This document shows positions 1-64,000 of a stretch of 64,000 nucleotides of DNA, piece by piece (the stretch's first letter is position 1; each line of letters opens with the position of its first letter). The position numbers and the translations under genes are program-made. The stretch covers positions 1 through 64,000 of the IMG/VR virus record IMGVR_UViG_3300020050_015145. The stretch is one strand, 5' to 3'. Source of the DNA: a virus. Its lineage: Duplodnaviria; Caudoviricetes. Under the pieces are notes generated by a model. The model saw only the letters and a list, made by a program, of their open reading frames with translations, was not told the origin of the DNA and searched no databases.

Positions 1-133
1 GCAATCCCACATCGCGTAAATAATCATTTTGCTGTCTTACAGTCAATTCAGAAGGCTTTGTGACGGCATTGACTGTAAGGGTATACTGCAACAACTCATC
101 AAAAAGTGCGGTTTCAATTGCTTCGGTTATCAT
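1..133 (-). CDS. 5' part of ORF running off the left edge (MITEAIETALFDELLQYTLTVNAV...), possibly terminase small subunit
   Basis: ATG at 133, frame open to position 1, downstream of a TAATTTTG box at 155-162; on a circular map it would precede terL. Confidence 0.5.
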   Translation of the reverse strand, partial: MITEAIETALFDELLQYTLTVNAVTKPSELTVRQQNDYLRDVGL

Positions 134-154
134 GGTATCAGGGGGTGAGAGATA

Positions 155-189
155 CAAAATTAATGATTATATTAATAATATTATTAATA
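155..189 (-). promoter_or_regulatory. Bacteroidota -7 box (TAATTTTG, 155-162) plus palindromic ATTAATAATATTATTAAT putative operator
   Basis: Direct sequence match to TAnnTTTG; perfect palindrome at 170-189. Confidence 0.65.
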
Positions 190-200
190 TTTGGAAAATA

Positions 201-590
201 TTATTCATTAAATGATTTGACTACTCCTCCTTTTTTGTCGAAATACGTGATTTTCCAATGAGGATGGCAATTGCACACCTGTCCCTTCAAAATTCCATCC
301 GTAAAAAGCACGTCCAGATTAGCGCTTCTGTTATGACCGACAATCACACCTTTTGAATTGCTTACTTTTACATCCATTCCCACGAAAGCAAATTCAATTC
401 CCCGATACTTGGCATTGTGTTTGAATTCATCGGAGGTATAGGGTAGTCCATTGGCTTTGCACCTCACCCACGTGTATTCAATATCGCTGTCGAATGTTCG
501 GAAGAAACGCGATTTGGCAGCACCTCTTGAAATGGCGTTGATTGTGGTCCATTGCTCACCGTCTATGGAGCATTTGTATGATTTCAACAT
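201..590 (-). CDS. Hypothetical phage protein
   Basis: 129 aa ORF in a tightly packed minus-strand operon. Confidence 0.75.
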   Translation of the reverse strand: MLKSYKCSIDGEQWTTINAISRGAAKSRFFRTFDSDIEYTWVRCKANGLPYTSDEFKHNAKYRGIEFAFVGMDVKVSNSKGVIVGHNRSANLDVLFTDGILKGQVCNCHPHWKITYFDKKGGVVKSFNE

Positions 591-820
591 TAGAATAAAC
601 TGGTTTGAACTCCTTCGTTTTTTAACTTCAACGTCTCGTAATCTTTCAACACCTCCTCCATGCCCGCGATTTGATAAGCCGCTTCGGCAGGCGTCATTTT
701 GGCGTTGATACCGGTTACCCAGTTCGGATAGTGCTTTTTTCTCATTCCCAATTCACGTTTTACAACGGCAATTTTATCGTCGAGCGTGATGGGTTTGTTG
801 TGTGCGGGGATTTCTGCCAT
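590..820 (-). CDS. Hypothetical phage protein
   Basis: 76 aa ORF with 1-bp overlap to the next gene. Confidence 0.75.
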   Translation of the reverse strand: MAEIPAHNKPITLDDKIAVVKRELGMRKKHYPNWVTGINAKMTPAEAAYQIAGMEEVLKDYETLKLKNEGVQTSLF

Positions 821-821
821 A

Positions 822-1616
822 TCAATATTTCTTCCCTCCGTTTTTTGGTAAGCAAAACGAGTTGAACTTCATCTTTGCTTCAATGTGCCAAATCAAATCA
901 ATGTTTTGTTTTTGGCAGAAATTAAAGGTGGATACAATGGCGTCCACAATCCCTTCGATACTTTCCAGGGAAAAGTAAACACGTCCCGTCACATAATACA
1001 GATGTTCAATCAGCGTGTCTTCGCAGTCACCTGAGTTACCCCAAGCCCGCCTGTATCGCATAACCGCTGATTCATCCGCCACACATTGCTCTATATCCCG
1101 ACCAATCCGAACCAAACAGCGAAGAGCCACGTCGGCCAATTCTTCTTCAATGCTCCCTTTGATGTGCGCTTTGTACTTTTGGGCAAATACCTCTTTCAAA
1201 TACTCTTCTTTGGTTTGACGCGCTCCCGAGTGAAAAGAAAGATTGAAATCAACATTGGCGGCAGAAACTTCAATGTCGCCCATGCGTTTTTTGAAATATT
1301 CGACATTGGCACATTTTCTGTTTCGGTCAGCGTTCAAAGCTTCACCCAGTTCGGAAATTATCAGCATCAAATAGGTTTTATCCGAATGGACCTCGTTCCA
1401 CCAACCAGCCGCTTTCGTGGCTTCGTACGCTTTTTTGCTGTATTCGATTATGTTAATCATTGCTTTTTGGTTTGACTGCTTCTTAATCACTTCAATAAAC
1501 TCGCTTTTTTTAAGCCCGTTGGCCTCCAGATCAAAAACCAATTCAAGCTGACGAACGGAAAGTTTTTTAATTTCTTTCTCCCATTCTTCGCCAAAGGGGA
1601 TGTATGGTTTTTCCAT
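822..1616 (-). CDS. MazG-like nucleotide pyrophosphohydrolase
   Basis: Motifs LMLIISELGEALNADR, EEELADVALR, WHIEAKMKFN; likely start MEKPYIP at 1616. Confidence 0.7.
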   Translation of the reverse strand: MEKPYIPFGEEWEKEIKKLSVRQLELVFDLEANGLKKSEFIEVIKKQSNQKAMINIIEYSKKAYEATKAAGWWNEVHSDKTYLMLIISELGEALNADRNRKCANVEYFKKRMGDIEVSAANVDFNLSFHSGARQTKEEYLKEVFAQKYKAHIKGSIEEELADVALRCLVRIGRDIEQCVADESAVMRYRRAWGNSGDCEDTLIEHLYYVTGRVYFSLESIEGIVDAIVSTFNFCQKQNIDLIWHIEAKMKFNSFCLPKNGGKKY

Positions 1617-1620
1617 GGAT

Positions 1621-2433
1621 TTAGGGAATATAAACAGGCAACGACAAAGCAAAATTGACCGCCACCTCTTTGTCCTTCACAGTTGCCATAAAGCCCGATG
1701 CGTGACGGAAAATAAAACCTTCGCACGCGGCTACGGTCGCAGGTACCACCGCCACTGACGTATCACGGCTTTGGATTTGCCAGCCGTTGGCGTGAGGAAG
1801 CACGGCAAACTGATGCTCACCTTTCTTTTTCCAAATCGTCGAAAACGTATCAAACACCGCGACGTTGTTGGGCAAAACGGTACGCCCCGCATATTCCTTT
1901 TCCGACCGTGCCCATTCTTTGGCACTGTACATTTCGTTTTTGAAGATACTTTTGGCAACCTGCAACGCAAGCCGAAACATTCCATCCTGAATAATGGCAT
2001 TATTGGGGTCCCGATTAAAACCCGATATGATAGATGAAACGTTTCTGAACCCTTCGGGCAACGTATGAAGCAAAGCGTAGATATTGTCACGATTGGTATC
2101 CACCGCATCAATAGCTGCAATAAAACTATCCAAATAAGGATATTCTTCGGGGAATGTAAGGGAACGTTTAAAATGTGCCCAAATCATTCCTGCCGAACTG
2201 GGTAATGATAAGTCCTGATGATGGTCGAAGTTGAGCATTTGCGGGTCATAGATACCCCCTACATCTAACACCAATGTTTCAGGGTCAGCAATTGCTTCGG
2301 CTAAAATGGCTTTATCGCGCGTTCTGGTAACAGAAAGGCTTCCATAAGGGTACATTAACTGAGTGATAGCCACACCAAACACTTCATCGGCATGAAAAGT
2401 GGTGTCGTGGGTAATGATTTTTGTAATTTTCAT
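1621..2433 (-). CDS. MYG1 (UPF0160) family DHH-like exonuclease
   Basis: Motifs THDTTFHADEVF, LDVGGIYDP, FDHHQ, SSAG, FRHASGFM. Confidence 0.85.
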   Translation of the reverse strand: MKITKIITHDTTFHADEVFGVAITQLMYPYGSLSVTRTRDKAILAEAIADPETLVLDVGGIYDPQMLNFDHHQDLSLPSSAGMIWAHFKRSLTFPEEYPYLDSFIAAIDAVDTNRDNIYALLHTLPEGFRNVSSIISGFNRDPNNAIIQDGMFRLALQVAKSIFKNEMYSAKEWARSEKEYAGRTVLPNNVAVFDTFSTIWKKKGEHQFAVLPHANGWQIQSRDTSVAVVPATVAACEGFIFRHASGFMATVKDKEVAVNFALSLPVYIP

Positions 2434-2466
2434 TTGCAGGTTTTTTGAAAGGTGAATGATATTTTT

Positions 2467-2847
2467 TTAATTATCCTGATAATTATCGGGGCGGTGGTTT
2501 CCGCCCGTATGTTCAGCGCCGGTCAATTTGTCCATTAATTCAGAGAGTTGAATAACGTTCATGGACTGCTCACCTGCCGTGACCGCAATCATGTTGAGCA
2601 TATTGGCCGTATCCGCTTCTTTTTTGCGTTTCATTGCCAAATTCCCTTTGTAATCTTCCAACAATCGCGACTGAATTCTGATTTCTCCATTTCCTCTTAC
2701 TTTCACGCAGGAATACGAGGGTGTGAGGTGCAGCAGATATTCGGAATAACCTGGCGTATGCAGCACTACTAAGCCGGCAATGTCTTCTTTCTCCAAAATT
2801 GCCTTAATTTGGGCAGCAGCACGTTTTAATCGGGGCGAATAATCCAT
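2467..2847 (-). CDS. Hypothetical phage protein
   Basis: 126 aa ORF in operon. Confidence 0.7.
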   Translation of the reverse strand: MDYSPRLKRAAAQIKAILEKEDIAGLVVLHTPGYSEYLLHLTPSYSCVKVRGNGEIRIQSRLLEDYKGNLAMKRKKEADTANMLNMIAVTAGEQSMNVIQLSELMDKLTGAEHTGGNHRPDNYQDN

Positions 2848-2864
2848 AGAGGTTTTGAAAGAAG

Positions 2865-3089
2865 TTAAATAATCATTCTTAAAGGGATAGCTTGAATTTC
2901 GATTGAAGGAGTTTTTTGCTCTTCCAATTCCTTTTGAAATTCGTCAGCTCTCGGTTCATCTTTGTCGATTGCAACTCTGGTAATGTAACAATGGATTTTG
3001 ATTCCGCTTTCGGTTGTACCTTCCCAGATTCGAGCAGGCATCCCGTTGAGGTGTATGATTTTTGTAGTGCTTTCGATGGTAGCTTTCAT
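2865..3089 (-). CDS. Hypothetical phage protein
   Basis: 74 aa ORF preceded by A-rich initiation context. Confidence 0.7.
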   Translation of the reverse strand: MKATIESTTKIIHLNGMPARIWEGTTESGIKIHCYITRVAIDKDEPRADEFQKELEEQKTPSIEIQAIPLRMII

Positions 3090-3119
3090 TTCGATTTTGG
3101 TTGAATGATGAATGATTGA

Positions 3120-3767
3120 TTAAGCGAATTTGAATGAATACCCTTTTGTCTCTTTCCACTTACCCAAGACCACATTGCGAATGCAGGCCCGATTGATCCC
3201 CAGTTCTTTGCTTGCCAAGCACATGGATTCATACACCACCCCCGTATTGACGCACACCACACTTTTGCTTCCCACACCCTTGGGTGTTCCTTTGGGCAGC
3301 TTGTCCAGTCGAACGCCCTGTTCGTTTCTTGGATAAATGCGCTTTCTGCCTGCCTGTTTTTTGGGAGGCTTTATCAGCTTCCCGCTTTCGTCACGCGGTC
3401 GAATCCTTGGGCGACCCGCCAGCCTTTTTTCTTTGGGTTCCGGTGCGGGATCTTCCCTGACAACTTTGGGACGCCCCCGACCTCTTTTTTCCTTGAGCGG
3501 TTTTGTTTTCTTTTCCCTTGTCCGCTTTTTGGGCTGCTCCTGCATGGCCTGCATGGCTTCAAACTGCGAAGGAATGCGTTTGGCCTTTGGGATTTTAGCT
3601 TGAGGAATGTCGGGGTTGTTGGCCAGCCACCGCACCAATATGCTGCGCACATACGGCTTAAACACGCCGTCAACTTCCACAATCACAATTCCGTTCTCGT
3701 CTTCGGGAATCTCATTTCCCTGCGGGTCGTACACTTTTGTGTCCTGTACGTAGAAATTTGGCTTCAT
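3120..3767 (-). CDS. NUMOD1-type DNA-binding protein with basic AT-hook-like repeats
   Basis: C-terminal KSVVCVNTGVVYESMCLASKELGINRACIRNVVLGKWKETKGYSF; internal RGRGRP and AGRPR segments. Confidence 0.65.
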   Translation of the reverse strand: MKPNFYVQDTKVYDPQGNEIPEDENGIVIVEVDGVFKPYVRSILVRWLANNPDIPQAKIPKAKRIPSQFEAMQAMQEQPKKRTREKKTKPLKEKRGRGRPKVVREDPAPEPKEKRLAGRPRIRPRDESGKLIKPPKKQAGRKRIYPRNEQGVRLDKLPKGTPKGVGSKSVVCVNTGVVYESMCLASKELGINRACIRNVVLGKWKETKGYSFKFA

Positions 3768-3789
3768 TTTATTGGCGTTTAGGTTTGAA

Positions 3790-4800
3790 TTACTGTCTAA
3801 AACTCGGCATGGCAGGAAACAAAATCAGATTGGTACTTCCAATCATACGGTCTTCAAAGCGCGAACCGTAACGCTTTCCCAATTCCGAAACCTTGTTATT
3901 GGTGGTGAAATGGGTGTAATTGCCCGGCAGTCGCTCCCAGCGCTGATACAGTACATTTTCCACCGTTTCGCAGCTTGAGGCAAAATGGGAGCCCACATCC
4001 TCCGCGTGAATATCGTCCACAAACAGCCCTATTTTCTCCTGCCCGAAATGCGTACTCAACACGCCTTTTTGAAAAGAATAATACCTGGATAGCCCCATGT
4101 AACCCTCACTTTCAAAGATGCCCGGCAGTTTTTTGGCGTTCAGATAAGCAAAGGAAAGTCGCGGATTGTGTAAAAATGCCCGCAACGTATCGGTTTTTCC
4201 AACGCCCGTGGGACCAAACAGCCCCAAACCTTTTTCCAAACTCGGCGTGCCGGTAATCAAAACAGGGCGTCCGTCAATGCGCTGGTTGCAATACCAAAGA
4301 AAATCTTTATCCTGCGCAAAGTAGCAGCACAGCATCTCCAGCACAAACCGCGTATCGTTGGTTAATCGGTAACTTTTGCCCGGGTTCTTTTCCGCCACGA
4401 TTGCATTCAGACGAGGAATGACCAATTGCCAATATTGTTCGGCCGTCAAGTTCTGCGCCGCTTCGGGTTGGGCGATGGCTTGCAGATAGGTATTGATTTT
4501 GACCGCACTCTGCTTTCTTCTTTTTTCCCGAACCGCATCGATTTGCAGTTTATTAAAAAACTTTTGAGCCCTTGCCTGAAAGTTTTCAATCTCTTCTTCG
4601 GTCAATTCTTCCGGCACCCCACTTTCTTTCCGAGTAGCTTTTTCATTTTCGAGCAAAAGGTTGTAGTATCGGTAGGCTTTAGCCTCCAATTCCTCAATTT
4701 CCGCATCAGTCAGCTCATCGGTAGTCATTTTCGTCTCTTCCCGGAAGTGTAGCAGTGGAATTGCCCGTTTTGCTGTTTCGATTAGTTGGGTAGTTGCCAT
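3790..4800 (-). CDS. DnaC/IstB-like P-loop ATPase (helicase loader)
   Basis: Walker A GPTGVGKT, Walker B LFVDD, HFTTN and YGSRFEDR motifs; follows the replication initiator. Confidence 0.8.
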   Translation of the reverse strand: MATTQLIETAKRAIPLLHFREETKMTTDELTDAEIEELEAKAYRYYNLLLENEKATRKESGVPEELTEEEIENFQARAQKFFNKLQIDAVREKRRKQSAVKINTYLQAIAQPEAAQNLTAEQYWQLVIPRLNAIVAEKNPGKSYRLTNDTRFVLEMLCCYFAQDKDFLWYCNQRIDGRPVLITGTPSLEKGLGLFGPTGVGKTDTLRAFLHNPRLSFAYLNAKKLPGIFESEGYMGLSRYYSFQKGVLSTHFGQEKIGLFVDDIHAEDVGSHFASSCETVENVLYQRWERLPGNYTHFTTNNKVSELGKRYGSRFEDRMIGSTNLILFPAMPSFRQ

Positions 4801-5602
4801 TTTTCGGGGCTGGATCTTTTGGTTTATTAATCGCGTTGTAAAGGATGTGACTTTTTAATTTTTGATAATCCGGCTCAATCGGTCTGCCCACTCCGTGGAA
4901 ATACATAGCGTAGTCCAAAACCATGTCCACAAACTCTTCCTTGGTCCGAATCTTCAATTTGTATTTTGCCAAATCGACAAACAGTTGATCCTTCAATAAA
5001 ACTTCATGCAAATTCGTATAGGTGATTTTTGAATCTTCAAAGGGAGGGGTGGCCGGAACGGGGAGGGATTCTTTTTGCATTTCTTCTACCGCCGCTTCCA
5101 ACTCCTTTCTTTCTTCAATTACCCAAGACGGTAAATCATCATTTTCGACGGATGGTGACAGACTTTTTTTTTCCTTTCTGTCTTCATTGTTTACTTGTCT
5201 TAAAGGTTTTAATTGTTTATTATATATGGGCGGTACATCGTGCGGTGCAGTATGCGGTGCAGATGCGGTACGCTTTGCGGTACGCTTTGCGGTACATTTT
5301 TGCACCGCACCAAGTAACACACTATGCACCGCAAAGCGTGCTTTTGCATATTCTCCACGACCTTCAATCACCAATAAAATACCATTATCATCCAGCCATC
5401 GACGGGCTTTTAGGTACATGCGTTTATCCAGCCTTGTCTTATAAACAATGCGGTCAAATTCTACTTCTGTCTCGCGCCAATTGTTCCGATTGATGGAATC
5501 CAACAATGCAAAAAACAGCGTCGCATATTCGGCTTTATAGCCTTCCATTTCGGGAACCTCCTCCCAAAACCAATTGACTATATCAATATAGTTTGGGCTC
5601 AT
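4715..5602 (-). CDS. Phage replication initiator (lambda O-like, N-terminal HTH)
   Basis: N-terminal LFFALLDSINRNNW, internal iterons, adjacent DnaC-like gene. Confidence 0.75.
   Translation of the reverse strand: MSPNYIDIVNWFWEEVPEMEGYKAEYATLFFALLDSINRNNWRETEVEFDRIVYKTRLDKRMYLKARRWLDDNGILLVIEGRGEYAKARFAVHSVLLGAVQKCTAKRTAKRTASAPHTAPHDVPPIYNKQLKPLRQVNNEDRKEKKSLSPSVENDDLPSWVIEERKELEAAVEEMQKESLPVPATPPFEDSKITYTNLHEVLLKDQLFVDLAKYKLKIRTKEEFVDMVLDYAMYFHGVGRPIEPDYQKLKSHILYNAINKPKDPAPKNGNYPTNRNSKTGNSTATLPGRDENDYR
5181..5333. repeat. Iteron cluster and AT-rich tract: putative replication origin
   Basis: TGCGGT(A/G)C units at about 11-12 bp spacing (5241, 5253, 5264, 5276, 5288), inverted TGCACCGCA at 5301 and 5325, AT-rich 5181-5226. 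Confidence 0.75.
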
Positions 5603-5865
5603 AGGCTATCTTCGGTTTGGGTTGTGGGAGGAAGAAGATAGCTTTCATGAAGGTATAGCGGGCAGTTGGTCTGTAACTTGCCGGCCGGCAACCTTTTGTA
5701 TGTTTTCAAACAACGCCTGTTTTCAATATCGTTGTCAAAATGCGCACAGGTAATGCACGAACGACTTTTGGGATTCTTAAAACACTTGGGCTCATGCCGA
5801 ACCATCGAAGACTTGGTAAGTACTTTGGGACAATGGTCGCATTTATATCTTTCAACTTTTGTCAT
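5599..5865 (-). CDS. Small Cys/His-rich (zinc finger-like) protein
   Basis: CDHC...H...C and CITC...C motifs. Confidence 0.65.
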   Translation of the reverse strand: MTKVERYKCDHCPKVLTKSSMVRHEPKCFKNPKSRSCITCAHFDNDIENRRCLKTYKRLPAGKLQTNCPLYLHESYLLPPTTQTEDSL

Positions 5866-5876
5866 CTCATAGTTAT

Positions 5877-5990
5877 AAAAAAAGCCCGCAACAGGTAGGA
5901 GCTGTGTACGGGCAAAAAGGCAACTAAGCCGATTCCAATGCGTGTCTGAGTCTCCTACCTCTCAAACACTCATTGTATGCTACAAATATA
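5877..5990 (-). promoter_or_regulatory. Promoter (TATATTTG, 5983-5990) and leader with terminator/antiterminator potential
   Basis: GCCCG/CGGGC stem followed by T7 on the minus strand; AGGTAGGAG/CTCCTACCT complementarity. Confidence 0.55.
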
Positions 5991-6021
5991 TAAATATTAA
6001 TAATACAAATTAACATTATTA

Positions 6022-6603
6022 TTAATATTTATTTTTCAACAAAGCATCATCGTACATTTTCAGCACAGACTTTGCCTTTTGCTCAATACTCGCACCCACC
6101 ACAGGAAGGTAAAACACCTCTTTTGTCCAAATTTCGCCCGTGTCCCGCGCCACATACACCATCAAACAACTTTTAAAGCGTCCGTGGTGCATATAGGCCT
6201 GCACCTGATTAAAATGCCGCTTAGGTAGTTTATCGCCGTTATTGCGGATAAAATCCAGTTGAGCCTGCACACAGGATTTGATTTCGTAGATTTGGTTTCC
6301 TTTGTTGGTCATGCCGTCGATGTGACCTTTCACGCGTTGGTCGTAGTCGGCATAAATTTCAAAGCTCGTATTGGGCATGGCCAGTCCGATACCTTCCAAA
6401 CGTTTGCGAATATCTTCTTCAACCACATACCCCAAAGCAAACTTTAACACATCGGCATCAGAAGCTTCTTTGGAGCCGTTTATCATGTCCTGCACGAGTT
6501 CTTCTTCGCTTCGGCTCAATTGGCTCAGTCCTAAGTAATGCCGCTTTTCATGCCCGCCGTTAACGCGGGTGTAATCGGTTAGTTTTTGGATTAGTTGCTT
6601 CAT
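6022..6603 (-). CDS. PD-(D/E)XK nuclease (Cas4/YqaJ-like)
   Basis: GHIDG, YEIKS and NQVQAYM motifs. Confidence 0.75.
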   Translation of the reverse strand: MKQLIQKLTDYTRVNGGHEKRHYLGLSQLSRSEEELVQDMINGSKEASDADVLKFALGYVVEEDIRKRLEGIGLAMPNTSFEIYADYDQRVKGHIDGMTNKGNQIYEIKSCVQAQLDFIRNNGDKLPKRHFNQVQAYMHHGRFKSCLMVYVARDTGEIWTKEVFYLPVVGASIEQKAKSVLKMYDDALLKNKY

Positions 6604-6630
6604 AGAGGTTTGATTAGTTAATTGTAAAAG

Positions 6631-7629
6631 TTAGTTGCCTACTGAAAAAAATTGTTTTTTTGAGCCTACTTTCGCAATGTCGTATTTTGAGGGTATCAAG
6701 TGCGCCTCAAAACCTTTCCAATTAAATTTCGTCTCTCCCCTTAAATGTTTTTTTACTATGGTTTGCCTGTATTCGTCGGAATACTCACTAACTTTTATAC
6801 TTCTATAATGCTTTGAAACCCAGTGTAACATAGCTTTACGCCTTCCCGCCTCCGAAACGTCTCTAATTTCAAATATTTCTTTACAACTTTCTGGAGCAAT
6901 AGGAATACGAAAACCGATAGAGTTGGCCTCTTTAAAGTAAACAAACCATTGGTAATAGTTAGCAAATTGCATTTTGATTTGCTGAGACATTACTGGTATA
7001 TAATCGTCATTTAAATCAATTCCCCCGAAAACCCTTTTAGGTGTATTTAAAGAAGGTAAAATACAGAATTTATCGAATTCGCCTTTTTTACCAGGCAATA
7101 CCCAAAAATAAAGCCTGACATTAAACCAAGTTTCATTTTCTAGAAGCTTTGAATAAGAAAGTTCTAAAACCTTTTTTCCGACATGAGGCGTTCCCTTTAG
7201 TTCAGTGGGCTCTAAAACTCTGCTTTTTAATAGTAAATTACCCCTTTCGCTTGTTTGTGAAATATTTTCGGAAATTTGAAAGTATTTACCTCCGTTAAGG
7301 TTGTAATCAATATCGGAAAGATTAACAACTTCATCTTTGATAGGGGTGTAATTATATCCACTATCGTATTGATTTACCTCATGCCCTTCGCCCAATAAAA
7401 TAGCTCCGTCAAAGGTCTTTATTGAGCGAAAGCCAAAATCAAGTTTAACAGGAAGTTTTTCTGAAACTGCTAAATAAGTTTCGCTTTTAAAGCCCAAATA
7501 CATAGTAGCCCAATCTACCGCATCTTCAAAAGAATTGAATTTAGGGGTAGGTATGGGCTTTTGATTCAAAGACTTTGCATTTTCGAGTATATCAGTATCT
7601 GATACTTTCGCACTTTTATTTGTGTTCAT
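6631..7629 (-). CDS. Hypothetical AT-rich protein
   Basis: Long ORF; likely start MNTNK at 7629, coupled to the upstream stop. Confidence 0.75.
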   Translation of the reverse strand: MNTNKSAKVSDTDILENAKSLNQKPIPTPKFNSFEDAVDWATMYLGFKSETYLAVSEKLPVKLDFGFRSIKTFDGAILLGEGHEVNQYDSGYNYTPIKDEVVNLSDIDYNLNGGKYFQISENISQTSERGNLLLKSRVLEPTELKGTPHVGKKVLELSYSKLLENETWFNVRLYFWVLPGKKGEFDKFCILPSLNTPKRVFGGIDLNDDYIPVMSQQIKMQFANYYQWFVYFKEANSIGFRIPIAPESCKEIFEIRDVSEAGRRKAMLHWVSKHYRSIKVSEYSDEYRQTIVKKHLRGETKFNWKGFEAHLIPSKYDIAKVGSKKQFFSVGN

Positions 7630-7849
7630 CGCATCTGGTTGTTTTAAAGTTAGTATTAAACAATTCATCAGGAAATTGCCGATTTGATTTTTCAAATTCA
7701 TCCAAATACTGTTGCGTCTCCTTGACTTCCTGCTTGTATTCATCAGTATCGCGAATGGCCGAATCCAATTTGCGGAGCAACTGTTTTGCTTCGGAATAAC
7801 TTAGATTTATGATGCGCTCACGTACCTTGACAATGATTATTGTGTTCAT
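7616..7849 (-). CDS. Hypothetical protein
   Basis: 77 aa ORF in operon. Confidence 0.6.
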   Translation of the reverse strand: MNTIIIVKVRERIINLSYSEAKQLLRKLDSAIRDTDEYKQEVKETQQYLDEFEKSNRQFPDELFNTNFKTTRCDEHK

Positions 7850-7850
7850 C

Positions 7851-8417
7851 TTAAAAATCCTCCTCCAATTCCTTGCCTACATCCTCTCCCAGTCTTCGTT
7901 TCATTTCCTGATTTTCCCGCTGAAGATTTCTCAAAACGGCACGGTAGGGATAGTCTGAAATATTGAAATCGAAATACTGCCAATTGTGCATCAACTCCTC
8001 GCCCTGACTGTTACGAAGCTTCACAATCGCGCTTTCAAGCAGTTGCACCAACCCACGCAAACGGGCGCTTTTTTCTGCGTGAGTTTCCGCCATCCCTACC
8101 GATTCAACCAACATCACCACCGAACGGAAATACACCATACAATCCTCTATCAGTGCTTTTTTGGTAGAAATCGCTTTGGCTGTTTCCTGTTGGAAATGGG
8201 AAATCAGGTTTCTGATTTTGGTGTGATATTCTCCCGAAAAGCTGTATTGAATATCGTCCTCGTACTTCTTTATTACTTTGTCGATTTTCAGTACCGCGCT
8301 TGACAATAGTTCATCAGCTTTCAGCGTGGCGTATTCTTCCATGTATTGCGCCAAATCGTCAATAGAAACCACATGGTCTTGAATATTTTTACTTTCTAAA
8401 AATTCGTTAACGTTCAT
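7851..8417 (-). CDS. Hypothetical phage protein
   Basis: 188 aa ORF in operon. Confidence 0.7.
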   Translation of the reverse strand: MNVNEFLESKNIQDHVVSIDDLAQYMEEYATLKADELLSSAVLKIDKVIKKYEDDIQYSFSGEYHTKIRNLISHFQQETAKAISTKKALIEDCMVYFRSVVMLVESVGMAETHAEKSARLRGLVQLLESAIVKLRNSQGEELMHNWQYFDFNISDYPYRAVLRNLQRENQEMKRRLGEDVGKELEEDF

Positions 8418-8516
8418 CGTTTTGTTGGTTGAGATGTGTAAAATTTTGTTGAAGCAAACGTTTCTGGAAACCCATGTTGACTAATCGCATTTGATACATC
8501 CGCAAATGAGCCCTCA

Positions 8517-8708
8517 TCAATCACCATTGTTCATTGTTAGTAGGGCATATTTCCCCCTATACTGCCCAGTAAATGGCAAACGAAACTGCCGAAGATCAGA
8601 CAGTGAAGAAACTAACGATAAATTTATCGTATCAATTAGAATTTCATTTTTTAAGTCATCCGCACAAATGTCCTCTGACTTTTTAAAGTAATGAAGTTTG
8701 TAAAACAT
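8517..8708 (-). CDS. Hypothetical protein
   Basis: 63 aa ORF in operon. Confidence 0.55.
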   Translation of the reverse strand: MFYKLHYFKKSEDICADDLKNEILIDTINLSLVSSLSDLRQFRLPFTGQYRGKYALLTMNNGD

Positions 8709-8741
8709 GATTTTTTAATATTTGTAAGATTCAATGCTTCT

Positions 8742-8966
8742 TTAAAAAGGGCAATATTCATTTTTGATTTTGATTAAATGCGGCCTTAAAAACTTTAAAG
8801 AGTAAAACTTTCCAGCAATACAATAGCCTATACTCCCCTTTTGATATACTTTCTTTATTTCGCGTCCAGTCTTACAATTAAAGCACTTTTTACAAGTTGT
8901 GAATTTGTAATAAGGCGCAAAATCTATCTCGTATTTAAGGGTGTAAGTAATTGATATTGTGGTCAT
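8742..8966 (-). CDS. Hypothetical phage protein
   Basis: Likely start MTTISITY at 8966; the upstream in-frame extension is the residual attC-like half site. Confidence 0.65.
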   Translation of the reverse strand: MTTISITYTLKYEIDFAPYYKFTTCKKCFNCKTGREIKKVYQKGSIGYCIAGKFYSLKFLRPHLIKIKNEYCPF

Positions 8967-9026
8967 TTCCCCATATTTAAGTTTCGTCAATCCACTCGTT
9001 ATGTGCAATTTTATTTTTCATTTTTT

Positions 9027-9977
9027 TTACCCTCCCAAAAAATGATTTAATGATTTTCTATTCGGGTTATATTCGTAATCTTCCCAACTACACGAATTGA
9101 AGATTATCCTATTGTTTACATATCTTGTGTATGATTTTTGATACTTGTCTGACTTATTGTAAGGCATCACAAAAGGTTTGCATCCTAATTCCCTTAAAAA
9201 TTCAACTCTGTAATAGTCTTGTTCTGGAGTTGTATCATAGCCAATTAAGACAAAGAATTGCATATTTTGACAAGGTATTCCCCATTTGTTACATCGTTCA
9301 ATTCCTCTTATTATTACTCTTTCATCTTTGAACTGATCCCAAGCAAAAGTTAAATACTTCTTATTGAATTTAGAGTTTGAGTAATTAACTTTTGCTAATA
9401 ATTCGGCTTGTCTATCTGAAAGTATGCGAATATTTAAACCTTGAACAAAACACACTTTTAATTTTAACTCTGCAATCCTTTCTAAATTAGACTGCCAATT
9501 TGTGCCACCAAAAAAATCATTATCTAACAACATCAAATTTTTACCGCCTGATGGGTTGGTAAGTAGCTCGTCAATAGTGTTATAATTCTTTGGCTTTCCC
9601 TCCTTTGTTGGCACACAACAGAATGAACAGCTAAAACGACATCCTTTCATTGAAAATCCATAATGAAAAGGAGTGTTTGGGTATATTTCCCAATCCATTG
9701 TAGCAGCTTCAATTTCAGCAGGTAGTTTATTATAGAAATCTATTCCAGTTCCGCCAATCACCATATTATCGGGTATTTGTGGCATTTCTGAAAACTTAAA
9801 TATTTTACTTGCATAAATTTTATCGTATTGATTTGCAAATAAAATTCCCTCATACCAACTTACATCATCGCCAATAGATTTGTGATACCCACTAATCTTC
9901 ATTAGTGCTATGTTTGGAAATTGAACGCCTTGATATTCCGTTCCATCAACTTGATATATTCCTATTCGTGCCATCAA
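9027..9977 (-). CDS. Radical SAM protein (cassette 1 cargo)
   Basis: CxxxCxxC (CRFSCSFC), FPNIALMKIS N-terminus, LLDNDF, FVLIGY. Confidence 0.85.
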   Translation of the reverse strand: MMARIGIYQVDGTEYQGVQFPNIALMKISGYHKSIGDDVSWYEGILFANQYDKIYASKIFKFSEMPQIPDNMVIGGTGIDFYNKLPAEIEAATMDWEIYPNTPFHYGFSMKGCRFSCSFCCVPTKEGKPKNYNTIDELLTNPSGGKNLMLLDNDFFGGTNWQSNLERIAELKLKVCFVQGLNIRILSDRQAELLAKVNYSNSKFNKKYLTFAWDQFKDERVIIRGIERCNKWGIPCQNMQFFVLIGYDTTPEQDYYRVEFLRELGCKPFVMPYNKSDKYQKSYTRYVNNRIIFNSCSWEDYEYNPNRKSLNHFLGG

Positions 9978-10027
9978 TGATTTAATGATTTAATTGCCCA
10001 CGCACAAAAAATGAAAAAGAAAACAGA

Positions 10028-10160
10028 CACATAACAGCACATTGCCAAAAGTGGCGATGTAGTGCTAAAATCAAGTGTAGTGCTTCTAATTTTCATTTGT
10101 GCTATGTTCAAAATTTGTACTTCTAATTCGCCACCTTCGGCAATCTGCAAAACGTTATGT
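10028..10160 (+). repeat. attC-like hairpin element A
   Basis: CACATAAC-A-21 bp arm ... arm-AAAAC-GTTATGT; 18/21 matches between arms 10037-10057 and 10128-10148. Confidence 0.75.
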
Positions 10161-10505
10161 TTAATTGCTCGTTCCTCGCAACTCCGCTTCGCTAAACATA
10201 ACACAGTATTTGCGATAATAATTTAAAACCTCTGAGCGTAACCATTTCTCAGCAAAGTTTTTTAATTCATCTACTGTGTCGCCAAAGCCACTATACATTA
10301 CCCTGTTTTTGTATCGTATCATTAAAGTAAGTCCACAATTATTTGGCTTTATATCATCTCTAATACTTTTACTTCCTTTATCATAAATACCATCACAATC
10401 GTAACGTATATCAAATTCATACGCTCCTACTGTGGCTTTTGCTGTGGCATAATCAAGACCAAAAAACTTTGCTTGTTCTACCCAATTATTAATTTTTGTT
10501 TCCAT
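10161..10505 (-). CDS. Hypothetical protein lying in the loop and left arm of element B
   Basis: 114 aa ORF with A/T-rich upstream context. Confidence 0.65.
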   Translation of the reverse strand: METKINNWVEQAKFFGLDYATAKATVGAYEFDIRYDCDGIYDKGSKSIRDDIKPNNCGLTLMIRYKNRVMYSGFGDTVDELKNFAEKWLRSEVLNYYRKYCVMFSEAELRGTSN

Positions 10506-10560
10506 ATTAAATTCTCGTTAAGGTTTTAAATTACTACGCAAATACTGATACCGTTAGTGG
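10194..10560 (+). repeat. attC-like hairpin element B with an approximately 290 nt loop
   Basis: AAACATAAC-A-CAGTATTTGCG..AATTTAAAACCT ... AGGTTTTAAATT..CGCAAATACTG-ATACC-GTTAGTGG. Confidence 0.7.
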
Positions 10561-10606
10561 CAACCGTAGGACACCCGACACCGAGCATCCTACGAACCAC
10601 AAAAAA

Positions 10607-10885
10607 TTAAATCCTTGTATTGCCTTCTTCAAACGCTTCGGCAGGTGAAAATGATTTGTAGCCATCTTTGTAAACTACATAATAGCCACCTACTTGTGGT
10701 TTGTGCTTATGTAAATAATCTACTTCAACTCTAAAAGGTGCATAACCTTCTTCTTCGGGAGTAATAATTGCACTTCCATCGCTTTCACGATTTTCACCTT
10801 CTCCATCTCTTACAATGGATTTAATTTTTAAAGCCCATACTTCTTTATGGCTTCTGTACTTTGGCATTTCTACTGATACACTCAT
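10607..10885 (-). CDS. Small phage protein (cassette 3 cargo), candidate anti-defence
   Basis: 92 aa; GYYVVYKDGYKSFSPAEAFEEG motif. Confidence 0.75.
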   Translation of the reverse strand: MSVSVEMPKYRSHKEVWALKIKSIVRDGEGENRESDGSAIITPEEEGYAPFRVEVDYLHKHKPQVGGYYVVYKDGYKSFSPAEAFEEGNTRI

Positions 10886-10944
10886 ATTGTTTTTTTGTGG
10901 GTTTTATAACTCCGCCCAGAAGTTTTATCGTGAGAAAACGGCAG

Positions 10945-11030
10945 CCACTAACACGGGTTTGGCAAAATGGCTTTCCGACACACAAGCCAACGCACAAAAG
11001 CCACTTCGCCAAGCCCGAAAACGTTACCCG
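10945..11030 (+). repeat. attC-like hairpin element C
   Basis: CCACTAAC-A-21 bp arm ... arm-AAAAC-GTTACCCG; 18/21 matches between arms 10954-10974 and 10997-11017. Confidence 0.75.
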
Positions 11031-11085
11031 CCACACCTTCCCACCCTCTCCCCGCAATTTTTACATTTAACCCATCGCTTGCTTG

Positions 11086-12825
11086 TCACTCTCGTTCCAA
11101 ACCCGCACTTCGGACACATACCCGCCCCAACGCCTCGGCCCATACTTTCATTTGCCTTGGTACCACACTGTTTCCGATAAATTTCTTTTGGTCGGTCTGC
11201 GTACCTTTCAAGACATAACCGGCTGGAAACCCCTGAATAAGCAAAAGCTCCTTTACCATCAGCATCCGCATATAAATATCCGCAATGCCCGCCGCCCGCA
11301 TAAACTGCTTGATTTTTACCATGGCCTCGCTGTCGGTGGAATTAATTTCCCAATAAGGCGAACCCGTGGCCAGCGTAACCATACCAATAGGCGCTTTGTC
11401 CTGACGGGCAATAATAACTGGGCTGGGCACTTCTAAGCTGTGCGTTGCGCCTCCGTGATTAGTCGTCACCAAATAATGATGGTGGTCCGTCACACGGTTG
11501 CCCGTGAGTAGAGTAGGAGCGGGTTCATCCAATGATTTCGGTAAGTTGCTGTGCTGATTGGTCATCAAATAACTGGAGCTTACCAAGCTAAACCTATCTT
11601 TGGTGGACAATGCTCCGCAGGGAACATCGGTACTGTGCGCCTCTTTTTCGGTGCCGTTGTATTTTAACAAAAACTCAGGGCTTACAATCGCGTGGCGGTT
11701 CTCAGTCGTCACCGTCAAACACGGTTCGTCCATTCCTCTCAAACGATTGTCATTGCTTCCTGAATAATACGTCATCACAAACGGTTCGGGCGTTACAAGC
11801 GACATTTTACTTTGTGTTGTAATCGTAGAGGCTGGATTGTCAATAGCCATAACCCGACAATCATCATTGCCCGAAAACTGACTGCTTAAAAACGGCTCCA
11901 CACTTGCCAACGAATGACTATCCGTCGTGGTCATGGCACCCGCAGGCACGTCCAATGCAACACACTTGCCTTCCGGATCTCCTGAATAATGTTTCTGCAA
12001 AAACTCCTTATCCCCCTTCACCACGTGCTTTATCAGGCCCGCAAAAATCCGCTTCAGCGTCTTTTCAACCAACGGTATTTTTCGGGTAAAAATAGATTCC
12101 CCTTTCTCCGAAAGGTCCAAAACCTCCCGTACCGGCATCCATTTTTTCAACTTCTCGTTATACATCGTAGAGGCTTTCGGGGTTTTTGCGTGTGTCGGCT
12201 CAGGCCATGCCACAGGCATTCCATTTTTGGAAAACATAGCATAGTACCTAAGCCTCGATGTATAAGCCCCGTAATCCGCTGCGTTCAATAGCCGATGCGA
12301 ATAACAATAGCCCAACTCCTCAATGTCCCGCGTCCAGCGCACGTACTCCCGCCCTTTTTGTCGGCTAATAGGCTTCCCTTTGTCGTCCAGCGGCCCCCAC
12401 GACATAAATTCCCGTACGTTTTCAACCGTAAAATAATCAGGGCTCAACGCCTTAATATACATCGGCATAAACTCCGCCAAACTGCGGCTGTCTCCGTCCC
12501 GAGGCTTACCACCCTTGGCGTTACTGAAGTTGGTACATTCCAAACTCGCATGAAGCACCACCAACACTCTACGCCCTATACGTTGCAATTTCTCCCGTTC
12601 TACCTTTGCCAATTCGGCTACTTTCTTCACTACGGCCATATCCCGAATGTCTTCCGTAAAATGATGCGTGTCGGGATGGTTGGCCGCGTGGCTTTCAATG
12701 GCTTTGGCATCGTGATTAACCCCTGCCAGTACCCGAAATTCAACACCTGGTACAGATGCCTGTTCAAACCCTTCGGGCACGCCTCCGGCTCCACAAAATA
12801 AATCTATGATTAAAATAGTTGTCAT
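11086..12825 (-). CDS. DNA (cytosine-5) methyltransferase with a repeat-expanded variable region
   Basis: DLFCGAGG, ASLECTNFS (PC-like catalytic motif), ENV, RLR and KFIGNSV motifs. Confidence 0.9.
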   Translation of the reverse strand: MTTILIIDLFCGAGGVPEGFEQASVPGVEFRVLAGVNHDAKAIESHAANHPDTHHFTEDIRDMAVVKKVAELAKVEREKLQRIGRRVLVVLHASLECTNFSNAKGGKPRDGDSRSLAEFMPMYIKALSPDYFTVENVREFMSWGPLDDKGKPISRQKGREYVRWTRDIEELGYCYSHRLLNAADYGAYTSRLRYYAMFSKNGMPVAWPEPTHAKTPKASTMYNEKLKKWMPVREVLDLSEKGESIFTRKIPLVEKTLKRIFAGLIKHVVKGDKEFLQKHYSGDPEGKCVALDVPAGAMTTTDSHSLASVEPFLSSQFSGNDDCRVMAIDNPASTITTQSKMSLVTPEPFVMTYYSGSNDNRLRGMDEPCLTVTTENRHAIVSPEFLLKYNGTEKEAHSTDVPCGALSTKDRFSLVSSSYLMTNQHSNLPKSLDEPAPTLLTGNRVTDHHHYLVTTNHGGATHSLEVPSPVIIARQDKAPIGMVTLATGSPYWEINSTDSEAMVKIKQFMRAAGIADIYMRMLMVKELLLIQGFPAGYVLKGTQTDQKKFIGNSVVPRQMKVWAEALGRVCVRSAGLERE

Positions 12826-12837
12826 CTTTATTTTTGG

Positions 12838-13092
12838 TTACACAATAAAACTTACCAAACGAAATTCAATTTTGTGCTGACATTCCCCTTTTTCGTTTGG
12901 CTCAAAACGGGAGACGGGCTGGTGAGAGTAATGCACGGGAATCAGATTGGGAGGGGCTTCGCCGGTTATTCTAAGTTCTAACCTTTCAATACTTTTGGTT
13001 GACTCCGGAACATTTACAAACCGCATACACCTCTCTTTGTGCGGGCAAGACCGGTTGTTGCACCGGCTCACGTCATCAGGCAGTGCTTCCAT
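12838..13092 (-). CDS. Small Cys-containing hypothetical protein
   Basis: RCNNRSCPHKERCMRF; likely start at 13092. Confidence 0.55.
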   Translation of the reverse strand: MEALPDDVSRCNNRSCPHKERCMRFVNVPESTKSIERLELRITGEAPPNLIPVHYSHQPVSRFEPNEKGECQHKIEFRLVSFIV

Positions 13093-13462
13093 CCTTAAAA
13101 AAGTCAGTTGGCTTATTTCCCGCCATGGCAAAACCTATGAATCGCCCCAGTTCAATAGAAAGTCCGTGATGCTTACAAAAGATGCCGCATAAATTCCGCA
13201 TTTTCCGACTGCTGCTCACCTGTTCTTTTTGGGCCTGAAACAATCGGTCGTTTTCGGCCAACGTGCGTTTTAGCTCAATTTGCCCGTGTTTAACTTCCGC
13301 TTTCAGTATTTCAATTTCGCGACACTTTCTTTTTTCAAATTCTTTGGTTTGCTCGGTAAGCATATCCAGCCTTTCTGACAGTGTAGCACAGTAGCGAAGC
13401 AATAAATTGACCTTGTTGGCATCCGGCAACTGGTCGAATGTGATGGGAGGAAGTAGATTCAT
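13076..13462 (-). CDS. Hypothetical coiled-coil protein
   Basis: 128 aa; ATGA overlap with the upstream gene. Confidence 0.7.
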   Translation of the reverse strand: MNLLPPITFDQLPDANKVNLLLRYCATLSERLDMLTEQTKEFEKRKCREIEILKAEVKHGQIELKRTLAENDRLFQAQKEQVSSSRKMRNLCGIFCKHHGLSIELGRFIGFAMAGNKPTDFFKDGSTA

Positions 13463-14016
13463 AATGCTTTTTTGAGTTTAGCGTGTAATGCCTCTAACCA
13501 TAGGCATTCTCTGTTTTTCTTGGTCACAATAAAACCCCAAGGCTCACTGATAGACTTGAATTCTTCTTCAACAAACTCTTTGTCGTAACTATAATCGTCA
13601 ATCAGGTAGTAATCAAGGCGTTTAATAAACGAATAGAAGTTATCAACAAAAAAGTGTTCTGATGGGCATTCCGCGCATTCGTTTTGAAAGCTATTCAGCT
13701 TTTCCCGCATATCTGCCTGAAAATCCAAATTCTTATACCATGGCAAAATAGCCTCTCTGATATGTTTGCGAATGGCCGAAAATGTTCTTTTTACATCTAC
13801 TTCAGTACAGCTTGCCGAACCAAGTAATTTATTTGCAAAATAATCTACATTGATTTGGCAAAGAAAGCTTCGTAATGGCATACCCATTGCACCCCAATAC
13901 ATTGAATAGTTATGTCCGTAATCACTGATTGTGATTTTACCCTGACCATTCCCCATATCTTCAAGGAAAATATCAGCACTCTCAATTTTGATTCGGTCGG
14001 GAGCGATTGCGTTCAT
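13459..14016 (-). CDS. Hypothetical phage protein
   Basis: 185 aa ORF in operon. Confidence 0.75.
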   Translation of the reverse strand: MNAIAPDRIKIESADIFLEDMGNGQGKITISDYGHNYSMYWGAMGMPLRSFLCQINVDYFANKLLGSASCTEVDVKRTFSAIRKHIREAILPWYKNLDFQADMREKLNSFQNECAECPSEHFFVDNFYSFIKRLDYYLIDDYSYDKEFVEEEFKSISEPWGFIVTKKNRECLWLEALHAKLKKAL

Positions 14017-14083
14017 TTTGGTTAGATTAGAAATTGAAAAATAACCCCGCCATTACAGCGGGGCGGTAGGGTAAAGGGTAGCA

Positions 14084-14704
14084 CTATTTCTTTTTACGTT
14101 TCGGCTTCAGTTCTCCCCCGTCAAAATCAGCTTCATCGCCGAAAATATCATCCAGCTCCGATGGCACTCCCGCATCTTCAGCCGTCCTTTCCAACTCATT
14201 GGCTGCTTTCTCATCCTCCAGCGTCAACTGCAATTCTTCGGCACTCATCGGACGGGTATCCACCACAATGTTGGTGAGAGGATTGTAATACTCAAAAATC
14301 TTCTTTTCCATGTTTTTGCGACGCGGGAAAAACTCTCTGATTTCTTTTTGGGACATTTTGCGCGTTTCAATCAGGTCAGAGTTTTCGGGATGATAGTATT
14401 CAAATTCCAGTGTATTGCCGTTGATTTTTTTGATGGCTTCCACCTGTTCAAATTTATACCCATCGTTCAGGTAGTTGCCTGTAATGTTCATTTCTGCCTC
14501 TTTGGCTTCAATGCGACTTTTCCAAGTGGACATGGCGGACTTTTTGTCCAGTTCCATCTGGTTTTTGTCCTTGCGTTGGGTGTTCAGCTCCGCACCTAAG
14601 TTGATCAACTCTTTATCATCGAATACGTGTTTGTACTCCACGCGTTCGGTTTTTTCGGGAAACGTAAACTGAACAACTTCTTCCTGTATGTCTTGATTTT
14701 GCAT
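14084..14704 (-). CDS. Hypothetical phage protein
   Basis: 206 aa ORF with good initiation context. Confidence 0.75.
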   Translation of the reverse strand: MQNQDIQEEVVQFTFPEKTERVEYKHVFDDKELINLGAELNTQRKDKNQMELDKKSAMSTWKSRIEAKEAEMNITGNYLNDGYKFEQVEAIKKINGNTLEFEYYHPENSDLIETRKMSQKEIREFFPRRKNMEKKIFEYYNPLTNIVVDTRPMSAEELQLTLEDEKAANELERTAEDAGVPSELDDIFGDEADFDGGELKPKRKKK

Positions 14705-14738
14705 GATTGTAATTAGTAAAAAGGTTTGATTGAATTGA

Positions 14739-15041
14739 TTAAATAATTTCCCAGTCTTGGGCTAAAAGATTGGAGACAGAAAGAAAACTTTGAGCGGAAC
14801 TTGGCCCTTTATCGGGATGAATCCGCTGTGCATACGGAAGTTTAATTCCTTCTTCGTCGGTACCGAACTCAAAATGTTTCGGATGAATGCCGTGAATGGT
14901 TTCGACCGCATCTGCACCAATGGGATAACTGCCCTTTTTAAGTTTCAGATGCACACCCTCAGCCCAGTGCGGGCGACGAATTCCCTGCTCATCTTTGAAG
15001 GCTTCCAGCGCTTGGCTGAATGTTAAGTTTTGCTTTGGCAT
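14739..15041 (-). CDS. DUF2829 / Tad2-like protein
   Basis: N-terminal FSQALEAFK...IRRPHW and C-terminal SNLLAQDWEII match the DUF2829 pattern. Confidence 0.65.
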   Translation of the reverse strand: MPKQNLTFSQALEAFKDEQGIRRPHWAEGVHLKLKKGSYPIGADAVETIHGIHPKHFEFGTDEEGIKLPYAQRIHPDKGPSSAQSFLSVSNLLAQDWEII

Positions 15042-15055
15042 AAAATAATTTATTT

Positions 15056-15427
15056 TTAAGGTTCAACTACATCAGTTATTTCAATCACATATTTTTCAAG
15101 CGATTCACTTGCAACCCGCACCTGCCTGAATTCGGGAATGCCTATAATTCGCATTTTGTCATCTTTGATGATGTGGGCGTTTTTAACAGCGTCCATCGGA
15201 ATCTTCATCGTGCAGGCCAGATTATCAAAGTCTTCCATAATCTTGATTCCGTAGCGGGTAATAATCACCTTAACTTTTCCGAGGTGTCTGTTTCCTTTGG
15301 CCTGACTCAAAAACAACCACGTCCACGTTTCTTTTAATCGGGCGCGGTCACGATAATGCAGGTTTATCAAACCTTCTTTGCCGTTTAGCCCATGAACGCG
15401 CCCGGGGATGGTTAGGATAGTGGTCAT
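15056..15427 (-). CDS. RusA-like Holliday junction resolvase
   Basis: DFDNLACTMKIPMDAV...IIKDDK motif. Confidence 0.7.
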   Translation of the reverse strand: MTTILTIPGRVHGLNGKEGLINLHYRDRARLKETWTWLFLSQAKGNRHLGKVKVIITRYGIKIMEDFDNLACTMKIPMDAVKNAHIIKDDKMRIIGIPEFRQVRVASESLEKYVIEITDVVEP

Positions 15428-15460
15428 TTAGATAGGGTCAATTGTTTGGTTTTGGCGTTT

Positions 15461-15799
15461 TTATAGCTTCGTTCTCATTTTACCCATATCCACCTCCGGT
15501 ATTCCTCCCGCCCGATTCACCCTTCTTGAAATCACGTTTTTATCCGAGGGCAGTCTCAAAAAAGAAACCTTCGTATCGGCCAAATAGAAATCGTAACGCG
15601 AATGAATCGTTGGAGGGATAGGCTCAAGAACGGGCCTTCCGTCCTTGGTAAAGTCACCCGTGGCAAGTCCTGCCGTGTAAGCTGTTGTGGTGGCATTGGG
15701 GCGTTCGTTGACATAAACGCGTACCGTATTGCCTTTTCGTATCACTTCCGACAATGGCGGAAGTACGGATTTATTGGTAGGGATAGTGTGATTTTGCAT
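15461..15799 (-). CDS. Hypothetical protein
   Basis: 112 aa ORF in operon. Confidence 0.6.
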   Translation of the reverse strand: MQNHTIPTNKSVLPPLSEVIRKGNTVRVYVNERPNATTTAYTAGLATGDFTKDGRPVLEPIPPTIHSRYDFYLADTKVSFLRLPSDKNVISRRVNRAGGIPEVDMGKMRTKL

Positions 15800-15835
15800 G
15801 TTTAGGTTTTTGATAAGGACATTTATGTCCCTGTG

Positions 15836-17011
15836 TTAATTTTCAAGGTCAATGGGTGCAATTTCCTTTTTGGTCCATTCGGGAAGCGTTAATTCAATGA
15901 TACCGCGATGCCCGAATTCGGCACGGGCGTCAAAGCCGGGGAATAACTTGGAGTCCAGGCATTTCTTTACATCGACAATAGCCGAACGGTATCGGTATTT
16001 CCCCACGTGCAAATCATCGGCGGAGTACATAAATACCGCAGGTAAAAACGGCTCAACGGTTTGCAACATCACACAGATAACCGCATTGAAATGCCGCCCC
16101 GTGATTTGAGAAGCAACCTCCAAGTACATTCCTTCGGCCATGTGGTACTGGAATTTGGCCGCATCGTAGGCAAATTTCTCCACCGTTTCGGCGCTGGTGG
16201 TCTTGAAGGAAATAATAGCGTTGCATCCGATATTTTCTTCCAGTTGCAGTCCATCGGGGCGAATCTTAACGGGTAGTCCCGTTTCCGGATCGTGACCGTA
16301 AAAGCTTACTTCGTTCGCCGAGCCTTTCATTATTGCAGGAAGAATCCCTCCGCCGTAGGTGTAATAGTGTCTGCGCACCAACTCGATCTTTCGCTTCGAT
16401 ACTTCGTCAACGGTGATTTTCCCGCATCGCTTCACCAGCTCCTCGCGGTACCGCTTCAAGCCGTCCTGTTTTGCGACGTTCAGCCCCGAGCGCTTCAAGG
16501 CATCTTTGGCGTTTTTCAAAAGGTGTTTTTTACCTTTTTTCTTCATTACGTCTTTCAGGGTCTTTTCCCAAAACTCAATGGATTTCTTCACACCTTCCGT
16601 GGTGGCCATACTGTAATTGGGCTCCACGATCAAGGCATCAAACAAATCGGGCTCCAAAAACGCCATGTGGCAAAACGTGCCGAATTCAAAGGCTTTTTTA
16701 GAAGCCACAGGGATTTTCTCGTGCAGGTAACACCAGTAGTGTAACGGCGTTTTCAATATCTGCTTCAAAGCGCTGGCACTGTTGGCCGGAGCGGTCAGGT
16801 ACTTGGTCATTTCATCCTGAATCACCGTGCCGTAAAGTGACAGCTGAGGAAGCAACTCTTTAACTTCCAGCGTTTTTTTGCGGTGCAGGATGTGACTGAC
16901 CACGTCTTGAATAGTGGCGTAGTCGTCGGGATTGTAAGAGAGCGGGTTGATTTCCCGCTCTTCTACTGTCGCATTTCCCAATGCGCTCAACATTTCATCA
17001 ACGCTAAGCAC
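15836..17011 (-). CDS. RecE/exonuclease VIII-like PD-(D/E)XK nuclease (DUF3799-type)
   Basis: SASALKQILKTPLHY, FGTFCHMAFLEP, KIRPDG, FKTT and YHMAEGMY motifs. Confidence 0.85.
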   Translation of the reverse strand: MLSVDEMLSALGNATVEEREINPLSYNPDDYATIQDVVSHILHRKKTLEVKELLPQLSLYGTVIQDEMTKYLTAPANSASALKQILKTPLHYWCYLHEKIPVASKKAFEFGTFCHMAFLEPDLFDALIVEPNYSMATTEGVKKSIEFWEKTLKDVMKKKGKKHLLKNAKDALKRSGLNVAKQDGLKRYREELVKRCGKITVDEVSKRKIELVRRHYYTYGGGILPAIMKGSANEVSFYGHDPETGLPVKIRPDGLQLEENIGCNAIISFKTTSAETVEKFAYDAAKFQYHMAEGMYLEVASQITGRHFNAVICVMLQTVEPFLPAVFMYSADDLHVGKYRYRSAIVDVKKCLDSKLFPGFDARAEFGHRGIIELTLPEWTKKEIAPIDLEN

Positions 17012-17471
17012 TTTGCACCTGAAGCATTAAAGGTTTAACTGACCAATTGTCGCTTTTAAAAGCATTGGTTTTGTTGCCTATTTTCCCGCGATAAGTAATT
17101 TGCAAAGGCGTACCCGGTGTAAGATTTTCCAGCGCCGCAATCAGGCGTTTGGAGCCGTTGCGGATTTGCTTCACGCCGTCAGAAGACTTTTCAAGGAAAA
17201 ACGCACAGGGTAGATTCAGTACCACCGATGCGTCGTTAATGTCCTGCACCTGCGTGTCTTCTATTTTGACGAAAATCAGGCGTTTTGCTTCTCCCGCATT
17301 TAAGGGCGTCCAATACTCGCTCGATAAGTCAAGCGGCAATACCTGTGCCCCGTCCAAATCGGGCATTTCTTTCATCGTCATTAAATCGACGGTAGGAATG
17401 GAAAGCGTAGCGCGTGGGCGCAATTCGTTTGCTTCTTCGGTCGTTACGACCAATTCATTAGACTCAGACAT
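17004..17471 (-). CDS. Hypothetical protein, possible ssDNA-binding or annealing partner of RecE
   Basis: Coupled to the RecE-like gene; likely start MSESNE at 17471; function inferred from position only. Confidence 0.6.
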   Translation of the reverse strand: MSESNELVVTTEEANELRPRATLSIPTVDLMTMKEMPDLDGAQVLPLDLSSEYWTPLNAGEAKRLIFVKIEDTQVQDINDASVVLNLPCAFFLEKSSDGVKQIRNGSKRLIAALENLTPGTPLQITYRGKIGNKTNAFKSDNWSVKPLMLQVQSA

Positions 17472-17485
17472 GATAAAATATAGAT

Positions 17486-17835
17486 TTAAGTTAAAAGATA
17501 AATGGCAAGGCAAAAGGCAAGGACAAAGCAAAGCCCGGCAAAGAAGTGACGCCAAAACGCTTTGCTTGGCATCAAAGAAGGGTCACCGTACTGCGGCGGT
17601 GTGTCCCATTCGGTGTAGTTATCAAAGCTCATTTGATAAAAAATAAAAGTGCGACCAATCCAAACAGTAAAACCATTACCATGACCGCCCAGCATCCCGA
17701 CCCTTGGGTTTTTGGCCCCTCTTGGTCGTAAACGATGTAAAGCAATCCGCCTATCGTTGCGATAGCTGCGGCCAAAGTGGCAGAGCCCGCTGTGAACAAA
17801 AAAGAAGCCGCTCCTAAAACAATCAGTGCCTTCAT
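17486..17835 (-). CDS. Two small overlapping membrane proteins (17629-17835 and 17486-17695)
   Basis: Hydrophobic 68 and 69 aa ORFs. Confidence 0.45.
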
Positions 17836-17950
17836 GCGTATTTTTTCTTTTTAAGGTGAATCAAAAAACAAAGCAGGGCCGTTATGGCGGCGGCATACAG
17901 GGAATGAAACCCCCATATTGCCGCCGAAATCGTTAGCGTACTTATGAGTC

Positions 17951-18355
17951 TCATAGAGACATATTTTGAAGATTGCAGCGGTCAACGGTTTTGCCGGAAG
18001 CGATAGACAATGCCTGTCCAATCGTGAAGTGATAATCGGCAATGATTCTTTGAACCAGCGCCCAGCGTTCTTTGTGCTGTTGTTTGCGACGAATTTGCGC
18101 GGGTGTTTCGGTGCGCTCGGGTTTAACCATCGTCAAACGTTCTGCACAGCACGAAATCCAGTCTCCTTTTTTGAGATCAAAAAAACAGATGGTCTTTTTG
18201 CTTGATTTTCCGCCTTTAGGGTGCTTTTCGGCAGGAATATTTGAAAGGTTGGTCGTCACTCTGGCGCGACGGACTGAACTGTCTTTTTTAACAAATTCAA
18301 TCAAAACAGTTTGCCCGGCTGAAAGGGCTTTTTGAAGTTTGGTTGTTGGTTTCAT
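17951..18355 (-). CDS. SH3 beta-barrel (DUF2693/WYL-like) protein
   Basis: VLIEFVKKDSSVRRARVTTNL...FFDLKKGDWISC; likely start MKPTTK. Confidence 0.65.
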   Translation of the reverse strand: MKPTTKLQKALSAGQTVLIEFVKKDSSVRRARVTTNLSNIPAEKHPKGGKSSKKTICFFDLKKGDWISCCAERLTMVKPERTETPAQIRRKQQHKERWALVQRIIADYHFTIGQALSIASGKTVDRCNLQNMSL

Positions 18356-18445
18356 TTTTGAATCATTTTGAACGGCTACCCCGTCTTTGTGATACAATAT
18401 TAATACTATTATTAATAATAAGCAAAATATATTATTAATATTTTT

Positions 18446-18751
18446 TCAAGCGGCCAACAAACTGTTGATGCGAGCCTCTACCACCAAAGGCTCGTATTTG
18501 TTTTTGAGAAGATAGGCGCGAATTGAATTCAGTCCTACCTGTATTTTTCTGCCGGTCTTTAATACAGCTAATTCATTGCGCTTAATTAAGCGCCAAATTG
18601 TTGTGCGTGAGACATTTAGTATTACCTCCGCCGTTTCCATTCCCACCCATTCCACGCTCACCTTGGCGGACATAATCTGATTAAGCATGTCTTCCAGTGC
18701 CTTAATCCGAAGCTCAAGCGCATTTACTTTTTCAAGCGGAGCTACCTGCAT
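18446..18751 (-). CDS. Excisionase-like HTH (HTH_17) protein
   Basis: METAEVILNVSRTTIWRLIKRNEL...GRKI motif; located near the integrase. Confidence 0.75.
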   Translation of the reverse strand: MQVAPLEKVNALELRIKALEDMLNQIMSAKVSVEWVGMETAEVILNVSRTTIWRLIKRNELAVLKTGRKIQVGLNSIRAYLLKNKYEPLVVEARINSLLAA

Positions 18752-18756
18752 GATTT

Positions 18757-19038
18757 TTAAGGGTTAATTTGTTGAAGATGAACATTAATAATATTGATGA
18801 CGCTCTCCCGGTTGGATTGGTCGCCTTCGATCAATTTTTTAACTCCGTTCAGAATTTTTATTTCGGAGCTTTCCGATACTGGCTCACCCTTGCAAAAGAC
18901 CCATACCGTTTGGTAGGCTTTTAAACCACCCGCCTCCGCAACTGCCTGATAACCAAGCTTTGTGATTTCCGATTTAATTTTTTTAAAGGATTCTTCATCC
19001 TTTTGTATCTCCGAATTAACTGCGCGTGTCTTACCCAT
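18757..19038 (-). CDS. Cro-like regulator
   Basis: Divergent from the repressor; short helical protein. Confidence 0.55.
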   Translation of the reverse strand: MGKTRAVNSEIQKDEESFKKIKSEITKLGYQAVAEAGGLKAYQTVWVFCKGEPVSESSEIKILNGVKKLIEGDQSNRESVINIINVHLQQINP

Positions 19039-19186
19039 AGTTTTTGCCTTTTGTATCGCGTTTTTTACCGTTCAATAAAAACGCTTGCATATTATTAATA
19101 CAAGTATTAACTATATAATACCTTTGAACACAAAATTAATAATAATATTAATAGAGTTACAACATTAATAATAAATTATTTGCACC
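19039..19186. promoter_or_regulatory. Immunity control region with opposed promoters and operators
   Basis: TACCTTTG (+, 19119-19126), TAATTTTG (-, 19131-19138), ATTAATAATA copies at 19090, 19135 and 19164. Confidence 0.75.
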
Positions 19187-20038
19187 ATGCCTTACTTAAA
19201 TGAAAGTGAAATGCTTAGAAAAATCAAATTGCGCCGCTTCCTGCGTGAATTCGCGGGAGGAAACCAGAAGAAATTCGCGGACCTTACCGGTCTTCAACAA
19301 TCGCAGGTAAGCCAACTCGTGGGCGACCGCAGGGAGGTGACCGATAAAATGTGGATTAAAATACTTGGAAGCCTGAATGTACCCGACACAGCTCTGCCCG
19401 AAGATTACGATATGCTTCAGCAGGAGTTGGAGGTGAGCAAAAAAAGCGTTCACCAGGGAAGGCAACTGGAAGAGTACATGCGCAAACACAACATAAAGAA
19501 CATTGACGTTGCCAAAATACTGGGTGTAAGCCCCCCGATGGTAAGCATATACAAATCTTCCGAGCAGTTTCGCCCCGATGTAGCTGAAAAAATTAACAAA
19601 TTCCTGACTGTCAACGAAGACCCGGTGCTGTACGGAGCGTCTTCCGGTACACCCGACTCGCTGCCCTTGATTTCCGACAGCGTTCGCAACCTCACAGACT
19701 TATCCAAATGCCCGCGTTATGAAATTGTCCAAAAAACCGAGTATGACCTCAAAGACGCGGTTGTTATCAAGGTAGATACTGATTTTATGGAGCCCGTTTT
19801 TAAAAAAGACTCCGAATTGCTGGCCATTGCCGTGCCGTCTGCCAAATACAAATACCATACAGGTTTGACCGCCATCCACTACGCCGACATGGTAGCCATT
19901 GGTGAAGTAATGTCCAATGATTTGCTGGACAAAGGATTTATTACGCTTCAGCGGGGAAAAGGTGCCGTACTTCGCGTTTTGGGAGAGGATATTCAGCATT
20001 TGTGGCATATTGCACTGGGCCTTAACGTGAAGTTTTAA
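19187..20038 (+). CDS. CI-like repressor with two XRE HTH domains and an S24-like C-terminal domain
   Basis: NQKKFADLTGLQQSQVSQL and KNIDVAKILGVSPPMVS HTHs; VIKVDTDFMEP motif. Confidence 0.85.
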   Translation: MPYLNESEMLRKIKLRRFLREFAGGNQKKFADLTGLQQSQVSQLVGDRREVTDKMWIKILGSLNVPDTALPEDYDMLQQELEVSKKSVHQGRQLEEYMRKHNIKNIDVAKILGVSPPMVSIYKSSEQFRPDVAEKINKFLTVNEDPVLYGASSGTPDSLPLISDSVRNLTDLSKCPRYEIVQKTEYDLKDAVVIKVDTDFMEPVFKKDSELLAIAVPSAKYKYHTGLTAIHYADMVAIGEVMSNDLLDKGFITLQRGKGAVLRVLGEDIQHLWHIALGLNVKF

Positions 20039-21270
20039 TGGTTACCTTTCGTGTTGAACTTGCTTCGGCCCCGAATCGGGACGGGCAGTTTCCGGTACGT
20101 TTGCGCATTACCGCCGACCGCCGACACAAACGTATCAGCTTGGGCTTCGCCATTGCAAAAAAAGACCTGAACCCCAAAGCTACCTTGGATAAGGCGAATT
20201 GGATACGCGCCGGCCATCCGCAGCAATTGGCCTATAACAATCGAATTCGGGAAAAATGTGAGGCAATTATCAATGCGGTTTCTGAGTTATCCAAAGAGAC
20301 CGAACCTACCCTTGAAGCAGTGGAGCACGCATTGCTCAATGGCAACGACCAGTCTTTCATTGCTTATTACCGAAAGCAACTGGAGTATGTGGGCATAAAG
20401 AATTCGCTGGAAACGGCGGAAAACTACGGCGTACCGCTGAATAAAATCATCAAGCAGTTGCAGGAGAAAGGGAAAAGCGATTTAACCTTTCGGGAACTTA
20501 CCCTGGCGTGGCTGAAAAGCTTTGAGACTTACATGATTCAAATCCCCAATTCAAAAAACACGGTAAGCAAACAATTGGGGTTTGTCAAGACCATCGTCGG
20601 TGCGGCAATAAAAGACAAGCTGCTGAGTCCTCTTAACAACCCGTTTCAGGATTATAAATTTTCTTTTGAAGAAACGGAGCGCGAAAAACTAAGCCCGGAA
20701 GAAGTTAAGCAATTGGAGGATATGCCGCTGGACCCAACCTACCGCGTTTGTCACGCCCGCGACATTTTTCTTTTTATGTATTACACCCACGGGATGCGCA
20801 TTGGTGATGCGTTGTTTTTAAGGGTCAGCAACATTCACAAAGAGCCCGAGGCGTGGCGTTGCAGATACCAAATGCACAAAACCGACTCGCGGCGTAATGT
20901 GAAGCTCACGGAAAAAGCCCGTTTGATCGTGGAGAAATACGCCGAAAACAAAGGCCCGAATGACTTTTTATTTCCTTTTGTGGAGCTGGGGAAAAACTAC
21001 AACGACGAAAGAACTTACAAAGATACAAAATCAGCCAAGACATCCATCGTAAACAAGGGACTTGGCAAAATAAAGGAAAGGCTGGGCTGGGAGAAGAATT
21101 TGACCTGCCACATTGCCCGTCATACCTTTGCCGATGCGGCCCGGGTAAAAGGTGCCAATACCTATACCATTTCCAAAGCGCTGGGTCACGCCCGATTGTC
21201 CACCACCGAAAAATACCTGAAATCCTTTGACCAAAATGCAGTGGATGAAATTAACGATATATTTGAGTAG
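20038..21270 (+). CDS. int: Tyrosine integrase (arm-binding, SAM-like and catalytic domains)
   Basis: GMRIGD, HIARHTFA and LGHARLSTTEKY catalytic motifs. Confidence 0.95.
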   Translation: MVTFRVELASAPNRDGQFPVRLRITADRRHKRISLGFAIAKKDLNPKATLDKANWIRAGHPQQLAYNNRIREKCEAIINAVSELSKETEPTLEAVEHALLNGNDQSFIAYYRKQLEYVGIKNSLETAENYGVPLNKIIKQLQEKGKSDLTFRELTLAWLKSFETYMIQIPNSKNTVSKQLGFVKTIVGAAIKDKLLSPLNNPFQDYKFSFEETEREKLSPEEVKQLEDMPLDPTYRVCHARDIFLFMYYTHGMRIGDALFLRVSNIHKEPEAWRCRYQMHKTDSRRNVKLTEKARLIVEKYAENKGPNDFLFPFVELGKNYNDERTYKDTKSAKTSIVNKGLGKIKERLGWEKNLTCHIARHTFADAARVKGANTYTISKALGHARLSTTEKYLKSFDQNAVDEINDIFE

Positions 21271-21486
21271 TGAAACATGAGTGAAACAATTACGCAACAC
21301 AGTGAAACATTGAGCGTTTCAGGTTTTTCGTAAAAAGCATCTATACAGTTACTTTGCAACATTGAGTGTTTCGGATAGTATCAAAGTTCGAGAACCTCTC
21401 TCTCTGCTTATTACAATCAAAACCCCGTGTAAATCAGGTATTTACACGGGGTTTTTGCTTTAATGGTGTAACAAAAGTGAAACAAT
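21271..21486. other. Putative attP: TGAAACA arm repeats, tRNA-Ser-like core and hairpin
   Basis: TGAAACA at 21271, 21282, 21303 and 21479; GTTCGAGAACCTCTCTCTCTGC at 21386-21407. Confidence 0.65.
21419..21456. terminator. Bidirectional hairpin AAAACCCCGTGTAAAT-caggt-ATTTACACGGGGTTTT
   Basis: Perfect 16-bp inverted repeat between convergent genes. Confidence 0.8.
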
Positions 21487-22133
21487 TACTTTTTCTGCGC
21501 TTCTTTTTTTCGTTCCGCATCGGGCAACAGCACTTCTTTTACAAACTTTTGCGAATGGGCCGCATAGGCCATATCCATCCTGCTTGCTTTAGCGCCTAAT
21601 AAAGCATGGAGTATGATTCGGGTGGACTCGTCGCCCTCAACTTTTGCCATTTCAATGACTTCGCGTAATTTTTGTTCAATGCTCATTTTGTTTGTTTGGA
21701 TTTGCTTGGTGGAAGGTTTCTTTTTGATTGACTGGGCCATTGCTCCGAAAGAAAGCAAAAACAGAATCAGGAACATTTTAGGCTGAGCCGACATTGCCAA
21801 TGAGCCGGCGCTTTTGATTCGGATTCGATAACATTTATCAATGAAGTCCAAGTCCTCCCTATCCCTTTTCCATAATGACCTTTCAAGCGCTTTTTCAATA
21901 TCAAGATCACAAAGGACACACATTTTTGCAAAGTGCAGGTAGTCCATTGGTGTTTGGCGCAACTTCTCCCTTACTTCATTGATTTGTTTTTGAGTAGCAC
22001 CTGCCTGTATCAAAATACGGGTCGGTTCGTCCATGCTTTGAACAACGGCCAGCCTTTCGTCCCTGCCGAAGGTTTGAGAATGTTGATGAAAATCAGCGAG
22101 GGCTTTTGCGATTTTTTTAATTAGCTCTTTCAT
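21486..22133 (-). CDS. Hypothetical protein(s); may be two or three genes in one frame
   Basis: Internal start MSIEQKL with A-rich upstream context. Confidence 0.55.
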   Translation of the reverse strand: MKELIKKIAKALADFHQHSQTFGRDERLAVVQSMDEPTRILIQAGATQKQINEVREKLRQTPMDYLHFAKMCVLCDLDIEKALERSLWKRDREDLDFIDKCYRIRIKSAGSLAMSAQPKMFLILFLLSFGAMAQSIKKKPSTKQIQTNKMSIEQKLREVIEMAKVEGDESTRIILHALLGAKASRMDMAYAAHSQKFVKEVLLPDAERKKEAQKK

Positions 22134-22137
22134 TGCT

Positions 22138-22776
22138 TTACGAATTTATATGGTCAAATCTGTCATGGTTCCATCCGTTATCCCTTTCGTTTTCCAAATC
22201 TGCACTATTGGTGCTTTTGGGTGGCTTGACCTTTAAAGAGACCGGCAAAGGTTCGTGCCGTTGTAGGGTTGTTTTGTCTACTGCAAGCCCTGCCTTAATC
22301 AGTCCAAAAACATCAAAGTTTTTAGATAACTGCCACTTAACAACAGTTGGCGCATGGACATGGTAATGTTGCAAGTCAGAATCTGCACCTACATCGCCAT
22401 CACGATAAATAAAAAGCCTTTCGACGCCGCTCCATAGCACCCATCTTTCTTCTTTTTTGCCAATATCTCTATGGGTAATGTTGTTGCCGATAAATTTTTT
22501 ATTGAAAACAAGAAAATACGCCTCCTTCATTTCATCTTGTGACATATCGCTTAATGGGCGAAGGATGAGCTTTACATCTTTCGCATCATTCCAAGTTGGA
22601 CTTTCTTCAAGATGGGTGCCGTCCTCCAAAAAAAACTGCACTCCACATTCAAATCCACCATTGATAACGTCGGACAAATGACCCCTTCTTTTGCTTTGAT
22701 CGGAGTATACTCCCAACACGTCACAACCCATGTATAGGTGTAAGTAATTTTCAATTTTCATAATTAGTTCTTTCAT
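22138..22776 (-). CDS. Hypothetical phage protein
   Basis: Likely start at 22776, just after the upstream stop; KLILRPLSDM motif. Confidence 0.7.
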   Translation of the reverse strand: MKELIMKIENYLHLYMGCDVLGVYSDQSKRRGHLSDVINGGFECGVQFFLEDGTHLEESPTWNDAKDVKLILRPLSDMSQDEMKEAYFLVFNKKFIGNNITHRDIGKKEERWVLWSGVERLFIYRDGDVGADSDLQHYHVHAPTVVKWQLSKNFDVFGLIKAGLAVDKTTLQRHEPLPVSLKVKPPKSTNSADLENERDNGWNHDRFDHINS

Positions 22777-22786
22777 TGGTTTTATT

Positions 22787-23020
22787 TTAAAAATCAAATT
22801 CCCAAAATGCACGGTCAATTGCCGCGCTGCCACAAATCGAACAAACCGCCGAACCTCCGCGTATTTCATTCGAATGCTTTTGAATATTTTCTTCGGTATC
22901 TTCCAACCGTTCCCCGTTCTCCAAAAGGATAATCCCTTTTTCATCATTGCATACATGACTTGAGGGAGCACCATCAATAAAAGCGTGTGCGCCATTGGGT
23001 AACTGAATAAGTCCGTTCAT
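22787..23020 (-). CDS. Hypothetical protein
   Basis: 77 aa with CSICG motif. Confidence 0.65.
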   Translation of the reverse strand: MNGLIQLPNGAHAFIDGAPSSHVCNDEKGIILLENGERLEDTEENIQKHSNEIRGGSAVCSICGSAAIDRAFWEFDF

Positions 23021-23032
23021 ATTGGTTTAACA

Positions 23033-23368
23033 TTAAGTGTTAAGAATTTCAGCCGTGCCCAATTCATCCAAACCTTTAACTTCCTGCCTGTGCAAACTTT
23101 CACGAATGGTGTTCAAATCTCTGAGAAGTACATCTACACCTTTTGTGTTAGCAAACGAGAAGACAAGCGCTGGACGTCGGCAGTCTGCCGGCTGTCCCTT
23201 TGCAAAGTCGGGGTGTTGTTCTCCGACCGCTCCCGCTTGCTCGGCCGGATAAAATCCTATCATATTTACAACGCCATAGTTGCTTATTGCGCCCAGCACT
23301 ACCGAACCGTGGCCAAATTCAATGAACGGCACTTCTTTTTCTTTTCCAAAATCGGTTAGTCCTAACAT
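23033..23368 (-). CDS. Hypothetical protein
   Basis: 111 aa ORF in operon. Confidence 0.65.
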   Translation of the reverse strand: MLGLTDFGKEKEVPFIEFGHGSVVLGAISNYGVVNMIGFYPAEQAGAVGEQHPDFAKGQPADCRRPALVFSFANTKGVDVLLRDLNTIRESLHRQEVKGLDELGTAEILNT

Positions 23369-23399
23369 GTTTTTTAATGGTTAAATGGTTGATTGTACT

Positions 23400-24209
23400 T
23401 TACCAATCTCTTCCGCACGCGCAATCGTAGTCTTTTTCCAATTCCGCATCTTTGTTATCAAGCCCTTCAATAAGTAAATCGCGTGATAACTTTTTGCCTC
23501 TAAAAATCTCCGTGTCGAGCTCCCAGTATTTTTCCTGCATATCATCCCACCACAAAAAGCGGCTTGAATGTTTGGCAAACATTTTCATTAATTTTGAATG
23601 CGATTTTTTGTAGCAGAAGTCGCAGTTCCCTTCAAATTCTTCAATCTGAAGTCCGTAGATTTCGCGACGATGGTAATCTTCCTGAAAAAAATCATTAACG
23701 TGTTGCTTAGTTACTCCCAAGTCATAAAGCGGATAAATATAGTTTGGGTCATTTTTAACCCTTTTCGGTTCGTCAAAACGCATTCCTATTGCCTCTACAT
23801 ATTCATCCTTTTGCAAGCCCAAATGTTCGCGAATAAAAGCTTTAATTGGGTTGATTTTCAACTCTCTGGTGCAGTGCGGAAAAGCAATGGAAGGCAGACC
23901 ATATTTACTGATAACCGCTTCAAAGGGCTCGCCGTCCATTGAAATATTATTCCAGTCATCTATAATGGTATAGCCTGTAGCCTTCCTTTCGTCGGGATAT
24001 ACTTTTGCCTCAATCACATAAAGGGGAGCCTCTAAATAATCGCGCATCCAACCTCTTGCAAAAACAATTGTGCTATCTAATTCCCTGCCTGTATTGGCAA
24101 AAACATAGTGCTTTTTTCTGTGTTTATAGTCATGGTGATTTTCCATCAACCAACACAGGTATGCCGAAGATTTACCGCCCGAAAAACTAACTACAATGTC
24201 CTTTTCCAT
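23400..24209 (-). CDS. PAPS reductase family (PP-loop) protein
   Basis: SFSGGKSS, FANTGRE, CTRELKINP and GNCDFC motifs. Confidence 0.85.
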   Translation of the reverse strand: MEKDIVVSFSGGKSSAYLCWLMENHHDYKHRKKHYVFANTGRELDSTIVFARGWMRDYLEAPLYVIEAKVYPDERKATGYTIIDDWNNISMDGEPFEAVISKYGLPSIAFPHCTRELKINPIKAFIREHLGLQKDEYVEAIGMRFDEPKRVKNDPNYIYPLYDLGVTKQHVNDFFQEDYHRREIYGLQIEEFEGNCDFCYKKSHSKLMKMFAKHSSRFLWWDDMQEKYWELDTEIFRGKKLSRDLLIEGLDNKDAELEKDYDCACGRDW

Positions 24210-24224
24210 GTATCTACCAACCTT

Positions 24225-24506
24225 TTAAAACCCAAACTCCCTAACCTGCACATCCTGACCGCGCAACGCCTTGGCAAAGGCTTCGTAGAAGTACACAAAA
24301 ACAACTCCTTTTGTGTACAAACCCATGTTGATGGATTGCTCGGCGTAAGAGGTACACCACTTTATACCGAACTTAGCCACGATCAACTCGCGTGCCTGGT
24401 TCTCTGTTTTGGCATTGACCTGCACCAACCCGTGCCGGTCCCATTTGGTGCCATTAGGCAGGATATGGGAATGAGCCTGCCCCAGCGTAAAAAAGTACTT
24501 GTTCAT
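24225..24506 (-). CDS. Hypothetical phage protein
   Basis: 93 aa; first gene after the promoter at 24545-24552. Confidence 0.7.
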   Translation of the reverse strand: MNKYFFTLGQAHSHILPNGTKWDRHGLVQVNAKTENQARELIVAKFGIKWCTSYAEQSINMGLYTKGVVFVYFYEAFAKALRGQDVQVREFGF

Positions 24507-24666
24507 TTTGCTTCGATTTTGATGAATTACTTATTTTGACTCCACAAAATTAATAATAATATTAATAATATAGTTAATATTGACCTGATTTATTTTCACA
24601 AAACACAAAAAAAACCGCTCGGAAATCTCCGAACGGTCTTAGCATCACGCAACGATTAAAAATATT

Positions 24667-25107
24667 TTAGATAGGCCCCGCCCATTTCAATCGGCAATAC
24701 CAAAGCGTTGACTGCGTTCCGCTTCCCACCCCTTTGATTCTGATGTGGGTATAAGCGTAATTATCCACCTCAATGGTTTTGGACTGAAACACCCCCGATG
24801 TGGTATTGACAAAAGCCACTGTGTCCGCCGTGGGGTGCGTCGTAAAGTTTGTGCCGTCGTTTGACACTTCCACCGTAAAGGTAATGTTGGCCGTACCGGA
24901 AAGCTCTTTTCCGATAATGTGCGCCGTAACTTTTTTCCACGCTCCGCCCAGCTTCAGGGTTTGCGTGTCGGTGGTAGCGTCGGCCGTTGTGTCGCTTTTG
25001 TAGGTGTTTTGGTCGGAAATGGGAGTTCCTATTCCTGTTACGCCTGACTGAGCAAAGCTCGTAACGGCCAGCATTAAAATTGCAATAAAAGATACTATGG
25101 TTTTCAT
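24667..25107 (-). CDS. Secreted beta-rich protein with Sec signal peptide
   Basis: MKTIVSFIAILMLAVTSFA/Q. Confidence 0.75.
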   Translation of the reverse strand: MKTIVSFIAILMLAVTSFAQSGVTGIGTPISDQNTYKSDTTADATTDTQTLKLGGAWKKVTAHIIGKELSGTANITFTVEVSNDGTNFTTHPTADTVAFVNTTSGVFQSKTIEVDNYAYTHIRIKGVGSGTQSTLWYCRLKWAGPI

Positions 25108-25143
25108 TGTGTAAAAAGCGGAATACCACCGCCATGTTTTTAG

Positions 25144-25506
25144 TTAAATTTTTCTATACTTCTTCCAAACTTTGCCGCCAAACGCCCTGACAAAACCGTA
25201 CATCGTATATCGTTGCCACTTGGGAACTCCTGCCTTTTGCATCAATTCCAGCCAAATAATATCTACCTGTTTGCGTGTTAAGTTGTGCGAAGAAGGTACT
25301 TGGTACATATAATCATGCACAATACTTGGCATTGCGGCCAATCCCTGCGGAGGTATCAACCACCAGACCGCCTGCGGCACAGATGCAAAATCGGTCGTGA
25401 ATCCCGACGTAATCAGCACCGAACCGAACGCACAATCCTCCACAACCTCAAACCAGTCGTATTTTCCTGAATGTTTCACAAGGATGATGCGCGGGTAAGT
25501 GGTCAT
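25144..25506 (-). CDS. DUF1353 family protein
   Basis: GFTTDFASVP...IVHDYMY motif. Confidence 0.8.
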   Translation of the reverse strand: MTTYPRIILVKHSGKYDWFEVVEDCAFGSVLITSGFTTDFASVPQAVWWLIPPQGLAAMPSIVHDYMYQVPSSHNLTRKQVDIIWLELMQKAGVPKWQRYTMYGFVRAFGGKVWKKYRKI

Positions 25507-25928
25507 TATTCGGGATTTTCTGGTTCGGGCGTTGGTTCCGCGTAAAGCGGGTCACCGTTTTGCTCTTCGATTGGGGCAAGCCCGTAGCCGTAAATGCCCG
25601 CCAACCCTGTGGCCGCTGCGTACTTTTGCGCCTCGGTTCCAAAAATCAACCCCTGCACAATTTGCCCGATTTGAACTTCCGCTTGCTCCTGCGTAGCGCC
25701 CAATCCAATCGCCTTTTCGACAAATTCAGAAGTCAACGCATTTAGCCCGCCAAACTTCGTTCCTGTATCCAGAAGAAATTCAACAAAGAATCCGAATTCA
25801 ATATTGGGCAAAAGCGATATAACAATATTGGTATTGATACGCGCCGCAATCCCTACTACCGTGCGCGTAATGTTGGCTTGGTCGGTGAATGTCCGTGTTG
25901 GATTCACCTTGAAAAAGTAATTTTCCAT
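25506..25928 (-). CDS. Hypothetical protein
   Basis: 140 aa ORF coupled to neighbours. Confidence 0.7.
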   Translation of the reverse strand: MENYFFKVNPTRTFTDQANITRTVVGIAARINTNIVISLLPNIEFGFFVEFLLDTGTKFGGLNALTSEFVEKAIGLGATQEQAEVQIGQIVQGLIFGTEAQKYAAATGLAGIYGYGLAPIEEQNGDPLYAEPTPEPENPE

Positions 25929-25930
25929 AA

Positions 25931-26434
25931 CTATATTGTTTTAAGTTGAAAGTGCATTCCGTCCTCATTCTTTCCTTTCCAGTATCCGCCCCAATCGAAG
26001 CCGGCATCCGTGAAGCATTTTACAAATCCCTCCGAAAGCGTTGACTTTCCCCCAAAAGGATTCCATGCGGCATTCACATCAATAGCCACCGCCCAACTGT
26101 GAAGGCTCCAAGAATCTTTGCCGCGTTTGTAGCGGATGTTAAAACACCCATCCCACGTTTTCAATTCATCCGCATGACCCCTTGCAATCAGGTTCCGAAA
26201 AGCTTTTTCCAAAGGAGCTGTCAAAATTCGATTACAGTACAGACGGTTTGGCAAGGCGGGTATGGCATCGTTTATGCTCGTTGGAATATCCCACAGTACA
26301 AGCAGGGAGCCTTCCCACGCGACAGACGCGACAGGAAGCCCCCATTTTTTGATACATTGATTACTTGTCAGCATCTTTTTTGCCTCTTGTTTTACCTCCG
26401 CCCATTTTCCCAAGTACCGCGTCGGTTCCTGCAT
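25931..26434 (-). CDS. Endolysin, M15 family peptidase
   Basis: GCFNIR, SLHSWAVAIDVN, WGGYW and DGMHFQL motifs. Confidence 0.9.
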   Translation of the reverse strand: MQEPTRYLGKWAEVKQEAKKMLTSNQCIKKWGLPVASVAWEGSLLVLWDIPTSINDAIPALPNRLYCNRILTAPLEKAFRNLIARGHADELKTWDGCFNIRYKRGKDSWSLHSWAVAIDVNAAWNPFGGKSTLSEGFVKCFTDAGFDWGGYWKGKNEDGMHFQLKTI

Positions 26435-26807
26435 TGGCTACATCGTCCGCACGCCGTTCAAGTGTCTTGAAAAAACGCGTAACGATTTTCAGAATCAGAA
26501 CACCCGTGCAGCCTATCAGAAAATACACCGCATTCACATCCCACTTGGGCAATACCAATTCATGTACCGTGGAAGACAAAGCCAGCGAACACGAAAAGCC
26601 GATTCCCACCTTTATCCAAAATTCGGAGGTTGAAAGCGTCGTTGATAGCTTTGCACCTGCTGCGCTGCCGGCACCTGCTGCCAACGCTTTGATGGCGAAT
26701 GCAGTTGCGGCACTTCCTAAGAAGCCCAAAATCGTTGCCAGTACTGGCACACCTGCAAGGATGCTCAATATGCCGTACAGCGCGTATATTGTCAGTTCCA
26801 TAAGCAT
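26361..26807 (-). CDS. Putative holin
   Basis: Multiple TM segments, basic C-terminus, immediately upstream of the endolysin. Confidence 0.7.
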   Translation of the reverse strand: MLMELTIYALYGILSILAGVPVLATILGFLGSAATAFAIKALAAGAGSAAGAKLSTTLSTSEFWIKVGIGFSCSLALSSTVHELVLPKWDVNAVYFLIGCTGVLILKIVTRFFKTLERRADDVANAGTDAVLGKMGGGKTRGKKDADK

Positions 26808-26874
26808 ACTCGTATTTTTAGTGGGGTTGTTGGTTGCTAATTGTGCTTGTGTTTTCATATCAGTAGGGTATAAT

Positions 26875-27231
26875 TTACTTTATAGTGACAATCAAAACAC
26901 CCACCCCAACGCCTCCCAAAGCCGACAAAACGGGCCGCAAAATCTTGTATTTCCGTATTCGCCAAATCACTTTCCGCTCATTCCAAACTTCAAGATTCAG
27001 CACTTTCAACAAACGCGCCTGTTGGTTGGCGTTCAGCGTTTTGATATTGGTCAAGGCTCGCTTCAAAAGGTTCGATTCGGCAAGCAAATCAGGATAATCA
27101 TTCAGAATCTTAATGGTTGAATCAATCTCAATTTGACTTCCGCACAGACAATTTGAATCCGTTTTTTTTGTTAGCTGACTCCAGCTTTTTGTTGCGCACA
27201 GAATCAGACTTAAAAGGAATAGGCACAGCAT
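26875..27231 (-). CDS. Spanin-like component (signal peptide plus C-terminal TM)
   Basis: MLCLFLLSLILCATKSWS/Q; C-terminal ILRPVLSALGGVGVGVLIVTIK; overlaps the lipoprotein gene. Confidence 0.5.
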   Translation of the reverse strand: MLCLFLLSLILCATKSWSQLTKKTDSNCLCGSQIEIDSTIKILNDYPDLLAESNLLKRALTNIKTLNANQQARLLKVLNLEVWNERKVIWRIRKYKILRPVLSALGGVGVGVLIVTIK

Positions 27232-27391
27232 TAGCACTTGCCCGCTTGGTTTCGATAACTTCAATTTTGATTTCATCTTCCTTAATTTGCTCTTTTAAGT
27301 CCAAACCTCCGCAACTCTTCACCGCCAAAATCACCATGCAAATCATGGCCACGAATACGATTAGCGCAACTGAGAACCTGAACGCTTTCAT
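27128..27391 (-). CDS. Spanin-like lipoprotein or membrane protein
   Basis: Hydrophobic N-terminus ending AVKSC; located in the lysis cluster. Confidence 0.5.
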   Translation of the reverse strand: MKAFRFSVALIVFVAMICMVILAVKSCGGLDLKEQIKEDEIKIEVIETKRASANAVPIPFKSDSVRNKKLESANKKNGFKLSVRKSN

Positions 27392-27495
27392 AGCCTCTCC
27401 TTCACCTTTTTCTTCGTGGCAGCACTTGCTTTTTTGTACAGTCAACATCCCCCTGTGGACGAATCGGCATCGTTAGGGATATGCTTGGCTACATG

Positions 27496-27966
27496 TCACG
27501 CTGTGGGCATATACCCCTCATAGTCAGGTATTAAGTTTTGCGGCACAAAATAGGTGAAACGAACCATGCGACGCTTAGTAACAGGATTGAAGAAATAGTC
27601 CTGCGGATGCGCTTGATGTATCTCGCAGATTGTCACCCAATCACCCAGCCCTTTGTTAAGAACTGCCACGCCCTGCTTTGCCTTTTCTTCGTCGATATAG
27701 ACACACAGGCGCAAAACAGGGATATTATAGTTTTTGTCGGGCTGACCCGTCCATGCGTTATTGCGCTCCATTTTGGACACATTCTCAGCAATCAACGCAT
27801 CGTCGTGAGGAATGCGAAGTCTAACGAAAGCAGTTTTCATGTTCTCAAAAGCAGAACCACGTAAGGCGTCAACGACTGAAACATATACAGGTTGTACTTT
27901 GGCTTTCTTTTGCGCCTGCGCCGCTACTACCAACAGCGCTAAGCAGAGTATAAATAAGTTTTTCAT
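27496..27966 (-). CDS. Hypothetical secreted protein
   Basis: MKNLFILCLALLVVAAQA/Q signal peptide. Confidence 0.75.
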   Translation of the reverse strand: MKNLFILCLALLVVAAQAQKKAKVQPVYVSVVDALRGSAFENMKTAFVRLRIPHDDALIAENVSKMERNNAWTGQPDKNYNIPVLRLCVYIDEEKAKQGVAVLNKGLGDWVTICEIHQAHPQDYFFNPVTKRRMVRFTYFVPQNLIPDYEGYMPTA

Positions 27967-28003
27967 CTTCCTCGATTTGTTTTTACAATCCAACTGCAAC
28001 TTT

Positions 28004-28837
28004 TTATTGTGGCAGCGGGTATCTAATAATAACTATTCCGGAGGCGCCACCCATGCCGGGTGGGGTACTGGAATGGCCGCCACTTCCTGTATTTGCGGCT
28101 GGCGGTGTGCCGGTGTATGTGAATACCGGCGCGGGCGTGACATGTGCTCCATTGCCACCAATCGAATAGGTTACCGATGCGCCCGAAATTGAGTAGCTGC
28201 GCCCCGCCCCGCCCATACCCCGAGCGGCGTTTGTTCCCGCCGTTCCCGCCCCGCCGGCCCCGCCGCCGCCGCCGGAAGATTGATTGGTAGAAAGCACTCC
28301 GTCGCCGCCATTGAAGCCATAACCGGTTGCTCCGCCATTGGAGGTTTGAGAGGCCGCTCCAGCCGAAGATCCGCTGAAGCCCGCCTTACCACCACCGGAC
28401 CCGCCACCGCCGCCGCCAACACTGCCATCGGACCCGCCGCCGCCACCGCCAAAAGCTGTGATGTTGTCGAAAACGGAATTCCCTCCCGTTCCTCCTTTGC
28501 TACCGGAGATACCAATTGCACCACCCACCCCTACTGTGACGGTGTATGTTCCCTGTGTAACAATTCTCCCTGTTTGATAGGCAAGCCCGCCGGCCCCGCC
28601 GGCCCCGCCGGAATAGCCATACCCACTTGCTCCTCCCCCGGCAACTACCAGCACGTCAATTGTGTCAACCACGTTAAAAACTGCTGTTCCCGAGGTGGTG
28701 AAGGTGTGAATTCTGTACCCTCCAATGTCGGTCACAACCCCGCCATCGACCGGCGAAGCCATGATGTAGGGGTTGATTATCGTTTGCCCTGTCGTCTGAA
28801 TTGCGGCCAGCAACAGGAATATCAATAGCTTTTTCAT
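28004..28837 (-). CDS. Glycine-rich tail fibre-type protein with signal peptide
   Basis: YRIHTFTTSG, DVLVVAGGG, GGNSVF and SGIVIIRYP glycine-rich domain; MKKLLIFLLLAAIQTTG/Q. Confidence 0.8.
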   Translation of the reverse strand: MKKLLIFLLLAAIQTTGQTIINPYIMASPVDGGVVTDIGGYRIHTFTTSGTAVFNVVDTIDVLVVAGGGASGYGYSGGAGGAGGLAYQTGRIVTQGTYTVTVGVGGAIGISGSKGGTGGNSVFDNITAFGGGGGGSDGSVGGGGGGSGGGKAGFSGSSAGAASQTSNGGATGYGFNGGDGVLSTNQSSGGGGGAGGAGTAGTNAARGMGGAGRSYSISGASVTYSIGGNGAHVTPAPVFTYTGTPPAANTGSGGHSSTPPGMGGASGIVIIRYPLPQ

Positions 28838-29913
28838 TAGTTCATGTATCCGTTTATGGTCACCTTGCCTCCCTTTGCCGTTCCGTTTCCGACTTGATCG
28901 ACATCGATGGTTATTTTTGCCCATTTTGCCCATGAGGTATCCGATATGACCGGGGCGGTCGCTGCTGTGTTACTGCCTTCCTCTGTATTATCCACAGTTA
29001 ATTTTGTAGACAGGACGGTAGTGCCGGCTTTGTTAATATCGACCGTGAAAAGCGACCCCGACACCTGGGGGGTCGACAGCCCCAAATGCATCTCTGTTAC
29101 CGTCATGCTGTAAGGCATGTAGAAAGTCACCTTTGAGGTGCCGGCGGTAATGAATGAGGTTTCGTCCGAAAAGGAGACAACAATAGAAGCAGGTGTATTG
29201 ATAGTCAGGGTACCGGCACTACCCGAATTACCCATTGTTGCATAAGGTCCTACTATATTAAGAGAAGTAATCTCTCCTGAACTTCCGACATTAGAACCTT
29301 CTTCCCTGTATTGTATATTTGCCTGTTTTGCGTTCAGCGCCGTTTGGGTCGCGGTTGAAACAGGTTTGTTGGCGTCGGAAGTGTTATTGGTAGCATCCAC
29401 CCCTAATAGGATTCTCGCCTGCGAAACGGTTAAATCCTGCACCGCCGCTGAACTTCCTGTATTATTGCCTTTCAGCGAATTGGCCGCAGCATTGGCGAGT
29501 TTTGCGTTAGTAATCGCATTGTCCGCTACGGTCGTTGCCAAAACCGGCTCACGCTTATACCTGCGACCGTTGGCCGCAACAATGCAATCCGTTCCGTCAT
29601 CTGCCGTAGCGCTGCCTGATATGTACCGAAACCAACCTTCTTTCCCTGAATCGGTGATGTAGATTAATTCGTAATTGGTGTTATTGATAAGCCGCGTATT
29701 GGCAATTGTCTTGGTGTAATACTTCTTTTTGAGCGTGTCAACATGGTCAATCACATCATTAAAAGTCTCACGAAGCTTAACCGCCTGAATGGACTTATTA
29801 TTGGTCGAAGGGAAATACGTATTGATTTCGCCCCTGATAGCAGGAATAGGCTGCTGTCCGAAAGACGAAACGGCCAGCGAAAGCGCCAAAAGCGCCAGTG
29901 TTATTTTTTTCAT
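28837..29913 (-). CDS. Tail fibre/tailspike-type protein with signal peptide
   Basis: NNTSDANKPVSTATQTALNAK fibre repeat; GWFRY..SATADDG..GRRYKR tailspike-like N-domain; MKKITLALLALSLAVSSFG/Q. Confidence 0.8.
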   Translation of the reverse strand: MKKITLALLALSLAVSSFGQQPIPAIRGEINTYFPSTNNKSIQAVKLRETFNDVIDHVDTLKKKYYTKTIANTRLINNTNYELIYITDSGKEGWFRYISGSATADDGTDCIVAANGRRYKREPVLATTVADNAITNAKLANAAANSLKGNNTGSSAAVQDLTVSQARILLGVDATNNTSDANKPVSTATQTALNAKQANIQYREEGSNVGSSGEITSLNIVGPYATMGNSGSAGTLTINTPASIVVSFSDETSFITAGTSKVTFYMPYSMTVTEMHLGLSTPQVSGSLFTVDINKAGTTVLSTKLTVDNTEEGSNTAATAPVISDTSWAKWAKITIDVDQVGNGTAKGGKVTINGYMN

Positions 29914-32189
29914 AATTTCGCTATAAACAGTCTATTGCCTTCTGTTTTTCCTGAATACATCTTCCCTTCGATTTCAACTTCAAATTCAGTCCAGCGTCCG
30001 GGTCGCGACCAAACATCCTGCACTAACAGCACTTTTTGCCCGTTATTTTCACACACCAAAGCAAACGGCTGGCGCTTTTGTAGTGCATCTATGTACCAGC
30101 TTCCGTTTGTGATTTCGTCTACCGTGACAGCCGACAAAACGGAGCCATCTTTTGTTGCTCTTTTGTAGGTAAATTTGGGAGCCCTGCGGCTTCCGTCCAT
30201 GGCATCCTGAATGAGCGAATAGGTATAGGCGGCCTTAATGGTTGCATTGATGGCCATCGCCTCTTTGCCGATATAAAACTTATCCCCCTGCGGAGCGCGC
30301 CCCTGTTCAAATGTCCAGACTGAAAAACCGCCCGCCTCGGTATAGGCATTGTTGTATTGTGCTGTGCCGGAAGGGTTCCAGCCCACGGGTCCGGGACACC
30401 AATAGAATAGGTATTTTGAGGTCAACAACCCCAATGTCATGTTATCTTCCCACTGCGTAGGCGGGTACATGGGCTTATTGTCGGTACGTCGTGCTCTTGC
30501 ATTATGTTCAGGGATTTCTACGACGTGGTTGGGAGGAAAAGACACAAATTCGGTTTCCTGAAACGGCCACGAGAAGTACACCTGATCTTTGTCCGGCCAC
30601 GATCTGCGCCACAATTCGGAGGCGTCCAGTGATTTTAGGTAGGTAAGTTGAGGGCTGATGTTGCGCCCGTTGCCGTCGTTTTCAGAAAGATTGTTGTCGT
30701 AACTTACATAGCCATACCCTGTATTTATTACCGAATAAGGATTATACTTTTTCTGCAAGTCGTTCAGTCTGCTATATGCTTCTTCGTACTTTGCAATGTC
30801 TTTATTCTGCTGGCCGTAGTTTGTGTGAGGGGTAAGCTGAACACCGTCAAGCATCAAGTTGTTTGGCGAATTTGAAGGAATGTCCATCCAATTGTAAGCC
30901 ATTGCCCCGCGCTGTTTCAATCGCTCGATTACGTAACCCATATTTCGGGTGAAGTTTGGAGCGGCATAATCTACAATCCACGTTTCGGAGGCGTGAGGCT
31001 CAATGTCAAAAGCAACAATCTGTTCGATTGGCAATCCGTTGGCAAAATCAATGCACTCCTGTTCGGTCAGGTCGTGAAAGCCTTTGCGACTTGGTAAACT
31101 AAGTAAATAACTGCTTAGCGAATGGGCATAGAGCTTTAGGTGCCTTTTGCCTTTTTGCCAGTTAAACTGTATGCCGAGTTGTTTTTTGCGCTCGTCGGTT
31201 TCATCCAAAAATTCGTACTCGAAGCCGTAAGAGCGATTTTTAAGCGAAAAAGCAGGGAGTTTTGAAAAGGCAGACGGACGGCCGATTGGATTCGGGGAGT
31301 CCCCTGCCGGGTTCCAAGTCTCCGATTTTGGAACGACGTAGAAAAACAATTCAGAGCGCCGAAACTCGGCCTTTGGATTATCGTACATCGCCCTCCATAC
31401 CTCGCGAATACTTGATTGTGAAATAGAGTATTTGGAAACGTGGTAGAGTCGATAGGGTAAAATGGGCTCATTTTCCAACTTGCCGCAATTTTCCAAATCC
31501 GTCCATCCGTTTAGGGTATAAGAGGCCGACTGCAAGCTATTGCCTATATCCGAAAGAAGTAACTGTCCGTTTAGTTGCGAAATTCGTAGGTCTAAGTGCT
31601 CATCGGGACGGCTTTCGATGTAGCGCAACTCGTATTCGCCCGCCAGCTCTGCTGAGGGCAGAAATGGGTCTTTGAGGGCAAAAAGATTGTGCCCTCCTGT
31701 GTGTCTATCTGAATTTGGCAAAAGTGCTGCATTCGACACGTCGAAAGCTCTTTTTCCTTTTGCCGGATCGGAATTGCAATTAGTTGCCCTAATTTGCAGT
31801 TCATAAGCTCCGGCCGTCAGCTTTTGTTGAATAGAAACCTGCGAGGAAGTAAGCTGTCCTGTATTGCCGCCGCTCACAAACGCGCCCGATTGCGTAAGTG
31901 TCCAATCTATCGACCGTACATCTACCGCCTGAAAGGAAAATTCAATACGACCGTCACTGTACTTTGCAGTAAGCAGGTCTAACCCTGTCTTGCAATCAAG
32001 TTTTGAGACTACAACGGGCGCATGAGGATTTAGCCTGCTTTCGATGTATTCGCGTACCCATTGGCGGGTAGCAACAGTGTCTTTGTTTTCGGTTTTCGGG
32101 TTTTTGGGTTTGGACAGTTTTTGTCCAAAACTTTGCCCAATGCCTAAAAGCATCGTCGTTAGCAGGAGAAGAAGTTTGAGGTTTTTCAT
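29910..32189 (-). CDS. Large secreted protein, possibly a glycan-acting enzyme
   Basis: MKNLKLLLLLTTMLLGIGQSFG/Q; aromatic-rich C-terminal region; function not established. Confidence 0.7.
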   Translation of the reverse strand: MKNLKLLLLLTTMLLGIGQSFGQKLSKPKNPKTENKDTVATRQWVREYIESRLNPHAPVVVSKLDCKTGLDLLTAKYSDGRIEFSFQAVDVRSIDWTLTQSGAFVSGGNTGQLTSSQVSIQQKLTAGAYELQIRATNCNSDPAKGKRAFDVSNAALLPNSDRHTGGHNLFALKDPFLPSAELAGEYELRYIESRPDEHLDLRISQLNGQLLLSDIGNSLQSASYTLNGWTDLENCGKLENEPILPYRLYHVSKYSISQSSIREVWRAMYDNPKAEFRRSELFFYVVPKSETWNPAGDSPNPIGRPSAFSKLPAFSLKNRSYGFEYEFLDETDERKKQLGIQFNWQKGKRHLKLYAHSLSSYLLSLPSRKGFHDLTEQECIDFANGLPIEQIVAFDIEPHASETWIVDYAAPNFTRNMGYVIERLKQRGAMAYNWMDIPSNSPNNLMLDGVQLTPHTNYGQQNKDIAKYEEAYSRLNDLQKKYNPYSVINTGYGYVSYDNNLSENDGNGRNISPQLTYLKSLDASELWRRSWPDKDQVYFSWPFQETEFVSFPPNHVVEIPEHNARARRTDNKPMYPPTQWEDNMTLGLLTSKYLFYWCPGPVGWNPSGTAQYNNAYTEAGGFSVWTFEQGRAPQGDKFYIGKEAMAINATIKAAYTYSLIQDAMDGSRRAPKFTYKRATKDGSVLSAVTVDEITNGSWYIDALQKRQPFALVCENNGQKVLLVQDVWSRPGRWTEFEVEIEGKMYSGKTEGNRLFIAKL

Positions 32190-32244
32190 AAAAGAGTGTA
32201 TTGTCACAGACAGCACTCGAAAGCGCTGTCTGTGAAATGAATTA

Positions 32245-33480
32245 TTAAGCCGGAGTGGTTAATTCAAAACCGAAGATGCCGGTTACATCTTTTAAGATGT
32301 TTCCGCTCACGCTCGTAAAGAAGCCTGTAGGACGCTTGTAAAGTCCATAAAGCAATGAAGGCGTTACGTCAAGTGTTGGATATGCCTTGGTTGAAACCGC
32401 CATTTGAGCGCGGAAATCCACGTCCAATTCAAAGAAGTCGCCGCCTAAACCTGCAATGGAGCTGTCCAAAGCGGATTGCTCTACGCGGAAGCTGAGGCTT
32501 CCGTAAGAGTGGTCAAACCAGTTGCCGCTGTTAACAAAGCCATTTTCTCCGTGCTCAGGGCAAGGGCAGAATGCCGCTGCCGCCGTATCGAAGGCAATGA
32601 TTTTGTTCTCACCGTAGATGGTATCCACAGCAGGGTCAAAGTACCACAACACAGGCAGTTTTGCGTAGGCTTCTGCCAAGTTTACACCTGCGTTGTTGAC
32701 GGCCATAATCCCCTGTTTGGCCATGTACTTGCTCAAGCGCTGTCCACCCACCACGATCAAACGACCTTTCAATGAGTTCAAAAGCATCGTTTGCTGGAAG
32801 GCCTCCAATAGGTTTTCGGTTGCTTTTCCCGCAGAGTCAAATACCTCAACAGGCACACAGGGAGCCGCAGCGGTTGGAGTTACTTCATCCGGATACGCGG
32901 CATTTTTACCGATACCGGCCACCATCGAAGTGGTCAGTACGGAGTCAACGGGCTTTAACAAGGTTTCGTCCACCGTGCGGTAAATGTCCATACCGATGTC
33001 AAGCATCTTATCGCCGTATTTTGCGCCGTCAACACCGCCGTAGGGTTTTACCTTACCGTCAATCAAGCCGTTGATATACTTGAAGTAGCCAGGCTCCTTC
33101 ATTACGTCCGAGATAGCCCATTGAATACCCCACTCCCGACGCAGGTTGAAATCAACCGTTAAGTTGGTAGCGCCCTGAATAGCCGTTCCCGATGTTTTGG
33201 TACGGGTATTGCGACCCGTGCCGGCATAAGCGGGCTTAAAGTTGGTCGTTACGCTAAAATAAGGAAGCTCGGTTTCCGTGTCGAACTTCTTGGTTGTGCG
33301 GTTATCGCGCCCGCCGCCCGCAAAGGCTTTGACCGGGTCGATTTCGTTGATGATCTGGCGAAGCTCAGGAGCGCGGAGCGCCTTGAGCATACCTAAGTGA
33401 GAGAATTTGTACTCGTTGCCGGGTACGTGACCAACGGCCGCATACGTGATGCGACCGCCACTCAAATTAATGTCATTCAT
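32245..33480 (-). CDS. Major capsid protein (putative)
   Basis: 411 aa, follows scaffold, minor capsid and portal genes; strongly biased codon usage. Confidence 0.7.
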   Translation of the reverse strand: MNDINLSGGRITYAAVGHVPGNEYKFSHLGMLKALRAPELRQIINEIDPVKAFAGGGRDNRTTKKFDTETELPYFSVTTNFKPAYAGTGRNTRTKTSGTAIQGATNLTVDFNLRREWGIQWAISDVMKEPGYFKYINGLIDGKVKPYGGVDGAKYGDKMLDIGMDIYRTVDETLLKPVDSVLTTSMVAGIGKNAAYPDEVTPTAAAPCVPVEVFDSAGKATENLLEAFQQTMLLNSLKGRLIVVGGQRLSKYMAKQGIMAVNNAGVNLAEAYAKLPVLWYFDPAVDTIYGENKIIAFDTAAAAFCPCPEHGENGFVNSGNWFDHSYGSLSFRVEQSALDSSIAGLGGDFFELDVDFRAQMAVSTKAYPTLDVTPSLLYGLYKRPTGFFTSVSGNILKDVTGIFGFELTTPA

Positions 33481-33551
33481 TTTTAATGCCGTTTTTTCTG
33501 TTTCACAATTCCTTTCCCTTCATGCCTTACGACATCATTTTTTCGTTCGTC

Positions 33552-34421
33552 TTAGACGGACTTGGCTCTGCTGAAATTCTTTTCAGCAACTCCGCCGAGG
33601 GACGAACCGGCCCCGCCTCTTGGTACTTCTATCTGATCTTCCTGACCGGCATCCGATTTCTTTTCCCACGTTTCGTATTCTTTAAAAAACACGTCGGACA
33701 AATCTTCCACCGTCATTTTCTTTGTCGTTCCTTCCACCAAAACCGCTTCTTCCGGTGTGCCCTGCTTGCGTATCTCGCCCGATTCGTAATCAATCAACCA
33801 GCCCGCTTTTTTAACCATTTTAGAGGTGCGCGACTGGAAATCGTCCCGAACGTCTTTGTCTTTGAGTTTTTCAGCACTCATTTTGGGCATGGCCATAGCA
33901 AATAATTCCGCGTAGGTTTTCCCCTCCAATGCCGAGTTTACCTTGGTGCTGATTTTCTCGTACTCCGACTTGGTGATGTAGTCTCCCGCCGTAATTTGGC
34001 CCAGTACTTTGTCCAACTCTTTTTTGTAGTTGGCCGCATCCTGCCCTTCGCGTCCGGCTCCTTTGGAAAGAAAGTCCGTAACGATTTTGAGTTTTTTGTA
34101 GCTCGAATCCGCCTTGTTAAACTCCGCTTTGTTGGCCTCATCCAAAATCGCTTCGTACGGTTTGGTGATGGCGTCCACGGGATCTAAAAATTCGGGCTTC
34201 AATTTTGTTTTCAGCTTATCCTTCAGTGATTTCTCCACCTCCGGATGGGCCGTTGCTTCGGCAAGGGTCATCAAACCTTCGCCTACCAATTTCGCATCGT
34301 CATCGTCGAGGTCTTCCTCCAAGGTGTTCAATGCGTCCACTATTTTACTGTGTTTTTCGGCGTTAAAACGCCCGGATTTTTCGAGGATTCTTTTGAAAGT
34401 TCCTCCCAATTTTACTCCCAT
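33552..34421 (-). CDS. Capsid scaffolding protein (putative)
   Basis: Charged helical protein directly upstream of the putative MCP. Confidence 0.6.
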   Translation of the reverse strand: MGVKLGGTFKRILEKSGRFNAEKHSKIVDALNTLEEDLDDDDAKLVGEGLMTLAEATAHPEVEKSLKDKLKTKLKPEFLDPVDAITKPYEAILDEANKAEFNKADSSYKKLKIVTDFLSKGAGREGQDAANYKKELDKVLGQITAGDYITKSEYEKISTKVNSALEGKTYAELFAMAMPKMSAEKLKDKDVRDDFQSRTSKMVKKAGWLIDYESGEIRKQGTPEEAVLVEGTTKKMTVEDLSDVFFKEYETWEKKSDAGQEDQIEVPRGGAGSSLGGVAEKNFSRAKSV

Positions 34422-34476
34422 GATTAAGATAATTAAGAATCAGATTAAGTATATTATTAATTTGATTTACAAAAAA

Positions 34477-34878
34477 TTACATCTCCTCCACTTCGGAGTC
34501 GTCGATGATTTCCACTACGCTGTAACCGTCTTTTTTGGCTACGTACAGCCCAAGCAGTTTAATTCCCTGCAAACGGTCCAACTCCGCATTTTTAACACTC
34601 TGCCAATACGCTTTGGTTACCTGTGTCTCAGTACCGTTGGCGTTTTCAATCACCAATGGTGTTTTGTAGCTTAGTTCGCTAAACCTTTTCACCCGCGCAG
34701 CTTCCGCCTCTGCTTCCGCAGCAGCTTTTTCCTGTTCCGCTTTTTTCGCGGCCTCCGCGTCTGTCTCTGCCTTCGCTTTTTTTGCAGCTTCCGCAGCAGC
34801 CTTTTCCTGTTCCTTCTGAGCTTTTGCGGAATTTTTCTCCGCTAACGCCTTTTTTTCTTCTTCGGTCAACTCTGCCAT
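34477..34878 (-). CDS. Ala/Glu/Lys-rich hypothetical protein
   Basis: AEAAKKA-type repeats. Confidence 0.65.
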   Translation of the reverse strand: MAELTEEEKKALAEKNSAKAQKEQEKAAAEAAKKAKAETDAEAAKKAEQEKAAAEAEAEAARVKRFSELSYKTPLVIENANGTETQVTKAYWQSVKNAELDRLQGIKLLGLYVAKKDGYSVVEIIDDSEVEEM

Positions 34879-34920
34879 TTTTGTATTGTTTTAGGTAAAA
34901 AATAAATCATAATCTTTGTT

Positions 34921-35742
34921 TTAGCCCGCCATTCTTTCGTATAACTCCTTTGAGATGGGCAGCAGTCGGTGCCGGCAGTTGTACCCGCCCGCATACATAA
35001 AAATACTTTGGGCGTTGGTGCCGGGAATTTTGCCGCCCCATTCTTTTTTTGCCCACTCTTTCACTTCCGCTTTGGTATAGGCTTTGCCCACCCGTACATT
35101 GCAGAACTCACGTGTGGTTTTAATGCGTGTGCCCATGTAGTAATAATGCTGCGCTCCCAGTGCCTTGGTTACTTCGTCGGTATAAGCCCGCGAGTATTGG
35201 TACAGAGCATCCGAGGTATAGGTGGTAAAGTATTTCATGGGTTGACCTTTTTCGCCCAATATTTTCTTTAACGCCTCTCTGAAGTCGCTTTTTCGGGATT
35301 TGCTGTACACATGAAACTGCAAGGTTTTTACAATTTCACTCACGTATATCTGCTGCACTCCTTCACCCGTCAAAGAGCGACGCACCGCTTCCAGCGCTGC
35401 CCGGTAGGTATTGGTAACTTCCAATCCTTTTTGAGGAAAATCAAAGAACACTTTGCCGAAATACTCCTCCAGCTTGGTGATGGATTCGGCCATTTTGGAT
35501 ACCAAGTCACCCACCAAAACCGTAAAGCCCACGTTTTGAATCAACAAAGGCAAATTGGTCTGCATTTCAAGCAGTACACTCATGTTCTGAGCGAGGCTCC
35601 CGCCCTGAAAATCAAATTTGTCAATGAACTCAAAGAGTTTGTCAAGCAATTGCGAATTGATCGACAGTATTCGACTGTTTAATGAATCTATCCATTTTGA
35701 CAGCAATTCTTCCCATTTTTCAAAGTCTTCAATCGGCTCCAT
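34921..35742 (-). CDS. Minor capsid / MuF-like head morphogenesis protein
   Basis: YYYMG..TTREFC and GGYNCRHRLLP motifs. Confidence 0.8.
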   Translation of the reverse strand: MEPIEDFEKWEELLSKWIDSLNSRILSINSQLLDKLFEFIDKFDFQGGSLAQNMSVLLEMQTNLPLLIQNVGFTVLVGDLVSKMAESITKLEEYFGKVFFDFPQKGLEVTNTYRAALEAVRRSLTGEGVQQIYVSEIVKTLQFHVYSKSRKSDFREALKKILGEKGQPMKYFTTYTSDALYQYSRAYTDEVTKALGAQHYYYMGTRIKTTREFCNVRVGKAYTKAEVKEWAKKEWGGKIPGTNAQSIFMYAGGYNCRHRLLPISKELYERMAG

Positions 35743-37681
35743 CTTCTTCTATGGGGTCAGGTTTGGGACTTGGAAACAGTACAGGCAAAGCCAGCGGCTT
35801 GGGGATGGCACTGCTGTATTTTTCGGACAGGCTCAAAAGCAATTCCTGTTGACTTTTCAGGTCTAACAGGTAGAATTCGGGGCTTGCCATTTCAGCTTCG
35901 TCCAACAATGCATTAAGCAATACCGAAAAAATCAACTGCTTTACCATGGCTTTGTGTGAATCGCTGCCCGTTTCGGCCATTTGCGAAAACAAATTCAGCA
36001 GCAACACTTTTTCAGCAGGCTTGTATTCGCGGTGCGGGTCCAGCCGTGATTTGATGGTGTACCTTTTGTATTCCGCCGAATCTTTCCCTGCCTGGTATTC
36101 AATCATTCTGGATTGAATGATACTTATCAGTGCAGTGTCGTACCCGTTTGAAATAGCTTCGTTTAACTCGGCCCGGGTTTCGTCCATGCCCGAAAGCATA
36201 AAGCGACTTGGCGCAATGACCTTGGGTAGTTGTGTATCGTCCACGCCTTGGAGTCCAAACATATAATTGGCCTCGCACAAATACCCCCATTGCAACAGAT
36301 TGCACAGGTGTTTGGCCAGTGTAATGCAGTCGCGGTAGAATTCCTCCCGATCCACTTCTTTGGCCGTACCTGATTCAATCAGCGGCGTACGGTTGTGAAA
36401 CGCCATGTGAACATCCGCGTAAGCTTCGTCCACTTTGCGCTTGTATTCGCTTACCAATTCACGCACCGATTCAATGGGTCTTGGGATAAATCCGCCCGGC
36501 ACGGGAGGAACATTGCCGATGGCATTATCGGTAAATCCCTCTTTTTTGGGCATGGAATAAACAATAAAATCCAGCGCACTGGACCCGATTTCCATTCCTG
36601 ACCCCTGACAGTGGCCGCACGGCTTTTTCTCGCCCGTCAGCAATCCTTCCCGGTCGCGTACCGAAATAAAACCTTTGTTGCAATCGTCGGCCGAACACGG
36701 CTTGGTTGCAATTCGGTATTCCTGACTGTTGACGTGATAATTGAATTCAATCTGAATGTCACTGTAGCGCGACTGAGCGTCTTTGATGTGCTCCAGTGCA
36801 TTGGTGACGGTCGAAGAAAACAACTCTTCCCCTTTGCCGTTGAATTTCAGGCGTTTCTTGCCGATTTTTCGGGCAGGTATGCCTTGACAACGGTGCAAAA
36901 ACGGAGTAAACAGCGTTAAAACCTCGTTGCTTTCGGGAGAAATCTCATTTGAAAGCCCCCAAATGGAAAAATTGCTTTTCAGCGCTTTGTTGCTGCCGGT
37001 ACGCATTGTTTCCCGAACCACCGTATAGCTTTCGTCGTCGAAGAAATACAGCAGCAATCCGTTGTTTTCTATCTTGCCGGTTGCTTCGTTGATGACTTTT
37101 ACTTCACGCATTGAGCGAAGCACGGCGTACTTGCCTTTTCTGAACGCAAGTACATTCTCGCAGGAAATCAGCTCTGCTTTGGGTTTAAAGTAATCCGTAT
37201 CCGATGCGGGTATTTCGTGCGGAACAAACGCCAATACGGCATTGGGGTCTTTGACAAATTCTTCTTTCACAAAGTCAAAGAACCAGTCCTGAAAACCCGA
37301 TTTTTCCACAAAGGAAGATTTATCGTGGGCTTTCAGCAGCTCGGTTTGCTTACCTTCCGACTTCCAGACCACCGAAAAATCATCGCTCTCCGGAATGTAG
37401 TCCAAGCGCTCAATTTGTTTGTCCAAAAACCCTTTGAGCGGATTGCGGTATACCTCTTGACGATACTTTCTATGGTCTTTTTTCTCCCGTGGCCTGTTTT
37501 TATTCAGGTAATCGGGGTATTCATCCCCGAAAGCTTCTTCAATGTCTTTTTTGATTTTTTCGCTCTCCTCATAATATTCGTGCGTCATTCCTTTAGGCAG
37601 TTTCCCGTCTATTGAAATATTTTTAAGTACATCCAGGATTTGCGAAAGCTTCAGCATAACAGGTAAGTAACTGAGGGACAT
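35729..37681 (-). CDS. Portal protein (putative)
   Basis: 650 aa directly upstream of the MuF-like gene; ESGTAKEVDRE motif. Confidence 0.7.
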   Translation of the reverse strand: MSLSYLPVMLKLSQILDVLKNISIDGKLPKGMTHEYYEESEKIKKDIEEAFGDEYPDYLNKNRPREKKDHRKYRQEVYRNPLKGFLDKQIERLDYIPESDDFSVVWKSEGKQTELLKAHDKSSFVEKSGFQDWFFDFVKEEFVKDPNAVLAFVPHEIPASDTDYFKPKAELISCENVLAFRKGKYAVLRSMREVKVINEATGKIENNGLLLYFFDDESYTVVRETMRTGSNKALKSNFSIWGLSNEISPESNEVLTLFTPFLHRCQGIPARKIGKKRLKFNGKGEELFSSTVTNALEHIKDAQSRYSDIQIEFNYHVNSQEYRIATKPCSADDCNKGFISVRDREGLLTGEKKPCGHCQGSGMEIGSSALDFIVYSMPKKEGFTDNAIGNVPPVPGGFIPRPIESVRELVSEYKRKVDEAYADVHMAFHNRTPLIESGTAKEVDREEFYRDCITLAKHLCNLLQWGYLCEANYMFGLQGVDDTQLPKVIAPSRFMLSGMDETRAELNEAISNGYDTALISIIQSRMIEYQAGKDSAEYKRYTIKSRLDPHREYKPAEKVLLLNLFSQMAETGSDSHKAMVKQLIFSVLLNALLDEAEMASPEFYLLDLKSQQELLLSLSEKYSSAIPKPLALPVLFPSPKPDPIEEDGAD

Positions 37682-37711
37682 TTGCGCCCCTCAGTTGATT
37701 TTTATGGGGAA

Positions 37712-38662
37712 TTAAGCGGCAACAACCACTTTAAAGCAGTAATACCCGAAAATGCCTACTTCGTTTTCAAAGGCGTGTGTAAAGCGGTGCGTGCCCGCGC
37801 TGAGCGTGGTCAGGCTGACGACTCCCGTGGACGGGTTGACGCTTCCCGCTACGCCTGACGGCATAGCTTCGTTGTCGTTGTAATACAGATAGTGCTTGCC
37901 GCAACCTTTGGCCTCCACTACGTCCCGCGTAAAACCACAGGTACCTGAAGTGGTACGGTTGAAAGTGATACAGTCACCGGCGCATCCTTCCTGTTGGGTG
38001 CAGTTAACCAAAGACCCGATGGTATCAAAGGTGTAAGCAATACCTTCGGCATCCAAATCAGCCACCTTTACGCCCAAATCTGGCACCAATTCACCGTTTT
38101 TGTTGTTCCACGCCACGGAGAATTTACCCGAAATAATGGAGTTGCGCTGACCCGGTACGCTGTGGCCAAGGTTTTTGAAGATGGGTTTGTTGTCCTCCCA
38201 GTCTACTTTTTGTACTGTCGTTTCCGTAAAAAGAAAAACATCTTTCCCCTTGGTGTTCCGACGCAGATCATTGAAGAAAGGAATGTTCAAAAAGAAGTGT
38301 TTGAAGGTAAAGTTCGCTACTTCATTTACCTCGCCCGTAGGCCGTGCCTCAACGGCCAAACCGTAGGCTTCCGGCTCCAGCACTTCTGTTGGCATGGGCT
38401 TTTCGCCGTTGATGGTGCCGTGCCCAAAAAGCCACGCACCGCCCTGAAACGCCAAATCTTTCAGGTTTTCAAACATGTTTGCCGCCGTGATCACCACAGC
38501 ATCTTCGGCCGCGTTGGTATAGGTACCACCCACGCCGGGAAATTTCCCTTTGTTCACTATGGCAACGGCTATGTAATTGCCGCTCGGGGCCTTTTTTTTA
38601 TCGGTTTGGCGAAGCGCATTAGCCTCCACATCGCCCACCAGAAAGTCAACTAATCCGCTCAT
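37712..38662 (-). CDS. Major tail (tube) protein with C-terminal Ig-like domain (putative)
   Basis: Beta-rich 316 aa; C-terminal SVNPSTGVVSL...AGTHRF. Confidence 0.55.
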   Translation of the reverse strand: MSGLVDFLVGDVEANALRQTDKKKAPSGNYIAVAIVNKGKFPGVGGTYTNAAEDAVVITAANMFENLKDLAFQGGAWLFGHGTINGEKPMPTEVLEPEAYGLAVEARPTGEVNEVANFTFKHFFLNIPFFNDLRRNTKGKDVFLFTETTVQKVDWEDNKPIFKNLGHSVPGQRNSIISGKFSVAWNNKNGELVPDLGVKVADLDAEGIAYTFDTIGSLVNCTQQEGCAGDCITFNRTTSGTCGFTRDVVEAKGCGKHYLYYNDNEAMPSGVAGSVNPSTGVVSLTTLSAGTHRFTHAFENEVGIFGYYCFKVVVAA

Positions 38663-38700
38663 ACCGCTCTCCTCGTTTTATTAATAATGAAAATAAGTAA

Positions 38701-38940
38701 TTACTTAATTATGTGGGTGTAGGTTCCGGGCAACTCCCGCTTTAAAACCACAATGGCCACGTTTTCCGCCGCTACCGCCTCTCCCCATTTTTCGCCGTTA
38801 ATTTCCACCGTAACGGTTTTGCCCGTTTCGGCTTTGACCACAAACGTATTTTTGTTGGCAATGTAGTCCAGTTGGGTTTTTACCTTTTTTGGTTTTTCCA
38901 CTGCCACTACCGCCTTTTCTTCTTCCTTTGGAGTCTCCAT
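38701..38940 (-). CDS. Hypothetical protein
   Basis: 79 aa ORF. Confidence 0.65.
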   Translation of the reverse strand: METPKEEEKAVVAVEKPKKVKTQLDYIANKNTFVVKAETGKTVTVEINGEKWGEAVAAENVAIVVLKRELPGTYTHIIK

Positions 38941-38941
38941 G

Positions 38942-39859
38942 TTAGTATATTGTTGAACTGATTACAATTTCATCGGGTGTATCGGTCTTTACCCGCACCC
39001 GCATGGTATAGGCTCCGGCTCCCGGCACAACGTACGTGCCCGAAACCCACCTTTTCCCGCCTACCAGTACCATGTCGGCAAACGAGCCCGATACGCCGTC
39101 TATTTTCCCTTCCAAAGCGTATGTACTGTCAGCAATCAATTTCACATTTACGCCGTCCTGAACGTAAGAAGCATTGGAAATTTCACTGTCCTCGGGAGGA
39201 GGCGAAGTAGAGGTAACGGTAAAAGATACGGTTGTAAAACGCGTGTCGTCTTCGGCATCAATCACCTTTACTTCATACGTGCCGTTAACGGTATAGTTCT
39301 TGGCATCAATGTTGCTCGGTTCGTCCTCATCAAACTGAATCAAAAACCCGCTCAACGCACCCGTTACATCTTCCACCGTTACAGTCGTAGTGCCGTAGTT
39401 GCGGTCAATTCGCAGGTTAAAGGCGATTGTTTGTGCGGGGATTTTCTCGTAAAAAGTACTGTTTACTTCGGCAACCCGATTGATTGATTCAGGATTGTAC
39501 ACATCCGGTACCTGTGTATCGGTATCGGCTTCGTATTCGTCCACGGGAATCTGTACTTCGTCCACTTCTACTGTCACGGGCCTTTCCCATCCGGTGTGCA
39601 ATTCTCCCGAAGGCAGTACCGTAATACCGCCCATGGTATAATAGCCCACCGATGTCAGGTAGGCAATAATGCGCTGACCTTCGGCCAAAGCGGGTGAAAC
39701 CGTAATGGATACCTCTCCGCCTGACAACTCTCCCGTTCCCAAAACACTTTGGTCGCTGTCATCGCAGACAAAAACGTCGGTACCTTCCACGGCATCCGCC
39801 TGCACTTTTACGAGCGTACTGCCATCTGTGTATCCGTCATAAATGAATGCTAATGCCAT
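38942..39859 (-). CDS. Acidic beta-rich structural protein (Ig-like domains)
   Basis: 305 aa, Thr/Val/Asp-rich, within the tail region. Confidence 0.6.
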   Translation of the reverse strand: MALAFIYDGYTDGSTLVKVQADAVEGTDVFVCDDSDQSVLGTGELSGGEVSITVSPALAEGQRIIAYLTSVGYYTMGGITVLPSGELHTGWERPVTVEVDEVQIPVDEYEADTDTQVPDVYNPESINRVAEVNSTFYEKIPAQTIAFNLRIDRNYGTTTVTVEDVTGALSGFLIQFDEDEPSNIDAKNYTVNGTYEVKVIDAEDDTRFTTVSFTVTSTSPPPEDSEISNASYVQDGVNVKLIADSTYALEGKIDGVSGSFADMVLVGGKRWVSGTYVVPGAGAYTMRVRVKTDTPDEIVISSTIY

Positions 39860-39862
39860 GTG

Positions 39863-42220
39863 TTAATTGGAAAAGTCGTCTGAGAAATCGTCGTTGAAAC
39901 TTGCCAAATACAGGGTTTCTTTTTCCGCTACGTACTCTGTTACTTCATAATCGCCGTAAACGGCTTCAGGCTCAAAAACTACGGACGGAGCAGCGGCTTT
40001 TTCACAGTAGATTTCGAGCTCTTTACCGCTCTCCACCCTTACCAATCGCCTCAACCTTGCCTTAGACTGCCCCGGCACCACTCCGCTCACCGTTTCAAAC
40101 CCCTCGGGTGCTATCCGTATTTTTCTTGCATCGCCGTCGTTATAGATAAGAATCTGATATTCACCGGCGCTTAAAATATTGCTGCCCTGTTGCAACTCTG
40201 ACTCAAAACTGTCTGTTTTCAGTAGTATTCGCAAGCCGTAGTCAAACCCGTGCAGGGTGACCCCTCCGCAACGCATTGGCTTTGAGTCGGTTGCAAAGTA
40301 GGTGGTTTTGTTGTTGCGCTCTTCGGCCGGTACCATCATGGCTTTGGCCTGTTTTTTTTGCGACAGTTCTGAGATGATCATTTCGGTATATTCACCTTCG
40401 CAGTAATACGCTTTGTCATCAACCCACACGTTGGAATGCTTGAGCCACGCGGCCAATACCTGATGAAAGTCAGCGTTTTCCGCCCGCGTTACCAATTCTC
40501 TGACCTGCTCAATTTTAGTGCTCGCCCTGCGGTAACCGCCGTTAAGCAAGCCCGTTCTATTTTCCGATATGCGTTGCTTGGGAATGCGCAGATATACAGG
40601 CAGACGAATGCGCTGGGTTGTTTTTTCGTAGTACTCGTATCCCACGGCATCAAAGCTGTCAGCCACTTCCAGAAGGCTTGTTTCGGGCGATTCGCCCACC
40701 AATTCCACTAAGTTGCTGTATGCCAATACCTGCTCGGTACGGGAATTATAGAGTTGAATACTGTAGGTTTGGTCTAATGCCAAATCCGACCAGTCCACCT
40801 CCAAAACCAAATGACTACTTTTGAAAATGCGCGGCTGCTGAATAATGCTTACGTCACAAATATCTTCATCGGTGTATCTTTTGCCGACTTTGGCGTAACA
40901 TTTCAAAACGCTGTTTTCCGGCACTTCCAACAAATCCACTTCTCCGCTCAATCCCAAGGCAATACCCACCGTTTCGGCTGTATCACCAGCGGTGGCAATG
41001 TAGGAGGTTTCGCCCAAAAAGTATTGATTGCCTTTTTGAACGTCGGCTCCTGTAATGATGCGGTATTTGTCTTTGGTTGCCGCCGCAATGGATTGTTGGT
41101 CAGATAAATAAATGCGCGGCGTGTTAATATTGTCCACGCGCTGTATCCCCGCAATGGCCAGCCACTCCGGAACCGTACCTTCGGGTACTTCGTAATACCC
41201 GCTTACTTCCGTTAAAGCGGCTTTGACGGTGGCAATGGTGTCACTTGCCGTAGCGGTGTATGATTTCAGTGCTGTGCCTGTGGCCTGAATTTGATAGGTG
41301 TTGCCGGGCACAATGCTTGCTCCGATGGATACTTCATACCTGTCTTCGCTGCTTAGGGTATCCACGTACGAAAGTTCAATTCGTGGTGTATTGCTGTTGA
41401 CAATTGTTCTGGCCCCTTTGGTAGCCAATGGACTGACCACTTCCGATTGCAATACAACCAAACGCTCTGCTGCTGCGAGAAGGGCTTTTTTTACCGTTTC
41501 GGCGTCGTCTCCGCTTTGGGCTTCGTAGCTGATTCCGCCCAATTCAAACAAATTGCCCGGCTCTACATTTTCAATAACCAATTCAAAGCTAAACTGTGCT
41601 GCGTAGCTGACCGTACCCAAAAAGATTGCTGCCAGCGAAGGGGAATTGGTATTGTATTCCGATACCCGACCGATGCCAATACTGACTTCTTCATCATCCA
41701 TGTAAAAGCGCTTATTGGTATAGACCCGAACGGCCAAAAGCGTTCCTTTTCTATGGACAATCACTTTGGCAAAAGGATAACTTTCAAAATGCGCCTGCAC
41801 TTTGGCCGCGTAGGATTCGGCATCGGTCGCCGTTTGCCTGACTGTGCCCAATACAGTTTGCCCGTTGGAGCGGGTTAAAGCAAACTGTCGGTATGCACTT
41901 TGGGTGGAGGCCTCGTTGATTTTAATGACGAATTCCGTATAGCTTTCGCAGTGCTGCTTTCTCAGTACAGCTCTTCGCTCCGTATCCGAAAACGTTTCAT
42001 TGTCCCACACACCCAAGGTTTCCACGCACTGCATGATTCTTGGCTGTATGTCGCTTAGATTTTGGCCGCGCAAAACGCTGTTTTTGATAAGCAACCGCCA
42101 TGAATCCCCGTCTTTGGCCTCCCACGTACGGAGCTTTTGGGTAGGATGGTACAGGTTTTTGGCCTGCGCTGTGGGGTCGTCAGTGACGAATTCCAGAAAA
42201 TTAATGAATCTGTTATTCAT
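39863..42220 (-). CDS. Tail or baseplate protein with three internal repeats
   Basis: 785 aa; GN.(F/Y)...Y.A..(G/S)D...TV..AL occurs three times. Confidence 0.65.
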   Translation of the reverse strand: MNNRFINFLEFVTDDPTAQAKNLYHPTQKLRTWEAKDGDSWRLLIKNSVLRGQNLSDIQPRIMQCVETLGVWDNETFSDTERRAVLRKQHCESYTEFVIKINEASTQSAYRQFALTRSNGQTVLGTVRQTATDAESYAAKVQAHFESYPFAKVIVHRKGTLLAVRVYTNKRFYMDDEEVSIGIGRVSEYNTNSPSLAAIFLGTVSYAAQFSFELVIENVEPGNLFELGGISYEAQSGDDAETVKKALLAAAERLVVLQSEVVSPLATKGARTIVNSNTPRIELSYVDTLSSEDRYEVSIGASIVPGNTYQIQATGTALKSYTATASDTIATVKAALTEVSGYYEVPEGTVPEWLAIAGIQRVDNINTPRIYLSDQQSIAAATKDKYRIITGADVQKGNQYFLGETSYIATAGDTAETVGIALGLSGEVDLLEVPENSVLKCYAKVGKRYTDEDICDVSIIQQPRIFKSSHLVLEVDWSDLALDQTYSIQLYNSRTEQVLAYSNLVELVGESPETSLLEVADSFDAVGYEYYEKTTQRIRLPVYLRIPKQRISENRTGLLNGGYRRASTKIEQVRELVTRAENADFHQVLAAWLKHSNVWVDDKAYYCEGEYTEMIISELSQKKQAKAMMVPAEERNNKTTYFATDSKPMRCGGVTLHGFDYGLRILLKTDSFESELQQGSNILSAGEYQILIYNDGDARKIRIAPEGFETVSGVVPGQSKARLRRLVRVESGKELEIYCEKAAAPSVVFEPEAVYGDYEVTEYVAEKETLYLASFNDDFSDDFSN

Positions 42221-42567
42221 GGCGTTACGGAAATGTCTAAATAAAACTGATTGTCTTCTTGGTAGGTAGAGTCGGCACGATAGCCGCCCCGATTCAGATT
42301 AATGATGTACGAATGCCGACCTCCGGGCAAAACGCTGTATGAATATCCGCTTGGCACCGCGTAGTGAAACCCTGTCATTATCATATCCAATGCCTGTATC
42401 AATTCAAAATGAGGCTTCGGATTGTCAACCCATGGAATGGCAATCAAATCGCAGTCCCGATTCAAAGAGCCGTGTAAAACCAAATTGTATCCCATTTCGC
42501 GGGCTTTTTCCTGCAAAATCCCTAAATAATGGGCGTATAACATGGGCTTGGTTTTGATGGGCTTCAT
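42217..42567 (-). CDS. Small protein with nucleotidyltransferase-like motif
   Basis: LHGSLNRDCDLIAIPW (GS...DxD). Confidence 0.55.
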   Translation of the reverse strand: MKPIKTKPMLYAHYLGILQEKAREMGYNLVLHGSLNRDCDLIAIPWVDNPKPHFELIQALDMIMTGFHYAVPSGYSYSVLPGGRHSYIINLNRGGYRADSTYQEDNQFYLDISVTP

Positions 42568-42577
42568 AGCATTGGTA

Positions 42578-42940
42578 TTAATCCTGAATTTTCAGCGTTT
42601 TTGTTCCTTTGGTGAACCTGCTTTTGTAGGTCTGTTTCATGCCGTTGAAGTATTCATCCCGATTGACTTCGTTATAGAAATACAGAATCGGAGCACCGGA
42701 TTGATTACAGATGGTAAAGAAATTGAGCGGGTTTCCTTTCGGACGGTTTTCTTCCACCGTTATCAAATAAGAAATGCCGCGTCCAAGGTCGTTTATAGCT
42801 TCGTCCGTTTGTGTATCGCGCACTTGGATTTTTCCCAATTGAGCACTTAGTTCGTCAAATTTTTTAACGGCTTTTTTAGCCAAAACAAGTACCGCCGCAG
42901 TCAGCGACAAAAAGGTGATTATGTGCAGTAAAATTTCCAT
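42578..42940 (-). CDS. Membrane-anchored hypothetical protein
   Basis: N-terminal TM segment. Confidence 0.65.
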   Translation of the reverse strand: MEILLHIITFLSLTAAVLVLAKKAVKKFDELSAQLGKIQVRDTQTDEAINDLGRGISYLITVEENRPKGNPLNFFTICNQSGAPILYFYNEVNRDEYFNGMKQTYKSRFTKGTKTLKIQD

Positions 42941-42962
42941 GTTTCTATTGGTTTGTTTGTGA

Positions 42963-43379
42963 TTATTTACCCCTCATTAATTTTAAACATTGCCTCATTA
43001 TATGTGTGTGCAAATAGGCTTCGCACTCATATTCATTATCCCTTTTCAATACGAGAGGAAGGAAAAATTGGCAGATATGAAGCACCTCATGTGCCAATTT
43101 GCAGTAGTCCTCATCCTCAAATCTAAAAGGCGTTTTCAGTATGATATAGAAGTAAAGGACATCCCGCCCGTGCTCGTTTATACTGCTTCTCAATGCGCAC
43201 CAATCGCCCCCATTTGTGAGCAATTGCTCGTGCATCTTTATGCCGAAAACCCATTCATTGCACTTTTGCGCTTCCAACTCTTTGACAATCTCCTCATACG
43301 CAAAACCGTTGCAGAATAGAATGTCGGTTGGAAATATTCCCATATTCAGTATGCCAAGTACCTTTTTAGATTTTTTCAC
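42963..43379 (-). CDS. HExxH-motif hypothetical protein
   Basis: LAHEVLH motif. Confidence 0.65.
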   Translation of the reverse strand: MKKSKKVLGILNMGIFPTDILFCNGFAYEEIVKELEAQKCNEWVFGIKMHEQLLTNGGDWCALRSSINEHGRDVLYFYIILKTPFRFEDEDYCKLAHEVLHICQFFLPLVLKRDNEYECEAYLHTHIMRQCLKLMRGK

Positions 43380-43783
43380 TTTTTAATCAAGGTTAACTCT
43401 TCACCCGTAAGAGCATGAAAAATATTTTGCAGTTGGTGGATAAATTCGAGCTTATAGTAAAGGCTAACATCTTCATTGTCAATTTTTATCTTCCAGCTAT
43501 AATAGGGCTCGCCACCGTAGTTTGAGGTTACAAAACAAACCTCGAAGTCATACATTTTTTCAACCAACCTCTTTCCAATATACCTAACCTCTGACTCGTA
43601 TCGATTAACGGTTCGTTCCTCTTGGTATGTTAAGCCGAATTTTGGCATCCAATCTTTTGAGATTGGAATGGGCCCGGCCCCAATTGCCTTTCTGACAAAG
43701 TCGTTGACTATTTCAGGTGTGCCGGTAATTACATTGCCGACACCATTAAAAATCGCATTTCCAAGTAAATCTCTTGCTTCCAT
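43376..43783 (-). CDS. Hypothetical phage protein
   Basis: Likely start MEARDLL; C-terminal FIHQLQNIFHALTGEEL. Confidence 0.7.
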   Translation of the reverse strand: MEARDLLGNAIFNGVGNVITGTPEIVNDFVRKAIGAGPIPISKDWMPKFGLTYQEERTVNRYESEVRYIGKRLVEKMYDFEVCFVTSNYGGEPYYSWKIKIDNEDVSLYYKLEFIHQLQNIFHALTGEELTLIKK

Positions 43784-43785
43784 AA

Positions 43786-45606
43786 TCAATCCTTTAAAAC
43801 CCAACCTTCCACAATCGTATTGGCTTCCGCTCCGCTTCCTGCGGCCCCCGGTCGAAACGTGGCTGACATAACCAATACCCGCCAACTTTTTCCACCGTCG
43901 TAAAAGGTTAGCACATCACCCAAAGCTGCCCATTCCGCCCCGGTCAATACACCTTGTACCAGCGCTATATCATCCGTGAAATAACGTGATATTCCGTTTT
44001 GAACCCATGCCGAAGTATCGGGACTGCCGTCCGTCTTAGTGAGCTTGGCAGAGGAAACACCCCAAAAGTTTTCCCACCGCGCCAAAATCTGTTTAAGGGC
44101 AAGATTAGCGCCTTTGATAAACAGTTGTTCGTCGTTGATTTCGTCTTTGTCAATCCGACTGCCGCCCCAATCAAACTGCATTCTGCGAATAGCCTCCATA
44201 AGTTTTTCGGAGGCACATAAATCCATTGACACCAAATCCATAATTTCGGAGATTTTTTTCAGACCGGTACTGTAATCTTCATTGCCGTAGATTTCCTCCC
44301 GTCCCGTAGGTGTACTGCTCTGCCAGCGGTTAAACCCAGCCCTGACCCGACTCACCAATAGATTCATATTGGGTACAAATTCGTACGAGCTCACATCCCG
44401 CATAACAACGCCGCCTGCCAGCCCCGCCAAAAAATCGTTGCGGTTTGCGATACGGATTTGATTATTGGTATTTCTTAAAAGCATCAGCGGGTACAGCTTG
44501 GATAAATCATCCCAAATACCGCCAAAACTTACTTTGAGCGGGGCCGATTTTACGCCTCGAAGTTGCTGTCCGTTCGTTATCCAATCCGTTTCCAGTTCGG
44601 GTACATTGTTAACAATGGTGATTTCGGGAGTGATTTTGGCCGATATGGCTTTGAGTAGGTCAATACTTGAAATCACCTTAGCTGTACTGTCGGCAATGGC
44701 GATGTCTTGGTTGACGCACAAATACGACTCTTTAACATCGTAGTTGAACTCAAAATCGGTGCTTTCTTCGTCAAAGTCTTTGTTCTGAACAAACAATTCA
44801 CCACCCACGGGCACATTTACTATCAAATCCACGGCATAGGTTTTCTTTTCTAAAACCGAAGTAATAACAATACTTGTAGTAGGGTAGGAGATGACCTCGT
44901 TTCCATTGATGACATACACCACAATGCGCCCGTTGGTCGCCGTAGCGCTTCGGTGAGAAACCACAATCCGCGCCGTGAGTTGCAGTCGCCTTTCACCCGC
45001 CGTAGTGTTGCGCCAAATCGGCTGTTGCTGATACACATTGGTAACAGTGGCCGGATCTCCCGTCGCATCGGCCCGCGTGGTTTCGGCCAGCCATGCCGGA
45101 TAGTGCGCCAAACTCTTTTCCAGTCCGTTCACTTTCCACGCAACCCTTGCCAGATTAGGGTCAACGGAGTGGGTTTTTTCCTGCGCCAAACTTAGCGCCT
45201 GCAACGTCACTTCTTTGTTGGGCAGTATGTTTACCCTTGTATCGGCCTGCATGTCCAAGGCTTCCACGTAGCCCGAATCCCGTAGCGTCACACTCCACCC
45301 GTCGCGGCGTACGCGAATATTGGCAAAGTTGATTTCTGAATCAATCAGTACAGCCCCGGTATCATCCACCATTTGGTAAGTCACGGAGGCATCCACTAAT
45401 TTCTTCTCTTTGGCCGCTTTCAGGATTTCAATGGCCATGGGTTCTTCAAAAAGGATTTCCCCGATGCCGCGCACTCTGCCGATATTGTTGCGAAGCATTC
45501 CCCAAAAACGGCGTGAGCGTATTTTTTCAAAATACACCCCTGCCGAACCGCTCGGTTCTTCAATCAATATGCCGCTTACGGCGTTTCCGTCCAAGTAGTG
45601 CCTCAT
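43786..45606 (-). CDS. Tail protein (hub/distal-type, putative)
   Basis: 606 aa, downstream of the tape measure gene. Confidence 0.65.
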   Translation of the reverse strand: MRHYLDGNAVSGILIEEPSGSAGVYFEKIRSRRFWGMLRNNIGRVRGIGEILFEEPMAIEILKAAKEKKLVDASVTYQMVDDTGAVLIDSEINFANIRVRRDGWSVTLRDSGYVEALDMQADTRVNILPNKEVTLQALSLAQEKTHSVDPNLARVAWKVNGLEKSLAHYPAWLAETTRADATGDPATVTNVYQQQPIWRNTTAGERRLQLTARIVVSHRSATATNGRIVVYVINGNEVISYPTTSIVITSVLEKKTYAVDLIVNVPVGGELFVQNKDFDEESTDFEFNYDVKESYLCVNQDIAIADSTAKVISSIDLLKAISAKITPEITIVNNVPELETDWITNGQQLRGVKSAPLKVSFGGIWDDLSKLYPLMLLRNTNNQIRIANRNDFLAGLAGGVVMRDVSSYEFVPNMNLLVSRVRAGFNRWQSSTPTGREEIYGNEDYSTGLKKISEIMDLVSMDLCASEKLMEAIRRMQFDWGGSRIDKDEINDEQLFIKGANLALKQILARWENFWGVSSAKLTKTDGSPDTSAWVQNGISRYFTDDIALVQGVLTGAEWAALGDVLTFYDGGKSWRVLVMSATFRPGAAGSGAEANTIVEGWVLKD

Positions 45607-45902
45607 TTTCTTTTGACGGGTTTGTCAATGGATTCTCCCATTTGGTTTTCAAATTCCATTTCAACCATATCCCGCACCTCCAAAATGCGCTCAATCTGCC
45701 CGGAGCGTACACTTTCGGGCTGATGCAGATACAAAGTGATGGTGTGCAAAGCGTTGAATACTCTGACGGACTGGGCTTTGGTCAATGTAATGTGCCCGCG
45801 TTTGCGCTTGGCCATGCCCAGTATTTGACGAAGCATGTTGTGATTGGCGCGGCCTATTTCTTCCTGCGTACGTTGTTTGGTTGGTTTGACAGGTGGCATC
45901 AT
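45603..45902 (-). CDS. Hypothetical protein
   Basis: 99 aa with ATGA overlaps on both sides. Confidence 0.65.
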   Translation of the reverse strand: MMPPVKPTKQRTQEEIGRANHNMLRQILGMAKRKRGHITLTKAQSVRVFNALHTITLYLHQPESVRSGQIERILEVRDMVEMEFENQMGESIDKPVKRK

Positions 45903-48900
45903 CTGTTATAGAGGTTTTCGTAATAGGCTACGTGCTGTTGATTATGACTTATTTCCGCAATACTCACGCGGTTGGCGTCAACGTTAATTTTAAGTTCCGG
46001 TTTGGAGCGAATCACCTCCGTTAAATTCTTTACCTCTTTTTCCAATCCCTTCAAATCCACCGATGTGCCCAATCTGTCTCCCTCTAAGTTGAAATTCATT
46101 CGCCCAAACTCCTCAATTCTCAAACTGCCGAATTTCTTCTGCAATTCCTCAAAGGCTAAATACCCGTCCACTAACTTTTCGTTGGGCAACTCTTTACCCA
46201 GCTTTTCGTTGAGCGTTCTTTTTACTATCCGCTCTCCCTTGTCAACCATCGCCGGCACCGTATCCCTTCCGTCCGGATAACCCAATCCATCCACCCAAGG
46301 CGTTCCTTCAAAGTAGCTTTTGCCCGTAGCTGACACGTAACCCGTAGCATTTCTGATGGTGAAGGAATTCCCCGCTGCGTCATAAGCCGTAAATTGCCTG
46401 TCTTCGTCAGTGTATGTCAGGGTCATTGCGTTTTTGTTCTGGTCAAATGCCTCATTGACCGCCTCCAGATTATCTGCCCGGAACGGTGTTCTGTTGGCTT
46501 TGCGCTGGGCAATCAGGCCTTCCTTTATGTTACTGGTCCATGTGTCAGGAACGGTCACAATGCCACCGCTGCCTTCACCCATCAACGCCTCCAAATCCCT
46601 GATAGAGCCTTGCAAATCTCCCACCGCTGCGTCAATTTTGCCCCGGTTGAAGATATTCCGCTTTCCTTGCAGCATGGCAATTTCGGCGCGTATTTGCGCA
46701 ATAGCCATCTGGATTTGCGACTGCATAATTTGCTTATTGGCCTGTAAAACAAAGTTGGCATAGTCTCTTTCCGCTGCCGCTTTTTGGGTGGAGGCATCCT
46801 GTTTTTTGGCAGTCACTTCATCTTCGAGTCCTTTGACGGTTATTGCCAATTGACTTTGAAGCTGGGTTATTGTAGCTTTCAGTGCCGTTTCTCGTGCCAC
46901 ATAGTCGTTTTTCAGCGCTTCCAATTTAGCGTCGCGCTCATCCGCCATCTCCTTGAACTTATCCTGATAGGATTGCTCCAAAGCATTTACCGCTTCTTTT
47001 TCTTCTTCCTTCAGCTTTACCGCCCCGTCTTTGGCTTCTTGGTTCAATTGCTTGGTTGCCAGACTAACCCCTTTGGATTTGTCCAACTTGGCATCCTCGA
47101 CCTCTTTGTGAACGTCGGCAATTCTTTGGGCGTAGGCATTGGTGACTTCTTCGCGCTCTTTTTCGTCCGTCAGCGTGGCTAAGATGCGGTCGCGGGTTGC
47201 GGCTAAACGATTGGTTTCGTCGGTTCGGTAACGTTCCAATGCCTCATTGCGAAGGCGGTCAATAATAGTAATCGTTTCATTTTCGTCGGCCTTGGACTGC
47301 TCAAGTAACTGTTGCCTGTAGTCGTACGTGGCCTGTAACGATGCCTTCTCTTGGCTTTCTTTCTCTTTTAATGCCGCCAATTGTTGGTCGTAGGCTTCTT
47401 TGACGGCGTTGGTTTGTTGCTCGTACGTATCTTTGGCCGTGTCCAATTGTGATTTCAGGGCATCAACCTGCGTATCGGTGAAATCTTCAAGCCTTTTGAT
47501 TTCTTCCTCTTTGGCCTCAATGTAGGCGTCCAACTCATCTTCAATGGCCTGAATTTTCCTATCCCGCACTTCCTGTGCCGTTTCAATTTCCCGTTGAAGC
47601 TTTTTGATGCGGTATTCTTCTTCAAGCGCCTGTTGCTCGTACATACCTGCGACGATTTCCCCCATCTGCTTTTTAGCGGAGGCGGTCATGTCCTTTTTCA
47701 TCTTGGAGTCATTCTCCAGTGTAAGTTTGGTATAAGCAGCTTGGTATTCAATCAGTTCTTTGGCTTCGGCGTACTCGGTTTGTTTGGCGTAGTGCTCATC
47801 AATGATTCGTTCTCGCTCGGCGTACGAGCCTTTGAAGTCTTCGAGTTGAGCGTCCAGCGAATCGGCATTAACCCGAATAAGTGTGTCATAATAATCACCC
47901 ATGACATTTGCCAAGGTGTCGTAGGCTTCAATGATAGCCGTATTGGTTTCTACCAACATATCGTTGATAGCCGCCGCAACTTTCTGCATTATATCAGCCA
48001 CCATCATGGCCATATTGAGGGATGCCATAGATGCCGCACCCTCAGCTTCGACCAGATTTTGCTTTGACTCCGCTACTTTTAGCGAAGATTCGGCATATTG
48101 TGTTGAGTGTTCGCCATACAGGATTTTAATGGTGCTGCTGTAGGCCTGCGCATTCTTTACCTGATTTTCGTAGGTCGTAACGGTTTTGCCGCTAATCAAA
48201 TCGATGTCATCCACCATTTTGATGGCAAAATTGGAAAAGTCGCTCAACGCGCTGTTTAATGATCCCACAAACCCCAATACCGCCTTTAATCGCTCATTGT
48301 GCGATTTAACTTCAATCTCCGCCGTTTTTTCAGTAACCTTTTGCTCTTCTTCGTTGATTTTGCGAATCGCCTCCAACGTATCCAACTTGGCCTGTTGTTT
48401 TTCTTTTTCGGTTTGTTGGGTGTTCAAAAGCCGCTGCACCTCCGAAGCCTGCACGGATAGCGACAAATCGGTTTCAATCTCAACTGACTGCCTGACAAAT
48501 TCGATTTGCCCCGCCGTAATATTTACTTGGCTTTCTTTAATAAGGGCTTCCTTTGCGCGATTGGCTTTGATAATAATAGCTTCAATAGCTAAGACTGCGT
48601 CCTCCTCTGTTTTAACATATTCAACTTTATGCGCATTAACCTTTGCAATCTCCTCCTTCATGCCACGGTCAATTATCTCCAATTTATCACTTAGGCTTTT
48701 TTCTTCTGCCTCTTTGATTAATATGGCAATCTCATTGGAGGAGAAAAACGCCTGCTCTTTAAGCTGCTTGTGCTTATCGGCATCCTTGCCGACTGCCATT
48801 GCATTGTATTGATCCTTGGCTTTGAGCATATTTGTCTCATGCTCAAAATAAGCACTGGCGTACTGTGACGTACCTTCAGTCAACGTGCCTTTTATCTTGG

Positions 48901-50281
48901 TCCAACGGGCTTCTTCCGCTGCAACGGCTTCCTGCTGCTTTTTGGTGAGGTTGGTCGTAATGTCCGCCACGGTAACGGCCGTTACCTGATGGCTATCCAT
49001 AATACGTTTATTTGACTTTTCGACCGATTGCGACATTTCGTCCCAAATGCTGCCCATTTTCTCGTAATTGGCCTTGGACTTATCAAAATAACCGCTTGCC
49101 TGTGAGAATAGCACGCCCATTTGATCCCAGTCACCCGTGATTGCCGCCCAAACGCCTTTCAGCCCGGTTTGCACCCCCTGTAAACCATTGTAAAACAACT
49201 GCAATCCCTGCCAGCCTTCGCGAAGTACGGTAATCAAGGTATAGAAAGGTCCCATTACCACGGTATTGATTACCACACCCAGCACTTTCATTAGCTCATT
49301 GGAACCATTGGCGCTATTGAAGAATTGGGGAAACAGATTGACGGCAATCTCCTTAATAGGCGTAACCAATTCCATAAAGGCAGACCACAGATACCCGGCA
49401 CTGACCTTCATATTGGTAAAAATGGCATTCAACAACCCGCCTTCCTGCGCGGAATTCTTCATGCCAACGGCCAAACTGATACCTGTTTCAATGACGGCTT
49501 CAAATACGGGAAGCAAGCCGTTACCCGCTTCACGCGCCAAACCTGCGGTGGCATCACTCAATGACGACCAACGACCTGCTAAAGTGAGGGCTTGTTTTTC
49601 GGTGGCACCCTGTACACCGTTCAGCGTTCCAAAAGCGGCCGTGGCCAGCATAACGGATTGCTCGGTACGTTCAGCCTCGATGGTGGTACCGCGAAAAGTC
49701 AGGCTTACTTTGTCGCCTGCGGTTTTGGCCTTGATACCCAATTCCGTCCAGCGCTCCGTGTTGTTAATGTCGAGTATAGCTTCTCCCAAATCTTTGAAAG
49801 GTTTTTGCAGGGCGTTGGCCACATCGCCCAGCTTTTCCATATTCTCCCTCCCCAGTACCACATTTCGCCCCGCAAACTTGGAGAATGTGTCGGCCAGTTC
49901 GTCTAATTCAAAATTGGATTTGTCGGCGTAGTTTTGCAGCATTTGTAAAGCCTCCGTCGCCTTTTGCTGACTACCCATCGAAACCGTCAAAGCAGCAGTA
50001 TATTTCTGGTAAGTAGCTGTCAAATCAAAGATTTTTGAAATCGCTTCTTTGATCTGGTCAATGCCGAAAGCGGTCAGAAGTAAGTTCTTTACGCCGCTGA
50101 TACTGCCGCTCAGGGAACTATACTGCTTACTGTGGCTCTCCATGTTGGAATTCATGGATCTGATCGCCCGCGAATTCTCATCGCCCAATTCATTCTGCTT
50201 GCGAATCAACGCATCTAAGTCGCTCAGCAACTTAGGTAAATCACTCTCTGCACTTACCCTAAACCGTACGTTCTCATCCAT
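45899..50281 (-). CDS. Tail tape measure protein
   Basis: 1460 aa helical; YADKSNFELDELADTF tape-measure domain; TLAGRWSSLSD; C-terminal YFEGTPWV..G.D.VPAM..GERIV. Confidence 0.9.
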   Translation of the reverse strand: MDENVRFRVSAESDLPKLLSDLDALIRKQNELGDENSRAIRSMNSNMESHSKQYSSLSGSISGVKNLLLTAFGIDQIKEAISKIFDLTATYQKYTAALTVSMGSQQKATEALQMLQNYADKSNFELDELADTFSKFAGRNVVLGRENMEKLGDVANALQKPFKDLGEAILDINNTERWTELGIKAKTAGDKVSLTFRGTTIEAERTEQSVMLATAAFGTLNGVQGATEKQALTLAGRWSSLSDATAGLAREAGNGLLPVFEAVIETGISLAVGMKNSAQEGGLLNAIFTNMKVSAGYLWSAFMELVTPIKEIAVNLFPQFFNSANGSNELMKVLGVVINTVVMGPFYTLITVLREGWQGLQLFYNGLQGVQTGLKGVWAAITGDWDQMGVLFSQASGYFDKSKANYEKMGSIWDEMSQSVEKSNKRIMDSHQVTAVTVADITTNLTKKQQEAVAAEEARWTKIKGTLTEGTSQYASAYFEHETNMLKAKDQYNAMAVGKDADKHKQLKEQAFFSSNEIAILIKEAEEKSLSDKLEIIDRGMKEEIAKVNAHKVEYVKTEEDAVLAIEAIIIKANRAKEALIKESQVNITAGQIEFVRQSVEIETDLSLSVQASEVQRLLNTQQTEKEKQQAKLDTLEAIRKINEEEQKVTEKTAEIEVKSHNERLKAVLGFVGSLNSALSDFSNFAIKMVDDIDLISGKTVTTYENQVKNAQAYSSTIKILYGEHSTQYAESSLKVAESKQNLVEAEGAASMASLNMAMMVADIMQKVAAAINDMLVETNTAIIEAYDTLANVMGDYYDTLIRVNADSLDAQLEDFKGSYAERERIIDEHYAKQTEYAEAKELIEYQAAYTKLTLENDSKMKKDMTASAKKQMGEIVAGMYEQQALEEEYRIKKLQREIETAQEVRDRKIQAIEDELDAYIEAKEEEIKRLEDFTDTQVDALKSQLDTAKDTYEQQTNAVKEAYDQQLAALKEKESQEKASLQATYDYRQQLLEQSKADENETITIIDRLRNEALERYRTDETNRLAATRDRILATLTDEKEREEVTNAYAQRIADVHKEVEDAKLDKSKGVSLATKQLNQEAKDGAVKLKEEEKEAVNALEQSYQDKFKEMADERDAKLEALKNDYVARETALKATITQLQSQLAITVKGLEDEVTAKKQDASTQKAAAERDYANFVLQANKQIMQSQIQMAIAQIRAEIAMLQGKRNIFNRGKIDAAVGDLQGSIRDLEALMGEGSGGIVTVPDTWTSNIKEGLIAQRKANRTPFRADNLEAVNEAFDQNKNAMTLTYTDEDRQFTAYDAAGNSFTIRNATGYVSATGKSYFEGTPWVDGLGYPDGRDTVPAMVDKGERIVKRTLNEKLGKELPNEKLVDGYLAFEELQKKFGSLRIEEFGRMNFNLEGDRLGTSVDLKGLEKEVKNLTEVIRSKPELKINVDANRVSIAEISHNQQHVAYYENLYNR

Positions 50282-50495
50282 GCTGTATTCGAGGTCAAAT
50301 CATTGAATTGCTTCCTGTTGTGATTTTTCCCCGCACTTGGCACTTGAGAGTCGAGCATCCTCATGTTCAAAATTAAGAATTAATTTGTAAATATTAATAA
50401 TATACTTAATAAGCAAAACAAAACAGACCTTCAACAACCAAAAAAGACCGCCCCATTTGAGGCAGTCTTTATAATTTTTCAAAGAGGGTAGTGTG

Positions 50496-50726
50496 TTAAG
50501 GTTTGGTAACGGGCGTTCGTTTGGGGTCCATCTCCCGAAGGGTTCGCTTCAGCAGATAGAAAACAAACTCGTAGCGAAGAATGAATTCTTCACTCAGTTC
50601 CCGCTTGATTCCTTCGTTGACCAGGAGCAAATCCAGCTCTTCAAAGGTTTCGATGATTTGATCTGCGGAGTAATGCTCGTACATGTCCTGTACAGCATTA
50701 AAGGTTAATTGGTCTTGAAATGGCAT
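50496..50726 (-). CDS. Hypothetical protein, paralog of 50881-51114
   Basis: YSADQIIETFEELDL...FYLLKRTLR; likely start MPFQDQ. Confidence 0.65.
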   Translation of the reverse strand: MPFQDQLTFNAVQDMYEHYSADQIIETFEELDLLLVNEGIKRELSEEFILRYEFVFYLLKRTLREMDPKRTPVTKP

Positions 50727-50845
50727 AACTCTAAACGACGGGGTTTTTGGCGTCGTGCGTAGTTGTCGAAAAATCGCGCCATTTTTACTGACCCTTCCAA
50801 TAAATTTATCAAGCAAACAATGAATTTATTTAACGGTAAAGAGAC

Positions 50846-50880
50846 ATAAAAAAAGCCCCCTGTTTGGAGGCCTTTTTTGT
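50846..50880. terminator. Intrinsic terminator
   Basis: AAAAAAGCCCCC-tgttt-GGAGGCCTTTTTT. Confidence 0.6.
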
Positions 50881-51114
50881 TTAGTTGTTGTTTGGCAAAG
50901 GCAGCTTTACGGGCTCCAATGCTCTGACCGCCCGTTTGAGCAAATGAAACGTGAGTGCGTATTGGTTGTTCATTTGTTTGCCCATTTCCTGTTTGGCTTC
51001 GATGCCTTCCAGATACAAGTCCAACTCTTCCAGAAATTCAACGATCTCCGCTGCGCTGTATGCCGCAAACAGCTCTTTTACGTCCTGCGGCAAATGTTTG
51101 TCAAATACTAACAT
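50881..51114 (-). CDS. Hypothetical protein, paralog of 50496-50726
   Basis: YSAAEIVEFLEELDL...FHLLKRAVR. Confidence 0.7.
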   Translation of the reverse strand: MLVFDKHLPQDVKELFAAYSAAEIVEFLEELDLYLEGIEAKQEMGKQMNNQYALTFHLLKRAVRALEPVKLPLPNNN

Positions 51115-51299
51115 ACCGCACCTCCTTTCCGATACGTTGCCCGTTGGCGTTCAATGGTCAGTGTTCGGTTTATTTCTCTGAGCATTCGCTGCAAATCTTC
51201 GTAGGGGATTTTGTTCCATTGTACCGTGAGACTTTCGTTGGTTGCTTCCAATACCACTTCATCGCCTTGCGATACAGTGATTTTTAATGTGTCGCTCAT
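51108..51299 (-). CDS. Hypothetical protein
   Basis: 63 aa, coupled to the antirepressor gene. Confidence 0.6.
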   Translation of the reverse strand: MSDTLKITVSQGDEVVLEATNESLTVQWNKIPYEDLQRMLREINRTLTIERQRATYRKGGAVC

Positions 51300-52081
51300 G
51301 CCTGTATCTGAAGATTGGATTGGAGATTTGATTGTGTCAGCTTTTTAGCCTTAGCGGGTTTGCCGTACGAAAGCGACTCATTAAACAAATAATGAAGAAA
51401 AGCCCGACCGCGCTCGGTCCAAACCATGTACATACTCGTGTGTTGTATTCCCTTGCTATCGGTATAGGAATTGGTACGGGTAGCGGTATAACCTTCGTTT
51501 TCGTAGTTGGCATACAAAACATACCGCCCGTCGTGCCAGTACTGGATTTTCTTTTTGCAAAGCTCGGCATTGAGTTTGCGGGCAGGAATCCCCAATTCTT
51601 TGGCAATGTTGGTCGTGGTGTAATTGGCGTCGCTTTGCAGTACTTTGTCGGTCCATTCGGCTTTGGGCGCCAATTTATTGATCTGCTCATCTTTTTCGGC
51701 AAGCAGACGATTGGCAAGCAGTACGGCACTTGAAAGGATTTCTTCGTTGGTTTGGGGACGTTGGATATTTTGGCGAAGTCGGTTTTCACATTCGATGAAA
51801 TATTGCCGCGCCTGTTTGCCCTTTTCGGAGCGTTGTAGCATGGCAATTTCCTTGGCGGTATTCAAGGTGAGGGCGTAGTCTATCGTTTCTTGCTGATTTT
51901 GGGGGTGTACAAAAAAGTACGGGGTATAGTCTTCGTTTTCTTTAAAACCATACTCGAACATTCTGTCTATCCAAAGTCGAAACGGCGTTTTAACTTCAAG
52001 GAACTCGTACAATTCCCTTGCGGATACTACTTGCCCTTCCCCACCTTGCGGATTTGGGCTTACTTTGATTAATTCTTGCAT
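51296..52081 (-). CDS. Phage antirepressor (AntA/AntB plus KilAC domains)
   Basis: VSARELYEFLEV, AKEIAMLQRSEKGKQARQYFIECE, LAPKAEW, VWTERGRAF. Confidence 0.9.
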   Translation of the reverse strand: MQELIKVSPNPQGGEGQVVSARELYEFLEVKTPFRLWIDRMFEYGFKENEDYTPYFFVHPQNQQETIDYALTLNTAKEIAMLQRSEKGKQARQYFIECENRLRQNIQRPQTNEEILSSAVLLANRLLAEKDEQINKLAPKAEWTDKVLQSDANYTTTNIAKELGIPARKLNAELCKKKIQYWHDGRYVLYANYENEGYTATRTNSYTDSKGIQHTSMYMVWTERGRAFLHYLFNESLSYGKPAKAKKLTQSNLQSNLQIQA

Positions 52082-52416
52082 TTGGTTTTTTTAGGCTTTT
52101 AAATGCAGTGAACTTATATACTTACCTTCGTGATAAGACAACAAAAAGCGGTGCCGTAGCAAGTTCCGCGCCTAATCCCAACCAAGGGCAATCAGTCAGG
52201 CATAAAGCCCGCATCTTACGGAAATAGCATACGACACCGCTTGAGGGTATCGAAATGAAAAATAAAAGCAACAAAAAAGCCTCGACACACGGTCCGCCGT
52301 TGCGGTTGTCGGAGGCAGCTTTCGCCGCTTGGTTGTAATTAGGCACTGCAAACATGCAGGACCAATCCGACATTTCCAAATACCCACCTAAAAATATTTT
52401 TGACCCTGCAAATGTA
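52082..52416 (-). promoter_or_regulatory. Antirepressor promoter (TACATTTG) and structured leader with terminator
   Basis: Stem GCCTCCGACA/TGTCGAGGC plus T6; upstream TGTCGGA complementary to the stem arm. Confidence 0.55.
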
Positions 52417-52480
52417 AATAATAATTTCTAAACATTAATAATATTATTAATAATAAATTTTAACTACTTATTAAACGGTG

Positions 52481-52512
52481 TTGCAAATTGACATACTGAT
52501 TTTGTAGCTTTG
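52481..52512 (+). promoter_or_regulatory. Bacteroidota promoter for the plus-strand moron genes
   Basis: TTG at 52481, 21 nt spacer, TAGCTTTG at 52505-52512. Confidence 0.7.
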
Positions 52513-52528
52513 CCAAAACTCTATCACT

Positions 52529-53095
52529 ATGAAAAAAATTACGGAAATGTGGAAGTCTTTTTCTACCAATTTAAAATTGGTTGTCGTCGGGCTGATTTTG
52601 TTCTTCGGTTATGTTATTTATAAAAAAACATCAACTGTTACACCCGCATCGGTATCCAACGTAAAAAGCAGACAAACAGAATCGGTCAGCGACAGTGTAT
52701 CAACAACTAACAAAGTTGCCAATGTTGCTTTAGTGTATAACATTAAGCCTCTTTTAAACAGATCCATGAAGGAGGTTGAAAAAATACTTGGCAAAGCGGA
52801 GTCCAAAAGTAAAATAAATGGCTACCCCTGCAAATATTCAAGGTGCACCAAGGTTATTTACAAGAATGGAAAATACGAAGTGATTTTCAAAAATGGCAAA
52901 ACCTCAAGAATCATTGTAAATTCATTTCCCGATTACACCAACACCCAAGACGCTATTCAATCTATTGGATTTCCCAAATCAAGCCCTTCCTTTCTTAATC
53001 CAGGCATTGTTGCAAGATGGTCAACTATTGAAGGTATCCACGAGATTGACTTTTTTACGGATTACGTTTTAGTTATGGTTAACGCCCCAGAGTAA
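52529..53095 (+). CDS. Membrane-anchored moron protein
   Basis: N-terminal TM, AT-rich, own promoter, opposite strand. Confidence 0.8.
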   Translation: MKKITEMWKSFSTNLKLVVVGLILFFGYVIYKKTSTVTPASVSNVKSRQTESVSDSVSTTNKVANVALVYNIKPLLNRSMKEVEKILGKAESKSKINGYPCKYSRCTKVIYKNGKYEVIFKNGKTSRIIVNSFPDYTNTQDAIQSIGFPKSSPSFLNPGIVARWSTIEGIHEIDFFTDYVLVMVNAPE

Positions 53096-53119
53096 TTATC
53101 TATCATCCCCCAGCCTCCT

Positions 53120-53374
53120 ATGAAAAGCCTACTGATTTCTACTTTTTTAATACTTCTTTTCGCTTCCTGCAAAAAAGAAGCCGAGCCCCAAAAGTGCTAC
53201 GCCTGCACCCAAACTATCAATAAGTTTGAAGGATCAAAAGTGACCGTCACAAAAGTGGAAAAAGAAATGTGTACCGTCATTTCCAGAAACTTCTTTGAAG
53301 AAAACTTCACTTTTTCCAGAGATTACGGACTGTACAAAGAGGTGAGTTTGGCAAGTTGTACTTTGAAGCCATAA
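53120..53374 (+). CDS. Lipoprotein (moron)
   Basis: Lipobox LFASC followed by KKE; CxxC motif. Confidence 0.8.
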   Translation: MKSLLISTFLILLFASCKKEAEPQKCYACTQTINKFEGSKVTVTKVEKEMCTVISRNFFEENFTFSRDYGLYKEVSLASCTLKP

Positions 53375-53387
53375 AAAAAAGCCCCGA

Positions 53388-53558
53388 TTAAGGGGCCAAT
53401 GCTTTTCTTATCAAATCGTTTACGAATTTATTTCGCTTCCCTTTTTCTGCCAGATTGTTGACAATTTCAAATAAATCATTGTCCAGCCTTAAAGGAAAAT
53501 TGGTTTGGGTGCGACCCTCCCGCCGCTTGCCTCCCCATTTTTTTACGGGTTCTTCCAT
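53388..53558 (-). CDS. Ribbon-helix-helix (Arc-like) DNA-binding protein, 56 aa, absent from the ORF track
   Basis: MEEPVKKWGGKRREGRTQTNFPLRLDNDLFEIVNNLAEKGKRNKFVNDLIRKALAP. Confidence 0.7.
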   Translation of the reverse strand: MEEPVKKWGGKRREGRTQTNFPLRLDNDLFEIVNNLAEKGKRNKFVNDLIRKALAP

Positions 53559-53560
53559 GT

Positions 53561-53944
53561 TTAACCGGGAAAATTCTTTTCAATCAAACCCTTCATACTG
53601 CCCCAACCCAAAGCCCCGGGAGCTTCAGTAAATGCCCGAGTCATTAACTCAATGTCCTTTTTTGCGACTGCAAAAGAGTGAGTGTGAAAAATACCTTCGC
53701 GGCCATGGTCATCAAGTCTCGTTTGAAACTTCAATTTGATGGCATCGAACTTCGACTTGAATTTTAGAAAATCCTCTCTGTCATCTTTTAGGGTAGTGTT
53801 GACCGCCACTACTACCCGTACTTTTTGCGACCCTTCCTCAAGTGCAATTCCTTCGCCAATGTGGTCGCCTGTCGAAATATAGTGATTAATGGCAACAAAA
53901 AGGAGGCTCAAAGGTTCGCCGTTTTTTACGATAATTGGTTTCAT
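53561..53944 (-). CDS. Hypothetical protein
   Basis: Likely start MKPIIV at 53944. Confidence 0.65.
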   Translation of the reverse strand: MKPIIVKNGEPLSLLFVAINHYISTGDHIGEGIALEEGSQKVRVVVAVNTTLKDDREDFLKFKSKFDAIKLKFQTRLDDHGREGIFHTHSFAVAKKDIELMTRAFTEAPGALGWGSMKGLIEKNFPG

Positions 53945-53954
53945 ATTTATTGGT

Positions 53955-54770
53955 TTAGTAGGCGTGAGAAAATGATTCAGAGGTGGTTCCGTCAGGATTT
54001 GCCCACGTGCAAAGGTGTCCCATGTCGCTATCTTCGTCACGGTGGCGGCGCGGAATATCATTGCCTGACATAAAATATTGAGACAGCAAAACGCGCTTGC
54101 CGGTTACTTTTGCTTCTTCAAATTTGGCTTGACGAGCAGCTTTTGCGTCGGCTTCCTTTTTGGCTTCCGCACTGATTTTATCCTCTTTGTTCTTTTGGCC
54201 CGTTTCGATGATGTTAGCCATATCACCCGCCGCCATTTCGTAATAATACCACGACGAATAATCTCCGTAATCAGAACCGGTCATAAAGGTTTCGAGGGTA
54301 TTTTTTTCAACGTGGGAAATGGAATTGATGAATCTTTTACAAACTTCACTGTATTTTGCAAGCACGTAAGGAACCTTAACATCTCCCTCAAAAAAACTAA
54401 AATTGATGTACTTATGAGATGTGTGCCACTCAAATTTTACACGGGTTGGATTAATGATTTCGGCCTCCTGTTTCAGTAATTCGATATTTGCGTTGTCAAA
54501 TGCTTTCTTAACCTCCGAAGGAATACCACCAAAGACCTCAATCAAAGAGTTGGTGTTGCGTTTTACTGTGATTCCAAGTAGTTTTTTTACCTGAATATCG
54601 TTCAGGCACAAATATTCCTTGCCTTCGTGTACCGGGAATGTTGGAGCATTTACCGCTTGTTCGCCTACGCTTGCCACCCAGTATGATTCGTCCCGTGCCT
54701 GTTTAGGCTTCAATGAAAGATTGATGACGATACCTGATTTTGTTTTTGCGAAAATTGTTACATTTGCCAT
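53955..54770 (-). CDS. Hypothetical phage protein
   Basis: 271 aa ORF. Confidence 0.75.
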   Translation of the reverse strand: MANVTIFAKTKSGIVINLSLKPKQARDESYWVASVGEQAVNAPTFPVHEGKEYLCLNDIQVKKLLGITVKRNTNSLIEVFGGIPSEVKKAFDNANIELLKQEAEIINPTRVKFEWHTSHKYINFSFFEGDVKVPYVLAKYSEVCKRFINSISHVEKNTLETFMTGSDYGDYSSWYYYEMAAGDMANIIETGQKNKEDKISAEAKKEADAKAARQAKFEEAKVTGKRVLLSQYFMSGNDIPRRHRDEDSDMGHLCTWANPDGTTSESFSHAY

Positions 54771-54839
54771 GATTGTAAGATTTTTTGAGGTTTTACGATT
54801 TATTTAACCCCGTCTCCCTGCCAGTTGACGGGGTTTGTT

Positions 54840-55085
54840 TTATTTCACTAAATAGACTTCACAACGGTTGTGTCTGCCATTTCTTGTTTTGCAGGAAGTA
54901 GCGCACGATACTTGCACTAAAACACCTTCTTTAGATTGTTTAACGGTGCCGGAGGTTCCGAAATCCCATTTTACACCTTCGTAGATAACTTGATACCCCG
55001 CAGCTTGTAAAGCATTAATTCTTTTTGAAGCAACATTTTTTGCCCCGTAAAAAGGAGCGACGATAGAAGCGATTTGATTTAACAT
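54840..55085 (-). CDS. Hypothetical protein
   Basis: First gene after the TAACTTTG promoter at 55153-55160. Confidence 0.7.
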   Translation of the reverse strand: MLNQIASIVAPFYGAKNVASKRINALQAAGYQVIYEGVKWDFGTSGTVKQSKEGVLVQVSCATSCKTRNGRHNRCEVYLVK

Positions 55086-55296
55086 GATAGTAATTTGTTT
55101 TGAGGTTTTTATTTCGCTCTGCCAAGCGGTCGTTTCAATCGAACTGACAATACAAAGTTATTGCAATTATTTTGATTTGCAATACATTTCAAGAAATATT
55201 TATCATTTATTTTGTACCCATAAAAAAAGAGAGGCAACAGCGTCGCTTCTCTTTCCAATTACCTAAACCCACGTCTGACTTTAACAGCCTATATTT

Positions 55297-55707
55297 TTAC
55301 TTCTCCACCACAAACCCCAGTGCCTGCGTATCCAATCTTAATTCCATCGGCGGAGGAGTTCCCCAAATCCGTACAGCCAGCAATCCATGCACAAAGAAAT
55401 TCCACCGAAACATAAAGTTATCCGTGCGCCAAATGGAAGTCGGCACACCGTCAATCTTTTTGCAGACTAAATCCCCGATGCCGCTGTCAGGAGGCCCCAC
55501 AAACCGAATCAGCGTTGACGGGTCAGGGTCATCAATGGGCACCGGTGCCAAAAACGGCTCTTCGTGCCAATTATCCTGTACCGTATCCAGCCCTTTGGCA
55601 ATGTTTTTAAGTAACTGTGCCGTCATAGCGCTATCCGTTTGTTCCGAAAGTCGCAGCAATTCATCGTGCATGTGCTTGGTTTCGGGATCAATGTCAAGGT
55701 ATTTCAT
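55297..55707 (-). CDS. Hypothetical protein
   Basis: 136 aa ORF. Confidence 0.65.
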   Translation of the reverse strand: MKYLDIDPETKHMHDELLRLSEQTDSAMTAQLLKNIAKGLDTVQDNWHEEPFLAPVPIDDPDPSTLIRFVGPPDSGIGDLVCKKIDGVPTSIWRTDNFMFRWNFFVHGLLAVRIWGTPPPMELRLDTQALGFVVEK

Positions 55708-55799
55708 AAACTGTATTATTTTAAGTAATGAAAAGTGTTTTTTCTGAAATCGGGCAAAGAAAAATAGAACTATTCTTAGAAGCGTGCCGCCTGTGCCGT

Positions 55800-55994
55800 T
55801 TACGTTTTTGGCCAGTATTTGTCCAAATATTCTTTTACCGTCTTTTTGTCTTCGCTGTCGTTCAAATTGAGTTTTACTGTCAGCATGGTATGCACCTCTA
55901 TCAATTCCTTTCTAAGGTTCATGATTTCTTTAAACAGCAAATCTTTGTGCAACGCTTCTTCGTTGTAGCCTTCGTAACATGGCAAAACTCTCAT
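55800..55994 (-). CDS. Hypothetical protein
   Basis: 64 aa ORF. Confidence 0.6.
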   Translation of the reverse strand: MRVLPCYEGYNEEALHKDLLFKEIMNLRKELIEVHTMLTVKLNLNDSEDKKTVKEYLDKYWPKT

Positions 55995-56043
55995 ATTCTC
56001 GCTTTTGTCTTTTTATCCAATATTATTGTTTTCAAAATAAAAA

Positions 56044-56831
56044 TTATCGGGTATTCTTCCGACTCATTTCCTCCGCTTCTTTTTTGGCGCGTTCGGCACG
56101 TTCTTTTTGGTCGCTGTACCAGGTACCAATGTAGGCGAGATACGCTTCAAGCGGCTGATTAAGGAGGTAAGTGATGCGTTGAGGGTCTCCACCCGCAATT
56201 TCAAAGTGGTATTTGTAGCGCTCGTCAGTCCTATCCGCTTTGTAGCGGCGAGGCTGGATTCCAAAATCGACAACTCCATCATGAGTTGTTTTTTCAAATA
56301 ATTCAGGCCGTCGTAACTGTACAGCATTTGCCAGTTGACGTACTTGGCCATTGGTTGCGCCAAAAAAAAATCAAGCGATTCGGGCTGCTTCATCCAAAGT
56401 AGCTTATTGCGCTGGGCTTTGGCCGCATCGTACACCAACGGATTTTCATCTTCAGCAAAATACCACGCCGTTGCGTTGTCGTAGGTGCGCTCAATGCTCA
56501 AGTCATACTTGCGTCGTTGCCTCAAATTAACCACGTGCAGTTTGGCCGTCATTACGGCAGCATTGATGGCATCTTTGTCGGTTTCACTCATGATGGTCGT
56601 CAACACATCGTCAATAACTGAAATAGCACTGTCCAACGTCAAGCCATCCAGCTTCAATTCGTCATGGTCGCGGTTCATATCGGCCATGGCGTAGAATCTC
56701 CCTGCACTCATGGTGGTACCGCCTTGCGCAAATTGGTAGAACTTTACGCCATCTACCTCAAAAGGTTGCTCTTTAATGAGCGCCGGCTCAATCAGCCCTT
56801 CATCGAGAGCCTGTTTAAAATGTGGGTTCAT
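56044..56831 (-). CDS. Putative tail assembly chaperone with -1 frameshift extension
   Basis: Frame 0 ORF 56064-56831; -1 frame open from 56370 to 56044, starting at a T9 run. Confidence 0.6.
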
Positions 56832-57392
56832 TTATTTTCGTCTTTTAAAATCGCGTTTTTTATCCCAAGGAATACCGTGCGGTATTTGTTTGGTTAGCTT
56901 TTTATCTGCCCTCGCAAGTTCATCGGCCACTTTTTGGAGCTTGTCAGAAACGCTTTCGGTCGCAGATCCAAAATTGACAAGTGTCTGCCCAAGCTCTTCT
57001 ACGTCAACGCCCGGGAAAATCACTATACAATCCGGCAACGATTTCTCAACACGAAGCCTAAATAGTTCTTTGCTTATGTCTGGCTCACCTACTACAACAA
57101 CCACAGGCCGAGGCGCTGTAACGACTTTTCCGTCTTTATTTTCTCCCACAAAAAGCAATTCTCCTATCTTTTTAATCGCCCGTTTTACCTGCTTTAGGTC
57201 GGCTCCCGTGAGATTAAAAAAATTTTCAGCCTCTTCGCCGAGACTCCTCAAGCCGGCTTCAGGTTGACTATAGGCGCTGTTCACCCCGACCGTACCGGTA
57301 AGTTTGTCCAACAATGGTGCAAGTACTTTTTTTATTTCGGCGTCAAACTCTTCTTTGCTCGTTATCATTTGTCGTTGTTTTTGCGGGATCAC
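56832..57392 (-). CDS. Hypothetical protein
   Basis: 186 aa ORF in operon. Confidence 0.65.
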   Translation of the reverse strand: MIPQKQRQMITSKEEFDAEIKKVLAPLLDKLTGTVGVNSAYSQPEAGLRSLGEEAENFFNLTGADLKQVKRAIKKIGELLFVGENKDGKVVTAPRPVVVVVGEPDISKELFRLRVEKSLPDCIVIFPGVDVEELGQTLVNFGSATESVSDKLQKVADELARADKKLTKQIPHGIPWDKKRDFKRRK

Positions 57393-57799
57393 ATAAGCAC
57401 AACTCCCTTTTTCTTTTCAAGCCAAACGCTGTCCAACTCTTTTTCGTAAACGGTGAAATGGTAGCCTTTTTCGGTAATCACCAAATTGCCCTCTTGATAA
57501 AACACCTCGATATCCGTTGTTTCGGCGCCGATTCTCATCCAGTTTGCCACGCACGCCAAATGACTGTCCCGCTGAATCATGGCCATCATTGCATCTTTGT
57601 CGCTGCTGATTGGAAAATGTATCGTTACAACATGGCCAATAAACCCGCTTTTGGAGGCAGGGATATTTGTCAGCCAAACCCCAAAAATTATAATAGCGGC
57701 GCTAAACAGTAAGCAACTCATACTTTCTTTGTTTTGGACTGATTTCTTTCCTTCTTGAAACAGGGACGACTTTCCCCGATACCAACCGAATGCCGCCAA
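57389..57799 (-). CDS. Hypothetical membrane protein
   Basis: One TM segment; true start probably downstream of the annotated one. Confidence 0.55.
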   Translation of the reverse strand: MAAFGWYRGKSSLFQEGKKSVQNKESMSCLLFSAAIIIFGVWLTNIPASKSGFIGHVVTIHFPISSDKDAMMAMIQRDSHLACVANWMRIGAETTDIEVFYQEGNLVITEKGYHFTVYEKELDSVWLEKKKGVVLM

Positions 57800-58034
57800 C
57801 CTCCCGAACCACTACACAATCGGGATGAATCAAAAATGATTTATGCGGCCTTTCCAACTCCAATGTTCGGCACACCAATCCCAAATTGCGCGGCAGAAGC
57901 GTTGTTTTTCCATCCCGAAAATGCACTGTGGTGTAATTTCCGTATATCGCCTCGCAGTACTCCACATCGTCGGGATTGATGCCGAATTTGTTCTTTACCG
58001 GCAATACTTTTTCAGGGCCTTCGGTCACTTTCAT
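57702..58034 (-). CDS. Stand-alone LytTR DNA-binding domain protein
   Basis: INPDDVEYCEAIYGNYTTVHF...HKSFLI...VPVSRRK. Confidence 0.75.
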   Translation of the reverse strand: MKVTEGPEKVLPVKNKFGINPDDVEYCEAIYGNYTTVHFRDGKTTLLPRNLGLVCRTLELERPHKSFLIHPDCVVVREVGGIRLVSGKVVPVSRRKEISPKQRKYELLTV

Positions 58035-58285
58035 GGGGGGGGTAAGGATTTAAGTTGGTTAATTACTTCTTTTGCCTTTAAGGTGCTTAATCGTTCTTTG
58101 GCTCGGTACACGTCTTTTTGGCTTTCGTGCGACTCAATAGCCTGCATTGCCACCAATACATCAAACAGCCGTTTGTCCAGTTCAAAGGTTATCAAAAGCG
58201 CATGGCAATAGATCAATTCAAAAGACCCCGAACAAAGCCAGATTCTAAGCACCCGTAATGCTTTGTTGTAATCGGATTCTACCAT
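58031..58285 (-). CDS. Hypothetical protein
   Basis: 84 aa with ATGA overlap. Confidence 0.55.
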   Translation of the reverse strand: MVESDYNKALRVLRIWLCSGSFELIYCHALLITFELDKRLFDVLVAMQAIESHESQKDVYRAKERLSTLKAKEVINQLKSLPPP

Positions 58286-58463
58286 CTAACGAAGGTATTC
58301 CAGAACATTACGCCCAGACAAACAGGCCACAAGACCAAGCCGATAATAATAAATATGACGTACTGAATCAGGATACCCTTCGGTTTGGTTTCTCTGATAA
58401 AATCCATGGCCAAGCCCAGTCCCATCACAAGCCCGATTAAAAATAAACGATTGCAAAAAGCAT
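58279..58463 (-). pseudogene. Frameshifted small two-TM protein
   Basis: MLFAIVYF joins LIGLVMGLGLAMDF...FWNTFVRW if the T5 run (58439-58443) had one more T. Confidence 0.4.
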
Positions 58464-58466
58464 AGC

Positions 58467-58748
58467 CTATCCTTTTGGATTTTTAACTCCAATATTATCC
58501 AGCGCATTGGTAAACTCCGCCCTTGCTTTTTTTGCCATGTCCAGTTGGTCGTTAAGCCCCATTATGCGTTTGTCCAGTGCGTTCAGATGAAAAAGTACGG
58601 CTTCGTACACCACTCTGCCCCGGTCTTCGTCGGACATAGGGTCGAGATGATGTAATATTTCTTTAACAGTGGACTCTACATTACTTTGAGTCCGACCGTC
58701 ATTGCGCGAAACTAAAACTTCGCCTTGACCTGCGTAGTTGTTGTGCAT
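58467..58748 (-). CDS. Hypothetical protein
   Basis: 93 aa ORF. Confidence 0.65.
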   Translation of the reverse strand: MHNNYAGQGEVLVSRNDGRTQSNVESTVKEILHHLDPMSDEDRGRVVYEAVLFHLNALDKRIMGLNDQLDMAKKARAEFTNALDNIGVKNPKG

Positions 58749-58777
58749 TGTTATAGAATTTAAAAGGTTGAAAATGA

Positions 58778-59137
58778 TTATTTGTAATTTTCGCTATCGG
58801 CATCGGCGTGCGGCCAAATACCTTCTTTTCCCAATTTGGGCGTAGTGATAGGCGGGAATCTTATCGGCTCCAACTTAGACAGCTTTTCAGAAACCTCTTC
58901 CTTGGTTCTTATCTTTCTTATTTGCAAATCATAACCTATCTGCAAATCAATCCAATACTGTGCTGAAATACCCAAGCATTGCTCAAACAAAACCGCCATT
59001 CGAGCCGAAATCGGCCTTTTGCCTTTGATGATTGCGCTTAAATGGGCCTTTGAAATACCTGCCCGAACAGCTAATTCAATCTGCTTGATGTTGCGAGACT
59101 TTAACGTTTGCCCCAATACTTTGCCCGGATGTTCCAT
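58778..59137 (-). CDS. higA: HigA-family antitoxin / XRE HTH
   Basis: HPGKVL...KQIELA...LSAIIKGKRPISARMA...LGISAQYWIDLQ..YDL. Confidence 0.85.
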   Translation of the reverse strand: MEHPGKVLGQTLKSRNIKQIELAVRAGISKAHLSAIIKGKRPISARMAVLFEQCLGISAQYWIDLQIGYDLQIRKIRTKEEVSEKLSKLEPIRFPPITTPKLGKEGIWPHADADSENYK

Positions 59138-59328
59138 TAGTTAAATTTGAAAAGTAAATATCCGATACCGAACCACATGAGCACGATAAAGACAAAGTTG
59201 AATGGCGTAAGAGGCGGCTTGGCTGTGAGGTCATTGCGCAGTGCTTTTTCCTTTGCCTCAAGGTAATTGGTGATTTTAATAGCCAATGGATAACCAAGCA
59301 TCCACAATACAAATGATAGATTTTCCAT
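59137..59328 (-). CDS. Small two-TM membrane protein
   Basis: 63 aa hydrophobic ORF. Confidence 0.65.
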   Translation of the reverse strand: MENLSFVLWMLGYPLAIKITNYLEAKEKALRNDLTAKPPLTPFNFVFIVLMWFGIGYLLFKFN

Positions 59329-59330
59329 GG

Positions 59331-59837
59331 TTACACCAATTCAGTTAAATCGTTGATTTGCAAACTGTATTCAATCCGAAACCCAAACAGGTTGGGATTA
59401 TAGTTGCGCTCTTCGCTCACGGGCGTTTTCCAGTCATCCCGTATGATTTGTTCCGAGCGCACATCATACCGCTCCACACTGGCCATAGACACGCTTTGAA
59501 AGCATTGCAGCACTTTCACGAAATCAAACTCCGACTTGGAAACACCCAGATACACCATCCGCAGTTCATGGGTAAAATCCTCAAACTGCCCGTAATTGGC
59601 TTTTGGCTTCGGACTGCCTGAATCAAGCAAATGCGCTCCTTGAAAGTCGTACACCGTACTTTCCACGGTTACTTTTTTCAAGTTGGCATCAAATAGAAGA
59701 ATCCGTTTGTCACTTACCGAATACAAAGGTTTTACCCGACCGTGCGCCCTGTATTTAATTTGAGGAGGTTCACATTGACGGGTGATTTTCTTTTCTATAA
59801 GCAGGTCGATTTGTGCTATTTTTTCCGTGAGTGTCAT
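59331..59837 (-). CDS. Putative tail terminator / head-tail joining protein
   Basis: Beta-rich, ends FGFRIEYSL; likely start MTLTEK; assignment inferred. Confidence 0.45.
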   Translation of the reverse strand: MTLTEKIAQIDLLIEKKITRQCEPPQIKYRAHGRVKPLYSVSDKRILLFDANLKKVTVESTVYDFQGAHLLDSGSPKPKANYGQFEDFTHELRMVYLGVSKSEFDFVKVLQCFQSVSMASVERYDVRSEQIIRDDWKTPVSEERNYNPNLFGFRIEYSLQINDLTELV

Positions 59838-60223
59838 GGCATCTGTTTGGCTAATGGGTACTGACAAAAACCTTCGTGTCTCAAAGGAATGGCGGGCAAA
59901 ATCGTCAGAACCACTTTCGTCTCTTCTTCGGGAATAGAAAGTAGTTTGAAGATTTGCGCACACAGTGCTTTATGCGAAAATCCGCACTGCGCTGTTTTTT
60001 TGGTGATGGTTGCCACAAACGCATCTTTTGATGGTCCGTGGATTATGTACAGCTTACCATTCCCATCTGAATTAAATCGAATCTGTAACGTGTCGCCCTT
60101 TGCTCCAAGCAGCTTAACAGCGCCCGACGAAAAACGGACAGCACCCGTTTTGAGCAATACAATGGTGGGTATCAGGTTTTTGGGGCTGATACTTGGCCCC
60201 ACGGTGGTTTTGTCCAGTATCAT
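59834..60223 (-). CDS. Hypothetical protein
   Basis: 129 aa ORF. Confidence 0.65.
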   Translation of the reverse strand: MILDKTTVGPSISPKNLIPTIVLLKTGAVRFSSGAVKLLGAKGDTLQIRFNSDGNGKLYIIHGPSKDAFVATITKKTAQCGFSHKALCAQIFKLLSIPEEETKVVLTILPAIPLRHEGFCQYPLAKQMP

Positions 60224-60224
60224 A

Positions 60225-60551
60225 TTACCAATCAGAAGTTTTTGGTTTAACTTTTAATTCTCTCATCGTTCTGCATCGGGCAATTAATTTTTCGTCGGTT
60301 GCCTCCAAATAAAACACCTGTCTATATCCGTCTTCCAGCGTGACTACATATCGCGGTATTTCGTCGTCCATTCTTTCCACCGTAGCTTTAGGCCCCAACC
60401 CAAAAAAGTTAATAACCTTTTGTCGGCACTGCTCTTCGGTATCTCCCCAAACAGTCGCTTCAAATCGACCTTCATTGTAGTCGAACCGCCATTTTCTGCC
60501 CGATTTTTTTGGCTTTACATCTTCGGTTTTTAAGGCAAAGGGAGGTATCAT
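60225..60551 (-). CDS. Hypothetical protein
   Basis: 108 aa ORF. Confidence 0.65.
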   Translation of the reverse strand: MIPPFALKTEDVKPKKSGRKWRFDYNEGRFEATVWGDTEEQCRQKVINFFGLGPKATVERMDDEIPRYVVTLEDGYRQVFYLEATDEKLIARCRTMRELKVKPKTSDW

Positions 60552-60998
60552 TTATTGTTTATCATTTTGAAGTTGATTGCCCATCGCCCCGCCATTCTCA
60601 CTTACATACACCTGCAGTTTTTCAATGTTTTCAACCATGCATTGCAGGTCAATGCGGGTATAGGTTTTAAAATGTATGGTCCTGTTTTTGGCAAGCAGAT
60701 TAACAATCTCGTTTTTAAACTCCGACAGCTCTTTGTTTGCCCGCCAGCCGTTACAGTCAAAACAGCAATAGATTTTATTGAACCTGTTATTATACCCGCC
60801 TTTTGACACAGGAACAATATGCTCAACGGTTCTTTTTAATGGCTTTTTAAACTTGCGCAAACAATAGCAGCAGGCTTTTACGCTCAGCCCGATTTGGTTT
60901 GATTCAGGCTCTTTTTTCCATCCCTCCAATATCTTGAATGCTTCCAAGTTGAATTTGGCAACAGGCACGGGAATGTTAAAGGTTTTGGAAGGCTTCAT
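60552..60998 (-). CDS. HNH endonuclease
   Basis: CCYC...TVEHIVPVSKGG...N...CFDCN. Confidence 0.85.
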   Translation of the reverse strand: MKPSKTFNIPVPVAKFNLEAFKILEGWKKEPESNQIGLSVKACCYCLRKFKKPLKRTVEHIVPVSKGGYNNRFNKIYCCFDCNGWRANKELSEFKNEIVNLLAKNRTIHFKTYTRIDLQCMVENIEKLQVYVSENGGAMGNQLQNDKQ

Positions 60999-61303
60999 TT
61001 TCTCAAACGGTATAGTCGGTTCAAAAAAGCAATAAGCACCCTTAAATGCGCTTCTTTTCGGCAGTCAATCTGATTCATATTGACAATAAACCGACACGCA
61101 ACTTCGCTTTTTGACAGCGTCAAGCGCACATACAAAGGCAGCATCCACAAATCAATCGCCTGCCGGTACCACTTGCGACTTTCCTTTAGGTTTTTGTGAG
61201 CGATGCTCAGCGCAACAATGCCCGCAAACAAGCAAGAAGCACAAAAGCCGACAATTGCCGACCAAACCATCACAAACCCCGTCCAATAGTAAATTGCTTC
61301 CAT
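60995..61303 (-). CDS. Hypothetical membrane protein
   Basis: N-terminal TM segment. Confidence 0.65.
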   Translation of the reverse strand: MEAIYYWTGFVMVWSAIVGFCASCLFAGIVALSIAHKNLKESRKWYRQAIDLWMLPLYVRLTLSKSEVACRFIVNMNQIDCRKEAHLRVLIAFLNRLYRLRK

Positions 61304-61770
61304 TAGTTAAAATCACTCATTACTTTTTGTCTGAACTTATCCAAAAGAAACTTTTTCTCCGAGTCCGATAAATAAAACGCCGGACCGAAATAAGCCTCCA
61401 AATACCCCGCAATCTCCGCCATACCCCTATCCAAAAAACCTACCACCGCTTCTTTGGCACTGCTGCTGATGATGTTGTAATTGCGCATCAAATCACCCTC
61501 CATAGTAAAATCTATATGGCCCGTTTGACGGCCGCGTTTGCGACGCATCAATGCAGCAGCTTTTGAATAAGCCTGAATAGAGCGAGGGCTTTTGGTACGC
61601 ATCACATCGCCCCTCGTATTTCTTCCCTGCTGCTGAATGCGATGCGACACCAAAGCCATTCCGTCCGCCGCCACTTCCAATAGGTAACGTGACATATTGG
61701 CCTCCACCTTTCGGATGTTGACTTGCAGCTTGTAAGCTACTTCGGCAAGATTGGACTGGATTCTGATCAT
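61303..61770 (-). CDS. Neck / tail completion (virion morphogenesis) protein, putative
   Basis: Arg-rich segment then GHIDFTMEGDLMRN. Confidence 0.6.
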   Translation of the reverse strand: MIRIQSNLAEVAYKLQVNIRKVEANMSRYLLEVAADGMALVSHRIQQQGRNTRGDVMRTKSPRSIQAYSKAAALMRRKRGRQTGHIDFTMEGDLMRNYNIISSSAKEAVVGFLDRGMAEIAGYLEAYFGPAFYLSDSEKKFLLDKFRQKVMSDFN

Positions 61771-61781
61771 TGGGCTTTGGC

Positions 61782-62045
61782 TTAATCATAAATACTTGGA
61801 ATAACGGTAACAAATGGCTCGTTTTCGGGTCGTTTACCTGCGTAGGTAACATGACATCTAACCTCTTCCGCGCCGTACTCATACACCGTTTTATATCCGA
61901 AACGTTCGCACACTCGCTTTGCTTGTGCTTTATAATCACCCCTCATTTCTTTGGTAAAGAACCCCGCTTTTCGTAGTGGGGTAAAGGGAAAGTGCTCAAG
62001 CATGAACCTTTTCAAAACAGCGTCTTTTTCTGTTAAGGCTTCCAT
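61782..62045 (-). CDS. Hypothetical protein
   Basis: 87 aa ORF. Confidence 0.65.
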   Translation of the reverse strand: MEALTEKDAVLKRFMLEHFPFTPLRKAGFFTKEMRGDYKAQAKRVCERFGYKTVYEYGAEEVRCHVTYAGKRPENEPFVTVIPSIYD

Positions 62046-62054
62046 CTATTTAGG

Positions 62055-63032
62055 CTAAACATAACTCCCCATAAACCAACCGCCCTGATGCTCCGTATTG
62101 GTACCGGTCACCTGACTTTCTTCCAGATTGGTGTAAATGGTTTTAATGGCTTTGGTCAAATGGCTTTTGTACTGCACGTGGTAGTCATCCCGCAGTTCCT
62201 CCATTTTCATCTGGTTCGTATTGGTAAAGCCATTGAATTCATCCGAGGCCAAGCGCTCTTTGAGCAGCAGATGCCCGCACAAATACCGAAAAGCCGAAGC
62301 CAATTTGTCTTTGCGTTGCGTTACCATGCCCGCTATGTCGCCAACCACTTTACAATCCAAATGCACCGGCCATTGTCCGCCGACGGCTTTGGTATTCTCC
62401 GTCAAATCGTTGTTAGTACTTGAATTATACACCTCCGCCGCATTGCACACCGCGCCGCTAAAGCCTTTATTGGCCCACATGGGTCGCAGTAGGGTAGAGG
62501 TTTTTAGGCCCGCAAACAGACAAAACCCGCCCAAATCCACAATTTTTGTAGCCAATACAATCGGAATGCGGTTAATGCCCGCCGTCAGCGCCTGGTCGTC
62601 TTTGCGCCAAAGTTCCGTGAGTATATCACGGTCATACACCACAACTTGTGCCGTGCCGGAAGATTGGGCCCATACAATCAACTGAATCATTGAAACTCCG
62701 ACGTGTTTTTGGTAATTCATTTCAAAAACCACCCCGTGGTACCCGTGGTAAGAAGTGAAAGGCTGTAATGGGTCGGGAGTAGGAGGAACGGTTTCGCAAA
62801 GCTCGTGACGGAAATCGCGTTTTTCGGCCAATTGCACTTCAAAGTCAAGTGTCAGCTGTTCCAGCGCATTGGTTTTAACCCGCGTCCATAAATCATCAAT
62901 GCTTTCATTGTCACCGCTGCGCGTCAAACTGTCCACCATTTCCTGCGACAAACCCGTAAGGTCATTAACCAAATAGGTGGAGCCGCTATCCACGGGAGCC
63001 AAATTCACCAAACCATCAAATGTATTTGCCAT
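62055..63032 (-). CDS. Putative head-tail adaptor / structural protein
   Basis: 325 aa, first gene after the promoter/operator at 63122-63176. Confidence 0.55.
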   Translation of the reverse strand: MANTFDGLVNLAPVDSGSTYLVNDLTGLSQEMVDSLTRSGDNESIDDLWTRVKTNALEQLTLDFEVQLAEKRDFRHELCETVPPTPDPLQPFTSYHGYHGVVFEMNYQKHVGVSMIQLIVWAQSSGTAQVVVYDRDILTELWRKDDQALTAGINRIPIVLATKIVDLGGFCLFAGLKTSTLLRPMWANKGFSGAVCNAAEVYNSSTNNDLTENTKAVGGQWPVHLDCKVVGDIAGMVTQRKDKLASAFRYLCGHLLLKERLASDEFNGFTNTNQMKMEELRDDYHVQYKSHLTKAIKTIYTNLEESQVTGTNTEHQGGWFMGSYV

Positions 63033-63179
63033 ATCGCTTTTGTTTTGACAAAAGGGGAATGATTTATAAAACCATCCCCCTCTAACTCATTCCTAAACCC
63101 TTAACCTTATTTTTTCAGACACAAATATAATAAGATTTGCAAATATTAATAATAATACATAAAAATATTAATAATATAC

Positions 63180-64000
63180 TTACGCTAAATCAGCGTATCC
63201 CAGCTTTCTGAAGGTATCGTACTCAAAGCCCGTTAAGTCGTAACGAAATGTGTCACCGCAATTATGAACCAATATATTGTTGGCAAAAAACTCGGGGAGG
63301 CCTTCTACTGTAAGGTCATAGACCGTCGCTATTCTTTCGGAGTTGGGCAGCGCAAGCTCGGGAGCAACATTTTGGCCCCGTGTATCGGCAGGCGCTGAAT
63401 GTTTTTTTGCAATGAGGGCATTGGCGGTCAATGTGGTCAATCCTGTTAACTCTTCGGTACTTGGCTTTACAGGCTTGTTTTTCCATAGTGCTGACTTTGA
63501 GGTACTTAATTTACAAAATAAATCCCATCTCAGCAAGTGCTTTGCCTGAATAAAACCACGATTTTTTGTATAAATCGGGTGGTCGTCGGTGCAGGTAACT
63601 AAGTGGCCGTCCAGATTATAAGTTCTTACTTTTGCCGCTAATTCTGTGATCCCCGATGCCTTTACCCGTTTAAAACCTTTGCGAGTCAATACATATTCCC
63701 CCGTAGTTACCTGCTCAATTGGTTTAGAGCCGGTAAGAGTTTCCACCATTGTTCCCGCCACAAAGCAGTGTCCGTAGTCGAATTTGTCACAATCGGCCTT
63801 ATTCAATTTACCGTCGCTCAGTACCGACATTCGCGCAATGTCGCTCAGCAGTACCGTACAATTTTCCGAAATCACCAAATTGCTTTTGTAATAGCGAAGC
63901 AACGAATTGCAAATCATGCGACTGGTATCCGTACCCAGGTTGAAGGTCGGCACGCGGTCAAAATTCACCCACGCCGCTTTGTATTTTTTGAAATAAGATT
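63180..64000 (-). CDS. terL: Terminase large subunit, C-terminal part, with intein (5' truncated by the window)
   Basis: Frame open to the window edge; spliced C-terminus reads DKFDYGH-CGDTFRY, matching the terminase H..D..RY nuclease motif. Confidence 0.75.
   Translation of the reverse strand, partial: SYFKKYKAAWVNFDRVPTFNLGTDTSRMICNSLLRYYKSNLVISENCTVLLSDIARMSVLSDGKLNKADCDKFDYGHCFVAGTMVETLTGSKPIEQVTTGEYVLTRKGFKRVKASGITELAAKVRTYNLDGHLVTCTDDHPIYTKNRGFIQAKHLLRWDLFCKLSTSKSALWKNKPVKPSTEELTGLTTLTANALIAKKHSAPADTRGQNVAPELALPNSERIATVYDLTVEGLPEFFANNILVHNCGDTFRYDLTGFEYDTFRKLGYADLA
63261..63767 (-). mobile_element. Mini-intein, 169 aa
   Basis: Block A CFVAGT, block B TCTDDHPIY, block F VYDLTV, block G ILVHN followed by C+1. 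Confidence 0.9.

Follow-up and report, generated by a model that had tools for sequence, protein, structure and literature searches.

A probable array of integron-type gene cassettes in the accessory region of a temperate phage

Genes and sites of the array

The window analyzed here is a 64,000-nt stretch of viral DNA (IMG/VR record IMGVR_UViG_3300020050_015145, positions 1 to 64,000) from a complete 72-kb temperate phage, the host of which is probably a member of the Bacteroidota. In its accessory region, between positions 8998 and 11026, we observed three plus-strand sites of the pattern TAAC-A-stem...stem-N4C-GTTA (fuller consensus: nGCnn-TAAC-A-stem...stem-N4C-GTTA-TnnGCAA), each bounding one minus-strand gene. 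The array starts, in top-strand orientation, at an attI-like insertion junction, GTCAATCCACTC/GTTA (8986-9001, plus strand), with the crossover point G/TT between 8998 and 8999.

Cassette 1 (8999-10154, plus strand) comprises a minus-strand gene (9027-9977) for a 316-aa phage radical-SAM-type protein of unknown function and the attC-like site A (10028-10161, plus strand). The protein matches phrog_9298 (E-value 1.3e-71), its closest Atlas clusters are viral, and its match to Pfam Radical_SAM is merely marginal. Site A is formed by R'' CACATAAC (10028-10035, with TAAC at 10032-10035), a single A, stem arms at 10037-10062 and 10123-10148, the spacer AAAAC, and R' GTTATGTT (10154-10161, with GTTA at 10154-10157). 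Cassette 2 (10155-10553, plus strand) contains an ORF for a 114-aa protein of unknown function (10161-10505, minus strand) nested in the loop of the long attC-like site B (10194-10560, plus strand). This site consists of R'' AAACATAAC (10194-10202, TAAC at 10199-10202), A, a left arm at 10204-10231, a right arm at 10521-10547, the spacer ATACC, and R' GTTAGTGG (10553-10560, GTTA at 10553-10556); its stem has 27 bp with one bulged A (10215). The C-terminal tail of the 114-aa protein is encoded by the left hairpin arm together with R'', and residues 8-92 are retained in distant homologs; no match to the protein was found in Pfam, PHROG, or NCBIfam.

Cassette 3 (10554-11023, plus strand) includes an ORF for a 92-aa protein of unknown function (10607-10885, minus strand) and the last site of the array, the attC-like site C (10945-11030, plus strand), with R'' CCACTAAC (10945-10952, TAAC at 10949-10952), A, arms at 10954-10974 and 10997-11017, the spacer AAAAC, and R' GTTACCCG (11023-11030, GTTA at 11023-11026). 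The protein belongs to phrog_11049, a family common among phages (more than 80 viral loci). The cassette opens with a small hairpin, GTAGGA...TCCTAC (10565-10594), which, on the coding strand, lies immediately 3' of the ORF; the segment 10553-10610 folds with -7.9 kcal/mol (z -3.7), and the hairpin is retained in two other contigs (L039 and L041).

The start of each cassette is complementary to the arm preceding its own TAAC in all three cases, with the exact end pairs GTTATGTG/CACATAAC, GTTATGTTT/AAACATAAC, and GTTAGTGG/CCACTAAC. The cassette-specific bases in these pairs (4+5+4) would match by chance with a probability of about 4^-13. The positions of the three hairpins and the three complementary pairs thus agree with an earlier note on this DNA, as does its observation that the cargo genes face away from the TAAC-A arm, all of them lying on the strand opposite to the R''-to-R' direction. 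The note also described a residual right half of a hairpin ending at 8998; here no hairpin was detected (fold of 8960-9010, -0.2 kcal/mol, z +1.0), and only a C-GTTA core is present, with the behavior of an insertion junction. The 88-aa ORF to the left of 8998 is not a recombinase remnant (hhalign probability 0.1%).

A scan of the 72-kb genome returned only the three clustered sites and a single stray match at 66935, and shuffled sequences gave 1-7 scattered matches. No further convincing sites were found in a relaxed AAC/GTT scan of the whole genome, and no fourth cassette, which would carry an R'' complementary to GTTACCCGC, was found nearby on the right; a match at 16723 has no hairpin. A chance origin of the sites was rejected on the basis of the genome scan versus shuffles, the chain complementarity, and array-free control loci. 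These negative controls, about 270 kb of unrelated phage loci that were found via the methyltransferase and are at most 45% identical, contained no arrays.

Structure, breakpoints, and turnover of the cassettes

Comparison of sites across arrays revealed several features in common: (i) TAAC-A is present in 37 of the 41 sites and C-GTTA likewise in 37 of 41, (ii) among 27 consecutive site pairs from 11 arrays, complementarity is perfect (5/5) in 15 and at least 4/5 in 19, as compared with 8% reaching at least 4/5 when sites are paired at random, and (iii) compensatory changes are observed at 12 of 12 stem pairs. The fraction of paired cells is 82.6%, compared with 51% after shuffling and 37-46% when partners are slid. 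Since the site scanner demands a stem, part of the pairing in helix 1 is built in; helix 2 was outside its search criterion. The conserved feature of these sites is structure rather than sequence.

In 36 of 43 sites, it is the bottom strand that gives the better fold (Wilcoxon p 1e-6). Folded as single-stranded DNA, the two strands of site A give -24.5 (bottom, z -4.7) and -14.8 kcal/mol (top, z -1.3), and those of site C -17.2 (bottom, z -3.6) and -14.5 (top, z -2.8). The better-folding strand is also the mRNA strand, and RNA structure, not single-stranded DNA, might underlie the asymmetry. One could suppose that the hairpins are RNA-level or regulatory stem-loops, such as terminators or processing sites, and that homologous recombination between them shuffles the genes, as in the T4-type promoter-stem-loop cassettes. 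The location of the hairpins between genes and the strand asymmetry, which is due to G-U/G-T wobbles, fit this explanation; however, neighboring hairpins share just TAACA and CGTTA, which is too short for homologous exchange, neither chain complementarity nor breakpoints fixed at GTT are predicted by it, and the fixed link to a tyrosine recombinase gene (see below) speaks against it. We consider this explanation very improbable, while a second, regulatory role of the hairpins is not excluded.

The earlier note had read the locus as an array of shuffled cassettes and proposed that relatives be compared. This comparison supported the reading: both in related and in near-identical phages, cassette-sized differences end at the predicted G/TT points. 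In three otherwise unrelated viral contigs (L003, L004, and L005), the match is limited to window positions 8994/8997-10158, so that cassette 1 is shared as a unit with 86-89% identity and the homology stops at GTTAT on both sides; in L005 this cassette is part of an array adjoining a Xer-like recombinase gene. Similarly, the match in L032 is limited to 10154-10556 (93% identity), and its flanks differ past GTTA on both sides. L039 and L041 have the left boundary ...CCGTTAGTGG at 10553 in common and different hairpin arms before it. In L041, cassette 3 is kept only up to TAACA and is followed by another hairpin, a structure not explained by G/TT exchange alone.

In near-identical phages (backbone identity 98.6-100%) from other samples, SRR14120366 and SRR21369203 among those with the variants, six different sequences were observed after CAATCCACTCG/TT at 8998. 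The new sequence is another gene in all three contigs that reach far enough. One of these phages (L213) carries, exactly at 8998, an extra 918-bp cassette with a gene for a PAPS-reductase-domain protein and a site of its own; behind it come cassettes 1 and 2 and the beginning of cassette 3 (to the contig end), with 100% identity. The cassette in L221 starts with GTTATAGCC and has GGCTATAAC-A and a stem 748 nt further on. This variety in near-identical backbones indicates recent turnover at 8998, which acts like an attI insertion point, and no recombinase gene is adjacent to this hot spot. No match to the region was obtained by blastn among 50,697 deposited phage records, and an exact 30-mer of the backbone had no match in genome contigs.

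Single-cassette differences are also observed between cultured Polaribacter phages. Freya_1 and Freya_10 differ by a 4.9-kb array inserted at GGGGTG/TT, and the difference between Freya_9 and Freya_10 is one 304-bp cassette at G/TT, with 100% identical flanks, beside a Xer-like recombinase gene. In the first cassette of Freya_10, the gene lies inside the hairpin, as in site B.

Candidate recombinases

In agreement with the earlier note, which reported no integron integrase in the window, none was found in the complete 72-kb genome. The complete genome likewise contains no Xer-like recombinase of the array-linked type, no serine recombinase, and no HUH transposase. An IS200/IS605-type element was rejected: PF01797 is absent from the genome, and neither the chain complementarity of the ends nor the tyrosine recombinase link fits such an element. 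The sole recombinase of the phage is a 410-aa arm-type phage integrase (20038-21270, plus strand) encoded beside a CI-like repressor gene. It has the domains Arm-DNA-bind_5, Phage_int_SAM_5, and Phage_integrase, scores 44.5 bits with TIGR02249 (cut-off 265), and shares just 26% identity with the L005 recombinase; it belongs neither to the integron integrases nor to the Xer-like family.

In related phages, arrays of the same sites begin about 50 nt upstream of a gene for a 273-aa Xer-like tyrosine recombinase. The array-linked enzymes have the full RKHRHY catalytic set and lack the IntI-specific insertion, with 18 residues in place of the 61 residues of IntI in an alignment to VchIntIA; the TIGR02249 score is 142 bits (cut-off 265), and the best PDB matches are XerA and XerC-like proteins. 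The recombinase loci were collected with an alignment query, as a single-protein locus search returned only the query itself. The link is observed across 19 loci: upstream of the recombinase gene, 31 of 33 sites are on the expected strand, compared with 3 sites across 127 kb downstream. Of the 13 loci listed, 11 have GTTA or GTTG at about 50 nt before the start codon, with an extension complementary to the first R'' where this is in view. The left junction of the window is unlike the (T)ATATAGTA/GTTA motif found beside recombinase genes. Mesonia aquimarina and a Bacteroidales MAG encode several paralogs of the recombinase family, and the scanner detected sites at only one locus.

The earlier note had left the choice between a host tyrosine recombinase and the phage's own. 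The arm-type integrase of the phage is unlikely to be the enzyme, given the occurrence of arrays in phage records without any tyrosine recombinase; the Xer-like family is favored, as it adjoins arrays in related phages. Since the complete genome encodes no such recombinase, its role in this phage is inferred and not seen. The absence of a dedicated enzyme from a genome with recent turnover at 8998 leaves room for another explanation, in which the sites are real and are moved by a resident enzyme, either the host XerC/XerD acting on a folded hairpin, as for the CTX phage, or the 410-aa integrase. The relatedness of the array-linked recombinases to Xer proteins would favor the former, and the status of the integrase as the only recombinase in the genome the latter. 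We nevertheless regard this explanation as unlikely: the phage records G002 and G005 have arrays or single cassettes without a tyrosine recombinase, so that no phage integrase is required; the sites form hairpins of 60-130 nt and are not 28-bp dif-like sequences; and a host Xer enzyme would not explain why arrays are tightly linked to one recombinase family.

Sites of the same architecture are present in the Polaribacter phage P12002L (38035-38090 and 38879-38936), where they flank a methyltransferase gene on the opposite strand. A CALIN was called in this phage by HattCI and Infernal, and recombination into attI1 by IntI1 was reported for one of its attC sites (PMC9892861); whether this site is one of the same-architecture sites was not checked. 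The view of the earlier note that cores retaining only TAAC/GTTA depart from attC is accordingly weakened, the sites being nearer to real attC than claimed, even though the recombined site has not been shown to be of this type. Together with the ...TAAC/GTTA... cores and the G/TT crossover, which match attC, the IntI1 result is compatible with an ordinary CALIN, in which canonical attC sites are moved by a classical IntI of the host and the Xer-like recombinases are incidental. We find this quite unlikely, as Bacteroidetes genomes very rarely contain complete integrons; apart from In0 elements, IntegronFinder 2.0 reported a single complete integron, that of Salinibacter (PMC9024848). Moreover, in the loci examined the arrays keep a fixed distance to a non-IntI recombinase gene, with strong strand and position bias, and the cassette genes are inverted relative to those of integrons.

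Proposed mechanism and comparison with known systems

We conclude that the region 8998-11026 is probably an array of three integron-type mobile gene cassettes with an attI-like entry at its left end and an enzyme, most likely Xer-like, supplied in trans. Each cassette would be a mobile unit of one minus-strand gene and one imperfect-palindrome plus-strand site, cut and joined at G/TT, so that its first bases would supply the half that its own site lacks. Entry of new cassettes is predicted at the left end (...CAATCCACTCG/TT, 8998), with the junction acting as attI. The enzyme, putatively an approximately 273-aa Xer/XerA-like tyrosine recombinase not encoded by the phage, would act in trans from the host or a co-resident phage and, by analogy with IntI, may use as its substrate the hairpin of a single-stranded bottom strand, which folds better. 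The sites, the stem covariation, the chain complementarity, the homology breakpoints, the polymorphism at 8998, and the link of arrays to the recombinase are observed; that this enzyme serves the phage, that its substrate is single-stranded, and that there are circular intermediates are inferences, no experiment having been performed.

More broadly, we lean toward the view that Bacteroidota phages run their own integron analog, with a small Xer-like recombinase without the IntI insertion and a hairpin upstream of an inverted gene that is sometimes nested inside it, and that recombinase-less phages retain an attI-like docking point that is still active, taking up cassettes in trans from a shared pool during lysogeny or co-infection. 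The same cassette logic as in integrons would then be at work, with ongoing turnover, in phage genomes, linked to a different, simpler recombinase and the opposite gene orientation. If true, the integron mechanism arose or spread beyond IntI, and the swapping of accessory genes (methyltransferases, radical-SAM proteins, PAPS-reductase-domain proteins) by Bacteroidota phages is explained. The cultured Freya-series Polaribacter phages, which already differ by single cassettes, offer a tractable test system, and the turnover in a phage without the enzyme makes trans-mobilization between phage and host or between phages directly testable.

Integrons are the textbook gene-capture device of bacteria and are defined by the IntI enzyme. 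The phage arrays resemble them, sedentary chromosomal integrons included, in the following: (i) the sites are folded imperfect palindromes with ...AAC/GTT... cores and variable stems, (ii) crossover is at G/TT, and the cassette start completes its own site, (iii) there is one gene per cassette and a single array orientation, (iv) in relatives, new cassettes are inserted at a single array end, the one that adjoins the 5' end of the recombinase gene, and (v) the bottom strand folds better. They differ in that the linked enzyme lacks the IntI-specific insertion of about 43 residues and remains below IntI model scores, the spacers are asymmetric (1 nt versus 5 nt), and the carrier is a phage, which in the case of the window has no such recombinase gene. 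Some of the sites enclose an entire gene; sites A and C measure 126 and 78 nt, whereas site B, with a gene in its loop, measures 358 nt and exceeds the usual attC range of about 57-141 nt. Furthermore, whereas the promoterless cassettes of integrons have the orientation of attC and are expressed from Pc at the integrase/attI end, the hairpin of the phage-type cassette sits 5' of an inverted gene. In the window, L005, and P12002L, the cargo genes are opposite to the R''-to-R' direction; they are transcribed toward the attI-like site, and thus a Pc-type promoter there cannot serve them.

In integration of the CTX-phage type, XerC/XerD insert a whole phage at dif via a folded single-stranded hairpin. 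A Xer-family tyrosine recombinase and a site made by folded single-stranded DNA would be common to both systems, whereas here single-gene cassettes, and not a whole phage, are moved within arrays. The T4-type promoter-stem-loop (PeSL) elements are mobile regulatory cassettes of conserved sequence that recombine by homology. Small accessory phage genes with flanking stem-loops are shuffled between phages in both cases; in the present arrays, however, conservation is limited to 4-5 core bases, and the junctions always lie at GTT.

With three same-orientation sites within 1 kb (the criterion being at least two within 4 kb) and no IntI in the 72-kb genome, the array satisfies this definition of a CALIN, a cluster of attC sites without an integrase. 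The closest published work is the report of phage CALINs by Qi 2023 (Front Microbiol; PMC9892861), in which the sites were treated as stray components of bacterial integrons and no partner enzyme was named; we found no description of a Xer-like partner enzyme in the literature. The suggestion of the earlier note that the system is undescribed therefore holds for the enzyme and the layout and fails for bare attC clusters in phages. As in those CALINs, an attC-type cluster without an integron integrase lies inside a phage; unlike them, the present array shows population-level turnover at an attI-like point, and its sites have a linked Xer-like recombinase family.

The cassette array and its phage

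The segment at positions 8998-11026 is a real integron-like cassette array with recent cassette turnover, and the integron-like reading proposed in the earlier note is supported. The virus record that contains the window is complete (72,207 bp, direct terminal repeats), and its minus strand carries nearly all genes. Its 410-aa integrase (Arm-DNA-bind_5, SAM_5 and catalytic domains, a set typical for Bacteroidota elements) adjoins a CI-like repressor, therefore the phage is considered temperate. The array, flanked by a backbone segment of small ORFs and by a C5 DNA methyltransferase gene (11086-12825), encodes on the minus strand a 316-aa protein of radical-SAM type, plus an ORF of 114 aa and a protein of 92 aa, both of unknown function.

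Three plus-strand attC-like sites, A (10028-10161), B (10194-10560) and C (10945-11030), belong to cassettes 1 (8999-10154), 2 (10155-10553) and 3 (10554-11023); sequence and genome scan agree with their previous description. All three sites have a common build: TAAC is followed by A and a stem-loop, and a 5-nt spacer whose last base is C separates the second stem arm from GTTA. The starts of the three cassettes are complementary to the 8, 9 and 8 nt preceding their own TAAC. A purpose-written scan detected no clustered sites in the whole genome other than A-C; shuffled genomes yielded 1-7 scattered hits, and no such cluster was observed in ~270 kb of unrelated phage loci. Folded as single-stranded DNA, site A is more stable on the bottom (minus) strand (-24.5 kcal/mol, z -4.7) than on the top strand (-14.8, z -1.3), and site C has the same bias; this asymmetry may reflect a role in mRNA as well. 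A 76-aa GTG-start ORF (9974-10204, minus strand) spans site A and runs into the end of the 114-aa gene; it could not be assigned credibly to any family (phrog E 0.0066) and is unlikely to be a genuine gene.

The earlier note also proposed a residual half site at 8998. The C-GTTA core is indeed present; since no fold was found to its left, the half site is reduced to this core. In cassette 1, the gene-bearing part is bounded by a 30-nt inverted repeat (8998-9027 and 10006-10035; 70% overall, 94% in an 18-nt core), which carries the pairing of the right (R') and left (R'') cores on into T-rich stretches flanking the radical-SAM gene.

Turnover and exchange of cassettes

Cassette gain or loss at G|TT in relatives, the check suggested for this array, was found in short contigs from other sequencing runs (backbone identity 98.6-100%), identified by exact-protein look-ups. 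Among these near-identical backbones, the junction GTCAATCCACTCG|TT is directly followed by six different sequences, starting with GTTATGTGCAA (the window), GTTGTGTGCAA, GTTATAAGCAA, GTTATAGGCAA, GTTAGGTGCAA, and GTTATAGCCAA. Contig L213 has an additional cassette of 918 bp at this place, which comprises a 283-aa gene (PAPS-reductase domain) and a site of its own (R'' GCACCCAAC, arms of 17 bp, spacer CGTGC, then G|TTATGTGC). Cassettes 1 and 2 follow at 100% identity, as does cassette 3, which is cut off after its start by the end of the contig. The cassette of contig L221 begins with GTTATAGCC and has GGCTATAAC-A and a stem 748 nt further on. From this turnover, we infer that cassettes are inserted at 8998, where the array begins on its upstream side. 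This position behaves like attI of integrons; its junction is unlike the attI-like motif next to recombinase genes.

The assembled sequence of this phage stops exactly at one of the array borders (9000-9009 or 10899-11022) in many independent metagenome contigs, which fits branching of the assembly graph caused by array variation within samples; alternatively, the hairpins themselves could break the assemblies. Polymorphism extends to the backbone on the left side of the array: near-identical relatives (L214, L218, L219) cleanly lack 604 bp (6542-7145), with which the end of a Cas4-like exonuclease gene and the 3' portion of a 370-aa ORF are lost.

Cassettes are also shared with unrelated phages. 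Among the loci obtained via cargo proteins and compared with window positions 4000-16000 by blastn, L003, L004 and L005 align solely over 8994/8997-10158 (86-89% identity), and L032 solely over 10154-10556 (93%); on both sides, divergence begins exactly at GTTA(T). DNA adjoining the shared cassette in L004 and L005 contains other hairpins of the same build. The boundary of cassette 3 at 10553 is common to L039 and L041, with different hairpin arms preceding it. At the other end (L041:4789-5028 versus window 10945-11030), cassette 3 is retained in L041 at 94% identity as far as GCCACTAACA, and a different hairpin with a far core GCTA instead of GTTA follows directly after TAACA. Judged from sequence, this switch suggests that the hairpin was replaced or that exchange took place on the side of R''; crossover at G|TT alone does not account for it.

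A family of sites and an Xer-like recombinase

Arrays with 3-6 sites were found in L004, L005, L007, L120, L122, L126, L127, L132, L134 and L138. In 15/27 consecutive site pairs, the 5 bases after GTTA of one site are fully complementary to those ahead of TAAC in the next, and at least 4/5 match in 19/27; random pairing reaches the latter level in 8%. An alignment of twenty ~126-nt sites is conserved only at TAACA and CGTTA, and the stems covary, with double changes in 12/12 pairs. Paired cells amount to 82.6%; shuffling lowers this share to 51%, and sliding the partners to 37-46%. Pairing of helix 1 is partly guaranteed, because it overlaps the search criterion; helix 2 lies outside it. The consensus is nGCnn-TAAC-A ... 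N4C-GTTA-TnnGCAA, and the bottom strand is more stable in 36/43 sites (Wilcoxon p 1e-6).

The L005 array ends with GTTACCTGC; a gene for a tyrosine recombinase of 273 aa has its start codon ~50 nt away. The best matches of this protein are archaeal XerA and XerC-like structures, and its scores with the XerA and integron integrase (IntI) models both remain below cut-off. Aligned to VchIntIA, it has 18 residues in place of 61 and hence lacks the IntI-specific insertion. The catalytic residues (R, K, H, R, H, Y) do not vary among 24 family members. In 19 viral loci with a member, 31/33 sites upstream of the recombinase gene lie on the expected strand, and only 3 sites occur in 127 kb downstream. 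GTTA or GTTG, often following (T)ATATAGTA, is located ~50 nt upstream of the start codon in 11/13 loci listed, and wherever the first R'' is visible, the extension of this core complements it.

Members of this family are missing from the genome of the window phage, as are serine recombinases and HUH transposases. Arrays or single cassettes are also present in viral records that lack a tyrosine recombinase altogether, which argues for action in trans without need for a phage integrase. Mesonia aquimarina (G006) and a Bacteroidales MAG (G007) have three to five Xer-like paralogues each (171-259 bits). The site scan detected sites beside only one of them (L237), and the others may have different functions, e.g. 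at invertible regions.

Cultured phages and comparison with integrons

Polaribacter phages Freya_1 to Freya_10 (43,978-48,920 bp) encode a 34% identical recombinase annotated as 'integrase' (records L200, L203, L205: Freya_10 and Freya_9, MT732472/MT732471; Freya_1, MT732463). All ten are cultured isolates of a single phage species, and the stretch of small ORFs immediately preceding this gene varies among them by 0 to 4.9 kb. The 4.9-kb run of Freya_10, absent from Freya_1, is inserted at GGGGTG|TT, 47 nt upstream of the recombinase gene, and Freya_9 differs from Freya_10 by one 304-bp cassette at G|TT beside the insertion point, both flanks being 100% identical. Pieces of the Freya array are common to Danklef phages (97% identity). 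The paper on the Freya phages does not mention cassettes (PMC8776804).

Integrase-less attC clusters (CALINs) in phages, including Polaribacter phage P12002L, have been published, and one P12002L site was recombined by IntI1 (Qi et al. 2023, PMC9892861). Two sites with the same TAACA...CGTTA architecture as those described here (P12002L, L204:38035-38936, NC_028924) flank the methyltransferase gene gp54 on the opposite strand. Complete integrons are nearly absent in Bacteroidetes according to IntegronFinder 2.0 (PMC9024848), and full-text literature searches retrieved no account of arrays linked to an Xer-like recombinase.

The phage arrays differ from integrons in several features: (i) the linked enzyme lacks the IntI insertion, (ii) cargo genes invariably run against the R''-to-R' direction, on the other strand, so that each hairpin precedes its own gene and genes are read toward the attI-like site, (iii) the spacers are asymmetric, 1 nt and 5 nt, and (iv) some sites, such as site B and that of the first Freya_10 cassette, enclose a whole gene.

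Follow-up and report, generated by a model that had tools for sequence, protein, structure and literature searches.

Genomic context of the hairpin

The window analysed here comprises 64,000 nt, namely the first 64 kb of a complete viral contig of 72,207 bp with direct terminal repeats (phage G000). Its genes are situated almost entirely on the minus strand. Several studies of freshwater, wastewater and biofilm metagenomes contain near-identical DNA. The region contains a long hairpin, designated element B, which encloses most of a small open reading frame (ORF114). The following features were assigned (window coordinates):

11086-12825: C5 cytosine methyltransferase, near the unit
10949..11026, minus: short site of the same family as element B, upstream of ORF92; depth spike, loose ends at 10949 and 11026
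10607..10885, minus: 92-aa ORF (ORF92, phrog_11049), the preceding cassette; 15-nt complementary ends at 10938-10952 and 10553-10567
10154..10556, minus: putative mobile unit of 403 nt with one gene and TAAC at both ends
10553..10556, minus: upstream TAAC core, common to the end of the preceding ORF92 cassette
10548..10552, minus: spacer between core and stem, 5 nt, a length as in the sites of the family
10521..10547, minus: 5' arm of the long stem, in the 5' UTR; invariant in 8 copies apart from compensated changes
10161..10505, minus: 114-aa ORF with its ATG at 10505; predicted beta-sheet plus long helix
10461..10473, minus: inner stem 1, 5' side; 13 bp perfect, partner 10251-10263
10432-10442/10281-10291, minus: inner stem 2, from the inverted-repeat search
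10251..10263, minus: inner stem 1, 3' side, from the inverted-repeat search and the folds
10204..10231, minus: 3' arm of the long stem, within codons 92-101; synonymous sites frozen
10193..10202, minus: GTTA core and extension (R'-like), coding for Val-Met-Phe; 5' arm of the terminal hairpin
10164..10192, minus: loop of the terminal hairpin, 29 nt, coding for most of the last ten residues
10154..10163, minus: extension and downstream TAAC core (R''-like); 3' arm of the terminal hairpin
10032..10157, minus: short site of the same family; 21-bp stem with two G·U and one G-G mismatch; loose ends of foreign contigs at 10032 and 10158
9027-9977: radical SAM protein, near the unit

Structure of element B

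An inverted-repeat search of the window identified the arms of the stem at 10204-10214/10537-10547 (11 nt, 100%) and its inner half at 10216-10231/10521-10536 (16 nt, 94%). One extra base at 10215 forms a bulge between the 11-bp and the 16-bp part, and the two arms are 289 nt apart. An earlier note on this DNA had described a stem of about 27 bp around some 290 nt, with the 114-aa ORF starting just inside the right arm and reading through the left arm. Both statements were borne out, the ATG at 10505 being situated 15 nt past the 5' arm. The division of the stem given there, 11 bp, one extra base, 4 bp with a mismatch and 12 bp, is correct for the first two parts only; the bulge is in fact followed by 2 bp, a G·U and 13 bp. 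This G·U on the minus strand (alignment columns 24/342) is the sole non-Watson–Crick position in the 16-bp part.

The in-silico folding of the single strand proposed in the same note yielded minimum free energy (MFE) folds that retain the stem of element B. The stem was kept when the minus strand was folded as RNA (z = -6.5) and when it was folded as DNA (-45.6 kcal/mol, z -5.7). The plus strand folded as DNA reached only -35.0 kcal/mol (z -3.6) and is about 10 kcal/mol worse than the minus strand. Two nested inner stems and a terminal hairpin are present in addition to what had been described before. The terminal hairpin (10193-10202/10154-10163) has 10 bp and spans the stop codon, which is located in its 3' arm (10161-10163). 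From core to core element B measures 358 nt. All but the last approximately 15 codons of the 114-aa ORF lie inside its loop, and the usual cargo position comprises 29 nt.

The enclosed open reading frame

The ORF114 family is small and consists of 10 clusters (53-96% identity), with three viral loci and one contig of a metagenome-assembled genome (MAG) labelled Pacearchaeota. In the core codons dS ranged from 0.8 to saturation and dN/dS from 0.1 to 0.4. By these substitution rates ORF114 is a real gene that is under selection as a protein. The AF2 model (pLDDT 78.5) predicted a beta-sheet followed by a long helix. Searches of Pfam, PHROG, NCBIfam, PDB or BFVD (Foldseek) and the ESM Atlas gave no match for ORF114, and nothing suggests that the protein is a recombinase.

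Two observations on single contigs may be added. A 49%-identical homologue of ORF114 (L028, 863-1177) is located on a 4-kb contig in the Pacearchaeota MAG bin; this is probably a phage contig within that bin. In metagenome run X14 one contig of low depth joined position 10515, the start region of ORF114 without the 5' arm, to position 10949 via 25 other letters, which suggests an arm-less ORF114 copy at the ordinary cargo position in another genome.

Conservation and history of the hairpin

The stem of element B is kept in eight distinct copies, the proteins of which differ by up to about 35%. In L008 the stem is perfect over 28 bp. In L001 and L002 a two-codon change (Arg-to-Ala) in the 3' arm shifts the bulge, and pairing with the unchanged 5' arm is retained. 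The terminal hairpin shows a compensatory double change from U-A to G-C (columns 364/400). Among the hairpin-bearing copies the last 26 codons had a dS of 0-0.07 compared with 0.8 to >1 in the core; when these codons were compared with those of homologues lacking the 5' arm (L007, L009 and L012), dS was 0.86-1.2. The structure of element B is conserved and compensated, and the nucleotides of its arms are frozen.

The inner long-range stems differ in register from copy to copy and for this reason escaped the consensus fold calculated with RNAalifold. In L008 a 15-bp stem of partly different sequence is found in shifted register near inner stem 1. Folds of the individual sequences were used for the inner stems in place of the consensus. 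By these folds the hairpin-bearing copies are mostly rod-like, with 52-65 long-range pairs in six of seven copies and 37 in L005. Their MFE values ranged from -86 to -121 kcal/mol, those of the arm-less homologues from -67 to -80 kcal/mol.

We considered whether the arms could be a chance inverted repeat, or operator half-sites bound as duplex by a DNA-binding protein that do not fold at all. The region is AT-rich and single 11-mers recur in it by chance. Neither proposal fits the z-scores of -5.7 to -6.5 or a repeat that is conserved with compensated changes over eight divergent copies, and the strand-asymmetric G·T bias reported below is impossible in duplex-only recognition. We regard this explanation as extremely improbable.

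The 3' arm is identical at 27 of 28 positions in L009 and L007, both of which lack the 5' arm, and the C-terminal residues for which the terminal hairpin codes have homologous counterparts in the arm-less relatives. The 3' arm is ancestral coding sequence, which makes it more likely that the site was formed around the gene. Judged from these alignments, the site was probably formed around the gene, or the end of the gene was fused early to a site; an insertion of the gene into a loop that already existed is less likely. Over its outer 11 bp the stem is nearly identical to that of a short site of 48 nt in L001 (2289-2336). The earlier note had proposed a second way of loading cargo, inside the recombination site itself. 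The position of the gene in the loop, the architecture of the family and the mobility of the unit agree with this proposal, whereas loading as the historical event is doubtful since the 3' arm is ancestral.

Boundaries and insertion contexts of the unit

In an all-against-all BLASTN comparison the homology to L005/L017 (92%), L001, L002, L003, L008 and L011 ended at 10153-10154 and at 10546-10556. In every copy the upstream limit of homology was at most 10 nt away from TAAC, and only in L008 did the homology extend beyond both ends, by 7-9 nt. TAAC is present at each end of the unit with one or two degenerate exceptions, namely GAAC in L002 and a missing upstream core in L011. The neighbours are different in each context and include dnaB, an N6/N4 methylase, an Xer-like recombinase and small unknown ORFs. 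The 22-nt junction predicted for a site without insertion, in which the flanks are joined across a single TAAC, was found verbatim in three viral contigs (L022-L024). In L023 this insertion-free junction is preceded by the upstream hairpin in a 98%-identical copy and followed by a homologous short site. The empty site predicted for the dnaB context was not found. As judged from these comparisons the unit is discrete and occurs at TAAC in many contexts. At either end the boundary lies somewhere in the four letters TAAC (on the plus strand GTTA); this is compatible with G|TT and is resolved to 4 nt only.

Among 50,697 phage records there was no DNA match for the region, and no Rfam family was assigned to it, the sole match being a chance miRNA (E 0.8). 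An exact-motif scan with the terminal hairpin yielded one viral and one relevant metagenome locus, and none in 185,579 species genomes. Three further metagenome matches to this motif were located in GC-rich bacterial genes and were discarded as chance. The scan of viral contigs with the 5'-arm motif gave no match.

In four metagenome runs contigs pile up 5-50 fold on the site sequences. Contigs from other genomes diverge exactly at 10032, 10158, 10553, 10949 and 11026, which are the edges of the sites. It follows that the sites are shared joints in natural populations. Neither a joint skipping exactly 10154-10556 nor a back-joint was present in the contigs of runs X7, X10, X13 and X14, a result that counts for neither side, as rare circles and transcripts are not visible in contigs. 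That no excised circle and no empty site in an otherwise identical genome were seen counts against recombination at the sites.

Small mobile units of mycobacteriophages known as MPMEs also carry one small ORF. MPME1 and MPME2 are ultra-small, have inverted repeats and occupy different sites in related phages (PMC3029335). The unit could accordingly be a tiny non-autonomous transposon moved in trans, either MITE- or MPME-like, with sub-terminal inverted repeats of 28 bp, or of the IS200/IS605 type inserting 3' of TAAC. With 403 bp and one small ORF it resembles MPME1 (439 bp, PMC3029335); furthermore, its insertion is next to one fixed tetranucleotide, which recurs at its own end behind a hairpin. 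Its repeats, however, are not terminal, as conserved sequence continues for 9 nt outside one arm and for 50 nt outside the other, and the arms are wholly different between members of the family. The phage does not contain a Y1 transposase, ORF114 contains no His and hence no HUH motif, its fold is not nuclease-like, and there is one copy per genome. The repeats of the MPMEs, in contrast, are short terminal inverted repeats and their insertion adds 6 bp (PMC3029335). MPMEs have neither a family of ORF-less sites nor TAAC/GTTA cores, and their sequence is not related to the unit. We consider a transposon of this kind unlikely. A retron (no reverse transcriptase seen), a mimic of CRISPR repeats (no host repeat found) and a Y1 transposon (no Y1 transposase in the phage) were rejected as candidates.

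A family of folded sites

Element B belongs to a family of sites which, read on the gene-sense strand, consist of a variable extension with TAAC, 5 nt, a stem of 11-28 bp enclosing a loop, 1 nt, and GTTA with a variable extension. A scan for this geometry found 29 sites in the loci compared and 0-3 in shuffled sequences. The first, loose pattern scan had been no better than the shuffles, and the signal emerged only once the spacer lengths were fixed. All scanned sites are in gene-sense orientation except for two weak G·T-rich matches in L002 and L017, which were taken as chance. About 20 of the sites are distinct; they are distributed over at least seven phage contigs and include the published 'attC1' of P12002L. 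The stems are entirely unlike in sequence, and only the cores, the spacers and a few positions at the base of the stem are common to the family. Element B has the cores, the spacers, a stem of at least 11 bp, the sense orientation and a complementary next extension, i.e. all features by which the family is defined.

The sites form arrays: L020 and L022 have four each, and G003, a genome that is 98% complete, has nine. The genome of the window contains exactly three, all of them within 1.1 kb. The cargo of the arrays frequently includes methyltransferases (in the window, L003, L008 and P12002L), a radical SAM enzyme and small unknown proteins.

Within an array the extension of GTTA pairs with the TAAC extension of the next site across the ORF. 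The mean length of this pairing was 12.3 nt compared with 6.1 nt for non-neighbours; it was at least 8 nt in 16 of 18 pairs, and the complementary ends range from 8 to 20 nt. By virtue of these paired extensions a cassette closed as a circle would fold into one long hairpin with an internal loop of 5 x 1 nt at the core.

ORFs in the loop are not confined to the window. A 316-nt site in L022 (8305-7990, identical to L024 436-121) encloses a complete, unrelated ORF of 68 aa, and a 227-nt site in L020 (7941-7715) encloses an unrelated ORF of 52 aa coding for a hydrophobic, membrane-type protein. The latter site is followed by the same terminal hairpin as in the window, the long-range arms being changed on both sides. 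Several mid-sized sites, in L020, L023 and L003, have the start codon in their loop, from where the ORF continues across the 3' arm. The cassette of the window is the extreme case of such nesting.

A possible role in the mRNA

In the sense strand of the 20 distinct sites we counted 29 G·T and 3 A·C mispairs, both of which had been scored alike. By this excess, selection acts on a folded single strand of gene-sense polarity, be it RNA or DNA; the gene-sense strand is the strand selected to fold.

The stems could therefore have their function in the mRNA, as clamps that expose the AU-rich start region in a loop or as double-stranded sites of about 20 bp for processing or stability, of the RNase III type, with the genes being shuffled by relaxed homologous recombination at these conserved motifs between genes, in the manner of the PeSLs of T4-type phages. 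For the gene in element B this would mean that the 5' UTR pairs with the 3' end of the coding region and thereby stabilises or gates its own mRNA. The 29:3 ratio of G·U over A·C on the sense strand is in line with such a role, as are the uniform sense orientation of the sites upstream of or around ORFs, the ORFs in L020, L023 and L003 that start in the loop and run through the 3' arm, and the many stems of 19-22 bp. The shuffling is made plausible by carriers that lack recombinases but have exonuclease/annealing-type functions, by sites common to contigs with different flanks on both sides and by the precedent of the PeSLs (PMC2839356, PMC4122927). Homologous recombination does not explain, however, why each ORF has private complementary ends of 8-20 nt abutting GTTA and TAAC, and the insertion behind dnaB in L005/L017, where TAAC stands alone and no other site is near, is left unexplained. 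In addition, spacers fixed at 5 and 1 nt and 4-nt cores that do not vary indicate recognition of the folded site by a protein. We take the mRNA explanation as a serious alternative, possible rather than probable. A role in RNA and a role as recombination site are not mutually exclusive, and the hairpins probably also act in the mRNA. Neither a sigma-70 promoter nor an intrinsic terminator was detected above background at the sites, sigma-70 being possibly not the promoter type of the host.

Search for a recombinase

The only tyrosine recombinase of the phage of the window is an integrase of 410 aa, which is coupled to a repressor and located 10 kb away. No IntI was found in this genome; its integrase scored 44.5 bits with TIGR02249, for which the cut-off is 265. 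In G003, which contains nine sites, and in G004, a complete genome carrying the unit, no PF00589 protein was found. Both results count against recombination at the sites. Small Xer-like tyrosine recombinases of 277-295 aa are encoded in L002 (573-1460) and L003 (4440-5273), at distances of 50 nt and 1.1 kb from the unit; the best NCBIfam model for both is XerA, with scores below its cut-off. The four carrier phages share almost no proteins. As there are carriers without a recombinase and few shared proteins, a dedicated enzyme would have to come from the host or from another element; otherwise relaxed homologous recombination would have to be assumed. With no IntI, and with two complete or near-complete carriers without a tyrosine recombinase, we can only infer the mechanism of recombination.

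A proposed one-gene cassette recombined at a folded site

From the evidence presented so far we propose that 10154-10556 is a one-gene mobile cassette of a family of attC-like folded sites, and that it is recombined at the core of the folded single strand. We put the probability of this explanation at roughly one half. The sites of the family would be interspersed in the accessory-gene regions of freshwater, wastewater and marine phages that are otherwise unrelated. A recombinase from the host or from a co-infecting element would cut cassettes at the TAAC/GTTA core of the folded single strand and rejoin them there, an enzyme of the IntI/Xer type being the best guess, and exchange might proceed through a circular intermediate.

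The joints of phage mosaics are rarely defined; here they coincide with a recognisable folded site with fixed cores, which is common to phages with almost no shared genes and delimits single accessory genes. Should the sites recombine in the form of folded single strands, they would represent integron-like gene capture that needs no phage enzyme. The nested ORF indicates that such a site can overlap a coding sequence over its whole length. A stretch of DNA that is under protein and structure constraint at the same time is a clean natural case for the conflict between the two.

A more far-reaching version is that tailed phages have a system of cassette exchange distinct from integrons, in which a cassette of about 400 nt would leave as a rod-shaped circle, single-stranded or RNA-templated, and be processed by a host enzyme other than IntI. 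The hairpin, read at a TAAC/GTTA core with a bulge of 5 x 1 nt, would then be the sole requirement in cis, and since genes may reside inside it, site and cargo would merge into a single object. We consider this version rather doubtful.

Comparison with known systems

Like the attC sites of integrons, the sites described here are imperfect hairpins with ...AAC/GTT... cores, variable in sequence and conserved in structure. As in integron cassettes, one or a few ORFs each lie between complementary core extensions. The attC clusters without an integrase (CALINs) are similar in that no integrase is nearby and one strand folds better; CALINs have been described in phages (Qi et al. 2023, PMC9892861).

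There are differences from attC as well. The spacers are 5 and 1 nt, compared with about 5 and 5 nt in the two canonical phage attC sequences that we parsed. The stem has 11-28 bp, and its irregularities consist of a single bulge or of a G-G mismatch at position 4 of the stem; extrahelical bases of the canonical kind are not clearly present. Of the consensus RYYYAAC/GTTRRRY, TAAC/GTTA is present in nearly all sites, but the outer three purine/pyrimidine positions are not kept (ACATAAC, GTTATGT). Unlike in usual integron cassettes, the genes are on the folding strand and often start inside the loop. Finally, the usual length of attC sites is about 57-141 bp, and their variable terminal structure is short and non-coding; element B has 358 nt from core to core with a coding loop of 289 nt, whereas the neighbouring sites of 78 and 126 nt fall within the usual length. 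Element B consequently does not belong to the canonical attC sites with respect to spacer geometry, length and integrase. The attC-like hairpin of the earlier note, taken there as a recombination site with a gene in its loop, is thus partly supported, namely with regard to architecture, family and mobility, but not on these three points. Search programs for attC that employ length limits will miss such sites.

The P12002L_attC1 site provides a link to published data. It is located between two methylase genes on the gene-sense strand, has the geometry of the present hairpin family, and its 11-nt loop motif is that of sites in L001 and L022. HattCI had called this family member an attC, and it was the only one of six assayed sites without verified IntI1 recombinants (PMC9892861), a result that counts against recombination. 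The adjacent attC2 did recombine with IntI1 (PMC9892861); over 9 nt, its core extension could pair with the one beyond the methylase gene. If our explanation is true, phage 'attC' calls that fail with IntI1 would be explained. Two further sites of the family flank the gene of the gp54 DNA methyltransferase in the same Polaribacter phage (L030, 38936-38879 and 38090-38035), apparently beyond the published ones.

The sites also resemble the PeSLs of T4-type phages, which are short conserved promoter/terminator stem–loops (a terminator stem–loop with an early promoter) between small accessory ORFs in plastic regions and serve as exchange points for sequences that are otherwise unrelated (Arbiol 2010, PMC2839356; Comeau 2014, PMC4122927). 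PeSLs act through homologous recombination of conserved sequence (PMC2839356, PMC4122927). In contrast, the stems of the present family have only cores and geometry in common and each ORF has its private complementary ends; furthermore, none of the PeSLs described encloses an ORF.

A precedent for a folded phage site used by a host enzyme is CTX-phi, in which a forked hairpin of the single-stranded DNA constitutes a two-arm attP with an unpaired centre for the host XerCD, so that no phage enzyme is needed. CTX-phi differs, however, in being a filamentous single-stranded DNA phage that integrates at dif; here we are dealing with cassette exchange in double-stranded DNA tailed phages.

Further observations in the neighbourhood

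Directly behind ORF92 there is a strong GC-rich hairpin (10557-10600), a 98%-identical copy of which is situated behind a diverged ORF92 homologue in L023. Its 3' arm overlaps the TAAC extension, which therefore has two possible partners, a local one and the GTTA extension 370 nt upstream, so that alternative structures can form. Two tandem copies of a 30-nt motif, with a spacing of 37 nt, were noticed in the loop of the short site that follows downstream of the unit (10062-10128); a similar loop with repeated AGCAC-type boxes is present in a site of L022 (7727-7603). The repeated motif may serve in protein binding or as a promoter. An 18-nt AT-rich inverted repeat (9009-9026 and 10006-10023) brackets the radical SAM gene, which is also situated between complementary GTTA/TAAC extensions of 8 nt (8998-9005 and 10027-10034); by these two features the gene looks like a further cassette of the array.

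Follow-up and report, generated by a model that had tools for sequence, protein, structure and literature searches.

The block between positions 24667 and 32189 of the window, that is, of the 64,000-nucleotide stretch of DNA analysed here, is best explained as the distal portion of the late operon in a temperate siphophage that infects Runella; it encodes five leader-bearing proteins. The source is a long-tailed, temperate siphophage with a full genome of 72,207 bp. We assign it to the freshwater bacterium Runella as host, because all six genome matches of the largest of the five proteins (6/6) fall in this genus and because a related prophage (L012) lies within a Runella chromosome. That the five proteins are Bacteroidota-type substrates of Sec and signal peptidase I (SPI), made of fibre-type and enzyme-type parts, is well supported by indirect evidence.

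The leaders and their conservation

The five leader-bearing genes are the following.

29910..32189, minus strand: predicted exported enzyme, 759 aa, start 32189; leader SFG/QK, cut after residue 22; FN3 domain and TIM-barrel, glycoside-hydrolase-like (GH-like) domain
28837..29913, minus strand: predicted exported fibre-type protein, 358 aa, start 29913; leader SFG/QQ; start overlaps the enzyme stop (ATGA)
28004..28837, minus strand: predicted exported glycine-rich protein, 277 aa, start 28837; leader TTG/QT, then Gly_rich_2; start overlaps the fibre stop (TAATG)
27496..27966, minus strand: predicted exported small protein, 156 aa, start 27966; leader AQA/QK
24667..25107, minus strand: predicted exported jelly-roll protein, 146 aa, start 25107; leader SFA/QS; last gene of the late operon

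In each leader, a Lys-rich n-region precedes a core of 10-14 uncharged hydrophobic residues; the residues at -3 and -1 are small, and Gln stands at +1. The calls are based on a reading of the sequence, on a pattern test and on conservation. For the pattern test, a strict regular expression was applied to every ATG-initiated ORF of at least 60 aa in the six frames of the 72,207-bp genome. It matched six times, at the five genes and at an internal Met at 21794, and five of these six matches fall inside 7.5 kb; the mean for 20 codon-shuffled genomes was 0.05. In the same genome-wide scan, no strict leader start was found among the putative capsid, portal, tape-measure, terminase and tail-tip proteins. 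An earlier note on this DNA had described five signal-peptide genes with Gln at +1, and capsid, portal and tape-measure genes without a leader; all its starts and cleavage motifs agree with ours, and none of the starts of the latter genes fits the pattern. Longer forms from upstream starts (GTG 32216, ATG 28933, TTG 27999) are unlikely, since the homologues start at the same Met as the short forms.

All close homologues of the enzyme and of the fibre-type protein keep the leader as a property, although its sequence drifts. Among eight diverged clusters that share the fibre N-terminal segment, six have an intact leader, and the hydrophobic but incomplete ones of P0288 and P0289 are read as mis-called starts. 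Relatives outside the Bacteroidota (Proteobacteria, cyanophages and others) that share only the fibre repeat, the tip or the Gly_rich_2 domain are without leader. The Gln after the leader, seen in 5/5 proteins of this phage of a Bacteroidota genus, is as in substrates that follow the Bacteroidetes Q-rule for SPI (Bochtler et al. 2018, PMC5837995; PMC10653852). Leader conservation, the Q-rule, the Runella host and the co-varying cysteines described below argue together for real Sec/SPI substrates. We infer that the host Sec translocon would export the five proteins and that SPI would cut ahead of the Gln, which by the Q-rule would then cyclise to pyroglutamate.

Enzyme-type and fibre-type parts

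The earlier note had treated these products as a class of fibre and tailspike proteins, but the largest of them is an enzyme and not a fibre. Its parts are, in order, the leader, a K/P-rich linker, a DTVATRQWVREY helix, an FN3 domain, a beta-sandwich, a (beta/alpha)8 GH-like barrel and a C-terminal beta-sandwich. It has no family match in Pfam, PHROG or NCBIfam. Its AF2 model has a mean pLDDT of 86 and is matched by VIA-align to GH42 (5e9a_B, Z 9.5), GH164 (6t6g, Z 8.8) and GH39 (5jvk, Z 8.2), and the FN3 domain to the central fibres T5 pb4 and lambda J (Z 8.5-8.8). Two invariant residues, E397 (DIEP) and E545 (FQETEF), each lie past a beta-strand. Nearly all of the 37 homologues bear a leader. 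Cys66 and Cys138 of the FN3 domain are present in all homologues that possess this domain, and both cysteines of a second pair occur in exactly the same 9 sequences. The co-varying pairs in the FN3 domain are an independent hint that the enzyme folds outside the cytoplasm.

Phages with capsid proteins that are unrelated, or ca 30% identical, have enzymes that share 60-75% identity. In the slot after the capsid gene, a leader and a DTxATxxWVR helix front either the GH body or an unrelated 523-aa body, and in a further contig, one without DNA, a 496-aa product that matches Cellulase weakly occupies this slot. L012 combines a related backbone with a different enzyme N-terminus, and L013 an unrelated backbone with the same helix. 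The catalytic body also occurs as plain leader plus enzyme, without fibre-like parts, in P0029 and P0034-P0036, of which P0035 and P0036 are high-G+C sequences. In four backbones the enzyme gene accompanies lysis genes.

The 358-aa protein consists of the leader, a conserved N-terminal module (residues 20-121), a fibre repeat unit and a C-terminal jelly-roll tip. The repeat claimed for it is present as a NTSDANKPVSTATQTAL unit, with PHROG tail-fibre and minor-tail matches (tail-fibre families at E 1e-7 to 1e-8), but the unit occurs only once and the DUF5907 match (E 0.0033) is under the Pfam cut-off. With tblastn, the tip (residues 243-356) finds annotated tail fibre and virion proteins of Xanthomonas, Synechococcus, Rhodobacteraceae and Sphingomonas phages (E 1e-9 to 2e-20), and it superimposes on the tail-fibre tip of Agrobacterium phage 7-7-1 (9rkv_M) with Z 9.2 and rmsd 2.5 over 103 aligned residues. 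The homologues keep the N-terminal module and exchange three kinds of distal parts. The tailspike-like N-domain of the earlier note describes the protein only loosely: in other proteins, the segment around GKEGWF...GRRYKR stands ahead of pectate-lyase-type bodies too, but its AF2 monomer model is poor.

The glycine-rich fibre domain noticed earlier is indeed Pfam Gly_rich_2 (PF21722, E 9e-20, 72 bits against a cut-off of 24.3; phrog_2295, E 4e-36). Any hydrophobic start is found in only 15 of its 120 homologues, the Bacteroidota-like leaders being those of P0159, P0195, P0206 and P0227; L005 and L016 have leader-bearing counterparts. The 156-aa protein has no family in Pfam, PHROGs or NCBIfam and only weak Bacteroidota look-alikes in the ESM Atlas (0.83); small leader-bearing proteins adjoin the fibre gene in L005, L006 and L015. 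For the 146-aa protein, the ESM Atlas gives viral clusters (0.95), with Bbp16, DUF6385 and F5/F8-type-C look-alikes (TM 0.57-0.65), and counterparts with a leader exist in L005, L006 and L016. At least this one of the two small proteins is, by structure prediction, a beta-sandwich.

The late operon and its lysis genes

The five genes are tightly packed, partly translationally coupled through stop/start overlaps, and interleaved with the lysis cassette. Their neighbours are the following.

32245..33480, minus strand: putative major capsid protein, directly upstream, with a hairpin after it at 32204-32233
27128..27448, minus strand: gene in an overlapped arrangement; homologues with the same overlap in L006, L012, L015 and L016
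26875..27276, minus strand: 133-aa protein, outer partner of a spanin-like pair, not a lipoprotein; leader SWS/Q and C-terminal membrane helix
26361..26858, minus strand: 165-aa membrane protein, holin candidate by position
25931..26434, minus strand: endolysin (Peptidase_M15_4), leaderless; Pfam E 4.8e-12, PHROG endolysin families
25144..25928, minus strand: two leaderless genes that separate the endolysin from the last leader-bearing gene, for a 140-aa protein with no assigned role and a DUF1353 protein of 120 aa
24611..24640, minus strand: intrinsic terminator closing the late operon, a 13-bp stem with 6 G-C pairs and then a T run

The putative capsid protein, which has no family match, was assigned by its position after portal-like (phrog_7376, E 3e-5) and scaffold-like genes; its identity is 87% with the counterpart in L015 and 59% with that in the Runella prophage. 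The 133-aa protein has a conserved C-L-C-G motif, also found in its homologues in L012, L013, L015 and L016. The holin candidate matches no Pfam or PHROG family, and homologues that are 51-59% identical stand immediately ahead of the endolysin in L005, L015 and L016. The 120-aa protein belongs to DUF1353 (Pfam E 1e-22; phrog_1158), and this gene and that of the 140-aa protein are conserved in L005 and L016. The terminator lies 27 bases past the stop of the 146-aa gene, with no comparable one from the capsid gene down to that point, and no Bacteroidota-type promoter motif was found within 24-34 kb. In L005, L006, L012, L015 and L016, the leader-bearing genes remain syntenic with the late genes.

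Precedents for late phage proteins that travel by the host Sec pathway to the periplasm or wall ahead of lysis, with genes in or beside the lysis cassette, are Lys44 of Oenococcus phage fOg44 and Lyz of P1, which are Sec-exported or signal-anchor-release endolysins. These are peptidoglycan hydrolases, whereas here the endolysin is leaderless and the predicted exports are a GH-A-like enzyme and fibre-type proteins.

The probable fate of the predicted exports

The best explanation, to which we give about even credence, is that the exported proteins join the particle at lysis. The GH-like depolymerase, the trimeric-fibre-type protein with its jelly-roll tip, the protein with the Gly_rich_2 fibre domain and the two small proteins would reach their fold in the periplasm, where disulfides would form in the FN3 domain of the enzyme, while heads and tails would be built in the cytoplasm. 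The two pools would meet only once the interleaved holin, endolysin and spanin-like genes break the envelope. Fibre and enzyme would then most likely dock on the tail tip via their conserved N-terminal modules, for host recognition and glycan cutting; even before that, the enzyme may attack envelope glycans from the inside. A point against this explanation is that proteins docking after lysis would be up against dilution.

We count in favour of this explanation the similarity of the enzyme across diverged or unrelated capsids, and the stop/start overlaps followed by a strong terminator only after the last leader-bearing gene. Both the enzyme and the fibre-type protein keep their N-terminal module and exchange the bodies distal to it, a pattern that is typical of virion-attached receptor-binding proteins and favours attachment. 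On the other hand, the N-terminal module of the enzyme does not strictly follow the phage backbone (L012, L013), and large tip proteins (785, 606 and 305 aa), which could suffice for adsorption, are encoded in the tail module itself.

Classical tail fibres assemble on the particle in the cytoplasm. Such fibres and tailspike depolymerases (7-7-1, PDB 9rkv; Xanthomonas and Synechococcus phages; lambda J; T5 pb4) resemble the proteins here in the jelly-roll tip, the fibre repeat, the FN3 domain, the helix motif and the conserved N-terminal module with an exchangeable distal part, but they have no leader. Attachment to the virion is suggested solely by analogy, such as that with the cultured Cellulophaga phages phi10:1 (siphovirus, NC_021802, gp091-gp094) and phi18:3 (podovirus, NC_021794, gp085-gp087). 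Their proteins, which also have a Sec-type leader with Gln at +1, are annotated in the database record as structural "based on experimental MS/MS proteomics analysis", although co-purification in virion preparations is no proof of attachment. As here, the genes stand just ahead of membrane and endolysin genes, in a series that encodes fibres and polysaccharide enzymes (pectate lyase, tail fibre), and the portal, capsid, tube, tape-measure and all other virion proteins of the two phages are without leader. The equivalence is one of position alone, with no sequence homology; the hosts belong to Flavobacteriia rather than Cytophagia, and the Runella phage proteins are known from genes alone. We found no discussion of the Cellulophaga leaders in print. 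These proteins and the modular pattern lead us to favour joining of the virion over a free role.

Such a free role is a serious but clearly less probable alternative, in which the proteins are exported and never enter the particle, being free in the periplasm and later in the surroundings, where they would destroy or mask receptors. The enzyme might cut, and the fibre-type lectins cover, a host surface glycan that acts as receptor or barrier. Tentatively, the infected cell and its debris would then no longer trap progeny or superinfecting phages, and the progeny could escape the slime layer. The evidence for export (leaders, their conservation, Cys pairs, pattern test) fits this too, periplasm and cytoplasm would stay separate until lysis, and the two small proteins have no fibre features. 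The catalytic body as plain leader plus enzyme is as expected of a free secreted enzyme, which in P0035 and P0036 counts against attachment, and the link of the enzyme gene to lysis genes also fits a role in release. Exported receptor blockers encoded beside tail-fibre genes are already established in T5 (Llp) and T1/phi80 (Cor). Lambda Lom is an exported envelope protein of the same group (PMC12309495). These envelope-targeted proteins, likewise encoded among tail-fibre genes, have no relation to fibres, being small lipoproteins or barrels of the outer membrane. Sequence reading and family searches find neither a T9SS C-terminal domain nor a lipobox in the five fibre- and enzyme-type proteins here, so that the outer face with its receptors would be out of reach before lysis. 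The modular pattern of particle-attached fibres and the presence of the Cellulophaga proteins in virion preparations also speak against a free role. Of the interpretation in the earlier note, Sec/SPI export is well supported, if indirectly; between joining virions and acting as blockers or decoys, sequence alone cannot choose.

We consider it improbable that the genes are lysogenic-conversion cargo (morons), by which the prophage would remodel the Runella envelope or feed on polysaccharide, with no role in the lytic cycle. The phage is temperate, with an integrase at 20038-21270 and its relative in a Runella chromosome, and the enzyme cassette is mobile among Runella prophages. Moreover, five genes of unknown function in Porphyromonas gingivalis phages obey the Q-rule and were interpreted in this way, as proteins that modify the outer membrane of the host (Matrishin et al. 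2023, PMC10367356); apart from this remark, we found no paper describing leader-bearing phage fibre or depolymerase proteins. Unlike those genes, the present ones encode tail-fibre and depolymerase parts inside a late operon, and their translational coupling, their place between capsid and lysis genes with one shared end terminator, the lack of a promoter motif and the conserved late-gene synteny all argue against cargo. Signal-peptide predictors do give false positives on phage proteins such as capsid proteins (PMC10367356), but uncleaved hydrophobic N-termini of cytoplasmic fibre proteins, or artefacts of start-codon choice, are very improbable in view of the n/h/c layout, the small -3/-1 residues and the +1 Gln kept while the leader sequence varies freely, a strict pattern 100-fold above chance, the co-varying Cys pairs and the starting Met shared by homologues.

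The predicted host-recognition gear of this phage thus almost certainly folds in the periplasm, in another compartment than the cytoplasm in which the particles of tailed phages are assembled.

Genome, host and late gene order

The source record is 72,207 bp long, the window covering bases 1-64000, and it is a complete genome because it carries a 121-bp terminal repeat. The minus strand holds almost all of the genes. They are arranged as listed below, where leader means a Sec/signal peptidase I signal peptide.

Gene map in order of transcription
Genome 63180-64982: terminase large subunit (phrog_2, E 3e-26), first in order
Small genes, then 51296-52081: antirepressor, with plus-strand genes nearby
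45899-50281: tape measure
Between tape measure and portal-like protein: tail-tip proteins of 606, 785 and 305 aa
35729-37681: portal-like protein (phrog_7376, E 3e-5, a weak match)
Between portal-like and putative capsid protein: scaffold-like proteins
32245-33480: putative capsid protein, 411 aa, assigned by position alone
29910-32189, minus: putative enzyme with leader, 759 aa
28837-29913, minus: fibre protein with leader, 358 aa
28004-28837, minus: Gly_rich_2 protein with leader, 277 aa
27496-27966, minus: protein with leader, 156 aa
27128-27448 and 26875-27276, minus: spanin-like pair
26361-26858, minus: holin candidate
25931-26434, minus: M15 endolysin
25144-25506, minus: DUF1353 protein
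24667-25107, minus: protein with leader, 146 aa, followed by the terminator

This late-gene order (35729-64000 together with genome 63180-64982) is unusual, with the terminase at the start, the tape measure and tail tip before the portal, scaffold and capsid genes, and lysis at the end. A transposase gene (phrog_506, E 1e-69; genome 65624-66649, minus strand, or 5624-6649 of L004), outside the window, adjoins the terminase gene. Near the antirepressor gene, on the opposite strand, an 84-aa ORF (53120-53374, plus strand) starts in the manner of a lipoprotein (LLFASC) and may encode one that serves superinfection exclusion.

The phage is highly divergent. Pfam and PHROGs have no family for the capsid, scaffold, 785-aa and 305-aa proteins, and the 24-46 kb region used as a nucleotide query matches no cultured phage. 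All six matches to the enzyme in a bacterial set with one genome per species come from Runella, and L012, a related prophage in a complete Runella chromosome, has head genes 59-61% identical to those of the window phage. The host is therefore Runella (Cytophagales, Bacteroidota), and the phage is a temperate siphophage of Cytophagia.

Stop and start overlap as ATGA where the fibre gene follows the enzyme gene, and as TAATG where the Gly-rich gene follows the fibre gene. A terminator scan from the capsid gene to the end of the block found none internally; the sole one, a strong terminator with a 13-bp stem and a T run, lies 27 bases past the last exported gene. The Bacteroidota promoter motif is absent from the exported region, which is uninformative since its matches in the whole window are at chance (5 against 3.9 expected), and a sigma-70 scan carries no information for Bacteroidota. 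The overlapped spanin-like pair, the holin candidate, the leaderless endolysin and two further genes separate the fourth exported gene from the fifth. A hairpin (32204-32233, minus strand; 12 bp, one mismatch, no T run) sits directly past the putative capsid stop and 15 bases before the enzyme gene. It may be an attenuator or an RNA-stability element that sets the capsid-to-downstream ratio.

Leaders and probable export

An earlier note had claimed that five genes of this block, starting at 32189, 29913, 28837, 27966 and 25107, begin with a signal peptide followed by Gln, and reading the sequence gives exact agreement. Each start opens with a textbook leader, having a positive n-region, a hydrophobic core and small residues at -3 and -1 in all five proteins, and Gln stands at +1 in all five and in almost all of their homologues. 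Gln at +1 after signal peptidase I cleavage (the Q-rule) holds in Bacteroidota, here the host phylum (PMC5837995, PMC10653852).

A strict leader-plus-Gln pattern was run on every ATG-initiated ORF of at least 60 aa in six frames, with 20 codon-shuffled genomes as the control. It gives 6 matches in the genome, compared with a mean of 0.05 in the shuffled ones, and five of the six are the genes named in the earlier note. The remaining match, at an internal Met (21794), is next to an attP-like site. The leader at this Met (GAMA/QS) falls midway in a 215-aa ORF (21486-22133, minus strand), in a typical moron position, and the Met could be the start of a separate 102-aa exported protein if the ORF start was mis-called.

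The leaders are also conserved. Among 37 homologues that are 50-96% identical to the 759-aa protein, nearly all have one, differing in sequence and alike in build, and the leaderless exceptions look like mis-called starts. In the case of the 358-aa protein, the leader is found in all 24 close homologues and in the distant ones that have its conserved N-terminal module (N-module), and in none of the more than 70 proteins having just the central fibre repeat or the tip in common with it, many of which are DUF2793 proteins from Pseudomonas and other non-Bacteroidota. A search with fibre residues 1-125 against 1.8 billion representatives returned eight diverged clusters with the segment IRxEIN...PxN...I.A..R, directly behind an intact leader in six of them. 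In protein clusters P0288 and P0289 the start is hydrophobic and the charged n-region is missing; these starts were probably mis-called. For the Gly_rich_2 protein, 105 of 120 relatives among the matches listed have no hydrophobic start at all, and the leader is present in the few that look like Bacteroidota proteins.

Cysteines that are gained or lost in pairs indicate disulfide bonds, and these form outside the cytoplasm. In the enzyme family, every sequence with the FN3 domain has Cys66 and Cys138 in it, and both members of a second pair are found in exactly the same nine sequences and in no others. On the sequence evidence, we consider it highly probable that the five proteins are exported.

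A lipobox with Cys at +1 is absent from all five, which have Gln there, and at E 0.01 or better NCBIfam and Pfam detect in none of them the T9SS C-terminal sorting domain of type IX secretion cargo. The expected location before lysis is therefore the periplasm. O-glycosylation of the exported proteins was considered as well and finds no support, since D-[ST]-[AILVMT] sequons show no enrichment: the five mature proteins contain 5 where 4.8 are expected, and 14 other proteins contain 20 where 20.2 are expected.

A further leader was noticed in the spanin-like pair (26875-27448, minus strand), whose outer partner has one ending SWS/Q in place of a lipobox, together with a conserved C-L-C-G motif and, at the C-terminus, a membrane helix. 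The pair recurs in L012 and in the loci L013, L015 and L016. It would be unusual for an "outer" spanin partner to be a Q-rule protein and no lipoprotein.

The leader-bearing proteins and their relatives

In the 759-aa protein the leader precedes a K/P-rich linker and a single helix (DTVATRQWVREY); an FN3 domain and another beta-sandwich come next, and a (beta/alpha)8 barrel with a beta-sandwich at the C-terminus completes the chain. Neither Pfam nor PHROGs nor NCBIfam assigns it to a family; the AF2 model is confident (mean pLDDT 86). The FN3 domain matches those in the central fibres of T5 (pb4) and lambda (J) with Z 8.5-8.8, and the best matches to the barrel plus C-terminal sandwich are GH42, GH164 and GH39, with middling Z of 8.2-9.5 over about 300 residues. 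Foldseek adds GH66, GH2, GH13 and GH31, all at low TM, and BFVD gives weak multi-domain matches to tip attachment protein J and to putative cellulases of Erwinia and Pseudomonas phages. In retaining enzymes of clan GH-A, two catalytic Glu residues are located at the ends of strands 4 and 7. The invariant glutamates here, E397 (in DIEP) and E545, each come right after a beta-strand of the model and may be such a pair. The model suggests a GH-like protein, for which no GH family is named because the Z-scores are middling. Searches with this protein gave no match in cultured phages and no relatives in IMG/VR.

That two of the exported proteins have virion-fibre sequence, as the earlier note had also claimed, is borne out by the PHROG tail-fibre matches of the 358-aa protein and by Pfam Gly_rich_2, which follows the leader in the 277-aa protein. 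The 358-aa fibre is made up of the leader, the N-module (residues 20-121), one DUF5907-type repeat unit, scoring under the cut-off of that family, and a tip with a jelly-roll fold. In tblastn, proteins annotated as tail-fibre or virion proteins in phages of Xanthomonas, Synechococcus, Rhodobacteraceae and Sphingomonas come up as homologues of this tip, and its best structural match is the tail-fibre tip of Agrobacterium phage 7-7-1 (9rkv_M), with Z 9.2, about 1.4 over the next row. The AF2 monomer is poor before residue 220 (mean pLDDT 60), the N-module included. Neither the fibre profile nor the 785-aa tail protein yielded a usable match in sequence searches of the PDB, and the fibre has no relatives in IMG/VR or in GTDB genomes. 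The 146-aa protein is predicted to be a small jelly-roll similar to Bbp16, DUF6385 and discoidin domains, its look-alikes being mostly viral. NCBIfam has no family for any of the five, and the searches with the 156-aa protein led to no assignment.

The order of capsid gene, exported enzyme and exported fibre-type genes mixed with lysis genes is also present in the metagenomic loci L005, L006, L015 and L016, and in one contig without readable DNA. In addition, the enzyme gene occurs in elements that are otherwise unrelated. It lies beside a muramidase gene in L002, a Runella slithyformis prophage with an integrase, and before spanin-like, holin and endolysin genes in L013, while in L003, L008 and L011 it has other neighbours. 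Its catalytic part is 68-75% identical to those of L005 and L006, where the capsid and portal proteins reach just 27-32% identity, and 55-62% identical in elements that have nothing else in common. In L015 the capsid protein is 87% identical and the fibre match is confined to the N-module (48%); the alignment of fibre homologues shows this module conserved and the distal part exchangeable. The slot after the capsid gene of L016 keeps the leader and a DTxATxxWVR helix, with an unrelated 523-aa body behind them, and in a further contig with unreadable DNA it holds a 496-aa product with a weak Cellulase match, the N-terminus being unread. Although suggestive only, this is the classical pattern of receptor-binding proteins, in which the N-terminal module would be retained and host-specific distal parts swapped, for both the enzyme and the fibre. 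A strict tie of the enzyme's N-terminal module to the phage backbone is ruled out by L012 and L013.

Two side observations concern the same loci. In L012 the endolysin is followed by a 1216-aa leader-bearing protein (11703-15353), the N-terminus of which (IRQLINQKFPTN) is a diverged fibre N-module, and two further leader-bearing proteins lie beyond it (16721-17566 region); Pfam has no match for any of these three. The DUF1353 protein (25144-25506, minus strand) is 97% identical to 12442-12810 of L016, and the endolysin 72%, the capsid protein being just 33% identical. These identities point to a very recent exchange of a lysis-side module between distant relatives.

Proposed docking at lysis, or action free of the particle

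To our knowledge, all characterised tail fibres are leaderless and assemble in the cytoplasm, and textbook depolymerases too are made and mounted there. The fibre-type proteins of the block resemble virion tail fibres in the fibre repeat, the tip, Gly_rich_2, and the N-module with its exchangeable distal part, and differ from them in the conserved leader. All five leader-bearing proteins differ from lipoprotein receptor blockers of the Llp/Cor type, which have a lipobox, in having Gln at +1.

Cultured Cellulophaga phages offer a comparison, for which the MS/MS evidence consists of notes in the GenBank records. In the podovirus phi18:3 (NC_021794), gp085, gp086 and gp087 begin with a leader and then Gln, sit just before two membrane proteins and an endolysin, and are annotated as virion structural, structural and tail protein, noted as from MS/MS proteomics; leaders are missing from the portal and from eight other virion proteins with MS support. 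In the siphovirus phi10:1 (NC_021802), gp091-gp094 have similar leaders, the MS/MS note and a position before holin-like genes, and include one annotated pectate lyase and one tail fibre, while its portal, capsid, tube and tape-measure proteins are leaderless. These leader-bearing proteins are not homologous to those of the window, so that the likeness is an analogy of layout.

We propose that the five proteins would be exported and processed in the periplasm, that they would be released when the neighbouring lysis genes act, and that the fibre and the enzyme would then dock on the tail tip. We give equal weight to this mechanism as a whole being right and being wrong, and the docking step, argued by analogy, strikes us as an even call. 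Somewhat more tentative is the generalization that in Bacteroidota tailed phages the heads and tails are cytoplasmic and that Sec-exported, pyroglutamate-capped, disulfide-bonded fibres and depolymerases dock only at lysis.

The main alternative is that the exported proteins act free, destroying or masking the receptor. In other lineages the enzyme body is found as a plain secreted enzyme, the enzyme gene goes together with lysis genes, and the window phage has large tail-tip proteins of its own, all of which would fit such a role. However, the Cellulophaga annotations, the sole experimental evidence at hand, by analogy favour particle association, and we consider the free role rather unlikely. 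Lysogenic conversion, with the exported genes as morons, would suit the temperate lifestyle but seems at odds with the operon structure, and is quite improbable. That the five proteins are not exported at all is contradicted by the conservation pattern of the leaders and is hardly credible.

The searchable literature yielded no description of leader-bearing tail fibres or depolymerases, which do not seem to have been described so far. The only related remark concerns five Porphyromonas gingivalis phage proteins of unknown function that follow the Q-rule and could alter the outer membrane of the host (Matrishin et al. 2023, PMC10367356). Benler et al. 2018 (PMC6199706) write that the target proteins of phage DGRs have no signal peptide.

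What the window adds is a temperate siphophage with a host in the Cytophagia, cysteine pairs whose co-variation is export-independent evidence, a swap-slot downstream of the capsid gene, where one module of leader plus helix fronts different enzyme bodies, and a spanin-like pair with a Q-rule protein in place of a lipoprotein as its outer partner. The question is testable, since cultured Cellulophaga phages with the same layout and MS data exist and the Runella slithyformis prophage (CP002859, about 1.42 Mb) has the enzyme.

Tail fibres and depolymerases determine host range. A conserved export signal on them implies either that the last assembly step takes place at lysis or that fibre-derived proteins work inside the envelope, and either outcome would alter the prediction and engineering of host range for Bacteroidota phages, as well as the reading of virion proteomes and of "structural" annotations. 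Assembly in two compartments, if true, would turn the lysis cassette into a component of the assembly pathway, and the rule by which virions of tailed phages are finished in the cytoplasm would be overturned.
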